Shown: piece after piece, positions 1-64,000 of the stretch
How the letters are laid out: the number at the start of each line of letters is the position of its first letter
Numbering within the stretch: the first letter of the stretch is position 1
Source: Psilocybe cubensis
Lineage: Eukaryota
NCBI GenBank assembly: GCA_017499595.2
Contig: CM039001.1
Coordinates: 2,232,001 to 2,296,000, forward strand
Length of the DNA stretch: 64,000 bases
Reading direction: 5' to 3'
Made by a program: the position numbers and the translations under genes
Notes under the pieces: model-generated
Database searches by the model: none
What the model saw: only the letters and a program-made list of their open reading frames with translations
What the model was told of the DNA's origin: nothing

Positions 1-588
1 ACCAGCAGGTTCGGAGTCTTTCAATTTACGGATCAAATCATCTCTTGTTTATTCATGAACTGAGTCGGTTTTTCTCACAGAGTCCATCGTCAAAGTGGTT
101 TATTCCACGGTTTGGCTCGCGGCCGTTTACATCCCTCTGAGCCGCCGTGTATACGAGTGAGCTAAAAACCACCTTGCGCCTAACTCCGCGCACCGCTCAC
201 ATTCATTTTTTTTCTCTCTGCGCATTGTAGATACCCTAATTCCTTCGCGCTGGTGGTTATGGACGCAGCGGAGAAAGCGTATCTCGCTGGCTTTCCTCTC
301 TTGCTGCTGTTTGTCTCCGTTTTCCCCCTTTCAGGAACACAGTCGGTTGTTAATAGTGCGGCCACGTCTGTGGAAACGTGTGTGTCGACCGACGGATTTT
401 CGTGCCCTGAACCGCAAACCGGTTTGAATCAGGGTTCAGCGCCGCCAGCGGCTCCGATGGAATTTCTTCCGCTCATGGTGACAAGTGTTTATTGCGCCGT
501 TGGGCTGGTATGGAGTTTCTTGAAGCTGGGCTTCATTTACTTGCAGGAAGAAACGAAGTTCCAAGGGCGGCTGAGTGAAATCAAATAG
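1..588 (+). CDS. ALG8: 3' end of dolichyl-P-Glc glucosyltransferase (ALG6/ALG8 family, ALG8-like); partial, runs off window start
   Basis: Spliced reading TPA/ESIVKVVYSTVWLAAVYIPLSRRVYE/YPNSFALVV...MEFLPLMVTSVYCAVGLVWSF resembles the ALG8 C-terminus; intron about 157-230. Confidence 0.75.
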
Positions 589-704
589 ATGCTGGTGGTA
601 CATTGATTGTAATGGATTATAGCTACATTTTGGAAACAATGCTAGCATATGGACAGGACCAGAGATCCGAGGATACAGGGTAGAAGACAGAAGTCACGGA
701 AAGT

Positions 705-2610
705 TTACTTCTTAGAGATATGGACAACTGTCAGAAGAAGAACAAGTGCAATCAGTGATCTGTTCATTGAAAATAACGGAGTGATAAAAATAGTCAGGAA
801 AGGCGAATTCACCATCTTCATCTTCTAGAACGTGATCCAAACCAACTTTCTGTCCGCGCGAATGTTTTGCGCTAGCGCCCCAAACGATAGCACTACAAAT
901 AGGTCATCATCTGCTTTGAGTGCTAGAAACAAGGAGCTTACTATTTCATTTGTTTTGCGATCTCCTTGTGGATGGAATTACAGAAATCTTCTACGGTGCA
1001 TTTTCCCCGACGGAGAACAACAGGGGAGTTGTAATCTGGAGCCAAACCGCGTGGTTTGGTATAAACACGAACGAGGTTCAGGGTTTCCCACATCATTGAG
1101 ATGAGCTCGTCGACGTTGAGCCATTCTTTGGACGAGATAGGAACAGACATGGGAATTTTGTAGCTGCGAGCACAAGATAAATCAGAACATGGTGATAACG
1201 GAACACATGGGATGTAAACTGACAGAAGATCGAGCTCTTCGATTGAGATTGCATCAATCTGTCAACATAACTAATCAGAGGGAGTGGATGGAAAACGGTT
1301 CAATCAGGTCGACCTTGTTCAGTACCTGGCCAGATAATGAAATGAAAAGATGAGTATCACAAACTTGATTTATGCGAAATGAAAAACATACATAGATAGC
1401 TGGAATGTAGACTCTAAATATGGTTGAGCACAATGGGCAGCACCTCTCGGCAATGAAGCGCCAGACGCACCTGTTTCCTTCAATTACATCCACCAAATCG
1501 TCTGCTGTTGCGTTTGGCTCCCTGATAGCAACATCGACATTGTTAAGCCTGTACTCGCTGAGGATGGCCTTGATCTCATCCTGATCCATATTGGTGAGAG
1601 GCACGGTGTTGGTGATGGCGATACCACCCTTCTCTTTCTTGCGAACTGTGATCGCTGGAGGCTTTTTGTTCAACCGGATGCCAAATCCTTCCAGTTCAGC
1701 TTCGATGATCTTTTTATCGCCAAGAGGTTTTAGCACATCGAGCACGATGAAAATGAGATTACACGTTCGCGCCACTGAGTCGGAAGTTTAGCTGGTTTGC
1801 GAGTGAGCTGACGAGATAGGTGGGCTTCCGTACCGGCGATGACTATGATAATATAGTGTGGGAGGTCAAGAACTACGGGATTACGGTAATTGGAATATGG
1901 GCGCACCTTGCCGACCTCTACCTTTACCGTCTGCGGCACCCTCGATAATACCGGCTACCAAACGAGCTGAGTGGGTGGATCTTTCTGGACGAGAGAAAGT
2001 GACGTACGAAGATCGAGAATCTGGATAGGCGCGCCGTGGACTTTGACGGTACCGGGCACGGTTGTGAGGGTTGTAAAGTCGATTTCTGAAGCTTCGGAAT
2101 GGGTGCCGGTGAGCTTTGACATAAGCGTGGACTGTGCATGGGGAAGATGTAGCCGGAATGGAGAAGCAGAGAAGCGGGGAAAACAGACCTTTCCTACTGA
2201 GGGAAAGCCCACAAAGCCGACCGACGCTATTCCGGTTCTGATGGGTGTGTTAGCGAGAGAAGATAAAACAGGGAAGTGCGCACCTTGCTACATCGAAGCC
2301 AACACCACCACCACCGCCTCCACCCGAGGAAGGTGGGGCAATAAGCTCGCGCCTGAGCTTTGCGAGCTTTGCCTTGAGCTGACCGATGTGGTAGCTCGTG
2401 GCCTTATTTTTTTGGGCTAGGAGATGGAGTGAGCAGAGAGCACGGGTGGGGTAGAGGCGACATACTCTTGGCCTAGAAAAGAATAAGAAGTAGAAGAAAA
2501 AAGAAAAGAAAGAGAACATGCCATTTCATCTTCGATTTCCTAGAGAAGGATCAGCTGTGTGCAGGGATAATAAAAACAATGGGCACCTTGATTTTCTGGA
2601 TAGTGGTCAT
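705..2610 (-). CDS. RBG1: DRG-family GTPase (Rbg1/DRG1), multi-exon
   Basis: [42 protein letters not shown]1 [20 protein letters not shown] region [10 protein letters not shown]-term HVLEDED/VVHISKK*. Confidence 0.95.
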
Positions 2611-2802
2611 TGTGCAAGTGAGTTCGGCGTTTGCCGGGTGATGGTTGCCCAAGTTTCTGTGTTGTTGTCTTCCTCCTCCTCAGTCTAGTCTGGTCTGTTC
2701 CAACGCCGTCCGCGTCCACACTCGCTCACCACACTCGTTACTCCTGCGCATGCCACTGGCTGGTCTCCGCCCAACAGCGTCCTACTCCCCTCTACCAACA
2801 CC

Positions 2803-4552
2803 ATGTGCAACTGCGGTGGTCCAAAGTGGAAGCGAGAAGTCGTTCCAGACCACAAGGTATCTTTCTTCCTCCTCTTTTGCTTTTTCTCGCCTTTACCCCA
2901 CCACACAGTTCGATTTCATCAACACCGCAGAGTTCACCGACAATGGCTTCATGATGCGTGTCAAGTCGGTCTGCTCTCGCTCTTTTAACCCCGCCCCCCG
3001 TTCATGTCTTCTTCCAGGTATCTGTGGCTCTACATCATCGTCCTCAAGTCCTTCCTCGTCTATATATCCGATATCTTCTCCGCCATTACCATGTTGACCA
3101 CAAAGAACTGGTCCAACGAAATTTTCCTCAAGTGTCCAGACGTCGAGGGATGTTTCTTCATTCCATTCAACACAGGTAAATGGCTGTTTGTCGGCTGTAT
3201 CATCGTGTCATTCCTTCTGGTCCGTCCTCTTCTTTTCCGCTCTTTCGTCCCTCTGTCACCCTCATTCTCTCTATCTCCTAGTTGGCATACGAGTCTCGGA
3301 AAGCCAAGAAAATCATCGCAAGTCGAGATATATCCTACGCTTTCACAAATATCATGGCCAACAACTACTATTCACTACGTGCGTTTAAACGGAGCTCTGC
3401 GGACTTTGCTTGACTGATCTGTACACTAGGCTCTTACGATCATTTCTGCTTCTTCGACCACATTAGCAACTCAACCAAGACTAGCGACGACTTTGCCTTT
3501 TTCGTCTTCTTCACCTTCAAGAGCTGGAAGCGCCTGATTCTGGCTGATACGCCTCGTCAAACTATCAACGCTCTCACTTTGTATGCCGTCTATCTTGTCA
3601 GAAGAGATCCGAAGAAAAACTGGTGGGATGTATCTCAGTACTTTGTAAACAGTACATCCACTTCTGCCCTAACTGTCACCTCGTTCTTTACCGTCGTCGT
3701 GTGCATTGGTTCTCTTTTGCTGCTAGTCGTCGCGGGAATATGCTATATTCCCCTGCTACTGCACATTCGCGGTAACTTGAAGGAATACTGTTGCCACAAA
3801 GTCGATAAAGTATGTCACCTCCCCTCCCTGCATTTTTTCCCTACTCACAATTTATTCAGCGTATCGGAGTGATCATTAAGCGTAAGCAGAAAGAACGCCG
3901 ACTTGAGGCAGACAAGCTCGCACAGAAAGAAGCTCTGGGAGACTATTCACATCTCAGAAATAAGAAAGGCGAACTCATTGCACAGCCCCTCCCCCAACCA
4001 ACGCTCCCGAACCTTTCAGTCGATGATGACGATGATTCGTCTTCCATCAACACTCGGGTTGCACCTAGCACCCACACCAAAGACTACTATCCCTATCAGA
4101 GTGACAAAGACTACCCTCCTATGCCCGCCTACAACCCACATTCACCGCAAGCCCCAGGCAACTACTACAATCCTTCCTCCGCCACGCTGGGCTATGACGA
4201 GCCTACTTATCCTCATTATGGGTACGAAGATGACAACGAGAGCACCGTGAATCTTGCCGCTTCGGCAGCTCCGTTTGCCCAGGACCCCATCACCCGACAA
4301 GGGAGCCCTTATGGGCCTTCATATCCTGGGAGCTATGATCCACATGACGTGTATCAAGGCCGCGCTGGATCAGTACCGCCTCATCAGCAGCAGAGACCAC
4401 CACCCATCGGCCAGGTGCCGAACGGGCAAGGGTATGATAACCCGTATGGCGGTTACGCTAATTCTACAAGCTCAATGGGCCCTGTAGCACCAGGGTCAAG
4501 AGGAAGAAATTACGATGAAGAAGTTGCGCATGGAAGAATTCAACCACGTTAG
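2803..4552 (+). CDS. KCH1: Fungal potassium transporter Kch1/Kch2-like membrane protein with Pro/Tyr-rich tail
   Basis: KWKREVVPDHK/FDFINTAEF, YISDIFSAITMLTTKNWS, WLFVGCIIVSFLL, LADTPRQTINALTL, GNLKEYCCHKVDK. Confidence 0.75.
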
Positions 4553-4884
4553 ATGTATTATAGGTAGCATAGGATTTCATCTTTGACTAGAACACTTTTT
4601 CAACCTTTTTGCTTTGTTTCACAACATTTTATTCCCTTTTTTCCCGGCACCGTACATTTGCTGTTCGCTTTTTTGCTCTTTTTTTCCAAGCTGGCATGTT
4701 TGGTGTACAACATTAACAGTATCCTTTAATCGACACATTCGTTGAAGCGAAATACTTCTATCAACTATGCAAAAGCCTCGAGCTTGTGCTTAATATTGTT
4801 CATTCCAGTTAATCTAATAGCTATAAGTACTACACGGCCGCGACATTAAACATCCAATCCCAATAACAAACACAAGCTCCTAAA

Positions 4885-5834
4885 TTAACCCGACAGTTTT
4901 TCCCAGATAATAACGACGATAAGGAGCATGAGCACTCCAATAATACTGTAAGTGACTGCCCGCTGTTGGTACATTCTACACATACATAACAAGTCAGAAA
5001 AATCTGCGTGGGTGGGCTCAATATAGAGCTAATGATAGGAGAGTTGACGTGCCTTCGAACCATCTTCTTCAATGTACCAGACGCACGATCAATCGCCAAG
5101 TCTGCCCTTTGCAACTAAACATGGCGAGAATTAGGCTCGGTAAGCGAAAGGAGTGCAACATTAAACTTACAGTATTTCTCGAGTTCTCAATTTGCTCTCG
5201 CTGTGTCCGCAGGTTCATAAGGATATCAGCACCCTGGTTCTCCGTCTCCAGAGCAATTTGCTGAGACTGTTGCAGACGTTTAGATCCTTCCTCGAGTAGA
5301 GCTGTCCCAGCAAGCAGCCTTGTTCTGTCACTCGATGGGCCATACGGGTCGTCTGAAGACGAATAGCCCCCTGGATTATTAGCCGAGGACAACAGATCCA
5401 TACGAGCGAGTTGGGCACGGGAGTCGACGAGGAGCTTCTTATGTTTGGAAAGCTCTGCCTTGGCTGAGCGCAGCCGCGATTGGTATTGGGCACGGACTGA
5501 CTGGGGTATCCCTTGGATTTCTATTTCCATTTGAGAGACCTTGTGGAAGTGACCAGGCATGTCAGGGACAATGTTCTAGGACGAACAAGAGATTCAAAGG
5601 TGGGCACCATTTCATCGGCCTCGTCTAGTTCCATCTCTACCCTGCGCAGACTCGCTTTCCTCTGCTCTGAGAACGTTGTATGATGCGTAAGCATACGTTC
5701 GATGTGTAAAAACTGATTAATTAGACACCTTTATCCGTTCCGTCCTTTACATCGAGCTTCTGGTGTATTGTTTCAATAAACTGAAGGAAATCTTGTTCAT
5801 AAGAGTCGAACAAGGCTGTAGGTGAGGTATCCAT
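4885..5834 (-). CDS. VTI1: Qb-SNARE Vti1
   Basis: MDTSPTALFDSYEQDF N-terminus, QMEIEIQGIP, SNARE helix ALETENQGADILMNLRTQREQI, C-terminal TM anchor. Confidence 0.92.
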
Positions 5835-6029
5835 ATTGTCGTATCGAGGTTCGTGAGCTCCTTTCCACCAGGGAAATGAAGTAGGGTGTTATGGGTGTCG
5901 AGTGTATGGCAATTGTATGTCAAGGGCCGCGCAGCTGGACAGCATGTCACAGCCACATCATATGTAGCCACCGCATTAGGAAGTGGACAACTCGCTCCAG
6001 GAATTGCAAGTCACTTCGATTCAGCAGCC

Positions 6030-7125
6030 ATGTCGAACAATGCGTATGTCTTCTAGCAGCCTCAAATAACAATATCTCATTATATGGATATAGTGTTTCG
6101 CTTTATCTCGACCCCCAGATTCGAGACTGGGTCTTGTTTCCTATTACGTTGGTGATGGTACGTGTCGCCCTTGACCTGTTGACGCATCAGCATTAACGAG
6201 TTTCTTAGATTTTGGTGGGCATCCTTCGACATTATGTTGTGGTGCTGCTGCAGTCACCGCCTAAAGTTGTCTCAAAAGCTGCTATGCGCGAACAGTGAGC
6301 ACTCAAACCTACTCTATATGTGTAACAGAATTGTCCGTTTACACAGTGTTTCTCAGACGGGCATTGACGCGCTCCCAAATTCTCCGCGCTACTGCTTCCA
6401 ACTCACCTATACCCCCTTCATACTACACTTCGATATCGCAACACCTTTCTGATGCCTTTGCCTCTGGCGCATATCTCAAAGACGGACCACCCAAGGGTGA
6501 TAACGCATCTGCACCACCTAATCCCATAACAGACCCAGCCGCCATGGATGGTATGATGGCAGGCATGAAGACACAGATGGTGATGATGGTCCCCCAGATG
6601 GTCATCATGGGGTGGATCAATTTCTTCTTCCAAGGCTTCGTATTAAGTGAGTCAGACACCCCAATTGTATTTACCATAGCCTAACGAATGCGTTTAATCT
6701 AACAGTTAAACTCCCTTTCCCCTTAACACTGGGCTTCAAATCTATGCTCCAGCGCGGCATCGAAACCCCTGATATGGACGTTCGTTGGGTCTCATCACTC
6801 TCCTGGTACTTCCTCAACTTCTTCGGTTTGAACGGACTATACCGACTCATCCTCGGCGATGCTAATTGTACGTTTTTGTTGGGTTCTGTTAATTACCGCT
6901 CAACTTTACTGAACCCCATATCGTCTAGCGGCGGATTCTTCGCGCGATATGACTGCATCTCCCTTTGCGGCAGGTGCGCCTGCTGCTGGCCCCCAGGACT
7001 TTGCCAAACTGTTCAAAGCAGAGAAGGACAATCTTGAATTTTCTGAAGGTCTTCATAACTGGGTCGGAAACGATGTAGAAAATAGAGTTCTCCGGAAGTA
7101 TGGCAAGCTCGCGCCAGCTTACTGA
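6030..7125 (+). CDS. EMC3: ER membrane protein complex subunit 3
   Basis: [55 protein letters not shown]. Confidence 0.95.
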
Positions 7126-7427
7126 TTACCAAAATATAATTTATTTAGCTGGGATATAGCTAGGGAGGGCTGAGAAAGAAAAGAGTACACTGGCCAGGCT
7201 ATTATTTATTTGGCTGGTTGTTTACAAGGATTAATCAAGGTAGGAGCTACTGCAGTGCTTGGTCCGCGATGCGTCGGCAAGTCTCCACAGGGGATCACCA
7301 GCGTCAAAACCAGAAGAACAGATCACCGGAACTAAAAAGGAGGGGAGAGCATCTTGTGCATTGACTTGAGCGCGCTACTCAAAGTGATACTAGTTGACTC
7401 ACAGAAGCTCGAGGTAGTTCGAAGACC

Positions 7428-8279
7428 CTACACCAAACCATCGTATAGTGACAGCGCCTAGGAAATGAAAAGTGAGTGTTCAGAAATTGGTGTCTGCGGG
7501 AATCCACCTACCTGGACGATAGTTGGGTCCTGTTTGCTGCCTTCCACAAACTCGTCATAGGTAAGTTTTGCATCCTTATCTTTATCCATGTTTCTGAAGA
7601 TCTTGTCGACTCGCTGTGGGCGGGAGAATCAGCGCTTTCAGGGAGGTGCATGGCTGATCAGCTGGTTACCTTTTCTGGCGTATCTTCGTCTGTTGGTAGC
7701 TTCACCATCTCCCCGGTCATCTTGTAGATGGATTGGACAATCTGGAGCATCTCATCGTATGTAATAGTGCCATCCTTATCGATGTCGTAGAGTTGGAATG
7801 CCCCTAAGCGCCGATTTGATTAAGCGCCGCTGGAGGATGGGTAATCTGGGCGCGAAGACGCACATTTAAGTTTCTCTTCTAGACGGCCTCTGCTCGTCAC
7901 GCTAAGAGCACAAATAAACTCTTTGAAGTCGATCTGACCGCTCTTGTCGGCATCGAAGACGTTGAAGACATAGTCAGCGAACTCTGCCGGATCGCCGAAG
8001 GGGAAGAACTGCTTGTATATCCGACTGAACTCTGCTTTATCAAGATGGCCTGAAGGACAGTCTTTCTTGAAGCCTTTGTACCTAGAGAAAGAGTATTAGA
8101 TCAATGATGCACGGGCGAGAAGGGTAGGAGAGATCGACCATTGCTGGAGTTCCTTTTTATCGACTTGAAATGGAGAAGTCAGTGTCACAAGCTAGCCGAG
8201 ATGGACATGACTCACAGTAGGTGTTCTTCTGGAGGTCTGCGAGCTGCTCCTGGGACAGTTTGCTCTGAGATTTGCCCAT
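7428..8279 (-). CDS. NCS1: Neuronal calcium sensor/frequenin (N-myristoylated EF-hand protein)
   Basis: [41 protein letters not shown]-hands [12 protein letters not shown] and [12 protein letters not shown], ending ALSLYDGLV*. Confidence 0.95.
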
Positions 8280-8706
8280 CGTGGTGGCTAAGGAAAGAAA
8301 TGGGACAAAAAATTGTTGGAAAGTGAAAGCTGTATGAGGTGAACCTTGGCACAAACGTGGGGCAGTGTGGGTACCATTGGAGGCTGTACGCTATCTTATC
8401 TACATCTAGTAGGTGTATTGTTACCAAGTTTGGCGGCCTCGAGGACGAAGAAAGGGATCTTTGACGGTAGAGACTCGTGGCCCCGGGATGGTGGTAGAGC
8501 TATTGCGGCTGGAATATATTTTCTTTCTCTTCCACAGTCATCATGTCGCAGCAACCGTCAGGACAACGCATGTACCAGTCAAGAGTACAAATACATAACC
8601 AACCTCTTTCGGTTTGCGGTTTCTCCGTATACCAACACATATCTCTTTCTTTCTCACCATGTGTTACTCTTCTGGCTCCATAGACCAAACAGTAAACCCA
8701 TGCCCA

Positions 8707-10073
8707 ATGTGCAAGGTATATCGACATACTAGGTCCGTCATTGTCCTCGCCTTCGTCGTTGTCTATATTAACTCTTCGTGTTCATAGTTGCCCCCATATT
8801 CGGGAAACATGTCGAAATCGGGCTGCCCATCCGCGCATGGACGTCCTTTATCTAACAAATGCTGAAGGTATTTTCTTGTCCGGCTAATAGGCTGCGCGCT
8901 AGTCCTTTGCTGACCCATCTCACTAGTCGAGCGCTTCAACGGATGCGGTTTCTGCAAGGTAGATACACTTTGTGGTATTGTATCTTAACCCGTCTCTGAT
9001 CGCCAACTCAGTGGGCACATACGGATCCCCCTCCTCCTCCACATGAAGCCGGTTATAAGAATCGCGGATGGCCAGGGTGTTGCCGGCCACCAAGCTCCAG
9101 TGAATACGACCTCATAGAGATCGAGAATTGGCCGGCAGTCGCTATCGTGCACGACGTTCCAATACCCCGACATCTAGAGGCGATATTAAAGTCACTCCCT
9201 CTTCCATCGAAAATGGCTCAACCGCTATCTCCAGGAGGCCGTAGCCCGCCCTCGAAAGCGTCGACTCCGTCTACAATTCGCAAGAGTACTGGTGGGACCA
9301 CCCCTTCCAAGCCCAGCGTCCTATCGACTAAGGCTATGAACACACCTTCGCACAGCCGTGGCAGAAGTCCCCACGCGACGTCACCAGTCGCGAACGTTCC
9401 GCGGACACCCAGCAGTACAGCAATCTCATCCTCTGTACCATCGTCTTCCTCGATGGACACAATTCGCCGTAAATCTGGTACATCGGGAACATCTGAGAGG
9501 CGCTTAGAGGGCGTGCAATCTGCGCATTCTTCTCCTGGAAGGAAATCTATTGAAATAGAGAATCCCGTCTCTCCACGTCGTGTATCAAGTGTTCGCAGGC
9601 CAACCTTGACTCCAGCGACGACCTCTGTCTCTGTCTCGAAGATTGTCGCTGGGGATAGCCGTGCTCCCAGAGCCCCCACAGTCCAAGATAATTCTAGCAA
9701 ACCCAGGCCTTCTATCTCCACATCTCCGAGCCGACAACAAACACCTAGAATTCCGGAACCAGTCACATTCCTTGCACCGCGCCCATCCAAGACTACCGAC
9801 GATTGTGGCGCATCAAGTAGCAGTGGCAGCAGTGACGGTGTCGGCTCTTTATCAGATAGTACTATCACATCGGATGGTGGATTTACTGATTATCTATCCG
9901 ATGAATCTGAGGCAGAATTGCAAAGGCAAGCGGAGGCCAAGGCGATCGTGATGGCGCAGAATCTTCAAGAGGAGAACGAATTCAAGATGGCAAGACAGCA
10001 GCTAGCGCACATCGACCTGCGGCCACCCAAATCATGGAACCCTACAAATTCACCCAAGAAGTTGACTATTTAG
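8707..10073 (+). CDS. Hypothetical protein: small Cys/His-rich N-terminal module plus long Ser/Pro/Thr-rich low-complexity region
   Basis: Spliced reading MCKVYRHTS/CPHIRETCRNRAAHPRMDVLYLTNAE/VERFNGCGFCK/WAHTD..GWPGCCRPP joins the 308-aa ORF ending at 10073. Confidence 0.6.
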
Positions 10074-10376
10074 CTCGTTATACATCTGGTGGATTTTTTG
10101 TAACGCGGTGCTGTATATGATGATGGAAGAGTGGGATGCGGACAGTCTTTTTTTCGGTCTTCAATGTGTTGTAAATGTAGGAATACCATCTACGGAACTC
10201 AAGATATTATGTACTATGCATTTAATTGAGGACTCTTGAATATACACCGCAAAACGATCGCGTATGGGTAGAAAGAGTCAATGAACGTCACGGATCACAT
10301 GCTGGCGAGTAGACCAGATATGGCAGTACACTTAAAGTGCTGTAGTAGCTGACCGACCTTGTTTCTTTCTCCCTCC

Positions 10377-11959
10377 ATGAACTTGGGTCGCCATTCCATC
10401 TCGTCCACTAATCCCGTACAAATTCTCGATGCCAAGTTTGACGCAGAGTGCGAGATTTTTGCCGCTTCGACCCCAGCTGGCTTTGCTGTCTATCGTACAA
10501 ATCCTCTGCAGCTGATCCGGAAGCGGGGTAACGTTCCATTCAATGTGGGGGGTCCAGTTTTGGAGACTCATCGTATCGTCAACAGAACTTACGGGCGGAA
10601 CACTTGCTGCAGTACTGCCATTGCACGCCTCAAATATCCTCTTTCTGTTGGGTGGCGGTCGGAGTCCCCTATATCCTCCCAATAAAGTAATTCTCTGGAA
10701 TGACGCACTTGGGAAAGAGGTCGCAGAATTGGAATTCAGAGAGAGGGTCAGAGGTTTAGCTTGTCGGCGCGGGTGGCTTGCTGTTTCTCTACGACGGAGA
10801 GTGGTTGTTTTCCAGGTAGGCGAAACAGTAACGCGATATGGCGAGTGGGATACGTGCGACAACCCACGAGGTGAGATTGACATTTCGCATTAATTTATTG
10901 ATTTTGAACTCTTAACGTCGTCTCCTGTGCTTTTTTGACTCCGTTTAGGCTTACTTGCCATGGCCACCTCGCCGTATTCCACGTTACTCGCAATTGCTGG
11001 TCGCCAGATCGGACATGTTCAGTTGATTCGTTTGCCACCCTGTTCTCTACCTGTACTTGGAGCGCCGCCCTCATCCTCACCACCTATTAAAGCACCACAT
11101 CCATCATCAAAACATCCAGTATCTATTATTGCGGCGCATACTAGTGCATTGACCACTTTATCTATACCCACGTCAGGTCGCTTGCTTGCTACCACCTCTG
11201 TTCGCGGAACTTTGGTGCGGATATGGGATGCTACAACCGGCAAATTGGTCAAAGAATTCAGGCGGGGTACAGATAAAGCAGAGATCTATGGTGTTGCTTT
11301 TCGACCGGATGAACAAGAACTGTGTGTTTGGAGCGATAAGGGTACTGTGCATGTATTCAATCTCGTGGTCTCGGGAGCAACGTAAGTCAACGCGTTGTAT
11401 CTATGATTCCGATTGTAACCTTTTCTCCAGAAATCGGCAATCTACATTCTCTCCCCTCACTCCTTTTCTTCCACTTCCGAAGTACTTCGAATCAGAATGG
11501 TCTTATGCCCAATACAGGATCCCAGTCCAGTCATCTCATATCTCCATCTCTTCAACATCTCGATCTTCTGGTGTTGATCTTCCCGAAGAAGAACGGTGTG
11601 TGGTTGGGTGGATCCAGGTGTCTTCTGAAGAAGCAGCAAACCCATCAACCACGTCATCTTCCCCGTTGGAATATCAGCTCATCGTGCTAACATTCACTGG
11701 AGGCTGGTATCGTCTCTCACTACCCAAACTTACGGGCACGTCAAATCCTCCCCCCGGACGACATCCCCCCTCTTCTTCTTCGTCGTCGTCCTTCAAACCT
11801 AAACACGCCTCTCAATCCAAATCTATCAGCGGATCTTCTGCTACTGCCCGACCTGACAAAGGAAAGGAAAGGGCGCGAGGTGACAGTGATAAGAAAGAGA
11901 GCCGGAACTGTATCTTGCAAGAATATCGTCGATTTGGAAGGTGGGACGGCTGGGGTTAG
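10377..11959 (+). CDS. HSV2: PROPPIN WD40 phosphoinositide-binding protein (Hsv2/WIPI3-4 type, Atg18 family)
   Basis: LLGGGRSPLYPPNKVILWND, IIAAHTS, ATTSVRGTLVRIWD, FRRG lipid-binding motif, SDKGTVHVF. Confidence 0.88.
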
Positions 11960-12895
11960 GTGAAACAATATTTCTCTTTTTTTGTAATTTCATCCAGGAC
12001 GTGCTTTCGCTTTTATTCCCATCAACATCTCCATGCACATTGTACAACGGTTCTCAAGTTTCTCTGGTCGAGTACTATTCTACCCCACGCATATATATAC
12101 CCAACTTGCATTACTCTCATCTCTTTCTACCCATATCAGAATCTGTATTAGACTTTATCTTGTACACATGTAGCAATTCATACACCTGGATTTTATCGCT
12201 TTTTTCAAAGGAGATGTGTTGATAATAGGGGCCAGATAGGGGCAGTCGCGTGACATAACGCGTCCAATGCTGGGCAACGTGATTCCTGTTTCCTGAACTG
12301 AACCTTGCCTGAACCCTCTGAGCAACTTGGCCTTTGTCTTTCAAATGGAAAACCCCCACGCAGAAAGACAAGCTGTTCTCTTGGAACGCATAGTAAAGAA
12401 CACTGTATGTCCATGAATCATTTGCTTTCGAACTTAGACTTAAACTTGATTCTGAGGCAGTCCAAATGCACTGAAATGATTTTGGAGCTCAATCACTGTC
12501 TCGAGGTTGGCCTGTTTGTCCTCCACTTGATTCAATGCTTTACTGACCGTTCCTAAGGAAATTCTGCGAGCTAACGCGTCCGTCAAGACTGCGGCAGATT
12601 TATCCACTAAGTACCGGAAGAATGTACAGTACAATTTGGAGGCGACGAAAGGCAATTGAAGCTGTTATGATTTGTGTAATGCTTGATGTACATTCATTGA
12701 GATACTGCGATGGTGATAAGTGCAAGATGCGAATGTAAAAGATATGCCGTTATCGTGTGATGCTAATAGAGCCTTTGAAAAGTCACGACGACGCCAACCA
12801 TCTAAATAGGAATGACACACTTCCTCTTATCCATCATCTTTCCGTCCACTGGTCTCCCAATACCTTATTACTTCCCTTCTCCCTGACGTTTTTCC

Positions 12896-14795
12896 ATGTC
12901 ACTTGAAGATTTCGACAATATCGTCAGTCCTTCTGCTGCAGGAGGATCTACTTGTGGCTACTGCAGTCCTCCAGGGGAGCGGAGCAAGGAGGATACCAAT
13001 TACCATGCAGCTGCTTTGGTAGCACATCGACTAACATGTTCAGTGCGTATCTCTTCCATATGATATTACCGCCCCGCTCATCCATCAACATCGCAGGTCT
13101 ATCAACGTATGATTGACAGAGGCTGGCGTCGCTCCGGTGAGCATGCAATCCTGTAGCTAAGCTGATCGGTTTCCTCAGTTTTTACTAGGAACATACTGCT
13201 ATAAGCCTGATCTAAAAATCTCTTGTTGTCCGCAATATACGATAAAGTAATGCATATTCCCCTTAAGTCCTACAATTAGCGTCGAACACACCCTGCAGGC
13301 TAGACGCACTAGTGTTCAAACCCTCTCGAAGCCAACGCAAGATTATTAATCGGTGGGTTTCTTCATGCTATCACCCGCCAACCAATGTTAAACACTGGGT
13401 TGTATGACAGGTGGAATCGATTTATCATGTACGGAGACTCAGAAGACAATGCGATGAATGAGGAAGCGTCCGTTGTCTGCCTGTGACTAGACGATTCAGA
13501 GATTGACTCAGGACTACAGCCCCTCGGCCACGAATTCGCGCGTGAAACCTACCAAGTCTGCCCCGTTTACCTCGTTAGCATCAGCTCTTCACGAGTCGGA
13601 AATCATATTTTCCTCAGGGAAGAAACATTCTCATAAATTTGAGGTATTAGTATCTTTTGCGAAACCTGTGTAAACATTGACCGTGCTGCATAATCAGGTG
13701 GAATTGGAACCTGCAAGCTTTACTGCTGAAAAGTATGCACTATATAAAAAATATCAACTTGGAATACATCAAGACAAGAAGAACACAGAGTCTGGATTCA
13801 AACGGTTTCTTGTAGATTCTCCTTTGAAAGTAAGTATTAAATACACCGTGCAAACTTGCGACTTACTCACCACGTACTTAGACTGAACCCATTCCATATT
13901 CTTCCCCACCTCCGTCTCACCTTCCTGCGAATTACGGTTCATATCACCAGCTTTACAGAGTAGATGGTGAATTGATTGCTGTGGGTGTTTTGGATATCCT
14001 TCCAAGTTGCGTTTCCAGTGTCTACTTCATGTACGACAATAAATGGGAGCGATTCTCGATGGGGAAGGTCTGTATGTATGTCAGTCCACAATTTCAACAT
14101 ATTGTGACGTTATCTATCGATAGCTGAGCGCCTTGCGCGAAGTAACTCTTGCTCGAGAAATCAATGAGGCCGGTGCGCCTGAAATGCACAGTTTGTACAT
14201 GGGTAAGCAAATGTGTAGTTTTCTTTGGTATGTTGACTTAAGTGTGTATAGGATTCTACATATATTCATGTCAAAAAATGAGGTATAAAGGAGAGTACTC
14301 CCCCTCCTGTCTTGCGGACCCGGTAATTTCTACTACTCATATGTCACAGAGTGTTCCTGACAAGGTTACTGGTATTAGGAAACGTATCAATGGTTTCCAA
14401 TGAAAATTTGTATTCCCCTGCTAGAAAAATATAGATATGCCTGCTTTTCACAGCCTGCCCATTCCACCAATAAAGAGGTATCCCCAGAAGAGCCTGGTCA
14501 GTCCTTGAATGAGCTTTTCTTTGCGAATCATTGAAATTTGGCTGGCACAGGACCGGAACCATTACCAAGTGATGCAGCTGAATTCGATGGCATCAAGGTC
14601 CTTGTCAGGGCTCGCAGTCGTGATATTATCGTAGTACCAGTCAAGGTAGAATTGATTCACTTTCGGCTTGAAAACTAAGTAATATTTTTTCAGGATACGG
14701 TATATCTTGAATATGATCAAATTCGCGAAGAGCTTGGAACTTGTATTCAAGGGTTGGGTCAGGCTTTGGCCCAAGAAATCTGTTTTACACCATGA
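12896..14795 (+). CDS. ATE1: Arginyl-tRNA--protein transferase, many exons
   Basis: [83 protein letters not shown]. Confidence 0.93.
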
Positions 14796-14994
14796 TGCAG
14801 GCTGCATTCTATTTATAGCGGTGGACAACCGGGCCGCCGGACGGGATGATCGGAGGGGAGCCGTCACGTGCGAAGGCGCGATTGTGAGGTGAAGATTGCT
14901 CAATTGCAGCCTGTATCCCTATTCCGAATTATGATACATCTAAAAACAAAACTGGAGCTTGTGTCTTTCTCCTCTGTTCTCCCAAGCTGCAAGC

Positions 14995-17900
14995 ATGAGT
15001 TTGAACGGCTCAGGCCTCTTGACTCCTTCTTCTGAAGTCACTCTGTCGTCGCCTCCTTCGACTCCTAAACACCTCGCCAACAAGTTCTCACCACCCAATG
15101 GATTTCCAGAAAAGATCTCTATAGCTAATTTCCAGGCTTCACAACTAGTGGAGTACATTTCCTCAAGACCGGAAAATAGCTCCTCCGTGTATATCTACGA
15201 TGTGGCCGAGCAAGTTGGCTTTGGCACGGCTACGAAGGAATGGGCCAAAAATGATCACACAATTCCTCCTACAGTGGACCTGCAAACAAGGGCCGGTGCT
15301 GGACTCTCCCTCGTAGGGAGGCTTTCCCAAGGTACCAGCATTGATGCCGTCAAGGGCACCGTTTTGACTGCGTATACCACTCCCAGCGGTCTCGCACTTA
15401 TGGCCCCATCATTTGCCCATCTACCTGCCCCGTCGGCGACCACACGACTCATCGTCCAGGTGCCCACAGTGACAGCCGTAGGAGAAACATTGGCCTTCTC
15501 ACCAACTCTTTCCCCTCTTGCCTCTGTTTGGTCCATTCTTCCCGAAAATGTCTCTGTTTTGTTGTCTTCCTCGCCTAAACAAACTGTTGACTTCGCTGCC
15601 CTTGCATATAAAGTCACAAGTTCACATATAGTGCATCTCTTTGACCATTACAGCGCTGCTCGCGAAAATGGACCACTTATCACTCCTCCCAAACCCATTT
15701 CGAACAAAGGGAAGACTTTGCAAGAGTCCTTAAAGGAGGCGGGCTATGAAGCGTTGGAATATCATGGAGATGCAGAAGCAAAGGCAGTCGTTGTTCTGTT
15801 GAACAGTACCCTGGCTTCAAGCTTGAAGGCAGCTGTGGCTAGCAATGCTTCTGGCCTTGCTGTGGTCGTTGTCAATGTCCTTCGACCTTGGGATGAGTCG
15901 GCAATTCGGTCCATTATACCCGCGTCTGCCACCTCCGTATATGTCCTTGACGATGTCCCGAACACGGTCACTCAAGGCAGCCTCTACGTTGACGTCTTCA
16001 GCGCTCTTTGGGGTGCCACACCAAAACGCTCTGTGACCTCTCATCGCATCACCCCTTCACAGACTCAAAAATTCGTCACGTCGGGTGGAGAATTTTTACG
16101 CTTTGTAGAAAACATTACGCACCTAGCTGTCGAAGCAGTGACTGTTGCCAACATCAAGAAGACCTTGTTTTTTTCTACTCCCGACTCACCCTTGGCGCAC
16201 TCCGCCACCCTTTTGCGGGAGTTGTTTTCCAGCAAGCCGACTATATCAGCAAGACATTTGGTGGACTACGATGTCTTCTCTAAACCTGGAGGAATCGCGG
16301 CAGATAGGCTTCTTATTTCGCGGGATAGAAGCACGGAAAGTATCCCTGTCCAAGTTGCCTTGCCTCTGGATAGTTCCAGCGTCGGACACTCAGACTTCCT
16401 TGGTGTCACAGACCACACTTTGCTAAAAACTCACTCAATCCTCAAACACGCCAAGAAGGGTTCGATTGTGGTCGTGGTTTCTCCCTGGACTCCTGAAGAG
16501 TTTTCTTCCAATATCAGTCACGAGGTGGCCGAGTTGATTGTAGAACGACAGCTTTCGGTTTACACCATCGACATCAAAACCCTTGCGAAAGGTCTCAGTA
16601 AATCCACTGAACAACATAACCTCTCGAACGGCGATGGAGGTGCTCTTCTGTTTGAAATTGTCTTTTTGAGGTTCTTCCTTGGAGCAGCGGCTTCTGAACA
16701 GGCCATTAATCAATTGCTTAACACTGTTTATTTCGACCTTGACCTTACCGAATTCTGCTCGGCTGCCTGGAAAGGACTCAAGGCTGTTACTATCTCTCTT
16801 TCAGAGGTCACTCCCAGCGAATCACCGGCTTTGAAAGAGTTCGAGGCGAATGCCATTGCCGTCAAGACATCGGAAGGACAGACTGTCGTTAATGGTGCTC
16901 GTCTAAGCACATGGCACGACGCTGCGAAGCACCTCCTCTTCCCCGCTGCATTCACACCACCTACCGAGCCTGACGCCCTGCGCAACCCCGCTTTACGTCC
17001 CGAGGTCCCTGATACCACTTTCCTAGTAACCTGTACCGTCAACAAGCGACTCACCCCATTGGAATATGATCGCAATGTCTTCCATCTAGAGTTCGACACG
17101 TCTGGCACCGGACTTAAATACGCTATCGGCGAGGCGCTTGGTGTTCACGGGTGGAACGATGAGCAGGAGGTGCTGGAGTTCTGCGAATGGTATGGTGTTG
17201 ATCCAGACAGACTCATCACTATCCCTGTGCCTGGCTCTGACGACACTAAGATGCACACGAGGACTGTGCTGCAGGCACTACAGCAGCAGATTGACTTGTT
17301 CGGAAAGCCACCCAAGTCATTCTACACCGATCTTGCGGAATACGCGACGGCTGATGTGGACAGATATGCACTGCGATTTATTGGCGCACCTGAAGGCTCT
17401 TCGACGTTCAAGAAGTTGTCTGAGAAGGACACAGTGACTTTTGCAGATGTCCTGAAAATGTACAAGAGCGCTAAACCTGGAATTGAACGTTTGTGCGAAT
17501 TGATTGGGGATATCAAACCGCGTCATTACAGTATCGCCAGTGCACAAAGCGTCGTTGGTGACCGTGTTGACCTGTTGGTCGTCACTGTTGATTGGGTGAC
17601 ACCGTCTGGTTCGTTATTATCATCTGCATTCCTAGATCACAATGGTCGCTAACCCACATTGAAGGTTCTCCTAGGTACGGACAATGTACACGTTACCTTG
17701 CAGGCCTCAAGATTGGTCAGAAAGTTACAGTTTCCATCAAACCTAGTGTCATGAAGGTTCGTCTCATCATCATTGGTCATATCCATCGCACTCACCATCA
17801 TTATCTATTTCTTTAGCTGCCTCCCGATGTCAAGCAGCCGCTCATCATGGCAGGTCTCGGAACAGGTGCAGCACCCTTCCGCGCTTTCCTTCAGCACCTC

Positions 17901-18350
17901 GCCTGGCTTGCGTCTAAAGGCGAAGAAATCGGTCCCGTGTACTACTACTTTGGCTCGCGCTACCAAGCCGCCGAGTACCTGTACGGCGAGGAGATTGAAG
18001 CGTTCCTCCTGAGCGGCGTTATCACTCGCGCTGGACTCGCGTTCTCGCGTGATGGGCCAAAGAAGGTGTACATCCAGCACAAAATGCTCGAGGATTCGGA
18101 CGCGCTGGCCAAGATGCTGCACGAGGAGAACGGGGTGTTCTACTTGTGCGGTCCTACGTGGCCAGTACCGGACGTGTATGAGGCGCTAGTCAATGCTCTG
18201 ACCAAGTATAAGGGAGACACTGTCCAGGCCGGCGAGTACCTTGAGAGTCTGAAAGAGGAGGAGCGATATGTACTTGAGGTATGTCCCCTTTCCATCCACT
18301 AAGTGCTGCCCCTTTCTAAGACAGTTCTGTTTATCATCAAGGTTTATTAA
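14995..18350 (+). CDS. MET10: Assimilatory sulfite reductase flavoprotein (alpha) subunit
   Basis: Long exon with VNKRLTPLEYDRNVFHLEFD and IKPRHYSIAS, then GLGTGAAPFRAF, AFSRD..KVYIQH, YLCGP, final exon VY*. Confidence 0.95.
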
Positions 18351-18713
18351 TCGCAAAATACCCCAAGTTTGTAATAGTAGAGGGTAGATTTCAAAAATAT
18401 GCAGATGATATACCAGATCTACGATGCAATTAATAAATGTACATAGCCAATGGGTTCCAAAATAATTCATGGGGGATCATCAAAAAATTGAAGTAATGTG
18501 TTCGTGTCGCGTCATAGTAAAAGGAAGTAGAAAGTGAAAAGAAGAAAAGGCGTGAACATCGCGAGAGAGCTTTGCTCCAGGATCTCCCTCATAATGATAA
18601 TAATACAATTTACAACAAAATCGTGAATGCGTGGAAGAGTAGTGGTATAGGGGAATACGTGCATGGGAAATGAGGAATCGTGTTCGTTTTCTTGATCATA
18701 GTCGTCGTGTCTT

Positions 18714-21036
18714 TTAGTAGCTAACCTTGCCGAACCCCCGGGACTTCCTGACCAGGATGATGTACCATGCAGAGAGACCAACTATGAGCAGACCGACGGC
18801 GGTGATGACAATGGCCATCGCAAGAGTGGCATTTTTGCTGAGCCTGGAGCCCTGACACCCATCCTGTATTGCAGAGTCGCACGGGCGACCCTTGGGCCTG
18901 ACCTTGTCGTACGCGCCAGGCTGGAGCGAAGTATAGAATGGATCGCTCGAGTCGCTGGCCACTTGCATTGATGCGAGAGTGAGCATAGGTGCATTGTAGT
19001 CCAGTGCGATCTATTGGTCAAATGTCGAAACATGATGATTTTTAAAAGGGTTGAAAAGGTGAAAATGAAATTAAAATCACCTCGGTTTGTGGCCAGTCAC
19101 TTCGGATATCGAAGAACCTTCCGCGGCGATCTGGGCCTCCTACAACAGCGCCAGCAAGAACGTACGCTTCCTTTGGCGGGTCTGTGTCAATCTGACCGAT
19201 ATCGAAACCACCAGCTGCCATTGCTGAGTGGGGGTTAGTCGGTGAATTTGGGTTGACACCGACGATATAGGGCACTGTAAATAGAGGAATAAGATTCGCA
19301 AAAGTGAGTATGACATGTTTTACGTACTGGACATGGAGTTCTTTCCAAGAGCATAGTCAATTTGACTTTTGGCAAAGTTCTGCGTACCACGGTTAATTTT
19401 GAGTAGATTGATTCCATATCGTCCGTACCTGGTAAGCCGTCTTCTTTTCGGAGTTTGATGCAAGAGGAGCGAATCGGTTCAAGAGCATAGCGGCGTTCAA
19501 TGCAGGGTTCAAGGAAGCATCATCCGAATCACCATCATAGTACAACAGACCATCTACCGTTTCCTTGAATCAATTGACTTGCTTCGAACAAAATTTCAAC
19601 AACTACTAACCGTCTGTCATGAATCCTGGTCCCTTGTGGTTGACGATATCGTCGAAATAATTTTCCGCCTGCGTTCTCCATGTTGTAAAGTTACCGCCGT
19701 AGTTGGACGAAGCCTGGTTAAGCTGCGCAAAAAGAACAAGGAGTCCGGGGGTCTTCGAATCCCAGTTGAATACTCTTGGGTCTTTACCAAGGCCGTATTT
19801 GGAGAAGAAAGTCTCAGCGTCTTTGTACAGAGATGATGATCCTGTAGCGGCTGCTAGGAAGAGCGCGGCCATCGTCAACTCGTCACCATATCCAGAAGAA
19901 GCATACGCATAAGTGACCTGCGGAACAGACGTCTGGTACGTCTTACGCCCGCTCGTCGCGTTGACTGCAAAGGAATAAAGCTGTTGTGCGTGAGTAAGCA
20001 GAGTATCGGCATATGAATCGTTTTTCAACGAAGCAGGTGAAGAGTACGCGGAACTGAACGAGCGGCTGGCATAGAGGTTAGAACAAGCTGCAAAGGCTGC
20101 AGCTGCTTGGGCCGCAGCATCAGTGCCAGGATTTGCGTCGTTGATCATGTACACTGGACGGGGAGAAGGAATACTCCTGTCACCGCCCCAGTAAGAGTTG
20201 TCCTTGTCGGCTGTAATTTTATTCATTTATATTCGTTGCAAAAGCCAGATTTTGACAAACTTGCCATTAGGGACCATTACAACCAGAGAAGATGCGTTGG
20301 GGTGAGCCTAAATAAAACATAAGAAGGCTGTGGGTGAAAACGAATGGATGGCAAACCTTCATAAGCCAGTCAAGGCCCCATCGTAAAGTATCGTCAAGGT
20401 AGGCCGTTTGATTGGCCATGTCGTATCCTGTCATAATATTTAATTAAAGATGCTCCACTACGGATGGAGCTAGTTGAGTAATAAAGAACAGACCTTTCCC
20501 AAAGTCTGTTGCACCCCAGCACATAGACATAAGGGCAAAACTCTGTGCATTTAGTCAGTTTATGAGCAAGATGTGCCACTGCCTGGCAGTGAAAGGTATT
20601 CACCAGAGGATAGGTATCTTTGGAGAAATCTAAAATAATTTACATGTCAACACGTAGACAGAAAAGTGGGGTTGTATAAAGACAAACCTCCAGCATCGTA
20701 AAATCCACCTATGAGAATATTGTCAGCCTCAACCGCAGCAAGATATAGTGCCTCGATCAAAGTACCTATGAGGTCGATACCGAGATCTTTTCCTTCGTAA
20801 ATCAAACTATCATTGCGCCATGGTACACGGTTTGTGGACGGAAGGACACCACTGCGCTGCTCGTCATAGAAATACAAAAGAGACCCGAGCAAGGAAGACC
20901 AGGCAGAATTCGGCAAGCCACCACCAGTCGTAGATATGGCGCCGGCAGAGATGTCAGGGGGTAGGAAGGGTGGGTTGGGCAGAGCAAGCTGTGCAGAGAC
21001 CAAAGGAAGGAGGGATAGTAGTGCTGTAAACCTCAT
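18714..21036 (-). CDS. Glycoside hydrolase family 9 (endoglucanase-like) with signal peptide and C-terminal TM segment
   Basis: LYFYDEQRSG, WRNDS, GGFYDAGD, PGTDAAA, YIVG..NPHSA, GAVVGGPD..FFDIRSDW.QTE; hydrophobic C-terminal anchor. Confidence 0.9.
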
Positions 21037-21417
21037 CGGGGTATCTAGTGAGGGAGGCTCACGGATTGTTGAGGGAGGGGGGAGAGTAGCAAGTTGGATT
21101 GGAACAGGTCGCACGATTTGAACAAGTTCAACTTTGAATCTAATTCCGTCCCACGTGTGAATCACGAGACGTCAGTTCTCGATCGCGTGATCGCGTTCGT
21201 CGATAGTGCTAGTGCGCCACAGTTCACGTCGTCCTTTGTGCTGCGTTACTGCAACAAGCGCTAATTTTTCAAAGACCAGAAGAATCCCAATACATAGTAT
21301 ACGAGCGATATGTTATTCGGAATCTCTGACATTTGGTTCCGCATCTTAGGTTTCTCACGGCCTACCTATTGGAATTTCGTAAATCGATGACGTCGGCTCT
21401 TTTCCTTGACCGTATAT

Positions 21418-22762
21418 ATGACTCCCATTAACACCTGCGTCCTTGGTGTCGGCCTTTCTGGCCTCACCTTCCACGTTCCATTCGTTCTTGCCTTGCCTGA
21501 ACTCTTCAACTTGCATTCCGTTCTAGAACGCAACCCATCCACCGAAGGTGGCAAGGTCAAGGAAAGATTCGGCGTCACTACCAAAATCCACAGGTCTATC
21601 GATGATGTTGTTGCGGATCCGGAGATCGAGTTGGTGATTGTTGGAACGCCCAACGATACGCACTACGCATTCGCAAAGGCTGCGCTGAACGCTGGAAAGC
21701 ATGGTACCTTTGAGGCATGTTTGCGCATTAATTCCATTGCTGATCATTTATCGTCTAGTTCTCGTCGACAAGCCCGTCACAGCTACATTTGAAGAAGCAA
21801 AAGAATTGGGCGCTTTGGCTAAGGCAAAGGGCCTTGTTTTATACCCATACCAAAATCGACGTTGGGATGCCGATTTCTTTGCTCTGAAGAAGCTGCTCGC
21901 AGAGCCTGAAGCTAGTCCTCATTCCCTAGGGGCACTCACAGAATTCGAATCACAGTGAGTAATTTCAGACACCACCGGTACAGTATATGACCATTTCATG
22001 CAGCCACGACCGATTCCGCAAAGGCTTGAAGGGAACTTGGAAGGATGTGCCTTCCCCGGGAGTAGGGCTGACCTACGACCTGGGCTCACACCTCATCGAC
22101 CAGACACTATGCCTCTTTGGACGGCCGGACCGCATTACAGCCTTCATCCAGAACCTGAGGGGGATAGGGAGTCCTGATGTAGATGATTGCGTATGTTTTT
22201 CCATATGGCCACAGGACAGAAATAAACTGATGGCACAAAAAGTTTACCATCTTTATGCACTACAATGCGGGGGCGCGGAATCCGTACCCTCTGACAGCAA
22301 TTTTGCGTTCACATATTCTATCCGTCCGGTCGCCCCAGCTCCGGTATGTCGTGAGAGGAACAAAGGGAACATACACGAAATTTGGGGTCGACGTGCAGGA
22401 AGACCAGCTCAAGGTGATATCATCGCCCAAAGCTATCTTGGAGGGGCAATATGGCATGGAGCCAGACTATCTGTGGGGAACTATTGAGAGGATTGAGGCC
22501 GACGACACGACGGTAACCCGATCCAAGTGAGTGAACATCTTTTGTCTGTCTGATGACTGGCTAATGGATGGGTCCCAGATGGCCGTCGATAGATGCTGGC
22601 TGTTACACCGACCTATTCCGGAACCTGGGCGGAGCAATTCGAAATGGCGAAGAACTGACAATTAAATGGGACGAGGCGGCAGCAGTAATCGAGATGATTG
22701 AACTGGCGCATACAAGTTCCAAGGAGGGAATCACGGTACAAGTTGGGGGGCGACATAATTAG
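21418..22762 (+). CDS. Gfo/Idh/MocA-family NAD(P)-dependent oxidoreductase
   Basis: VLGVGLSGLTFH, GTPNDTHY, VDKP, YQNRRWDADF, YDLGSHLIDQ, GVDVQEDQL. Confidence 0.9.
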
Positions 22763-22846
22763 ATCACATGACGTGTTTACACGTTGACCGGGGTTATAAG
22801 TTAGTCATAGCGCAATGATGGATCGTTTGTTACTCTCGTAGCCACC

Positions 22847-24593
22847 ATGTCGCTCGTAGATATCCGCGTCGACTTGCCTACTCATTCCCGCTCGTTCACC
22901 GTCAAGGTGTCCCCGTCGAGCTCTGTTCTCGATGTCAAAGAAGAGATATACCACACTTGTCCAGGCGCTCCCCGTACCTCCGGTCAGCGCCTCATATGGC
23001 GCGGGAGAATGCTGGAGGATGACGAGAAAATCGAGAATCTGTGGAAGGTAGTCTGCTTGTGTTGTGTGCTTGAGTGCATCTAACCGCGTACTGCTCAGAC
23101 CGAGCCAAGGATCGTCCATTTGGCTGTTCACCCTTCCGCTTGGTCGTCTCCTCCGACTGCCACCCAACCCCAGCCCCAGGCACAACCGCCACCGCAACCA
23201 CGATCGCAGCCACCCCCGATACCTATAGTCCCTATACATTACACTCTCAATCCTACTTCAAATCCCGGTACCTGGAGGAACACAACCCAATCTTCCAACA
23301 TTCCGTCTCTGCCTAGGAATGCGCTGAACTACGTCTATTATCAACATCGCAAGGCGCTTGCCGCTCTTTCTTCCCAAATGCCAATACCTGCTTTTAATCT
23401 CTACGAAGCCTCAAACGAGGCTCGGGATCTCGCTATCTATGCCGTCGAGCGCAGTGGCTTTATTTGGCCTGCCATTCTCGATGAGCCTTATCCGCGAGGG
23501 TCCTGGAATCCTGGCGCTGAATATGAAATTAGACAAATCGAGTATGTGCTTTACCATGTTTCCAATTCAAGCGTTGGTACTTATATATATATAAAACCAA
23601 AGCGGTGGTCTGTTCTTGCATCTGAAAGACGTTCGTCCGCCGACGCCAATGCAGCAACACGCATTCAAAGTTCTGTCTGTTACGTTCACTCTCTTAACGG
23701 CGTCGGTGTCGTCTCCGCCCATGATGCGTACGGTGGATGCTCTGTCGTCGACATCTGTGGCAGGCGCGCCTCATCTCAACGAACTCTTGCAGCAGTTTGG
23801 GATGCCACCTCTCAGGGCAGCAATGAACGGTGATCATGGCTATCCAGGCGACTTTGTCGTACAGCGGGATGATGGTATAGTTTTCCGGCAGATCCCCATT
23901 CGCCCCCTCCTTGCGCCGCTGATGATGCTTATTTTGCGAACATCTCTGTTGCTTTACTTTGTCGCGCCTGCCCGGACGCCGGTGTTTGGTGCGCTGATAC
24001 TTGCTTGGATGTTGTACGAGATTTGGCAGCCTATTAGAAACGGGATACAGAATGGCTGGGGTAGGAATCCGGGGGCAGGTTTGAATCAGGGACAACAGCA
24101 ACAGAATGTCAATGACGCGCCCGGGAACGTAGTGCCCAACGCGGTTCCAGCTCCTGGGGGACCAGGAGTGCTCCCTGCGGCAGCGAATGTGCCCGTGCGG
24201 CCCGGTCCAGTTGGACCTGTGACGTTGGATCTGCAGGCGGGAGCGTTGCTTGACAACCTTGCAAACTTGAATATTGAGGAGGAGCAAAGGATGCTGAATC
24301 AAACGGAAGGCGCGCCTGCTGCTGAACCGGGGCTGGGACACAAGATTACGACATTTGTGAGTCTCTTTCTGACTACGCTGCACCCAGCGATCTGGAACCG
24401 CAGACGGGTGGCTCTTCGAAGAAGGGAGGGTGTTGTGAGGACGGAAGCGAACGCGAGGTCTAGGGACGGGGAGGCGACTGCTGCTGAGGAACGACGAGAG
24501 GAGCTGCGGGCGCAGTTTAATCGACGACCAGCGTGGATACAGCGGTACATGGAGCGGGTGGTTGCTGAGGAATGGGTAGACGACTCTGACTGA
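22847..24593 (+). CDS. Ubiquitin-like-domain ER membrane protein (Herp/Usa1-like)
   Basis: N-terminal UBL (SVLDVKEEI..PGAP...QRLIWRGRMLED), hydrophobic hairpin, C-terminal TFVSLFLTTLHP reminiscent of the Herp-type C-terminus. Confidence 0.65.
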
Positions 24594-24722
24594 CTTGATT
24601 TATTTACTAGTGTAGAATACATATTTCAAATTATTACACATTTCTAGTTAATTAAGACTCAACCCACGTGAGCGCATATAGCCACAACAACTCTACCACC
24701 AACTATCATCTGCTCGCCGTCG

Positions 24723-26248
24723 ATGTCCTCGACGTTCGACGCTCTCGTCGCCGACCTCACCCGCGATTTCAACCGCGTCCAGCCCAGAGATGCACTCCAG
24801 TTCTGCGCTAATTGGTTCCAGTCTCGTCTAGAAGAGCAGCGCGCCCGCACCCGCGATCTGCTCGCCACTCGCTCAGCGTCCATCGCTGCCCCCAGCGACC
24901 TCTACACTGACAGCCCAGCCGCTGGCCTCCCCACCCTCGCCCCATTCCCCCGGCCCCGCTCTTCTATCCGCGACAGCATCGCCCACAGCCCTTTCGGTAC
25001 GCTCAATGTCCCCGGCAACGCTCTCCTCACCACAGGCGATCGCACACCCCCCTCGTTCCGTTTCAACCAGAACGAGCTTCCGCCCACCTCCCCACTCAGC
25101 AATGCCAATCCGTTTGCGGCGTTTGATACGGCCACACCCACACCCCCACACCACCCGGGCGACTACCTGCATGCGCCGAGCGCCGCCATCTTTGCACGGC
25201 GCACATCCGTGTCTGCAGAGTCGATCGCTGTCGACAGCAGCACGGACGAGCCGCTGCGGGTGTACCCCAAGACGGAGGACCAGGTGAGACGCATCAAGGC
25301 TGCGACGGGCAGCAACTTTATCTTTCGCGATCTGGATGAGGAGCAGGAGACGGGGGTGCTCAACGCCATGCAGGAGCGCAAGGTCGTCAAGAATGAGATC
25401 GTGATCCGCCAGGGCGATGTAGGAGAGTACTTTTACGTCGTCGAGTCTGGGCAGCTTTACTGCTATATCCACCCCGAGCCACTGCCGAGCAACTGGCCCC
25501 CAGAGGGCTCGATCGCAAAGAGCGAAAGCAAGATCGCTCAACAAAAGTACCACCCCGAGTTTGGGAAGATGGTTCAGGAGTGCAAGCCGGGGAGCTCGTT
25601 TGGTGAGCTTGCGTTGATGCACAATGCGCTGCGTGCGGCGACGGTGCTCGCTGTTGAGCCGTCGATCTTGTGGTCGTTGGACCGCATCACGTTCCGGACG
25701 ATCATTCTCAAGGCGGCGCATAGGCGGCGTACTATGTACGAGCAGTTTCTGTCTACGGTGACTCTGCTGTCGTCGTTGGATGCACCTGAGCGGAGCAAGA
25801 TCGCAGATGCGCTTGTCAGTAGTGTGTATGCTGATGGCGAGGCTGTTGTCAGGCAGGGGGAGATAGGTGATACGTTCTTCTTTATTGAAGAAGGGGAAGC
25901 TATTGTTACCAAGACGCAACAAACTGAAAATGGGGACATTCGCGAGGTCCAGGTAGGACATCTCAAGAAGGGAGACTACTTTGGAGGTGATTATCTCTTT
26001 CTCTCATACTTTGCTATGGGTGATTGATTAATTTTGTTTGTGTTTTAGAATTATCGTTGTTGCGTCTTGCACCAAGGGCAGCTACTGTTAGTGCTATATA
26101 TCGGAAGGACGCATCGATGCCCAAGTTGAAAGTGGCAGCGCTTGATGAGGCAGCGTTCACGCGACTTTTGGGGCCGCTACGCGAGATCATGGAGCGCAAG
26201 GCAGGGGAAGCATATGGAAGTGGGCCGAGGCTGTCCATCTCTCGCTGA
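24723..26248 (+). CDS. BCY1: cAMP-dependent protein kinase regulatory subunit
   Basis: D/D domain (QPRDALQFCANWF), inhibitor site RRTSVSAE, two CNB cassettes FGELALMHNALRAATV and FG/ELSLLRLAPRAATV. Confidence 0.96.
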
Positions 26249-26717
26249 ATGTAAATTGTATATACGTTTTTTTGATTTTTCCCCCCGTTGTTGTGTACTG
26301 TACGATGTAGCTTTAGATCTGTGTTTGGGTCAAAAATACCATGTTGATTTTTTTTATTGTGTCCGGCGTCAATGATATCAACTTGAACCACGACAACATC
26401 AACAAGTTTGCACACCTAGGATATAAATATCTCGCTCGGGGGAAACAATGGACGATTAACGGAGGCAGGGGCTAATAAACAATGGAGCTGCAAGATGGAT
26501 TGTTGGGATGCCAACAGGAAGGTGGAACTCCTGCGTCGCTGACGGGCGTGGTCAAAATCAGGACTAGCGCAAAGTCGTGGGGTGGGAGCCAGAATCGTCC
26601 TTTTCTATTCCCCTTGTATTTACCCAACTCTCTCCCCCTCCCTCCCTTTGTCCGTTTGAGATTACCCACCGTCTCACCCTCACATTCATTTTAAAGACTA
26701 CATACATAGCGACCTTG

Positions 26718-27762
26718 ATGGACGCCCAAGTTCAGAAAAGACAAGGCTTCGGTCCGTCGTTTTTCTTATTCCTCGAATGCCATTTTCTAATACACCTATT
26801 AGATTTAGGACTGCCTGGGTTGACTGATATGTTCGTTGGACCATCATACGCTTTCTTGTTCCATTTCTGATACAGCAACGGCAGCTTTCCTGGCCCAGCC
26901 AAGGATCATTCTACGTCCGCGTCTGCAACCTCGTATGTCTGCTCCTGGAATTATACACGGAATAACATATTCATCTGTGCTTGTCCAATAGATCTTCGTC
27001 AAGTGTGTCTGCAAGCGCGACGTAAGCGCCCAACCCACTTTTGCCTTATAAAAATACTTGGCTTAATTATACCCCAGAGATCCGTCTTCATCCAGCTCCT
27101 CCTCGTCTTCTTCCATCTCCTCCTCCTCCTCCACCGACTCATCCACCGACTCGACTCCGGAGGTAACACCCACACCCTCCCCAGAATTCTCAACCACAAC
27201 CACCCAGTCCACCCGCACAGTCCTCGCACCCGCCGCCGACGCATCCACCTCCGCCCAGCCCTCCGCAGCGCCCACACACACCGCCTTCCTGCAAAACAAA
27301 GTCCTCTCCGGGCTCGTCTTTGCCCTCGTCGGCGTTGTGGGCCTCGTCGTCATCGTCAGTCTCCTCACATTTTTCATCCGCCGTAAGCGCACCCGCCGCT
27401 TCGTCGAGGACGCTGTCTCGTTTGACCCCGTCAAGATGGGCGGATCCGGGTACCCCGACGCGCATGCGCACGCGCTAGAAGCGGGCCGGCAGCAGACGTA
27501 CCCGCGCTCGAGCACGAGCACGGGGCGCGCGAGCAGTAATGGGAATGGTCCAGAGATCAGACAGGCAGCGCCCTTTGCGGACTACGTCCCGCCGCCGCCA
27601 CCGCCACCGCCGCATTCGCAGATGTACAACAACTCTTCGGCGAGTTTGAGGTCGTATCAGTCGCAGCAGCAGCAGGCGTCAGCGTACAGTCAACCTTTCA
27701 ACTGGGCTGCACCACCACCACAGTCGGTACACAATGATCCTTACAGAGGGCCTGTTGCTTGA
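26718..27762 (+). CDS. Ser/Thr-rich single-pass membrane protein with Pro-rich tail; 5' exon structure uncertain
   Basis: Short exons from MDAQVQKRQGF, S/T/P-rich region, TM VFALVGVVGLVVIVSLLTFFI followed by RRKRTRR. Confidence 0.55.
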
Positions 27763-28211
27763 GAGTTTTTCGCCTTTTTCTCACTAGAGGCAGTTGTATT
27801 TTGTGTATCCGGTATTGTTCATGATGCAGAAAACGCCGCCGCGTTGATCGACCATTTTTTCAGTAAACGTATGTCTCATTTCTCTATTCCCTGCGCAATG
27901 TCAAGAAGTTTGACGTGTACATGTCCAGCTCGAATCAACATCCTAATACATACCCACGTTCCTTCTATACCCGTTTCGTCTGTCAAAGCCCAGCGTCATT
28001 CTGTCCTTCATCCCACAACATCTACCTACGTACACGCAGATCAATCTGTCCAGTCGGCATTCCTCTCCTTGCTTTTCTTGCTTTCGCTCCGGACCGGTTC
28101 CGTAGAGACTCAGCGCCCTCTGTATTTTGTACCATACTGTCGTTGACTACTACTTACTCTAAATAAAATATACAATTTAAAATGTACAAAAAGGGGTATA
28201 CTGCAAAATCG

Positions 28212-30708
28212 TTATTTCGCATCTCCCACAGAACCGCGGTGGCGACTCCGGCTGCGACTGCGACTGTTCACGCTTCCAGCCTCGCCTCGCGATCTGGTAT
28301 CAGATTGCGCATCCTGTTCTTTCTCTTCTCTCAAGAATCTCGCATCGCGCATCCGCCGCCACTCCCTACGCTCGAGCGCATACACCAGCCAGGTGATACC
28401 CAGCGTGGCGAGCGCGACACATATCATAGCGATCATGCCCTTGCGGAACTTGGGCGCGTCCGTCGCTGGATAGAACACGATCGACCACCACGCGTTCACT
28501 GCGTTATTCCACATACTGTGGTTACCACAGTCAGGGTTTTTAGGTTTTTTTATTTCGCAAGAAAGGAAAGGACGAACTTCATGGATGCGAGGACGACGGC
28601 GCGTTCCTGATCGTCGTCTGCACATATTTGGTTCGCCCATCTGTGTGTGAACGTGCATAGAAGCAGATATCAGGGGGGAAACGAACTAGTCAGATGAGAA
28701 ACGAATACGCACGCAAACGTCGTCGCCTGACCAGCATATGACGCTCCTGCTAGATCTACCGCCAAAGAACGAAAAAAAAGAAGTGTTCGCGATTGATTTT
28801 ATAAATAAATAAAAACAGTGCGGTGCTTCTTACAATAAGCAAAGAATTTCAAGCCAGTAGGACTGCTCCAGACGAGAATGCATATGGCAGATATAATGCA
28901 CGCGATGGACATGTACACCAGAACAGGCCAACGGACCTGGGTATGATCTGTCCATGTTGCACATACCAAGGTCGAGGCTATAGCAAAAGCCGTAGAACCA
29001 GAGGGGTAAAAGTCTGCGGAGGAAAGAAGTTAGTTCTTTCTTTCCAAAAATGAAAAGTATCCGATACCAATTTGCTCTACGGTGTACCCGCCAATCGCTT
29101 TAAGCCATTGTCCCATGAGATTATTCGACCCGAAACTCTCTGTTTCGCCTGAAACTGCAAACTATTCCAAACAGGTTAACAGAGGCATATTGTTGCAAGT
29201 CATTTTAACCGTACCAGGAGGCTGCAAGCATACCACCGCCAACGGCCTAGCACTCTACGTAATATGTTCCATGATAAAGGCCGAGACTGCGCTTGTTCCA
29301 GCTTCCCCACTTGCTCAAGACGTTCATAAGCAAGTACACGTTCCTGAATAGACCACAATTTTTAAGATACCGCGATAGTACATGGATAACCAATGAAATT
29401 GCACCTCTTCAGATAGGTAGAATGCCTTCGTGGTGCGGGGAAGATCTGGAAAGACCAAAAATCCATACAATGCAATTGGAAGAGTGATGATACCGTCGAT
29501 GATGAATCTATGAGAAAATACAGCTCCCCGAACCTGCGGAATGTAAAGCGACACTTACAGCCATCTCCATCCACTTCGACCTGCATGGCCATTCAGATGT
29601 CTGGAGCGAATGACGGTTAGTCTCGTACCGCACTAAACCGAATTTCTAATGTGCATCTGTCACCTATAAACTGCGGCTTGCAGCACACCAGAGAACCTGA
29701 TATCCGGCCAACAAAGATTGGAATCAAAAAGGACTAAAAAAGACTGCGCTTTGACACCCACAGAGTGCCAACTAAACCTGAGCTAGTGAAAATCCCAGAT
29801 CTCTTGCCAAGCTCTTTGGGTTTGTACCATCTGGTCATGGTATGTAACCATAAATAATGAGTTGGAAAGTATGATGGTCCACCTACGAGCCGAGAACATA
29901 ATGAGTTCCTACAAAAGTCGAGGACTCGGCCATTCCTTGAAAGAAGCGTATGACATATATCTACACATATTTGGGAAACAGTCTCCGAGGATCAGCGAGC
30001 TTGATCTTACCTGCTCAACGTTCTTGACAACGCTTGTGCTGGTACGATATCTTTGATTGAGCGGCTGATGCAACACTAAGACTATTCAAGGCTCGCTTTA
30101 TACTGACCAGAAAGTAAGTACACCCCAGATAATTTGCATAGACGGGAACCATATGCGGGGTGATACAACCTGAAGCATGAGATTGTCTTTGCAGCGATAG
30201 CATCAGCAACGGGATGATCAAACTGATTGAAGCCAGTCCGTACTTGGGATCATGCCCACGATATACCCGCATGTAAAGATGGTGTTTATTTTCTAATGAA
30301 AAGTAGAAAATAAGCATTAAATGATAAATTGGCTCGTTGAGCGACTCTGACGTTGAATTCTGTTCCAAACATTTTCAATTCCTCTCTCATTCCGGAGACA
30401 TAGGCATTTGAGATATTTGACCGATCCAAGTCTGCCATCCAAAGATGAATAGATTGCTTCAGAGCCCGAACAAAGTCCAGATAACGCGCACAATTGGAAA
30501 AATACTGCGGGGGTAATGGGTGCACAGTCAGGGCGACGCTGCGGACTGACGACATATGCGCCTAGAAGGGCACTACAGAGGGGGTAAAACACACCATAAG
30601 ACAGCAGTACGATAGGATGAACCAGTCGATCTTTGCGAGGAGAACTCTCTCCTGCTTGCTGGGTGGCTGGCTGCCCCAAAGAAGCACCCGTAGGCCGCCG
30701 GTAGACAT
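28212..30708 (-). CDS. FEN2: MFS transporter, allantoate permease/ACS family (pantothenate transporter Fen2/Liz1-like), many small exons
   Basis: ERVLLAKIDWFILSYCCLM, LDRSNISNAYVSGMREEL, WYKPKELGKRSGIF, FIIDGIITLPIA, FYPATDAPKFRKG. Confidence 0.75.
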
Positions 30709-31673
30709 GCTTGAGATGAATGTGGAGGGCGAACGGACTCGAACTGCCAAAGGCCATCGGTTCTGCTATGACGTGGGAGATCTTACGCCATGGCGTTCAC
30801 TAATAACAGCACTTTCCAAATGGCGTAAGAAGATTGCGCCGTGAAGCCGCCATGGGTGGAGTTTTGAAGAGGTTGTATCCGGGCAGCAACGGAAGGAGAG
30901 ACTGGGGACGATGGAGGACAGACAAAGGGGCGTGGCGGAAACGTGTACTGGAAGAGAGCCAAGGGAAGTCTTGGAGAGCTGAGAGGCCATGGGCGGTTGT
31001 TTGGACTGGAGGGTGATGCAAGACACGTGAACCCAGGGATCCACATGATTGCTCAGCAATAACCTCTGAACAGACTTGAATGATGATGTCGTAACTCGCT
31101 GCCTGCCATCCTCTCCAGCACTCTTCTTATTTCCATGCCTTTGTTCAGATGTCCTCTACGACAACCCAGAGGATCCATGCCGCAACTCTGTCTCCGTCTC
31201 GGCATGCGATGTATCCGGAGAATTGGAATGCAATCTGAGTAAGACTGCAGCAAACAACAACCCTGCAAACACAAGGCCCATTATTCAGCCGAGCGCACAT
31301 AAATCTGGAACTCTCTGGAAGGTTAGAAGGATCATTGTCATCTTCCTATCAAGCCGTGAGATCCAATGATACTAGACGCTGCTGCTATCCCTGCTCTGGC
31401 GATGTTCTATCGCGTCTCTGAGTGCTCAAAAGAGAGGGCCGCTGCTCTCCATATTGGAGATAACATTATGACGCGAAATGGATCGTGATCGCAGCGTGGA
31501 GGAGGGATCCGGTCTCTTTCGGGGGACGCGATCTGGACATGTTTTGCTTTGTCAGTTAACCTGAGTCAATATGTGCTTCCGTTCGATCAACTGTCCTCCG
31601 AGATCTGTCTTAAGCCCTCCGCTCGATTGTATTCCGCGACCCGCCCTCTGTTCTTCTTCTTCCCTCTCCAGCG

Positions 31674-33964
31674 ATGCTGCTTCTTCGCTGGCCAAGCGTT
31701 GTCCCTTTGCTATGTGCAGCCCTTTGTGCACTTGCAGTTCCATCTCCCGAGCAACCGCTCTCTCTCGCAACCCGAGACGGTGGCGCACACCATCATGCCC
31801 ACGGTGCTCCCCTTCTTGTCCTAAATGAGACAGAGGTCACCCTCTACCACTCCCCAACGCCTCCGTCATATTATACCCTCGACTTTGAGGATGAAGGCTA
31901 CCAACAACGCCATAAAGGTCTTATGATCTTTCACGGCTTGTTCATGTCCCTCGCCTTTTTTGTTTCGCTCCCAGTTGGTATGTCGCATCCTTCCGTCGGA
32001 GACTGTGTGCTTAGCTCCGTCAAGGTATCGCGTTGAGATCGGTAAATCATGCTGCACACAGTCTAGCGACTTTCTCTTTCTATGGGTTCTGTGCTTTGGG
32101 TTGTGCTGCAAGCGGCCTATATCGCAAATTGACGCCTAATATGTAAGTACCTTGTCTTTCGCATTGGCCCGTTTTCTCATCGCCCATAATCTGCAGGTAT
32201 GAAGGTTAGTTCGAATAATTACAGTCTCGCGCCTCGGACTCAATAGAGCTTGAATTGTTGTTAGGCGCCGTACATGGATCACAAGGATATCTGCTTATCC
32301 TCGTAGCCATCTCACTATCCACTCTCGATATCATCGCTGCAATTCGGCGTTTTGTGACGTTCCTCAGATCGCCAAACAAATCTTTTAATACTTTCTGGCG
32401 ACATGTAATCAAGAAGGAGGCAATTAATTCAGCAAACTCCAGTCCGGAGTACGTTGGCTTGATCTCGGAAGAGCCGGACGAATTCACAACGCCAAAGCCA
32501 TTCCGCCAATCCGTTGACATGCACGATGTTGAATTGAACGATATGGACCGCAATCATACTGAGCAGTGGGCAAAAGCAATTCATCGCCATCAAAAAACCT
32601 TTTCGATGGCTTCAGAAAGGACGGTCTTTGGTTCTCACTCTCCAAGTAACTCTCAGGACACCCTCCACGACGCCAAATCTCGAACCAAGTCATTATCACA
32701 TTTTGAACGCCTCCAGTCCGTCGGACGCATTGTTTTTGCAATTGTGGAAAGGGCGCTTGTTGTTGGCGGCTTTGCGCAGCTCCTAATGGGAATTGTTACC
32801 TACTCGGGTATGTTGCAATCGTCGATCCGCCTGCGCTTGACTGATCGGTGAGAATAGGAGGATGCAGAGAAAATTACCTGAATGGATGTTTAGCCCATTT
32901 GATCAGTGAGTTGCTATTTTCCGCCCTGCACAAAACGGGACAGCTGATCTTCTTGGTCGATCTTCTTCCCAGAAGGAGGCATTTTCTGGTGTTATGGATT
33001 GCTTACCTTTGCTCGTTTTCTCGGATCGTTTGCGGATCGAGGATGGGCGTGGAACAGGTCACTATCTGGGGATTCATGTACAGCCGAATTCGTAGAATCG
33101 TTCGTGATTTTCCTTTACGGTGCCACCAACACGTGGATGGAGAGGTTTGGCGCACAACCCGGCGATCCTTTCACTACCAAGCAGATCCAGCACATTAGCA
33201 TTGCAGTAAGGGCAATTTTTTTCGCTGAAGCGTCCATATCATACTAAAATTTTGCTTCTATCCAGGTTATGTTCTGTTTTGCTGGTCTCGTTGGAATGGG
33301 GATTGAATCGAAACGGATTCGCAAATGGCTTGCTTCCTCCGCATTTTCTTTGTCATCCCTTTCAGATGCCCCGCAAGAGGCTGTGGTGGAACCTTTGAGC
33401 TATATCGGGAGCTACAACCCCTTCCCTGCCCTGGTTATAGGAGTGACAGGAGCGGCGATGGCCGCACATGCTCAAACATATCTCTTTCAGGCAAGTAATT
33501 GACCGGGTGCACATCCTTCGAACCAATTCTAATTGTGCCAAAAAAAATTACAGGTTCAGATCCACTCTTTATGGGGAAACTTGCTTGTCGCTTTCTCTGT
33601 CCTGAGATGTTTGACTTATTTCTTCCTGTGGCTTGGACCTCCAAAGTCAGTTCTGCCTTCACGTCCACCGACCGAAGCTCTGGGAAGTTTCTTCCTTGCC
33701 TGCGGTGGTCTCGTCTTTATGTTTTCTACGGAAGAAGTCACAATCGCCGCAATGAGAAGGGGTCGTGATGGTTTGTCTTCTATTCTTACTGCGTCATATT
33801 GAAAAAAAACTGACGTGTGGGCTCCCGCAGACGTCATGATGTTTCTAAATGTGGCCGTTGCTCTTACTTGCCTTGCTTTCTGCTGGACCCTTTTCGTTGT
33901 GGGTTTCAAAGGATGGATCAAATCACGGACGCAGCCTTCTGTGACCTACCGACATGCGGCATAA
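31674..33964 (+). CDS. Ytp1/DUF2427-type multi-pass membrane protein with signal peptide
   Basis: HHHAH N-terminus, FHGLFMSLAFF, GCRENYLNGCLAHLI, EFVESFVIFLYG, QIQHISIA, NPFPALVIGVTG..MAAHAQ. Confidence 0.8.
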
Positions 33965-34258
33965 ATTTCTTTTCCTTTTTTTTCTTTTGACGACACCTAT
34001 TTTTACGACCTGCACGGCCCTTTTCATGTTCTACCATTGTAACATCAGGACTGGTCTGCCCAACGCCGGCTAGCCAGCCACGCAACATGCCTATCTTTCC
34101 TTTCTTTGGGACGATAGTGCTTTGCATTCGATGACAAGACACACATTTTGCCCTCTGTCACTTATTTTAATTACATGCGTACACATCGTACATAACACTC
34201 CTAACAATGTACCATCAAGTACTGCTAGCTCATTCATACCAACTTCGCATTTTTTCTC

Positions 34259-35662
34259 TCATATTGATGCTAAAAGCATGGCGTAATCGCCCAGTGCACC
34301 CATCCAGATCCAAAAGCCTGCCCAGCCACAGCCAACAAAGCCGTTCCAACAGCTGGTCCGGCTTTCAAAATCAGTTCGGTAGATAACACGGGCAAGTTGC
34401 AAAGCTGCCACTCCGACGCCGAGGTAAAAGGCCTCGCCTTGAGAATTTAGCATACCTGCGTATGAGATCAAGGACAAGGTCGAAGCTGAAAGTCCGGTGA
34501 GAATCGGACGGGTCTGCTCTCCAAACAGGAGAGCTGTAGACCGGATGCCGACTTGAACATCATCTTTTTTATCCTGTTGGGTTTAGGTTTATGAGACCAG
34601 GGCTTCTCAGGCGAAGTCAATTGAAAAAAGCAATAGCCACGAACTTGATGGGCATATATACTGTCGTATACCAGCGTCCAGCATACGCCACCGGCATATA
34701 ATGGGAGGCAAACGCTCCAGTCTACAGTTTCACAGACTGCTGACCAGCCTAAAAATGCTCCCCAGTTGTACGCAAGGCCTAAACAGAAAATAATAATCTC
34801 AGAAACCTCTACAGTCGGCGCAGCAATAAGGAATCCCACCCAGCACAGCTTGAGGCCAATATGTGAATCTTTTCATTAGTGGATAAATGGTCACGACAGA
34901 CAAAGAAGCCGCTCCGATGAAAATGCTGCAAAATAAACATATTGTGTCATTAACGATGCAAAGAATCCGAACCAAGGACATCATGCCTATTCCAATTTAA
35001 CTGCAGCAACACACCGAGCCCAGCTGTCAGCTGGGCACTGAGGAAGACCAGGGCTTGCTTCTGAGTGATATCACCTCGTGCTAGAGGTCTTTCTTTAGTC
35101 CTCTCTGGGTCATGAACGATTGTCAGCTGCTAAGAAAGGGAGACAAGGCGCCCATTCTCACCGACAGACTTGTCAAGATTCTTGTCCCACATGTCGTTGA
35201 TAGTGCAACCTGCCCCTCGCATGACCACTGCCCCAAGTCCAAACAGGCTAATGTATGTCAAGGGAGTCGTATATGGAAGTTGAAGCGCGTAGGATGCCAT
35301 AGTAATTGACCACGCTAGTCCACAAAAAGGGGTGAGAATGAAATAAATTCTTCATGGACGGGATACCAACCACAGGGGTAGAACAGAAGCAATGTCCCTA
35401 TTGGTTTGTCAATCCTAGTTAGATAAAAGTATGGTCGAACTTTGGCCGGAAGATGTTCAACCCATACTTTTCGCGCTGGCGGGGGTGGAGTCTTAAGAGA
35501 GTCAGTAAGTGTAGGGGCGCGATGGCTCGATATAAAGCGTAGAGGAAGCTGGAGTCTCCATTGGTGACTTGAAGTACGGTGAGCCCGAGGTGCAGATAAC
35601 CTGAAGTTCAAGCAAGAGGACCTAAGCCAATGCGTTGTGGAGGGAGAAAAGTGGACAGCCAT
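34259..35662 (-). CDS. COQ2: 4-hydroxybenzoate polyprenyltransferase, mitochondrial
   Basis: Mitochondrial presequence, [55 protein letters not shown]. Confidence 0.96.
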
Positions 35663-35922
35663 AAATAAACTTGCAAAGCGTAATCAAAGCGCTAACCTCT
35701 ATCGGCAACAAACGGTCACGCGCGCCCTACCCCGATCGCGATGCGCACTCTGCAGCCGTGATATAGTACGTTCATTTAGTCCCGGTCCCCCAGACATCGG
35801 AAGATTTATGATTTTTATTCGTACATAAAACAGTTAGAAATATACAGCGAAACTACTTTCCCGACATCTCATCCAAATGAAATAACGAGAATCCAGAATA
35901 GCAATGACCAGTACCCAAACAA

Positions 35923-36911
35923 TTATGCCCACTCCTTAGCAAGCTTGAAGTACCACTCCCAGTCTATGGAAAATGTGAGCAGACGCACCGTAACCACAAA
36001 ACGCAAAGGCTACATACCGGCATAGACCTCACCGTCGTCGTCAACAACACGGCTTTTAACATGGTATGTTCCAGACCGAGCCAACATTCCAGATGGGGAC
36101 TCTTCTGGCTCAAAGTTCTTTGCGTATGGTTTGCCATCAGGGGAGGGACCGTATGAGCCAAGCATTTGCTCCATTTTGTCAACTGCCAGGGATGGTTAGC
36201 ACGGAAATGCTTAGGCGACGGGATATCGTACCTTTCACCCCTGCGCGTTTCACGACTTGGATATATCGAACACCCTGTGAAACTTCTTAGGTGACAGGAT
36301 CAATAGATAAGATTGTGGAATCTTACAGAAATAATGGAGTGGTTAACTTTGAAAGTAATACGAACGCTATACAGAAATTAGCATTGGCTTTGGACATGAG
36401 CTGCAAAGTCAGAATTCGCTCACTTGTACTCAACACCTTCCTTGATGACGATGGGGTTCTTCTTTGTATCCGCTAGTCTGGCCGTGTCTTTGAGATCAAA
36501 AATGATTTCTTTCCCAGAAGGCAGGGTGGGCGAAGCAAGCTCAAGGGTAAGGACTGTTACCTAGAGAAATGCAAGAGTTAGCCAATCCGCTGGAATAGAG
36601 ACGCGTCCGCAGGCTCACTTTGGGACCACTGGCTTCGGTGGAAGCACCGGGAACAATTCCAAGCGAAGCCTTCCAACGCGCTAGACTCTCATCCTCAGCG
36701 TCAAGCCGAGCGTATTCGTCTGCAGACTTCGCAGCGCCAGGCTTGTATCCTTTGTTCGAAACGTCAGATATGTCGAAATCTGAAAGTTAGGGGTGATAGG
36801 CACCTGGGGTGTTGGAAGGTTTGAGATCATCTTGATCGTCGTGCTGTTAATTGAGAAGAGTGAGTTGGTGGGACAGTCCTTCGTGAGGTTCCGAATACTT
36901 ACGGCGGACAT
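35923..36911 (-). CDS. RDI1: Rho GDP-dissociation inhibitor
   Basis: Spliced reading GYKPGAAKSADEYARLDAEDESLARWKASLG, IKEGVEY, MLGSYGP, EESPSGMLARSG, WYFKLAKEWA*. Confidence 0.93.
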
Positions 36912-37339
36912 ATTCAGGTATGTAGTGGGTTGAGTGAAGATTTGGTATGGCGACAACCGAAAGCCGCTATAAGGGGTCCTCACGAATCACCACAAGATCG
37001 ATTTCACACGGGTGCTAGCTACATCGCGCTTTGCCGAACCAAAGCATTCCTGTATTTTATACCACCACATATTCTGCAATAATCTTATCATCCACTGTCA
37101 AATAAATGAATATCGTAGCATTCCTTTCGTGCTATACCATAACATGCACGATCGGTTCGTCAAGTTTACAAAATCTACAATACCTTCAAAAACAACGATA
37201 CTTAAATATCCTCACAAATCTCCGTCCAGATCCAAACTACCGCCTTGGCTTTCTATCTTTAAATGAAATAAGCTGTGGTTATCTTGGGTCGTCACTCCTG
37301 ATTGTTCTGATACTGTGGTTAGTTGATCCGACTTTTATT

Positions 37340-39223
37340 TCAAGACGTAGGTTCGGGGTGCATGGATTCTGGTTTGATAAAACATCAACTAAATAGGCCA
37401 CCTTCAAGGGAAAGTTACACACCACCCTTGAACCAACATTTCCCCTTACTGAGATGGAAGCACTTTGGGCCATTTGGACATACATGCCCCCAACAGCACT
37501 GGTCACCATATGGACACTGTACTCCTGTTTGACCAAATGTTGTCAGATTTGCACCTAACTATACACAGAAAGCGGGTTGATGGTACCATTCTTGAGCCAG
37601 TTGCACGGTGCTTTCTTCGCATTGTTCGCAAGTGAAACCAGCTGATCGCTAGTAAGGTTATAGTCATGGGAATATTTGCACACTCCAACCTAATAATATA
37701 ATTAGTTTCTTATGCATGTGTTTGAATTGACCAGATACACTCACCCCTTTAGAACATGTCATTAGATAGAATTCGTTACAAGGAGGTGGGTTCTCTATTC
37801 AGGAGTAAGAACAAGAACAAGTGTAAATGAGCCAAATTAGAGCGACGTACGTTTATGTAGAGGCTAGAAGGGTATATTAGTATCAAGTGAAGCATATAGT
37901 TTGGCCGACCGTACCAGGGAAGGGTCTATGGGACGCCCAGGAGGTCGTGGTGGGGATTGTGGGCTGATAAGTCCGCCATTAGTTGTTACAGCGCTGAATG
38001 GACCCGTGGAGAGGGGTGCTAGCTTTTTAGGTGCTCGAGATAACTTCTCTGATAGAAAAAGGCCATCGAGAATCATTCGCGGCAGTGTGAAGACATTAGG
38101 TCTTTCGTTGTTGCCCTCGTGGGTGTGAGATGTATACAAAACCACAAGTTTGCCAAGCATTTGATCCTTTTCGAGGGCGCTTAAAGTCGACATATAAGCC
38201 ACAGGGTCGTATCCTGAAACAAATAAGTACGTAATCATCTGAAAGTTATATCCACTTGCTTACCACCGAAAAAGATACGCAAAGTTTGAGGGAAGTAGGC
38301 ATAGATTTGAATGTATTCTGAAGTGATTTGCCGCGTTATATAGGCGCCAAAGGAATCCGTCATTGTGTTTGAAGTTTACCTTTTATTTTGGCCTCTAAAG
38401 CATCCTTGTTGTTACCAACGTCGATGATGGAGAACCTAGGTGAAGCTTGCGTGAAGCCCTGGAGAGATATGACAAAGAAATTAGCGTGGTTGTTTAGAAA
38501 GCAACTTCATTACGGATAAACCATACTGATAAAAAATCGTGAAATTGTTCTTGCGTGCAGATTCCGTTCCCAACGATGTCTTCTGTAAGATCTGACCTGT
38601 TAAGATATATCGTAATCCAGAACGACAACCGCCCGAAGACATGTATTTCTTCGCCGGCTAGTTGCTCGGCTATTGCCTGGGTGAGACGCTGAGCCGCAGT
38701 TCTACCTCCTTGGTAGCCTTGGTGGAGAAGATCCCGATTAAACACAAATTCATCTCCATTGATAATACAAAGGATAAGAGCATTGTTGTTCTATGGAAGT
38801 ATAAGCCAGTAAGAAACACAGCAACGATGACGAAAGACGCACATTTTTGAACCCATCCAGATTAGATATTTGCCTGTTAAGCGCTGCTAGTTGCACATTG
38901 TGCACTCTGGTGTCGCGTTCATTGGCCTCGACGGCAACTGCATGTGCTTGCTTCCACACAGACAGTTCTAGTTCGAGATCTGCAACACGGCTCTCAAGCT
39001 CGGTATTACGCCTTACGGTTGAAGTCGACAAATCTGCCAATATTCTCAGGCAAGAGCGCCTAGAAACTGGATGGTAAAAGGACATACTAAATAAACGAGA
39101 GAGAGTTTCATCCCTGTTTCCGAGGTTAAGGAAGATTGTGAGCGATGGAGAGAGCAGAAAGATAATTAGCGCCCTGACTGACCAAAGCTGCTGACTTGCC
39201 TCGCCCACAGGTTGGGTAGCCAT
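37340..39223 (-). CDS. Coiled-coil + NYN/PIN-like (DUF7923-type) domain + C-terminal CCCH zinc-finger protein, paralogue A
   Basis: ELESRVADLELEL coiled coil, CIINGDEFVFN..QGYQGGRTAA, IIDVGNNKDALEAKIK, CNEFYLMTC/CKYSH, CPYGDQCCWGHVCP. Confidence 0.75.
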
Positions 39224-39807
39224 GAAAGGCAAGGTGATTGGAAAACGAAGGAGAATCCAGCTGTGGTGGACGGGAATGAAAAGCTATGGTTGAAGGGAGG
39301 CGCCTTAAATCATGCTGTTCTTGCAAGCAAAATGAACACTCAAAAGGTCTTCTCCGGGGTCTATGTCCAGACAAGGAAGGGGAAGGACAAAAGAGGCAGT
39401 CACAGGGCAATAAGGAGGGAGATAAAAATAGACGATCCTGAACACTTCTCGCCAAACTCTCACGAATTCTATTTCACTAGGGCTAACCTGACGGCATCGA
39501 GAATTGAATCAAGTCTGTCAGTTGAGTCGAATCTTCGAGTGACCATTCCAATGGAAGTCCCGTTCGCTCACCATGTCTGCTTGGATACGACGATAGACTT
39601 CATATCCACTGCTATGACTCACTGAACCACTCTTAAGTGCACACTTGGATAGCCGCCGAATCTCCGCGGTCGTCTTGCTGCTCCGATCACCTTCGCTGAC
39701 TTGGAATGTAGAAACATACTATAAATATTTTCACTTCCATCAAAGCATACTTAATATTATCTCAGTCAGATATGCCATCATTCCAGCCACCCCCGTGCTT
39801 CAGCATT

Positions 39808-41821
39808 TTAAGCTATATCGGCGGTCTGTTGTTTAGGTTCCTTGTGCATGTCGGCTACAACGCTCATGTTAGCTGTCTGTCTTGAACATCTCAGATGACT
39901 GAATGCCATTTACCACCCTGGAATTTACAGCGATTTTGCTTGAAAAAGTGACATTTCGTCGTCATTGGGCAGTAATGTCCATAGCAGCAGTCATCGCCCC
40001 ATAGACAGATGTCCCCTAGTATGGACTTGTCAACGCAGCTGCAGGCCAGAAGATATTTGTAGCCTTTACCTTTGTTCCTTGACGGACATGGCGACTTTTT
40101 AGCGTTGGTGCGAATCTCAGCATAGTGTTCAGGTTGGAGCAGATAGTCATGGCCGTATTTACAGTCGACACCATGCTTACAGGTGGACAAATAGAAAAGC
40201 GTGCACGGAGGTGGTTTGTCTAAAATCATATACCCGGTCAGATCCAACCCAATAGAAGAGAAGAAGAATCACGCACGCTTGGAGAGGAGCTATAACACGT
40301 AATATTAGATGGGAAAGAAAGATACTTTGGAAGCTTTAGCTCACGATATTAGGATTTATTCGTCGCGATCGAGAATTCGTGAGAGATATTTGCGGAATGT
40401 TGGGCGAGCCATGCTCACTCTCATCACTAGAACTTGAGTTGCCACTGGGATCCAATTCAGGAGTGGCTGCGCGTTTAGGGACTGTTTGAAGAGCAGATGA
40501 GTAACTAGGTGGCTGTGAAGATTGTTTGCGGGAGGAGTCTTCGGGCTCTATCGAGGCGAAAGGAAGTGCATCGAAGCATTGCCTGATGTTAGATAGGGAA
40601 GGCCTGTGACCTTTCGGCCGCTCTACAGGGGGGAGAACTACCGGGGTGGGTACCGTGGCAAGGGTAGGCACCGGGATCGAGTTAATGTGGGAGGGTGGTG
40701 CCGGCATCCCCAGCTTCTGCGAGATGAAAAGGTCTGGAATACTAAAGGAAGGGAGCTCAAGCTCGTTAATCCCTGCTGCCATGTCTGTATAACTTCGTAA
40801 AAGAATCAATTTATTCTTGAAACCAGAGGTTATGTGGGATCGAATGGTCGTAACGTATCCGTTATCATGGCATCCTGGAAATGTTTGTCTAGAAGGCGTG
40901 CCAAGAAAAATGAGAATGGTTAACCATGTACCTCCAAATATTATCTTTTCAGTTTGTGGAAATCTGATCTCGTCTTCTAATAATGCTAGAAATACAAGCT
41001 CAGCGAGCATACTCAACTGTATTGTGGCGTTTACCTTTGATTTTGGCATCAGCGGCTTCCTTCGCGCTTCCGACATCGAGCATGATGAAACGTTCCGCCG
41101 CTTGATTGAATCCCATGATAAAGTCATCGAACTTGTTCTTCGCTGCTGCAAGCCCTGCCCGACCGAAAGTATCAATCAGACCCCGTCTGTTGAAAAATAT
41201 ATAGACCCAAAGTTGATATCGATTGACGCCGTTGGTTGATGCGAGGTGTTGCATTATAGCGTCAGATAACTTCTGCGCAGCAATATGACCTCCAGACTGT
41301 CCTTGAGAAATGAGTTGGCTATTGAAGATGGCACCATCGCCGTCTAGGAGAGCGACGACTCGGTGACCCTGACAAGGGTTAATTGTTTATCGTCAAGAGC
41401 CATCGTTTGGGTCACCTTTAGCTGCTTTTCCAGATCGTCCGCTTTTTTCTCCAATTCTTCCGTCCTCTTTAAGGAATCCTGTAACTTTTGTTCGCTGTGG
41501 ACACGTTCCGTCTCATAACTGGACAAGGCTCGCTTATGAATATTCAAGTCGTTCTCCAATTGCTTGATGGTGACACGAGAAGAGGTCTCATTTTCTAGAA
41601 TTCTGATGATTTCACCTTAACACGTTAGACCGATGGTCAGCTAAAGTTCCAGTTAAACAAATGTAAATCACTTCGCAGTTGTTCCAGATAGATGCCACTA
41701 AGGTACACGACTATCATTTAGCTCAAATATAGATTCATGATGAAACAGGAACCTACACATTATTTTGGGCGAGGGGAGTATGTGATCCCGGCGCTTCTTT
41801 CTTATCGTTTTCGTAAATCAT
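39808..41821 (-). CDS. Coiled-coil + NYN/PIN-like (DUF7923-type) domain + CCCH zinc-finger protein, paralogue B
   Basis: LENDLNIHKRAL coiled coil, ALLDGDGAIFN..QGQSGGHIAA, LDVGSAKEAADAKIK, GCHDNGY, CTLFYLSTCKHGVDCKYGH; start exon tentative. Confidence 0.78.
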
Positions 41822-42476
41822 GATGATATGTGTCGACTATGCTGATGTTCACAAAAGAGATGCTCGAGCTGTGTTTAAAACACAATTTGGAACGGTAAAC
41901 CTGAATCCTTATATTCTGTTAGATTCAACGACCACACCTAAGCTGCATGTCTGATCTCGTTGTGTGCAAATGCGTCCTGGAGATCGAAAACTTGACAAAT
42001 ATAGAGGTGATATACACGTTGAAGCCACGTTCATTTAGACCCTTTCTTGAGTAATTTGTAACCGAACAGGCTAAACATGGTGCTCAGGGACCTTTGATAC
42101 TTCCGGGTGGCTTCTATGTCGACTCTGGGATACTGTGCGAAGGCAAGAAAAAGCAATCTAGCAACTGCAATTACAGGCCTCCTCGCGACATGTGCTGATC
42201 GGCTTTCAGAAAAATATCCAAAAAAGCTCGCGATGAAATGGATGGACCTCAATTTCCTGAGATAACGTGCTAACAGCAAGTAGTTTCATGCTTTGATGAG
42301 GGTTTTATAACGACTCGCCGCAGGCAGCGTGCGATATCAAGCTGTCTCTTGGTAACACATGCATCAGAGATTACTGAGTTCAATCAGTGGAGAGACTGGA
42401 GAGTGGTATAGCATGTGTGCTTGGTGCAGTCGCATGTGCACATAACGTTGAAACTTGAGATCAAGGAAGGCAAGTA

Positions 42477-42730
42477 CACAGGTGACCCTCGGTACGAACA
42501 ATATCTTGACCCGGATTTTGATCGGTGATGGTTAATATGATTTAAGAAATTCTCAAAAAACAAGGGGGCTAATCATATTGCCTTGACGTACCTTAAGGCA
42601 GGTCTAAATCATTATAACCAATTCTTGAGTGGCTTCAGCTCAAGTAGTTTGTTATTTTCCATGAATTAAGAATATTTTAAAATCTGTAGAGAATATTCTT
42701 ACGTAGATTTGCTTTGAGATTCGCTCAACA
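42477..42730. repeat. Left terminal/subterminal region with TTGAG...CTCAA motifs
   Basis: AAGAAATTCTCAAAA (about 42544), CTTGAG-N9-CTCAAG (42624-42644), TTGAG-N5-CTCAA (42714-42728). Confidence 0.6.
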
Positions 42731-43536
42731 TTAGTCAAATCTTATCGGATTCCATCGATTTTGAAGGATCAGAAGTTTTTTTACACATAAATATTCATTC
42801 AATGAGGTATCTACAACGTACACATACAAGGAGGCAATAATGATCAATCATACGCACCATGGTACTTCTACTTGCACCCAACAATCCTTCCTGCCCATCT
42901 CGACTGTTCTTCTCTACTCCGGAAAACTTGAGAAAGATTGAAAGACTTGGAGTAGCGACGATGTTCACCCAATGCGAGCAAAAAGTCTGTATCTTAAATC
43001 AGTATTGAAAAGCATAGGAGCATAGTATTGCGAATAGACTTACTGCCACTTAAACTTGTCCATCTGTTTCCAAAAGACCAGTTAGCCAAGATAAGACACA
43101 AACAATGAGGAGCAGCTTACAGCGATTACTGATTGAATCTACGCATGACCCTGTATCAGTTAGCGGAGCAGAATCATGGACAATATACATGAAAAAGCTC
43201 AAGCGACCATTGTGCCATTGAACATGGTTCCCACATACGGGAAATTGCATAACTAGGGGCAATCACAACAATCAGCTTGCATGCCAAATGCATGCCTGAA
43301 CAGATTCAGGAGCTGCAGAAACAAACAAAATGAAAAAACGGCATGGAACAGCAGTGGTGGATTGAGGAGAGAGCATTTCCCGGTTGCAAAATGCGCACAA
43401 AGGTTAAGCAAACAATTACAAACGATTAGCACTGCCACATTCACCATCCAAATGTCGGTTGTCCCATTCATAAGTTGCAAGCTTTTTGTTACATTAATTA
43501 CATGATTATATAGAAAGAGTAGAATGAATAAGAACT

Positions 43537-45159
43537 TTACACCCCACTACTACCGCTGCTGCAGTTACCTCTGACCTGATAATCCGGACCACGATTATTA
43601 TAAAGATATTGTTGTACTATAGAGGTTCGGGCCATAGAGCTATGTGTGTGTCGTGATGAAGACTGTTCCAGAAATGTACTGGATTGAGTTGGAAGTGAGG
43701 AGGACGTTGAATTCAGTGGTAAAGTTTGTGTTGTAAAGTCAGGGGATGAAGAACGATTGTGCACTGATCTTTGCGTAAACTCTGGAAATTGGTCGGATGT
43801 GGAACTGCTGTCGGTGATCTGCTGTCTGCTGCGTCCATTATTTTTATGCCATTCGTCATCGAGAGACCTTGATTCATCAATATATCTATAGGTAAAAAAA
43901 CATGAATTAGCACATTAAACACACACTCAAGCACAAAACTGTAAACATACTCTTTCCATGCATCCGTCGTAAAGCTCTGACCCCGCAGCTCAAAGCCCTT
44001 CTCAAACCAATCATCTGCTTGGGCCCAAAAGTCATCCCCGTTCGGAATACGACCCACCGTTTTTAGACCCTTTTGACGCTTATTACCCGTTACTGCGTGA
44101 GAGTCGTTGTCTTCGGTGTCATCTTGAAAGCTTTCTTCCTTGCCAAGAAGCTCTTTATTTTCGTATGCAAATCTTCTCTATTGTCGTTGTTTAGTGGACA
44201 TAGGAAATAGACAGTAAATTGATATCGTAATAGACTTACCAAAAGAACATTTCGTATCTGATATTCGACTTCTTGACTGCCTGACAGTGTCCCATGATGA
44301 TATTTGTCTGCACATGCTTGTGTAAACCTTTTGAGGCTGCAGCGTTTGCGACCAAACAAGCTGTCACGAATCTAAAGCAATATGTATTTTTAATATTTAG
44401 TACACATTATTGCTGAACATAAGACTCACATCTTGTCGGAATGCATTCCGAACGCTTGATGCCACCCGTTTTGCTTCTGACCTCCAGCGTAGCTCACGAG
44501 CGGGTTTGCCGAATATATTTTGCATCGAATACTTTGAGGCATCTTTGCTAACTTCAGCCTAGATAATAAAGGATAGAGTAAGTCCGAGTCCATACATGAA
44601 TGATTATGGAGATGTACACTCACCTCAACGTCAACATGGAGAAGCTTGAAGCATGTGCGCTTGGGCATGTATATATGCTGCTGCGATAAGTGTCGAAGGT
44701 CCTCCTAGAGAGAAAATGAACCGAAGTTCACCTTAAACTGAGACATGAAACGCACCTTCTGATTTTTTGTAATTTCCCATGTTTTCTGCAGGCGGATTTG
44801 TAGCTCTTTAAATGTTCCCTTTAGATCTAGTCCTCCCAGGCTACCATTGACTGATGCAAATGCGGTGAGAATCTTCTGTTCAACGGAAAATTGACACGCA
44901 AGTGCAAATATCCCAGTCAGAGCAGAAGCGCGATCTAACGGAATCTGTTGCTCAGCTCCAAGCTGAAGTAGTGCAATAACCAATCAGAGAACTTCAATAA
45001 CTCAAAAGAAATGTCTCTTACAGAGTATAAAAGGTGTAGATCATTGTGGCGTTCTGGTGTAAGCCCGAATTGAAGGCTGAGAGTATCAATAAATAGTTCA
45101 ACACTATCAGGTTGTACTGGATGCTCAAAGGGTGGGGAAGCGTTTGATCCGGCTGACAT
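43537..45159 (-). CDS. Transposon-borne second gene, hypothetical protein (copy 1), about 6 exons
   Basis: Exons join in frame: MSAGSNAS..DLHLLYS/LGAEQ..ITKNQK/EDLRHL..HVDVE/AEVSK..NAFRQD/IRDSL..RNVLL/RRFAYENK..GRIPNGDDFWAQADDW..AWKE/YIDES..SGV*. Confidence 0.75.
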
Positions 45160-45300
45160 TGGATGAGCTGAACTTGACAAAGCAGTGTTTTGAGCAGGAA
45201 GATGTTGAACAAAAGCGGGAATTGCACTCACTCTGCAGTTCTTGGTTTTATCCGTTCCGACCAAAGCTGTGCAACATTTTCTTGTTGATTTCAAATAAAC

Positions 45301-45335
45301 GGCGCGCGACGCGTCAGTAACGCGTCTGAGCGCGT
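45301..45335. promoter_or_regulatory. Cluster of ACGCGT (MCB-like) motifs upstream of the transposon second gene
   Basis: ACGCGT at 45309-14 and 45320-25, GCGCGT at 45330-35; about 150 bp upstream of the ATG at 45159. Confidence 0.45.
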
Positions 45336-45836
45336 TCGAACACATTTGAGCTCAGGGGAAGGGCCAAAATCAATATGTATAATGCGGAAGGGAGTGAACA
45401 ACAGAAAAGAGATTCGCCCCCCAAATTTCCCATGACCAAATCGGAGTTCAAACAATTGACATCATTGACAGACTCGGATGAGGATCTTAAGTTGTCAACA
45501 CCATCCCCAACTGCTAAAAAACCTGGAAGTTGTGCTGAAGAGGGCTTAGCAGTAACCTCTAGCTATGCACTTTTCTCAATACTGATATCACTTTTATGTA
45601 ATCCTTAATTAACATTGAATTACCTAGCTATCCTGCACTAAAACAATAGAATGTAATTGACTAATGACACAACGCGAAGGAACAAGACACAAGGCAATGG
45701 GGACGCGATGCCATTGCACAGATTGCTGGGGACGTTGTTGAAGTCCGGCTGCTGCACCCTAGGCTGTCAAGTGTGTTGAGTGTGTGTCAAATAGCGATGG
45801 CATTCAGGACCTCCGTGTGTCATTGTTGATATAAGG

Positions 45837-45967
45837 AGTGGCAGCCGCGGCGCATAGTCAGATAGTGGCAGGCGGGCAGATGGAGTAGTGGCAGCCGCGG
45901 CGCGTAGTCGATAAGTGGCAGCAGATGGAGTAGTGGCAGCCGCGGCGCGTAGTCGACAAGTGGCAGG
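45837..45967. repeat. Internal tandem repeat, about 45-50 bp x 2.8
   Basis: AGTGGCAGCCGCGGCGC(G/A)TAGTC...AGTGGCAG..CAGATGGAGT units starting 45837, 45887, 45932 (copy 2 at +9635). Confidence 0.85.
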
Positions 45968-46425
45968 TGCGTGCTGTTGTCTGTTTAGTAAAGAAACTGG
46001 TATGAAAAGTAAACAAGCGCACCTTACATATCTCCCCTTCCATGGATATTCATTGCAACCCCAGTTAGCAGCATTCTCGGTGAAGAGGCCGGTACGGGAT
46101 GGGACACAACCTGCAAGAGTGCCAGGTTTGCCAGACACGTTGTGAATGTGGCAGCATTCTCAGTAAGACCTGCGTGGGTCATTGGCCGGCAGCGCGTATG
46201 CAGAGAGTGGAGAGGGGTCGTTGGCCGGAGGTGTGTAGGCAGAGAGTGGAGATGCTTCAATCCGCGTCCTCTCTCTCTGCCCGCTGCCGAATCACTCGCC
46301 GTATCACCATTCTGTGCAGTAGTGAGTTGCAGCGCTCACGCATGGCCATGTCGAGTAGCGCTGCACAAGTCCCATCAGTATCAATGGTGACGGAGTGTGT
46401 TGCTGCTGGGCTTACCTTGACGAGC

Positions 46426-46748
46426 AGGACAATTAAACTTCTTGTCATCGTGGGCGGCCGAGTTTAGATGGCTGTTGAGTCCAGCCAGAGTGGTACATTT
46501 CTTCTCGCAAAGGAAACATGCGTACGCTTGTTCATTCCAGGACGCCTCCCAGGCGATGTAGCCCGTGACAGTCGACGGGCCAGCCTCAATGCGTTTGATC
46601 GAAATATTTGGGACGATACCCACCTTGTGAACTGCAGCTGTAACCTGGTGGCGCGTGACTCTGTGGCAGCCCGATTCGATGTGCAATGCAATCCCAGACG
46701 GGCTTTTAAACAGAAAGGACATTTAAAGTCGCGACCTTTATGTGCCAA
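46426..46748 (-). pseudogene. Captured, frameshifted C2H2 zinc-finger gene fragment (copy 1; copy 2 at 56061-56383)
   Basis: AHKGRDFKCPFC in one frame, then FKSPSGIALHIESGC...YACFLCEKKCTTLAGLNSHLNSAAHDDKKFNCP in another. Confidence 0.7.
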
Positions 46749-46777
46749 CGAATTCTGGTGCTATTGATCTCATAGAC

Positions 46778-46993
46778 AAAATCCGAAAAGTTGAATATGC
46801 GCTCAAGGGGCGCAACCTCGGATGGCTCAGGGGCGTGACCTTTTACAGAACCGTCAAACATTTGCCACGCAATTGCCAGTCGCTGTCGGTTGAGTGAACG
46901 CAGTATAAGCAAACGTACGCCGACGTAGTTTATCCCAAGATGGAGGCTGACAAGAATGAAGAGTAGGATGTGTGTCGATAAAGGCGACGACAC
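46778..46993 (-). pseudogene. Captured RUS1/DUF647-family gene fragment (copy 1; copy 2 at 56413-56628)
   Basis: LVSLHLGINYVGVR.L.LRSLNRQR....W..F......P.P.EVA..ERIF resembles, from recall, the conserved RUS1-family segment. Confidence 0.65.
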
Positions 46994-47141
46994 GCCGGAG
47001 GTGCATATGCAGAGAGGGGAGAGTGGGTCGCGGGGGGCCGGAGGTGCGTATGCAGAGAGTGGAGAGTGGGTTGCGGGGTGGCAAGCTGTGGTGAGAGAAA
47101 GAGAAGCAAAGCAACAGAATGGTAGCCCCAGTCACATGACT

Positions 47142-50100
47142 TTAACGACCATCTGGGTGTTGAGTTGGCGGCGGCAGATGGGGCATTGGAACCCACGACG
47201 ATGATGAATTGGGAACCCAATGCTGAGGGTATGGCATCGTATACCCTTGGTACTGCTGTGGTTGTCGATTGTAATGTGGATAAGCTGTATTAGAGGGTGC
47301 TGGTGGCCAAAAGAAGTAAGGATATGGCTGGGCCTGGGAAACCACTGGCGAGGGTGGTGGCAATGATGAAGCAGCAGTCTGTGCAGATGGAAGTGGCGAA
47401 AGGGGAGACACACTAGGAATACTAGCCTGTCGATCTTGGCCTATGTCACGATGTCGACTGTGGCCTTGCCCTTTAAGTTTATGAGCCGCTTTCTCCCTTC
47501 CTCGTGTGGCACGACCGCTGGTTGCTGCCGCCTTTCGTGTATCAATAGTACGGGAAACAGCTTCGTGTATTGTTTCCAATTTGTTAGGAATCGGTCGTGC
47601 AGGAACGCGAAATTGCTGCAGATGAATAGAATTGCGCATCTGCCCCATATTAAGAACACGGTGGTCAGGGTTGACTTTATGTTCAATGACTGGAGTTTTG
47701 ATGGTTGTTGCCTTGCGCTCTTGATACACATATCGAACACCACTCGCTGTGCAGTTATATTGTGCGCAGTCATGTGGCGCGTTGACAGTGCACAAGATAT
47801 TCTGTAGAAAGATGATTAGTACACAATGAAATAGTACAAGACCTTTGTATAAACTGCACATACCGAGAGAGGAAGGAATGACCAGGTATCTTCCAGAGGC
47901 ATCAGAGCAGGCATTTGAAGCTTGCTGTTAACCTGGTTTGTAGACACTGACTGCAACAGTAGGCCTTCGGGATATCCATTGGCACCATTGCTTGATCCCA
48001 GCTGCAGTACGATTTCCTTAACACAGGCAACAAAGGGTGCTCGAGGTGCGCCATTGGGCTGACGTGCCTGCACTATAACGTACTGTCCTGGTTCACAATT
48101 TTCGCCGTTTTCGAGTTGAACTTGCTTGCAGGTTTGAAATGAGTGGTTTCCGAGGGCAACATTGGGAAGGAGTGTGCCAGTAAGAGTTTGCGTAAGAGGC
48201 CTGGGAGGGGTTTTATCGACTATACATCGTCCTAATATTACATGGTCAGATTAACAGTATTCATATGCATAAATAGAACAACATACCCGATGAAAATAAC
48301 GGATCGGTGGCAGCCATTAGCCCAAGATAGCTGGGAATAATTGTATCAATGGCAATAATTCTGTTCGGGCCTGGACCAATGCTTCGCCAATCTCTGGCAG
48401 TAGTATGCTGGATGTCACGATGGCGATTCTGGAGAAAGAGCCCACCACTCAGTAAATGTCGGATACGATTGCCTTCGGCGAAAGCCATGGCGATGTCTCG
48501 CGATGGGGATTGGCGATTGCTATGAATACTTTTAGCTCGAATCACTGCATTGAATGATTCAAAAGATTCAGTAGCAAATATGATTGCAGGACCAAACCGT
48601 CGCACATGTTCTACCAAGTGCAACAAGACGTGAAACTTCTTTTTATTAAACCAAGCACACGTCCATTGAGCCGTACTAATCAAAAATGAATCCACTTCTT
48701 GTGCTAGAGTCTCCTAAATGTATGAACTGTTAGAATATTCTGGCAGATGTGAAAAAAGAAACTTACTCACAAGATATTTGTCCATATCGTCAATTTTGGG
48801 CTGATAGATAAGTGGAACAAGTCTTGAAAGCGACACCCAGGCGTCAAAGACATTGGTGGGAACAAGATCGTAAATGACATGAGGTGCCACTTGCGATATC
48901 GCTTGGAAATCCCGGCCAGTGAGAGAACCAGCATACTAGACCAAGGTCTTACCACCAAGGGGTGATATACCCAAGCCACGGACATCAAAGCTGTTGAGTC
49001 GCTGAATTAACAGCTTTTTGCCTTCATCGTTAAGCTGGTTTTGAACAAGGTCACGCCAAAAATACTTCACAAAACCCAGCAAAACAACATGAAGTATTTC
49101 AACTGGTGTGTCTTGATGTGGATCGATTTCTAAATACCAAACATTAGTGCTGAGAAGGAGACTATCAAAGAAACAAGTCCATACCGTCCAAATCCCAAAT
49201 TGGGCTTATAATATCATCCGGTAGATTTTGTATTGCTTCATCAAGCGCAGCTTGCTTTTCCATCGGCCCCTTTTTCTTTGCGTACGACGTGAGTAACTTC
49301 TCAAGAAAGAAATCCTGGTAAGTGTCCTTGATACCGGTCTTTGTTTTCTCGGTTTTGAGCTTGGTTTTGGAGCCAATACTGGATGCTAAATTGAGATAGG
49401 ACTGCAATATTTGTATAGTCTCTTGTTTGCATCGCAACCTGCCAGTCTAGCAAAGTTTTGTTAGTTGTAAATAGACCGTCAACTGAAAACAAGAAATCTT
49501 ACCTCTAAAAAAGCTGTAATACGTTTGACCATTGATTCCATGCTTTCTGGCTTGCGTTTTCGACTGACTGCTACATCATCTTGATGATCAGAAGTAGCTG
49601 GACTGTGTGGTATGCTCTCGCCTCCATTTTCTGAAGCAACAGGACTGTACAATGGTGACTGATTAGAATCTGGAACATTGGACAGGTCAGAAAGATCAAC
49701 ATTTGTTTCACTTCCGTCCTGGCCCTTTGCCCAGCATACCCGACAGAACAGCTTGCCGCACATACCTATATGGCAGGCAAACTCACTCTGCATTGGGTTA
49801 TCACCTAAGAAAGCAAATGCTGCTGGATACGCAAGCACCACTTCGTTATATACACAGTCCCAGGCCCATATACCTGTCTCTTGAGCTGACCTAAGAGGAT
49901 TTCAGCCATACTTCATACCCGCGCTGCGCAAAATATCAAAATGAGATGCTTACTTTATTTGGTTAACAACTCCTTCCAACATTTCGAGAGGCCGTGCAAC
50001 ATTTGAGGTACATATGAAGTGAATATTATATTCTTTGGCCAATTGGTCACGCGGCAACCCAGCTAAGGTAAATAAGTAGCTGTTATGTTCGTTCCACTGC

Positions 50101-51865
50101 TTGGACTGATTGCCAGATGTGTCATCGCAATACAGCCAGAGTGGAAGACACACTGTTCGGTGACCTTGTGCCAATTTTCTCCAGCGATTACCTGTAGCAG
50201 GATCCGTATGTGTCCAAGACACAATCTCGGGATGTTGGTCCTCTCGGATACCTATAGTTAGCAAGTTGTCAGTAAATGTTAATATTAATATAGTAGAGAA
50301 ATACATGCCAATGATGTGAGAAGGATGAGGTAGTCTATATCTGCCACAATCGCGACAAAGAGCAGGAAAATTCTTCAGTAATTGATCATCAAAAATAGTG
50401 CGTTCACGGTCCTTCCGAACAACCCATCCAACCGTTCCATTTTCTGATGTTTCCTTTTCCATGACCCACGAACACGCATACATGTGCCCGCTCTTGACAT
50501 ACCACCGATACGGAATAACACATGAGCCATCTTTTAACATAGTTGGCTCAAAAATGTAATAGTCAGCATTGTGTAACCGTATCATGGGTGTCGTTCTTTC
50601 AGGAATTATTTCGTGCAACCATTTTGCAGCTTGTCGTGCTTCTTGGATGGACTTGCCGGTGTCTTCTGGGAAAAAGCTCAGGTACGGTCGCACTTTTGGA
50701 TTGCTCATTTCCTACTTGGCACAGGTAAATAACCGAATCACAAACACAACATTTCACTAATGAACAAACCTGGGCAAGAATTTGGGATATGTTGTTCATG
50801 CTGTAATTTGTGCCACGGGTGCTTGTATATGGAATAGTATCAATGCCACACATTTTTTGAAGTGCAGAATTTAGAGTCTTCATAGTCTTGATGCTGGGGA
50901 CATTCCGAACTTCGTTCACGCGTAAAATCCACAAAAATAAATCAAGTTGTTTACGCGAAAACACAGAACGGGGCAAGTGCATCAAGATATCTAAAGAACA
51001 TGTCTAAAAGTGTGTCAGTAACAGCTTATTGGTGAGCAGAAAATAGAGTTGAACGCACAATTTTATCCTGCCATGGATACCATTCTTCCAGCTCCCTAGG
51101 ATCCAAATTTTGTGTTCGTGTACGCTTTTTGACTGAAGGACGAGCGGGGAGATCATCAGCTGTGTCATTATAATGTATTTAGTGTTGGCCAAACATGCAG
51201 CAGAAAAAGCACGCACCACTTGAGTCCGACTCCTCACTGGCTACCAAAATATCCCCTACCGGGTCATCATTTTCTTCAACACCATCTAGTAGATCAAGTA
51301 ACCACTGACATACGCCTTCACGAACACGTATACAAGGCGTAGGCTCATCTTCTTGGTCAGGATCTGTACTGCCTTGAGTTGCCTCGTACAAATTCCAGTC
51401 AAAGCCGGTAAGAGGAGAAACTGGGCCAGACTGGGTTGGAGCTTGAAGAGGAGGGGATGACGGAGTTGCATGTGAAGTTCCAGATTGAAGAGGAGGGCAG
51501 CCAAAGTGATACATAGGCTGGCGAGGATTTGACGAAGAGGAAACTAAAAGAGCTCTCAAAGCATCGTCGATGATTCTGTGGTTGGAAATGGATGCCGTGG
51601 GATTACCGCGGACTTCGTTGATTGTCGAACTAGCTGGTGTTGGCTGCCGCTGCCGGCTTAGTGCCGCAAGATGAGTGCTAGTGCGTTCATGTCCAGGGCA
51701 ATTGAATGCCTTTCTGGCGCGTGAATCGCAGCACACTTTGCAATAATAGACAGTATCACCGTTGTCGGCAGTGCTTTGAGTCCAAACTAAAACGATGTCA
51801 AGCAATGTTGAGTGAATTTCATGATGTCATAAGTCCCGCACACCTTTTGGATCAAGCTGTGACAT
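47142..51865 (-). pseudogene. CMC/EnSpm-like DDE transposase, multi-exon, one premature stop (copy 1)
   Basis: N-terminal CKVC..H..H finger; YCDDTSGN (D1), FLGDNP (D2), CRVC, EILH, FHVLLH..RRFGP..FATESFE (E); TAG at 48938-48936 in TLV*YAGSLTGRDF. Confidence 0.85.
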
Positions 51866-51989
51866 TATGGTCAGAGCTACAATTGAAATATGTTTAATGA
51901 GCGTGGTTTCAAAATGTGTTGAGCACAAGAGTTAAGTAAAATCTATTCTGTGTATTTACTTCGCTCATTCTTAAGCCACGGATTTAAAA

Positions 51990-52109
51990 TATTCCTGAGC
52001 TCAATTTTCAAATGTATTTGCATCCGTTTTGAGATTTTCTTGAGAATGATCTCAAGTTTGGTCGGAGCGTCGGAATCTTAACCAAGATCTAAACGAAGGG
52101 CCGGCCGTG
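51990..52109. repeat. Right terminal/subterminal region with TTGAGA/TCTCAA motifs
   Basis: TGAGCTCA (51996), TTTTGAGATTTTCTT (inverse of the left-end AAGAAATTCTCAAAA, 1 mismatch), TTGAGA-ATGA-TCTCAA (52040-52055). Confidence 0.6.
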
Positions 52110-53171
52110 TACACAGGTGACCCTCGGTACGAACAATATCTTGACCCGGATTTTGATCGGTGATGGTTAATATGATTTAAGAAATTCTCAAAAAACAAGG
52201 GGGCTAATCATATTGCCTTGACGTACCTTAAGGCAGGTCTAAATCATTATAACCAATTCTTGAGTGGCTTCAGCTCAAGTAGTTTGTTATTTTCCATGAA
52301 TTAAGAATATTTTAAAATCTGTAGAGAATATTCTTACGTAGATTTGCTTTGAGATTCGCTCAACATTAGTCAAATCTTATCGGATTCCATCGATTTTGAA
52401 GGATCAGAAGTTTTTTTACACATAAATATTCATTCAATGAGGTATCTACAACGTACACATACAAGGAGGCAATAATGATCAATCATACGCACCATGGTAC
52501 TTCTACTTGCACCCAACAATCCTTCCTGCCCATCTCGACTGTTCTTCTCTACTCCGGAAAACTTGAGAAAGATTGAAAGACTTGGAGTAGCGACGATGTT
52601 CACCCAATGCGAGCAAAAAGTCTGTATCTTAAATCAGTATTGAAAAGCATAGGAGCATAGTATTGCGAATAGACTTACTGCCACTTAAACTTGTCCATCT
52701 GTTTCCAAAAGACCAGTTAGCCAAGATAAGACACAAACAATGAGGAGCAGCTTACAGCGATTACTGATTGAATCTACGCATGACCCTGTATCAGTTAGCG
52801 GAGCAGAATCATGGACAATATACATGAAAAAGCTCAAGCGACCATTGTGCCATTGAACATGGTTCCCACATACGGGAAATTGCATAACTAGGGGCAATCA
52901 CAACAATCAGCTTGCATGCCAAATGCATGCCTGAACAGATTCAGGAGCTGCAGAAACAAACAAAATGAAAAAACGGCATGGAACAGCAGTGGTGGATTGA
53001 GGAGAGAGCATTTCCCGGTTGCAAAATGCGCACAAAGGTTAAGCAAACAATTACAAACGATTAGCACTGCCACATTCACCATCCAAATGTCGGTTGTCCC
53101 ATTCATAAGTTGCAAGCTTTTTGTTACATTAATTACATGATTATATAGAAAGAGTAGAATGAATAAGAACT

Positions 53172-54794
53172 TTACACCCCACTACTACCGCTGCTGCAGT
53201 TACCTCTGACCTGATAATCCGGACCACGATTATTATAAAGATATTGTTGTACTATAGAGGTTCGGGCCATAGAGCTATGTGTGTGTCGTGATGAAGACTG
53301 TTCCAGAAATGTACTGGATTGAGTTGGAAGTGAGGAGGACGTTGAATTCAGTGGTAAAGTTTGTGTTGTAAAGTCAGGGGATGAAGAACGATTGTGCACT
53401 GATCTTTGCGTAAACTCTGGAAATTGGTCGGATGTGGAACTGCTGTCGGTGATCTGCTGTCTGCTGCGTCCATTATTTTTATGCCATTCGTCATCGAGAG
53501 ACCTTGATTCATCAATATATCTATAGGTAAAAAAACATGAATTAGCACATTAAACACACACTCAAGCACAAAACTGTAAACATACTCTTTCCATGCATCC
53601 GTCGTAAAGCTCTGACCCCGCAGCTCAAAGCCCTTCTCAAACCAATCATCTGCTTGGGCCCAAAAGTCATCCCCGTTCGGAATACGACCCACCGTTTTTA
53701 GACCCTTTTGACGCTTATTACCCGTTACTGCGTGAGAGTCGTTGTCTTCGGTGTCATCTTGAAAGCTTTCTTCCTTGCCAAGAAGCTCTTTATTTTCGTA
53801 TGCAAATCTTCTCTATTGTCGTTGTTTAGTGGACATAGGAAATAGACAGTAAATTGATATCGTAATAGACTTACCAAAAGAACATTTCGTATCTGATATT
53901 CGACTTCTTGACTGCCTGACAGTGTCCCATGATGATATTTGTCTGCACATGCTTGTGTAAACCTTTTGAGGCTGCAGCGTTTGCGACCAAACAAGCTGTC
54001 ACGAATCTAAAGCAATATGTATTTTTAATATTTAGTACACATTATTGCTGAACATAAGACTCACATCTTGTCGGAATGCATTCCGAACGCTTGATGCCAC
54101 CCGTTTTGCTTCTGACCTCCAGCGTAGCTCACGAGCGGGTTTGCCGAATATATTTTGCATCGAATACTTTGAGGCATCTTTGCTAACTTCAGCCTAGATA
54201 ATAAAGGATAGAGTAAGTCCGAGTCCATACATGAATGATTATGGAGATGTACACTCACCTCAACGTCAACATGGAGAAGCTTGAAGCATGTGCGCTTGGG
54301 CATGTATATATGCTGCTGCGATAAGTGTCGAAGGTCCTCCTAGAGAGAAAATGAACCGAAGTTCACCTTAAACTGAGACATGAAACGCACCTTCTGATTT
54401 TTTGTAATTTCCCATGTTTTCTGCAGGCGGATTTGTAGCTCTTTAAATGTTCCCTTTAGATCTAGTCCTCCCAGGCTACCATTGACTGATGCAAATGCGG
54501 TGAGAATCTTCTGTTCAACGGAAAATTGACACGCAAGTGCAAATATCCCAGTCAGAGCAGAAGCGCGATCTAACGGAATCTGTTGCTCAGCTCCAAGCTG
54601 AAGTAGTGCAATAACCAATCAGAGAACTTCAATAACTCAAAAGAAATGTCTCTTACAGAGTATAAAAGGTGTAGATCATTGTGGCGTTCTGGTGTAAGCC
54701 CGAATTGAAGGCTGAGAGTATCAATAAATAGTTCAACACTATCAGGTTGTACTGGATGCTCAAAGGGTGGGGAAGCGTTTGATCCGGCTGACAT
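53172..54794 (-). CDS. Transposon-borne second gene, hypothetical protein (copy 2)
   Basis: ORF translations identical to copy 1 at +9635. Confidence 0.75.
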
Positions 54795-56776
54795 TGGATG
54801 AGCTGAACTTGACAAAGCAGTGTTTTGAGCAGGAAGATGTTGAACAAAAGCGGGAATTGCACTCACTCTGCAGTTCTTGGTTTTATCCGTTCCGACCAAA
54901 GCTGTGCAACATTTTCTTGTTGATTTCAAATAAACGGCGCGCGACGCGTCAGTAACGCGTCTGAGCGCGTTCGAACACATTTGAGCTCAGGGGAAGGGCC
55001 AAAATCAATATGTATAATGCGGAAGGGAGTGAACAACAGAAAAGAGATTCGCCCCCCAAATTTCCCATGACCAAATCGGAGTTCAAACAATTGACATCAT
55101 TGACAGACTCGGATGAGGATCTTAAGTTGTCAACACCATCCCCAACTGCTAAAAAACCTGGAAGTTGTGCTGAAGAGGGCTTAGCAGTAACCTCTAGCTA
55201 TGCACTTTTCTCAATACTGATATCACTTTTATGTAATCCTTAATTAACATTGAATTACCTAGCTATCCTGCACTAAAACAATAGAATGTAATTGACTAAT
55301 GACACAACGCGAAGGAACAAGACACAAGGCAATGGGGACGCGATGCCATTGCACAGATTGCTGGGGACGTTGTTGAAGTCCGGCTGCTGCACCCTAGGCT
55401 GTCAAGTGTGTTGAGTGTGTGTCAAATAGCGATGGCATTCAGGACCTCCGTGTGTCATTGTTGATATAAGGAGTGGCAGCCGCGGCGCATAGTCAGATAG
55501 TGGCAGGCGGGCAGATGGAGTAGTGGCAGCCGCGGCGCGTAGTCGATAAGTGGCAGCAGATGGAGTAGTGGCAGCCGCGGCGCGTAGTCGACAAGTGGCA
55601 GGTGCGTGCTGTTGTCTGTTTAGTAAAGAAACTGGTATGAAAAGTAAACAAGCGCACCTTACATATCTCCCCTTCCATGGATATTCATTGCAACCCCAGT
55701 TAGCAGCATTCTCGGTGAAGAGGCCGGTACGGGATGGGACACAACCTGCAAGAGTGCCAGGTTTGCCAGACACGTTGTGAATGTGGCAGCATTCTCAGTA
55801 AGACCTGCGTGGGTCATTGGCCGGCAGCGCGTATGCAGAGAGTGGAGAGGGGTCGTTGGCCGGAGGTGTGTAGGCAGAGAGTGGAGATGCTTCAATCCGC
55901 GTCCTCTCTCTCTGCCCGCTGCCGAATCACTCGCCGTATCACCATTCTGTGCAGTAGTGAGTTGCAGCGCTCACGCATGGCCATGTCGAGTAGCGCTGCA
56001 CAAGTCCCATCAGTATCAATGGTGACGGAGTGTGTTGCTGCTGGGCTTACCTTGACGAGCAGGACAATTAAACTTCTTGTCATCGTGGGCGGCCGAGTTT
56101 AGATGGCTGTTGAGTCCAGCCAGAGTGGTACATTTCTTCTCGCAAAGGAAACATGCGTACGCTTGTTCATTCCAGGACGCCTCCCAGGCGATGTAGCCCG
56201 TGACAGTCGACGGGCCAGCCTCAATGCGTTTGATCGAAATATTTGGGACGATACCCACCTTGTGAACTGCAGCTGTAACCTGGTGGCGCGTGACTCTGTG
56301 GCAGCCCGATTCGATGTGCAATGCAATCCCAGACGGGCTTTTAAACAGAAAGGACATTTAAAGTCGCGACCTTTATGTGCCAACGAATTCTGGTGCTATT
56401 GATCTCATAGACAAAATCCGAAAAGTTGAATATGCGCTCAAGGGGCGCAACCTCGGATGGCTCAGGGGCGTGACCTTTTACAGAACCGTCAAACATTTGC
56501 CACGCAATTGCCAGTCGCTGTCGGTTGAGTGAACGCAGTATAAGCAAACGTACGCCGACGTAGTTTATCCCAAGATGGAGGCTGACAAGAATGAAGAGTA
56601 GGATGTGTGTCGATAAAGGCGACGACACGCCGGAGGTGCATATGCAGAGAGGGGAGAGTGGGTCGCGGGGGGCCGGAGGTGCGTATGCAGAGAGTGGAGA
56701 GTGGGTTGCGGGGTGGCAAGCTGTGGTGAGAGAAAGAGAAGCAAAGCAACAGAATGGTAGCCCCAGTCACATGACT

Positions 56777-59700
56777 TTAACGACCATCTGGGTGTTGAGT
56801 TGGCGGCGGCAGATGGGGCATTGGAACCCACGACGATGATGAATTGGGAACCCAATGCTGAGGGTATGGCATCGTATACCCTTGGTACTGCTGTGGTTGT
56901 CGATTGTAATGTGGATAAGCTGTATTAGAGGGTGCTGGTGGCCAAAAGAAGTAAGGATATGGCTGGGCCTGGGAAACCACTGGCGAGGGTGGTGGCAATG
57001 ATGAAGCAGCAGTCTGTGCAGATGGAAGTGGCGAAAGGGGAGACACACTAGGAATACTAGCCTGTCGATCTTGGCCTATGTCACGATGTCGACTGTGGCC
57101 TTGCCCTTTAAGTTTATGAGCCGCTTTCTCCCTTCCTCGTGTGGCACGACCGCTGGTTGCTGCCGCCTTTCGTGTATCAATAGTACGGGAAACAGCTTCG
57201 TGTATTGTTTCCAATTTGTTAGGAATCGGTCGTGCAGGAACGCGAAATTGCTGCAGATGAATAGAATTGCGCATCTGCCCCATATTAAGAACACGGTGGT
57301 CAGGGTTGACTTTATGTTCAATGACTGGAGTTTTGATGGTTGTTGCCTTGCGCTCTTGATACACATATCGAACACCACTCGCTGTGCAGTTATATTGTGC
57401 GCAGTCATGTGGCGCGTTGACAGTGCACAAGATATTCTGTAGAAAGATGATTAGTACACAATGAAATAGTACAAGACCTTTGTATAAACTGCACATACCG
57501 AGAGAGGAAGGAATGACCAGGTATCTTCCAGAGGCATCAGAGCAGGCATTTGAAGCTTGCTGTTAACCTGGTTTGTAGACACTGACTGCAACAGTAGGCC
57601 TTCGGGATATCCATTGGCACCATTGCTTGATCCCAGCTGCAGTACGATTTCCTTAACACAGGCAACAAAGGGTGCTCGAGGTGCGCCATTGGGCTGACGT
57701 GCCTGCACTATAACGTACTGTCCTGGTTCACAATTTTCGCCGTTTTCGAGTTGAACTTGCTTGCAGGTTTGAAATGAGTGGTTTCCGAGGGCAACATTGG
57801 GAAGGAGTGTGCCAGTAAGAGTTTGCGTAAGAGGCCTGGGAGGGGTTTTATCGACTATACATCGTCCTAATATTACATGGTCAGATTAACAGTATTCATA
57901 TGCATAAATAGAACAACATACCCGATGAAAATAACGGATCGGTGGCAGCCATTAGCCCAAGATAGCTGGGAATAATTGTATCAATGGCAATAATTCTGTT
58001 CGGGCCTGGACCAATGCTTCGCCAATCTCTGGCAGTAGTATGCTGGATGTCACGATGGCGATTCTGGAGAAAGAGCCCACCACTCAGTAAATGTCGGATA
58101 CGATTGCCTTCGGCGAAAGCCATGGCGATGTCTCGCGATGGGGATTGGCGATTGCTATGAATACTTTTAGCTCGAATCACTGCATTGAATGATTCAAAAG
58201 ATTCAGTAGCAAATATGATTGCAGGACCAAACCGTCGCACATGTTCTACCAAGTGCAACAAGACGTGAAACTTCTTTTTATTAAACCAAGCACACGTCCA
58301 TTGAGCCGTACTAATCAAAAATGAATCCACTTCTTGTGCTAGAGTCTCCTAAATGTATGAACTGTTAGAATATTCTGGCAGATGTGAAAAAAGAAACTTA
58401 CTCACAAGATATTTGTCCATATCGTCAATTTTGGGCTGATAGATAAGTGGAACAAGTCTTGAAAGCGACACCCAGGCGTCAAAGACATTGGTGGGAACAA
58501 GATCGTAAATGACATGAGGTGCCACTTGCGATATCGCTTGGAAATCCCGGCCAGTGAGAGAACCAGCATACTAGACCAAGGTCTTACCACCAAGGGGTGA
58601 TATACCCAAGCCACGGACATCAAAGCTGTTGAGTCGCTGAATTAACAGCTTTTTGCCTTCATCGTTAAGCTGGTTTTGAACAAGGTCACGCCAAAAATAC
58701 TTCACAAAACCCAGCAAAACAACATGAAGTATTTCAACTGGTGTGTCTTGATGTGGATCGATTTCTAAATACCAAACATTAGTGCTGAGAAGGAGACTAT
58801 CAAAGAAACAAGTCCATACCGTCCAAATCCCAAATTGGGCTTATAATATCATCCGGTAGATTTTGTATTGCTTCATCAAGCGCAGCTTGCTTTTCCATCG
58901 GCCCCTTTTTCTTTGCGTACGACGTGAGTAACTTCTCAAGAAAGAAATCCTGGTAAGTGTCCTTGATACCGGTCTTTGTTTTCTCGGTTTTGAGCTTGGT
59001 TTTGGAGCCAATACTGGATGCTAAATTGAGATAGGACTGCAATATTTGTATAGTCTCTTGTTTGCATCGCAACCTGCCAGTCTAGCAAAGTTTTGTTAGT
59101 TGTAAATAGACCGTCAACTGAAAACAAGAAATCTTACCTCTAAAAAAGCTGTAATACGTTTGACCATTGATTCCATGCTTTCTGGCTTGCGTTTTCGACT
59201 GACTGCTACATCATCTTGATGATCAGAAGTAGCTGGACTGTGTGGTATGCTCTCGCCTCCATTTTCTGAAGCAACAGGACTGTACAATGGTGACTGATTA
59301 GAATCTGGAACATTGGACAGGTCAGAAAGATCAACATTTGTTTCACTTCCGTCCTGGCCCTTTGCCCAGCATACCCGACAGAACAGCTTGCCGCACATAC
59401 CTATATGGCAGGCAAACTCACTCTGCATTGGGTTATCACCTAAGAAAGCAAATGCTGCTGGATACGCAAGCACCACTTCGTTATATACACAGTCCCAGGC
59501 CCATATACCTGTCTCTTGAGCTGACCTAAGAGGATTTCAGCCATACTTCATACCCGCGCTGCGCAAAATATCAAAATGAGATGCTTACTTTATTTGGTTA
59601 ACAACTCCTTCCAACATTTCGAGAGGCCGTGCAACATTTGAGGTACATATGAAGTGAATATTATATTCTTTGGCCAATTGGTCACGCGGCAACCCAGCTA

Positions 59701-61500
59701 AGGTAAATAAGTAGCTGTTATGTTCGTTCCACTGCTTGGACTGATTGCCAGATGTGTCATCGCAATACAGCCAGAGTGGAAGACACACTGTTCGGTGACC
59801 TTGTGCCAATTTTCTCCAGCGATTACCTGTAGCAGGATCCGTATGTGTCCAAGACACAATCTCGGGATGTTGGTCCTCTCGGATACCTATAGTTAGCAAG
59901 TTGTCAGTAAATATTAATATTAATATAGTAGAGAAATACATGCCAATGATGTGAGAAGGATGAGGTAGTCTATATCTGCCACAATCGCGACAAAGAGCAG
60001 GAAAATTCTTCAGTAATTGATCATCAAAAATAGTGCGTTCACGGTCCTTCCGAACAACCCATCCAACCGTTCCATTTTCTGATGTTTCCTTTTCCATGAC
60101 CCACGAACACGCATACATGTGCCCGCTCTTGACATACCACCGATACGGAATAACACATGAGCCATCTTTTAACATAGTTGGCTCAAAAATGTAATAGTCA
60201 GCATTGTGTAACCGTATCATGGGTGTCGTTCTTTCAGGAATTATTTCGTGCAACCATTTTGCAGCTTGTCGTGCTTCTTGGATGGACTTGCCGGTGTCTT
60301 CTGGGAAAAAGCTCAGGTACGGTCGCACTTTTGGATTGCTCATTTCCTACTTGGCACAGGTAAATAACCGAATCACAAACACAACATTTCACTAATGAAC
60401 AAACCTGGGCAAGAATTTGGGATATGTTGTTCATGCTGTAATTTGTGCCACGGGTGCTTGTATATGGAATAGTATCAATGCCACACATTTTTTGAAGTGC
60501 AGAATTTAGAGTCTTCATAGTCTTGATGCTGGGGACATTCCGAACTTCGTTCACGCGTAAAATCCACAAAAATAAATCAAGTTGTTTACGCGAAAACACA
60601 GAACGGGGCAAGTGCATCAAGATATCTAAAGAACATGTCTAAAAGTGTGTCAGTAACAGCTTATTGGTGAGCAGAAAATAGAGTTGAACGCACAATTTTA
60701 TCCTGCCATGGATACCATTCTTCCAGCTCCCTAGGATCCAAATTTTGTGTTCGTGTACGCTTTTTGACTGAAGGACGAGCGGGGAGATCATCAGCTGTGT
60801 CATTATAATGTATTTAGTGTTGGCCAAACATGCAGCAGAAAAAGCACGCACCACTTGAGTCCGACTCCTCACTGGCTACCAAAATATCCCCTACCGGGTC
60901 ATCATTTTCTTCAACACCATCTAGTAGATCAAGTAACCACTGACATACGCCTTCACGAACACGTATACAAGGCGTAGGCTCATCTTCTTGGTCAGGATCT
61001 GTACTGCCTTGAGTTGCCTCGTACAAATTCCAGTCAAAGCCGGTAAGAGGAGAAACTGGGCCAGACTGGGTTGGAGCTTGAAGAGGAGGGGATGACGGAG
61101 TTGCATGTGAAGTTCCAGATTGAAGAGGAGGGCAGCCAAAGTGATACATAGGCTGGCGAGGATTTGACGAAGAGGAAACTAAAAGAGCTCTCAAAGCATC
61201 GTCGATGATTCTGTGGTTGGAAATGGATGCCGTGGGATTACCGCGGACTTCGTTGATTGTCGAACTAGCTGGTGTTGGCTGCCGCTGCCGGCTTAGTGCC
61301 GCAAGATGAGTGCTAGTGCGTTCATGTCCAGGGCAATTGAATGCCTTTCTGGCGCGTGAATCGCAGCACACTTTGCAATAATAGACAGTATCACCGTTGT
61401 CGGCAGTGCTTTGAGTCCAAACTAAAACGATGTCAAGCAATGTTGAGTGAATTTCATGATGTCATAAGTCCCGCACACCTTTTGGATCAAGCTGTGACAT
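56777..61500 (-). pseudogene. CMC/EnSpm-like DDE transposase with the same premature stop (copy 2)
   Basis: Same motifs; TAG at 58573-58571. Confidence 0.85.
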
Positions 61501-61799
61501 TATGGTCAGAGCTACAATTGAAATATGTTTAATGAGCGTGGTTTCAAAATGTGTTGAGCACAAGAGTTAAGTAAAATCTATTCTGTGTATTTACTTCGCT
61601 CATTCTTAAGCCACGGATTTAAAATATTCCTGAGCTCAATTTTCAAATGTATTTGCATCCGTTTTGAGATTTTCTTGAGAATGATCTCAAGTTTGGTCGG
61701 AGCGTCGGAATCTTAACCAAGATCTAAACGAAGGGCCGGCCGTGTAGCAAGCAAGTTAATATTTCAATCGGAGTTCTAAAATGCTGTGATGCGTCACAA

Positions 61800-61815
61800 A
61801 CGCGTCAGGACGCGT
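61800..61815. promoter_or_regulatory. Paired MCB (ACGCGT) elements upstream of CDT1
   Basis: ACGCGT at 61800-05 and 61810-15, about 100 bp upstream of the ATG; cdt1 is an MBF target in fission yeast. Confidence 0.6.
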
Positions 61816-61916
61816 CTCGTGTCACGTTTCTGAACTAGGACGACAACCTTGTTCCTCTTTCCCCTCTTCTCTCCTGCGACACCCTTTCCTCATACCAATT
61901 GTAACCATTATCTATA

Positions 61917-63793
61917 ATGTCGGATCTGTATACTTCTCTGCAAGTTTCTCCTAGAAAGAAAAGATGCCCTCCTGAGCTGGATGATGGACTTACAATGACA
62001 CCCAAAAAGCTGAGAACCGCGTAAATCTTCCTTGAATTGTCGAAACCGCAAGCTTTACTGACGTCACGCAAGCCCTCCCACACCCCCACCCTCTAGCTCT
62101 CGTGTAAAAACCATCTCTCTAAAACAGACATTGCCACTCCCTCTGGCCCGTTTGTACAACATTCAAACGGCACTGCAGCATGCACTTTCGCATGCCCTAG
62201 CGACCTGCGCCATTTCGCCCACAACAGACTCCGGACATGTTAAGAATGTCTTAAATCATATCTCTCTGACAACATATACTGGCCTTTCTACGACTTTTGA
62301 TGTAGATGATCTGAAGCGCCTCTGCTGGTTATGGGAGTGGGATGGCAAATCTTCATGCAATACCAAACGATTGGAAAAGACTGAAGACGAAGATAACCCT
62401 TTTATAATGGATGCACCATCGGAGCCACCTCTGACAGATTGGTCTCGAGGATCAATGGGTATTATCATCACTCCCGCTACTCATTTTTCCAAAGTTGATC
62501 GCAAACGCGTTCCTGCCTATGGTATCGGTATAGAAGTTGAAATGGACATTGACAAAGACATGGGAGGGGGGATGGCTGCAGTGGCTCGCTGGACTGCTGG
62601 AGCTGAGACTCGACTGTCAGAGCTCTCCACAAAATTGAAGCGCTGGATAGAGGTAATGTCTTTGGACTTCGTAAACTTTGGCTTTCTTTCAACCTGTTAT
62701 CGCTTTTAGCTTAATGGCGACGCTGCTTCATTACCAGAAGTTCCTCTTGCCGACCTTCCTGAACTATCTGCTCCTAAAGTGTCTTCTCTTACACGCACTC
62801 TAGCTTCCTTCTCTCCTTCATCTGCTTCTTCATTACAGCTTCCTACGGTACCTTCATCTCCTTCCCGCTCACCTGTCAAAAAGACTGCCCGTGATTTGCC
62901 GATACATCCTCCCACTACCTTGTTGACCAAGTCCCCTTCCAAGAAGAACACTGTATTATTTCCACAAACACCGTCGCGACGTGACAGAAATATCTTTCCA
63001 AGTTCAGGCTCAGGACCGCCTCAGACTCCTTCAACGGCCGCTTCATCTCCATCCAAGGATTCCTTACCTTCCACCCCAGTCCGCCAACAGGGACCTGACA
63101 ATACTCCATTACAAACACCATCTACATCCCGTCGCCAAGCACTCTATGAGCGTGTCAGGCAGAGGTCCTTATCTATGTCTCCCACAAAGGCACCCCGTGA
63201 TGCTAATGGAAAAACCCCAACTCGAGATCAGATGTTGAAGATGTCACAAGATGAGTTAAGGAGAAGATGCCTTCTAGGACGACTGAGTGGCATCGCAGAA
63301 AGCATCTGGATGTAACTATCTTCAAAGCAGTTATCGTTATCTTTGTCATCTAACTTGCCCATCTAGGCTTTTCTCCAACCCGAGTAGTGGTGGTTCTTCA
63401 ACTCCTTCACGAAAAAGGCGTGCCCTACCTACTCGCGATGTTGTAACATCCATTGTCAAATCGTCTCCAGTGCCACTTTCAACCTCAGAGGCAAATGAAT
63501 CAATTACTATGCTAATTAAGCTCTGTCCATTCTTCTTGAAAAAGTTGGACATATCAGGGGACGATTGGCTGGAGATGCCTGCTCCCGTTTCAGCTACTGC
63601 TGCGAGCGCAGGAGATTTAGGCTCTCCCAGTAAGGTTGGACAGGCTGTTCCTTCCAGCCCTGGTCGGCTTAAGGGGAAAGATGAAAGCGCACAAGAATTG
63701 GTCAATCGTAGTCCCCGCCGAATCAAAAGAGAAATAGGTGGTCTACGTGAAGTTAGAGAAATTATTCGACGCGAGCTGGAACTCCAGGATTGA
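61917..63793 (+). CDS. CDT1: DNA replication licensing factor Cdt1-like protein
   Basis: Many S/T-P CDK-type sites; [13 protein letters not shown]-terminal winged-helix-like segment [29 protein letters not shown] typical of Cdt1_C. Confidence 0.75.
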
Positions 63794-64000
63794 TCTAAGT
63801 GCTTAATTTATGTACCTCGATACTTTTTTCTCGTAGCCATGTACTCAATTTATTGATTTGTCGAATGCAATAGCTTTTATTTTCTGGACAAGTGGCTACA
63901 TAATTATAAATATTGTGCGCGTGTTTTATGATATCTTCCTCTCAGTGGCACGAGGGAAACACCCGGTCTTCAATTGAATACTGCAGCTGCGGTCTTGTGT

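Follow-up and report, generated by a model that had tools for sequence, protein, structure and literature searches.

In the window, that is, the whole 64,000-nucleotide stretch of Psilocybe cubensis DNA analyzed here, two copies of one DNA transposon lie head to tail as TA-element-TA-element-TA (42475-61746, period 9635), and the available observations support a working model of how this dimer arose. The model, which we regard as moderately probable, proposes that a nonsense-mutant, ESTA-type element was duplicated in place by a transposase acting in trans, a copy on the sister chromatid being strand-transferred into the TA adjacent to an element end. The dimer is carried by contig C4 of a 46.6-Mb, 21-contig assembly, and its features are as follows.

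42475 to 42476, plus strand: left TA of the target duplication, in the context GGCAAG-TA-CACAGG (TA at 26/26 outer ends, 13 sites).
42477 to 52109, minus strand: element copy 1, 9633 bp, with its genes on the minus strand (same ends in a third copy on C3).
43540 to 45159, minus strand: second gene, spliced, function unassigned, ends approximate; conserved in the family.
46427 to 46993, minus strand: captured piece of 567 bp, 99.8% identical to C9:497840-498406 (C2H2 zinc-finger-like ORF).
47142 to 51865, minus strand: predicted RAG1-like DDE transposase gene with several introns, in copy 1 (alignment of relatives; fold of homolog P0003).
48936 to 48938, minus strand: TAG stop in frame within a conserved exon (GKTLV*YAGS), lying upstream of both HxxxH and the catalytic Glu; shared by the two copies.
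52110 to 52111, plus strand: junction TA between the abutted ends, GCCGTG-TA-CACAGG (joint reads in runs X14 and X15).
52112 to 61744, minus strand: element copy 2, same genes, one difference at 59913 (self-match to copy 1).
61745 to 61746, plus strand: right TA of the target duplication, in the context GCCGTG-TA-GCAAG (sequence read directly).

At a lag of 9635, positions 42474-52111 match 52109-61746 over 9638 bases with one mismatch, a G at 50278 against an A at 59913, which is the sole difference between the two 9633-bp copies. This self-match, spanning 42474-61746, bears out a sequence-only reading of the same DNA that had described a period of 9635, two base-complete copies and a single shared TA; its further claims, that the duplication breaks exactly at the termini and that a random segmental duplication is an insufficient explanation, also hold, the element being a complete CMC-related DNA transposon and the breaks coinciding with its TA-flanked termini. 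That reading was correct as to the TA, but in treating the dimer as a 2-bp case it overlooked that the copies overlap by three bases (GTA), a G being the last base of the left flank too, which leaves the dimer locus by itself insufficient to set a 2-bp duplication. The inverted ends of the element are short and imperfect (CACAGGTGACCCTCGG / CACGGCCGGCCCTTCG), with weak similarity over ~85 bp; subterminal repeat arrays as in plant CACTA were absent among the 20 largest repeat families, and a 160-nt fold gave no sign of a cruciform at the junction (z = -1.12; 30 of 200 shuffles were as stable). To the left, the neighbor of the dimer is a DUF7923 gene on the minus strand, and to the right two ACGCGT motifs (61800-61815) lie ~55 bp from the dimer, before a CDT1_C-domain gene (62062-63793). 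We take these motifs to be MCB-like, and an effect of the dimer on a cell-cycle promoter is possible.

The length of the target duplication can be read from the genome at large. Across 13 insertion sites, comprising the dimer locus, the C3 copy and 11 sites of a sister family, all 26 outer ends are TA-flanked CAC...GTG termini with variable adjoining bases; these counts are lower bounds, made with end-search patterns that did not demand TA and with three older relatives of undefined ends (C4:977 kb, two on C12) left out. The genome-wide terminus search that the sequence-only reading had proposed thus returned the same boundaries and TA at every site, and the interpretation of TA as the target duplication stands. 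The C3 copy, too, has CAC...GTG ends flanked by TA, next to different bases (...T-TA and TA-T...), and together with the 11 sister sites it rules out a 3-bp GTA duplication. A protein search of the genome gave 22 matches, which fall on the two dimer copies, the C3 copy, the 11 sister-family copies and the three older relatives, and run X6 holds one further site of the element family with TA on either side. No other element-element junction was found in the genome, where the pattern matched three times, twice without similarity to either family. Two solo 57-bp sister-family ends (L094, L101), 88% identical to the family and lying beside one shared flanking sequence on C4 and C9, are probably a segmental duplicate. 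In addition, the metagenome contigs L193 and L194 each carry a related element, apparently one and the same, whose flanks beyond TA-CAC and GTG-TA differ, which hints from outside the genome at the same TA boundary rule.

The sister family is 11.2 kb long and present in 11 copies in the genome, eight of which are practically identical, which points to recent transposase activity in the lineage; in the two copies tested, the exons of its transposase gene are free of stops. Its 5' end matches the element end at 14 of 16 bases, and the other end matches much less well. The sister family also contains a TET/JBP-like ORF (L033:6085-6792; PF12851, E 4.8e-5, below the curated cut-off).

Evidence for the dimer beyond the assembly comes from short-read data, four of the 16 listed runs (X1, X6, X14 and X15) having been compared with 38146-52145. 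X1 consists of contigs, possibly from the same source DNA, and X14 and X15 are raw reads from another study and year, with heterozygous flanks. In X1 the flank has a depth of 56.9 and the element 139-188 on the pieces listed, mostly 156-178 (~3x flank), C3-type alleles and the C3-type joint occur at a depth of 58-64, and solely C4 and C3 flanks are found among the loose ends listed. Because the element stands at ~3x flank and the C3 type at ~1x, the C4-type element is present twice in X1, and the read-depth check suggested earlier thereby agrees with two copies at the dimer locus and one elsewhere. The joint 52108->42474 (back 9635) is found in 7 reads of X14 and 8 of X15, against 8.5-11 expected, under assumed anchor lengths, for one junction on one haplotype. 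The junction is therefore also found beyond the assembly, at roughly one copy per haplotype, although short reads do not place the X14/X15 junction at the dimer locus. Among the pieces listed the X1 joint row is zero (a short junction contig would fall inside the compared stretch), X6 has no junction reads, and no monomer or empty allele at the dimer site appears among the loose ends and pieces listed for the four runs. A single copy written twice by the assembler might be suspected, as the copies are 99.99% identical and the runs compared offered no long read across the dimer, but this artefact is largely refuted by the X1 depth, with the C3 type at 1x, and by the junction reads of X14 and X15, and is highly improbable. 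X14 and X15 also carry internally deleted derivatives of the element (45494-46841, skip 1346; 47744-48889, skip 1144).

The transposase gene of copy 1 contains the motifs CDDTS (~50120), GDNP (~49800), CxxC, HxxxH and ATE (~48568), and in the alignment of relatives (A2) D383, C403/C406, H697/H701 and E718 are invariant or nearly so, with D, D, CxxC, HxxxH and E all kept. Pfam and PDB sequence searches left this transposase unrecognized; its best protein relatives are agaric proteins, the top one from Psilocybe cubensis, and of 409 longer transposase relatives the 120 listed are all from mushroom-forming fungi. An AlphaFold model (pLDDT 81) of the homolog P0003, which is 55% identical to the dimer-element exon, resembles RAG1 (Foldseek E 7e-6; Z 11.4, rmsd 4.8, 441 residues) and HzTransib (Z 8.8). 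Residues ~135-270 and 810-1000 of the P0003 model, compared within the whole model, align with BAH domains (BAHCC1, ZMET2, DNMT1, ORC1, EBS; Z 8-9.6), and the transposase may thus carry chromatin-reader folds. The TAG of copy 1 recurs in copy 2 at 58571-58573 and is missing from the C3 copy and from most other-strain reads; the C3 copy has another stop and a 23.5-kb insertion in its transposase gene, and no intact transposase of the element family was found in the assembly. Being common to both dimer copies, the stop would predate the duplication, and since neither copy encodes a full-length transposase, any transposase acted in trans. In X14 and X15 the stop allele at 48938 accounts for 26-27% of reads and other C4-type alleles mostly for 35-45%, and the two copies may differ at this stop in those strains. 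The insertion on C3 (3214407-3237940) is an element of PlavakaB type, 23.5 kb long and bounded by CATCA..TGATG (PF18759, E 8e-89), nested in the transposase gene and itself containing a chromodomain LTR retrotransposon with 454-bp LTRs. As for the remaining contents, the captured piece lies at 56062-56628 in copy 2 and is absent from the C3 copy, which has ~94 other bases there, and its right junction has four bases (GACA) in common with the C3-type sequence. The zinc-finger-like ORF on C9 (L064:4702-5431) adjoins a gene with a PF04884 domain, with a paralogous region (98%) at a distance of 46 kb. Up to 17 of 80 metagenome loci give tblastx matches to the second gene, and all 11 sister-family copies match it weakly.

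The element fits ESTA, within the CMCT clade, a placement made by TA, CAC ends, fold and motifs and not by tree. ESTA is defined by a TA duplication, CAC termini, a RAG1-like transposase and the motifs C(2)C and H(3-4)H (Kojima 2025, PMC12730594), and the supplement rows available have 5' ends that start with CAC (PMC12730594). The dimer element has the TA duplication (26 of 26 outer ends), 5'-CA..TG-3' (CAC) termini, a RAG1-like transposase structure in the predicted model of P0003, and C(2)C plus H(3-4)H located between its second D and its E, as found in the relatives' alignment with the motifs present in the element itself; its length is in keeping with the available full-size ESTA entries, which run from 6.6 to 13.3 kb. 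Those entries are from rust fungi plus one 'ESTA-1_AB', whereas the dimer element is from a mushroom, and the main text of Kojima 2025 does not mention Psilocybe and has 'tandem' once, in a reference title (PMC12730594). The sequence-only assignment to CMC/EnSpm survives as CMC-related. It does not survive as canonical EnSpm/CACTA, which is ruled out by ends CACAG/CACGG and TA, as opposed to CACTA/G ends (a CACTA end in the accessible part of PMC1636069) and a 3-bp target duplication (PMC12730594). Transposase_21 (PF02992) was found in 0 of 13 full-length homologs at E <= 1, with just a 13% share in one atlas cluster. Plavaka is likewise ruled out, having PF18759 and TGT..ACA or CATCA..TGATG termini; the dimer element has different termini and a different target duplication, and none of the 13 full-length homologs matches PF18759 (E <= 1). 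Nevertheless, Plavaka and EnSpm/CACTA have the CMCT-type catalytic core in common with the dimer element, Plavaka clusters are nearest in language-model features (0.94), and a KFH...H...E stretch is shared with a Plavaka transposase (E 4e-5).

What is directly observed, and what the model starts from, is the arrangement itself, the TA rule, a chromosomal junction at single copy, a transposase that is dead in either copy, and the near-identity of the two copies. It proposes that a transposase would be supplied in trans to a non-autonomous ESTA-type CMCT transposon, possibly by another family copy in a partner nucleus or in other strains, or by the sister family, which was recently active. Once the locus had replicated, one sister chromatid would supply its copy as donor, either entire or through a single end, and strand transfer would join this to the TA abutting the end of the second sister's copy; a 2-bp staggered attack would duplicate that TA to give flank-TA-E-TA-E-TA-flank. 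The inferred parts are the sister-chromatid origin of the donor, joining by strand transfer and the source of the enzyme. The two dimer copies differ at 1 of 9633 bases, as against 1.09% from the C3 copy, the sole other family member in the assembly (98.9% identity; 99 differences in 9080 aligned bases), and are ~100 times closer to one another than to it, so that the donor was presumably the dimer locus or an identical copy. RAG, according to the accessible text of PMC12337333, cuts to blunt signal ends and hairpin flanks, the flanks being rejoined by end-joining. The predicted fold suggests a similar hairpin cut-and-paste chemistry for this element; if the enzyme is alike, simple end-joining of blunt ends would give GTG-CAC without TA, and the TA found in the junction is what strand transfer into an end-adjacent TA would leave. 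The probability of hitting that TA by chance is at most 1.6e-4 across the genome and 1e-3 for targets within 10 kb, and because a random or local choice of it is this unlikely, either an end-targeting step (unproven) or a rare chance is needed. The low figure hints at an end-specific step, although selection of a rare structure from very many windows weakens the hint, and target preference for end-like DNA was not significant (p = 0.09 and 0.45; 26 half-sites).

Strand transfer, host repair and circle routes all yield the same sequence, and the dimer copies, with one mismatch between them, are not distinguishable insertions. It is possible, if unlikely, that a transposase cut at one end, or an excision with gap repair from the sister, was repaired through template switching, or through unequal exchange between sisters, at TA/GTA microhomology, the element being copied twice. 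The 3-base GTA overlap at the junction would suit such host repair, functional transposase is not encoded in cis, the element lineage has already captured a templated 567-bp host piece, a sign of template-switching repair, and microhomology repair between sisters at target duplications is listed as a source of transposable element tandems in the available text of PMC9659126. However, both boundaries are exact, without filler or deletion, the third base is unremarkable, as G precedes TA at 9 of 26 ordinary ends, and two or three bases would guide poorly among the 516 TA sites inside the element. The sequence-only reading had offered end-targeted or local insertion and a TA-joined circle, both of which fit the sequence, the circle being less likely under RAG-type chemistry. 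Such a circle would form when one end attacks two bases outside the other, as in IS30/IS3 copy-out, and would then recombine or insert beside an end. It would produce the same sequence, the 9.6-kb identity would be ample for recombination, and IS30 makes abutted-end junctions, targets its own ends and always proceeds left-to-right (PMC9333248, in the part accessible). Nonetheless, the circle route is quite unlikely, as the predicted RAG1-like fold indicates hairpin cut-and-paste with blunt ends, the junction reads of X14 and X15 (7, 8) are not above one chromosomal copy, albeit for an element whose cis transposase is dead, and the assembly holds one GTG-TA-CAC junction among 14 element copies with defined ends. 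Likewise, across 80 metagenome loci, in which short-read contigs can collapse dimers, 0 of 10 GTGTACAC words lay at the expected distance upstream of the transposase; 38 of the 80 were inspected for ends with a pattern that demanded TA, and hence provide no test of the TA rule. Improbable, too, is a broader proposal, that ESTA-type RAG1-like transposases regularly target TA beside their own ends in an IS30-like manner, with GTG-TA-CAC as a reactive donor or circle junction. If true, this would place an IS-like abutted-end intermediate in a eukaryotic CMCT element, and the dimer would be a frozen example, kept through transposase loss in both copies and possibly made by the sister-family enzyme.

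The layout has precedent among known dimers. In the accessible portions of McGurk and Barbash 2018 (10.1101/158386, PMC5932611), P, hobo and R1 of Drosophila form head-to-tail dimers by double insertion, a common product of DNA transposons; for P and hobo this layout is taken to identify double insertion, similar dimers are noted in bacteria, and dimers are described as seeding arrays (10.1101/158386). The Psilocybe pair shows the double-insertion features of head-to-tail order, intact termini and one target duplication at the junction, and, as in the P, hobo and R1 descriptions available, consists of complete elements at low copy number that offer a substrate for unequal exchange. It differs in that the duplication is a fixed TA, uninformative on site strength, and in that a fungal CMCT element is involved, both copies being transposase-dead and identical but for one base. 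The jockey dimers described there have different 5' ends, unlike the Psilocybe pair (10.1101/158386). Tandem hAT insertions in Marasmius oreades are mentioned without detail in the part of PMC9674265 available, and a literature search beyond which lay Repbase Reports and most subscription papers turned up no ESTA dimer and none of a fungal CMCT element. The dimer structure is thus of a known kind, found here in a recently named RAG1-like group, and does not change current models. It nonetheless offers a natural case, clean and backed by reads, from a fungus and from the RAG1-related CMCT clade, with the TA rule set by 13 sites. It is also a substrate for testing whether RAG-like transposases attack the DNA next to their own ends, and whether a pair of this sort collapses, moves as a 19-kb unit or grows into arrays. 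In IS30, the spacer between abutted ends is 2 bp. Tandem dimers of IS30 and IS21 have ends that face each other across a short spacer in direct orientation, as here (PMC9333248, accessible part). In that same portion, however, the IS30/IS21 junctions are active, unstable intermediates, whereas the Psilocybe transposase has a predicted RAG1-like fold and the dimer junction is maintained in other samples at roughly one copy per haplotype.
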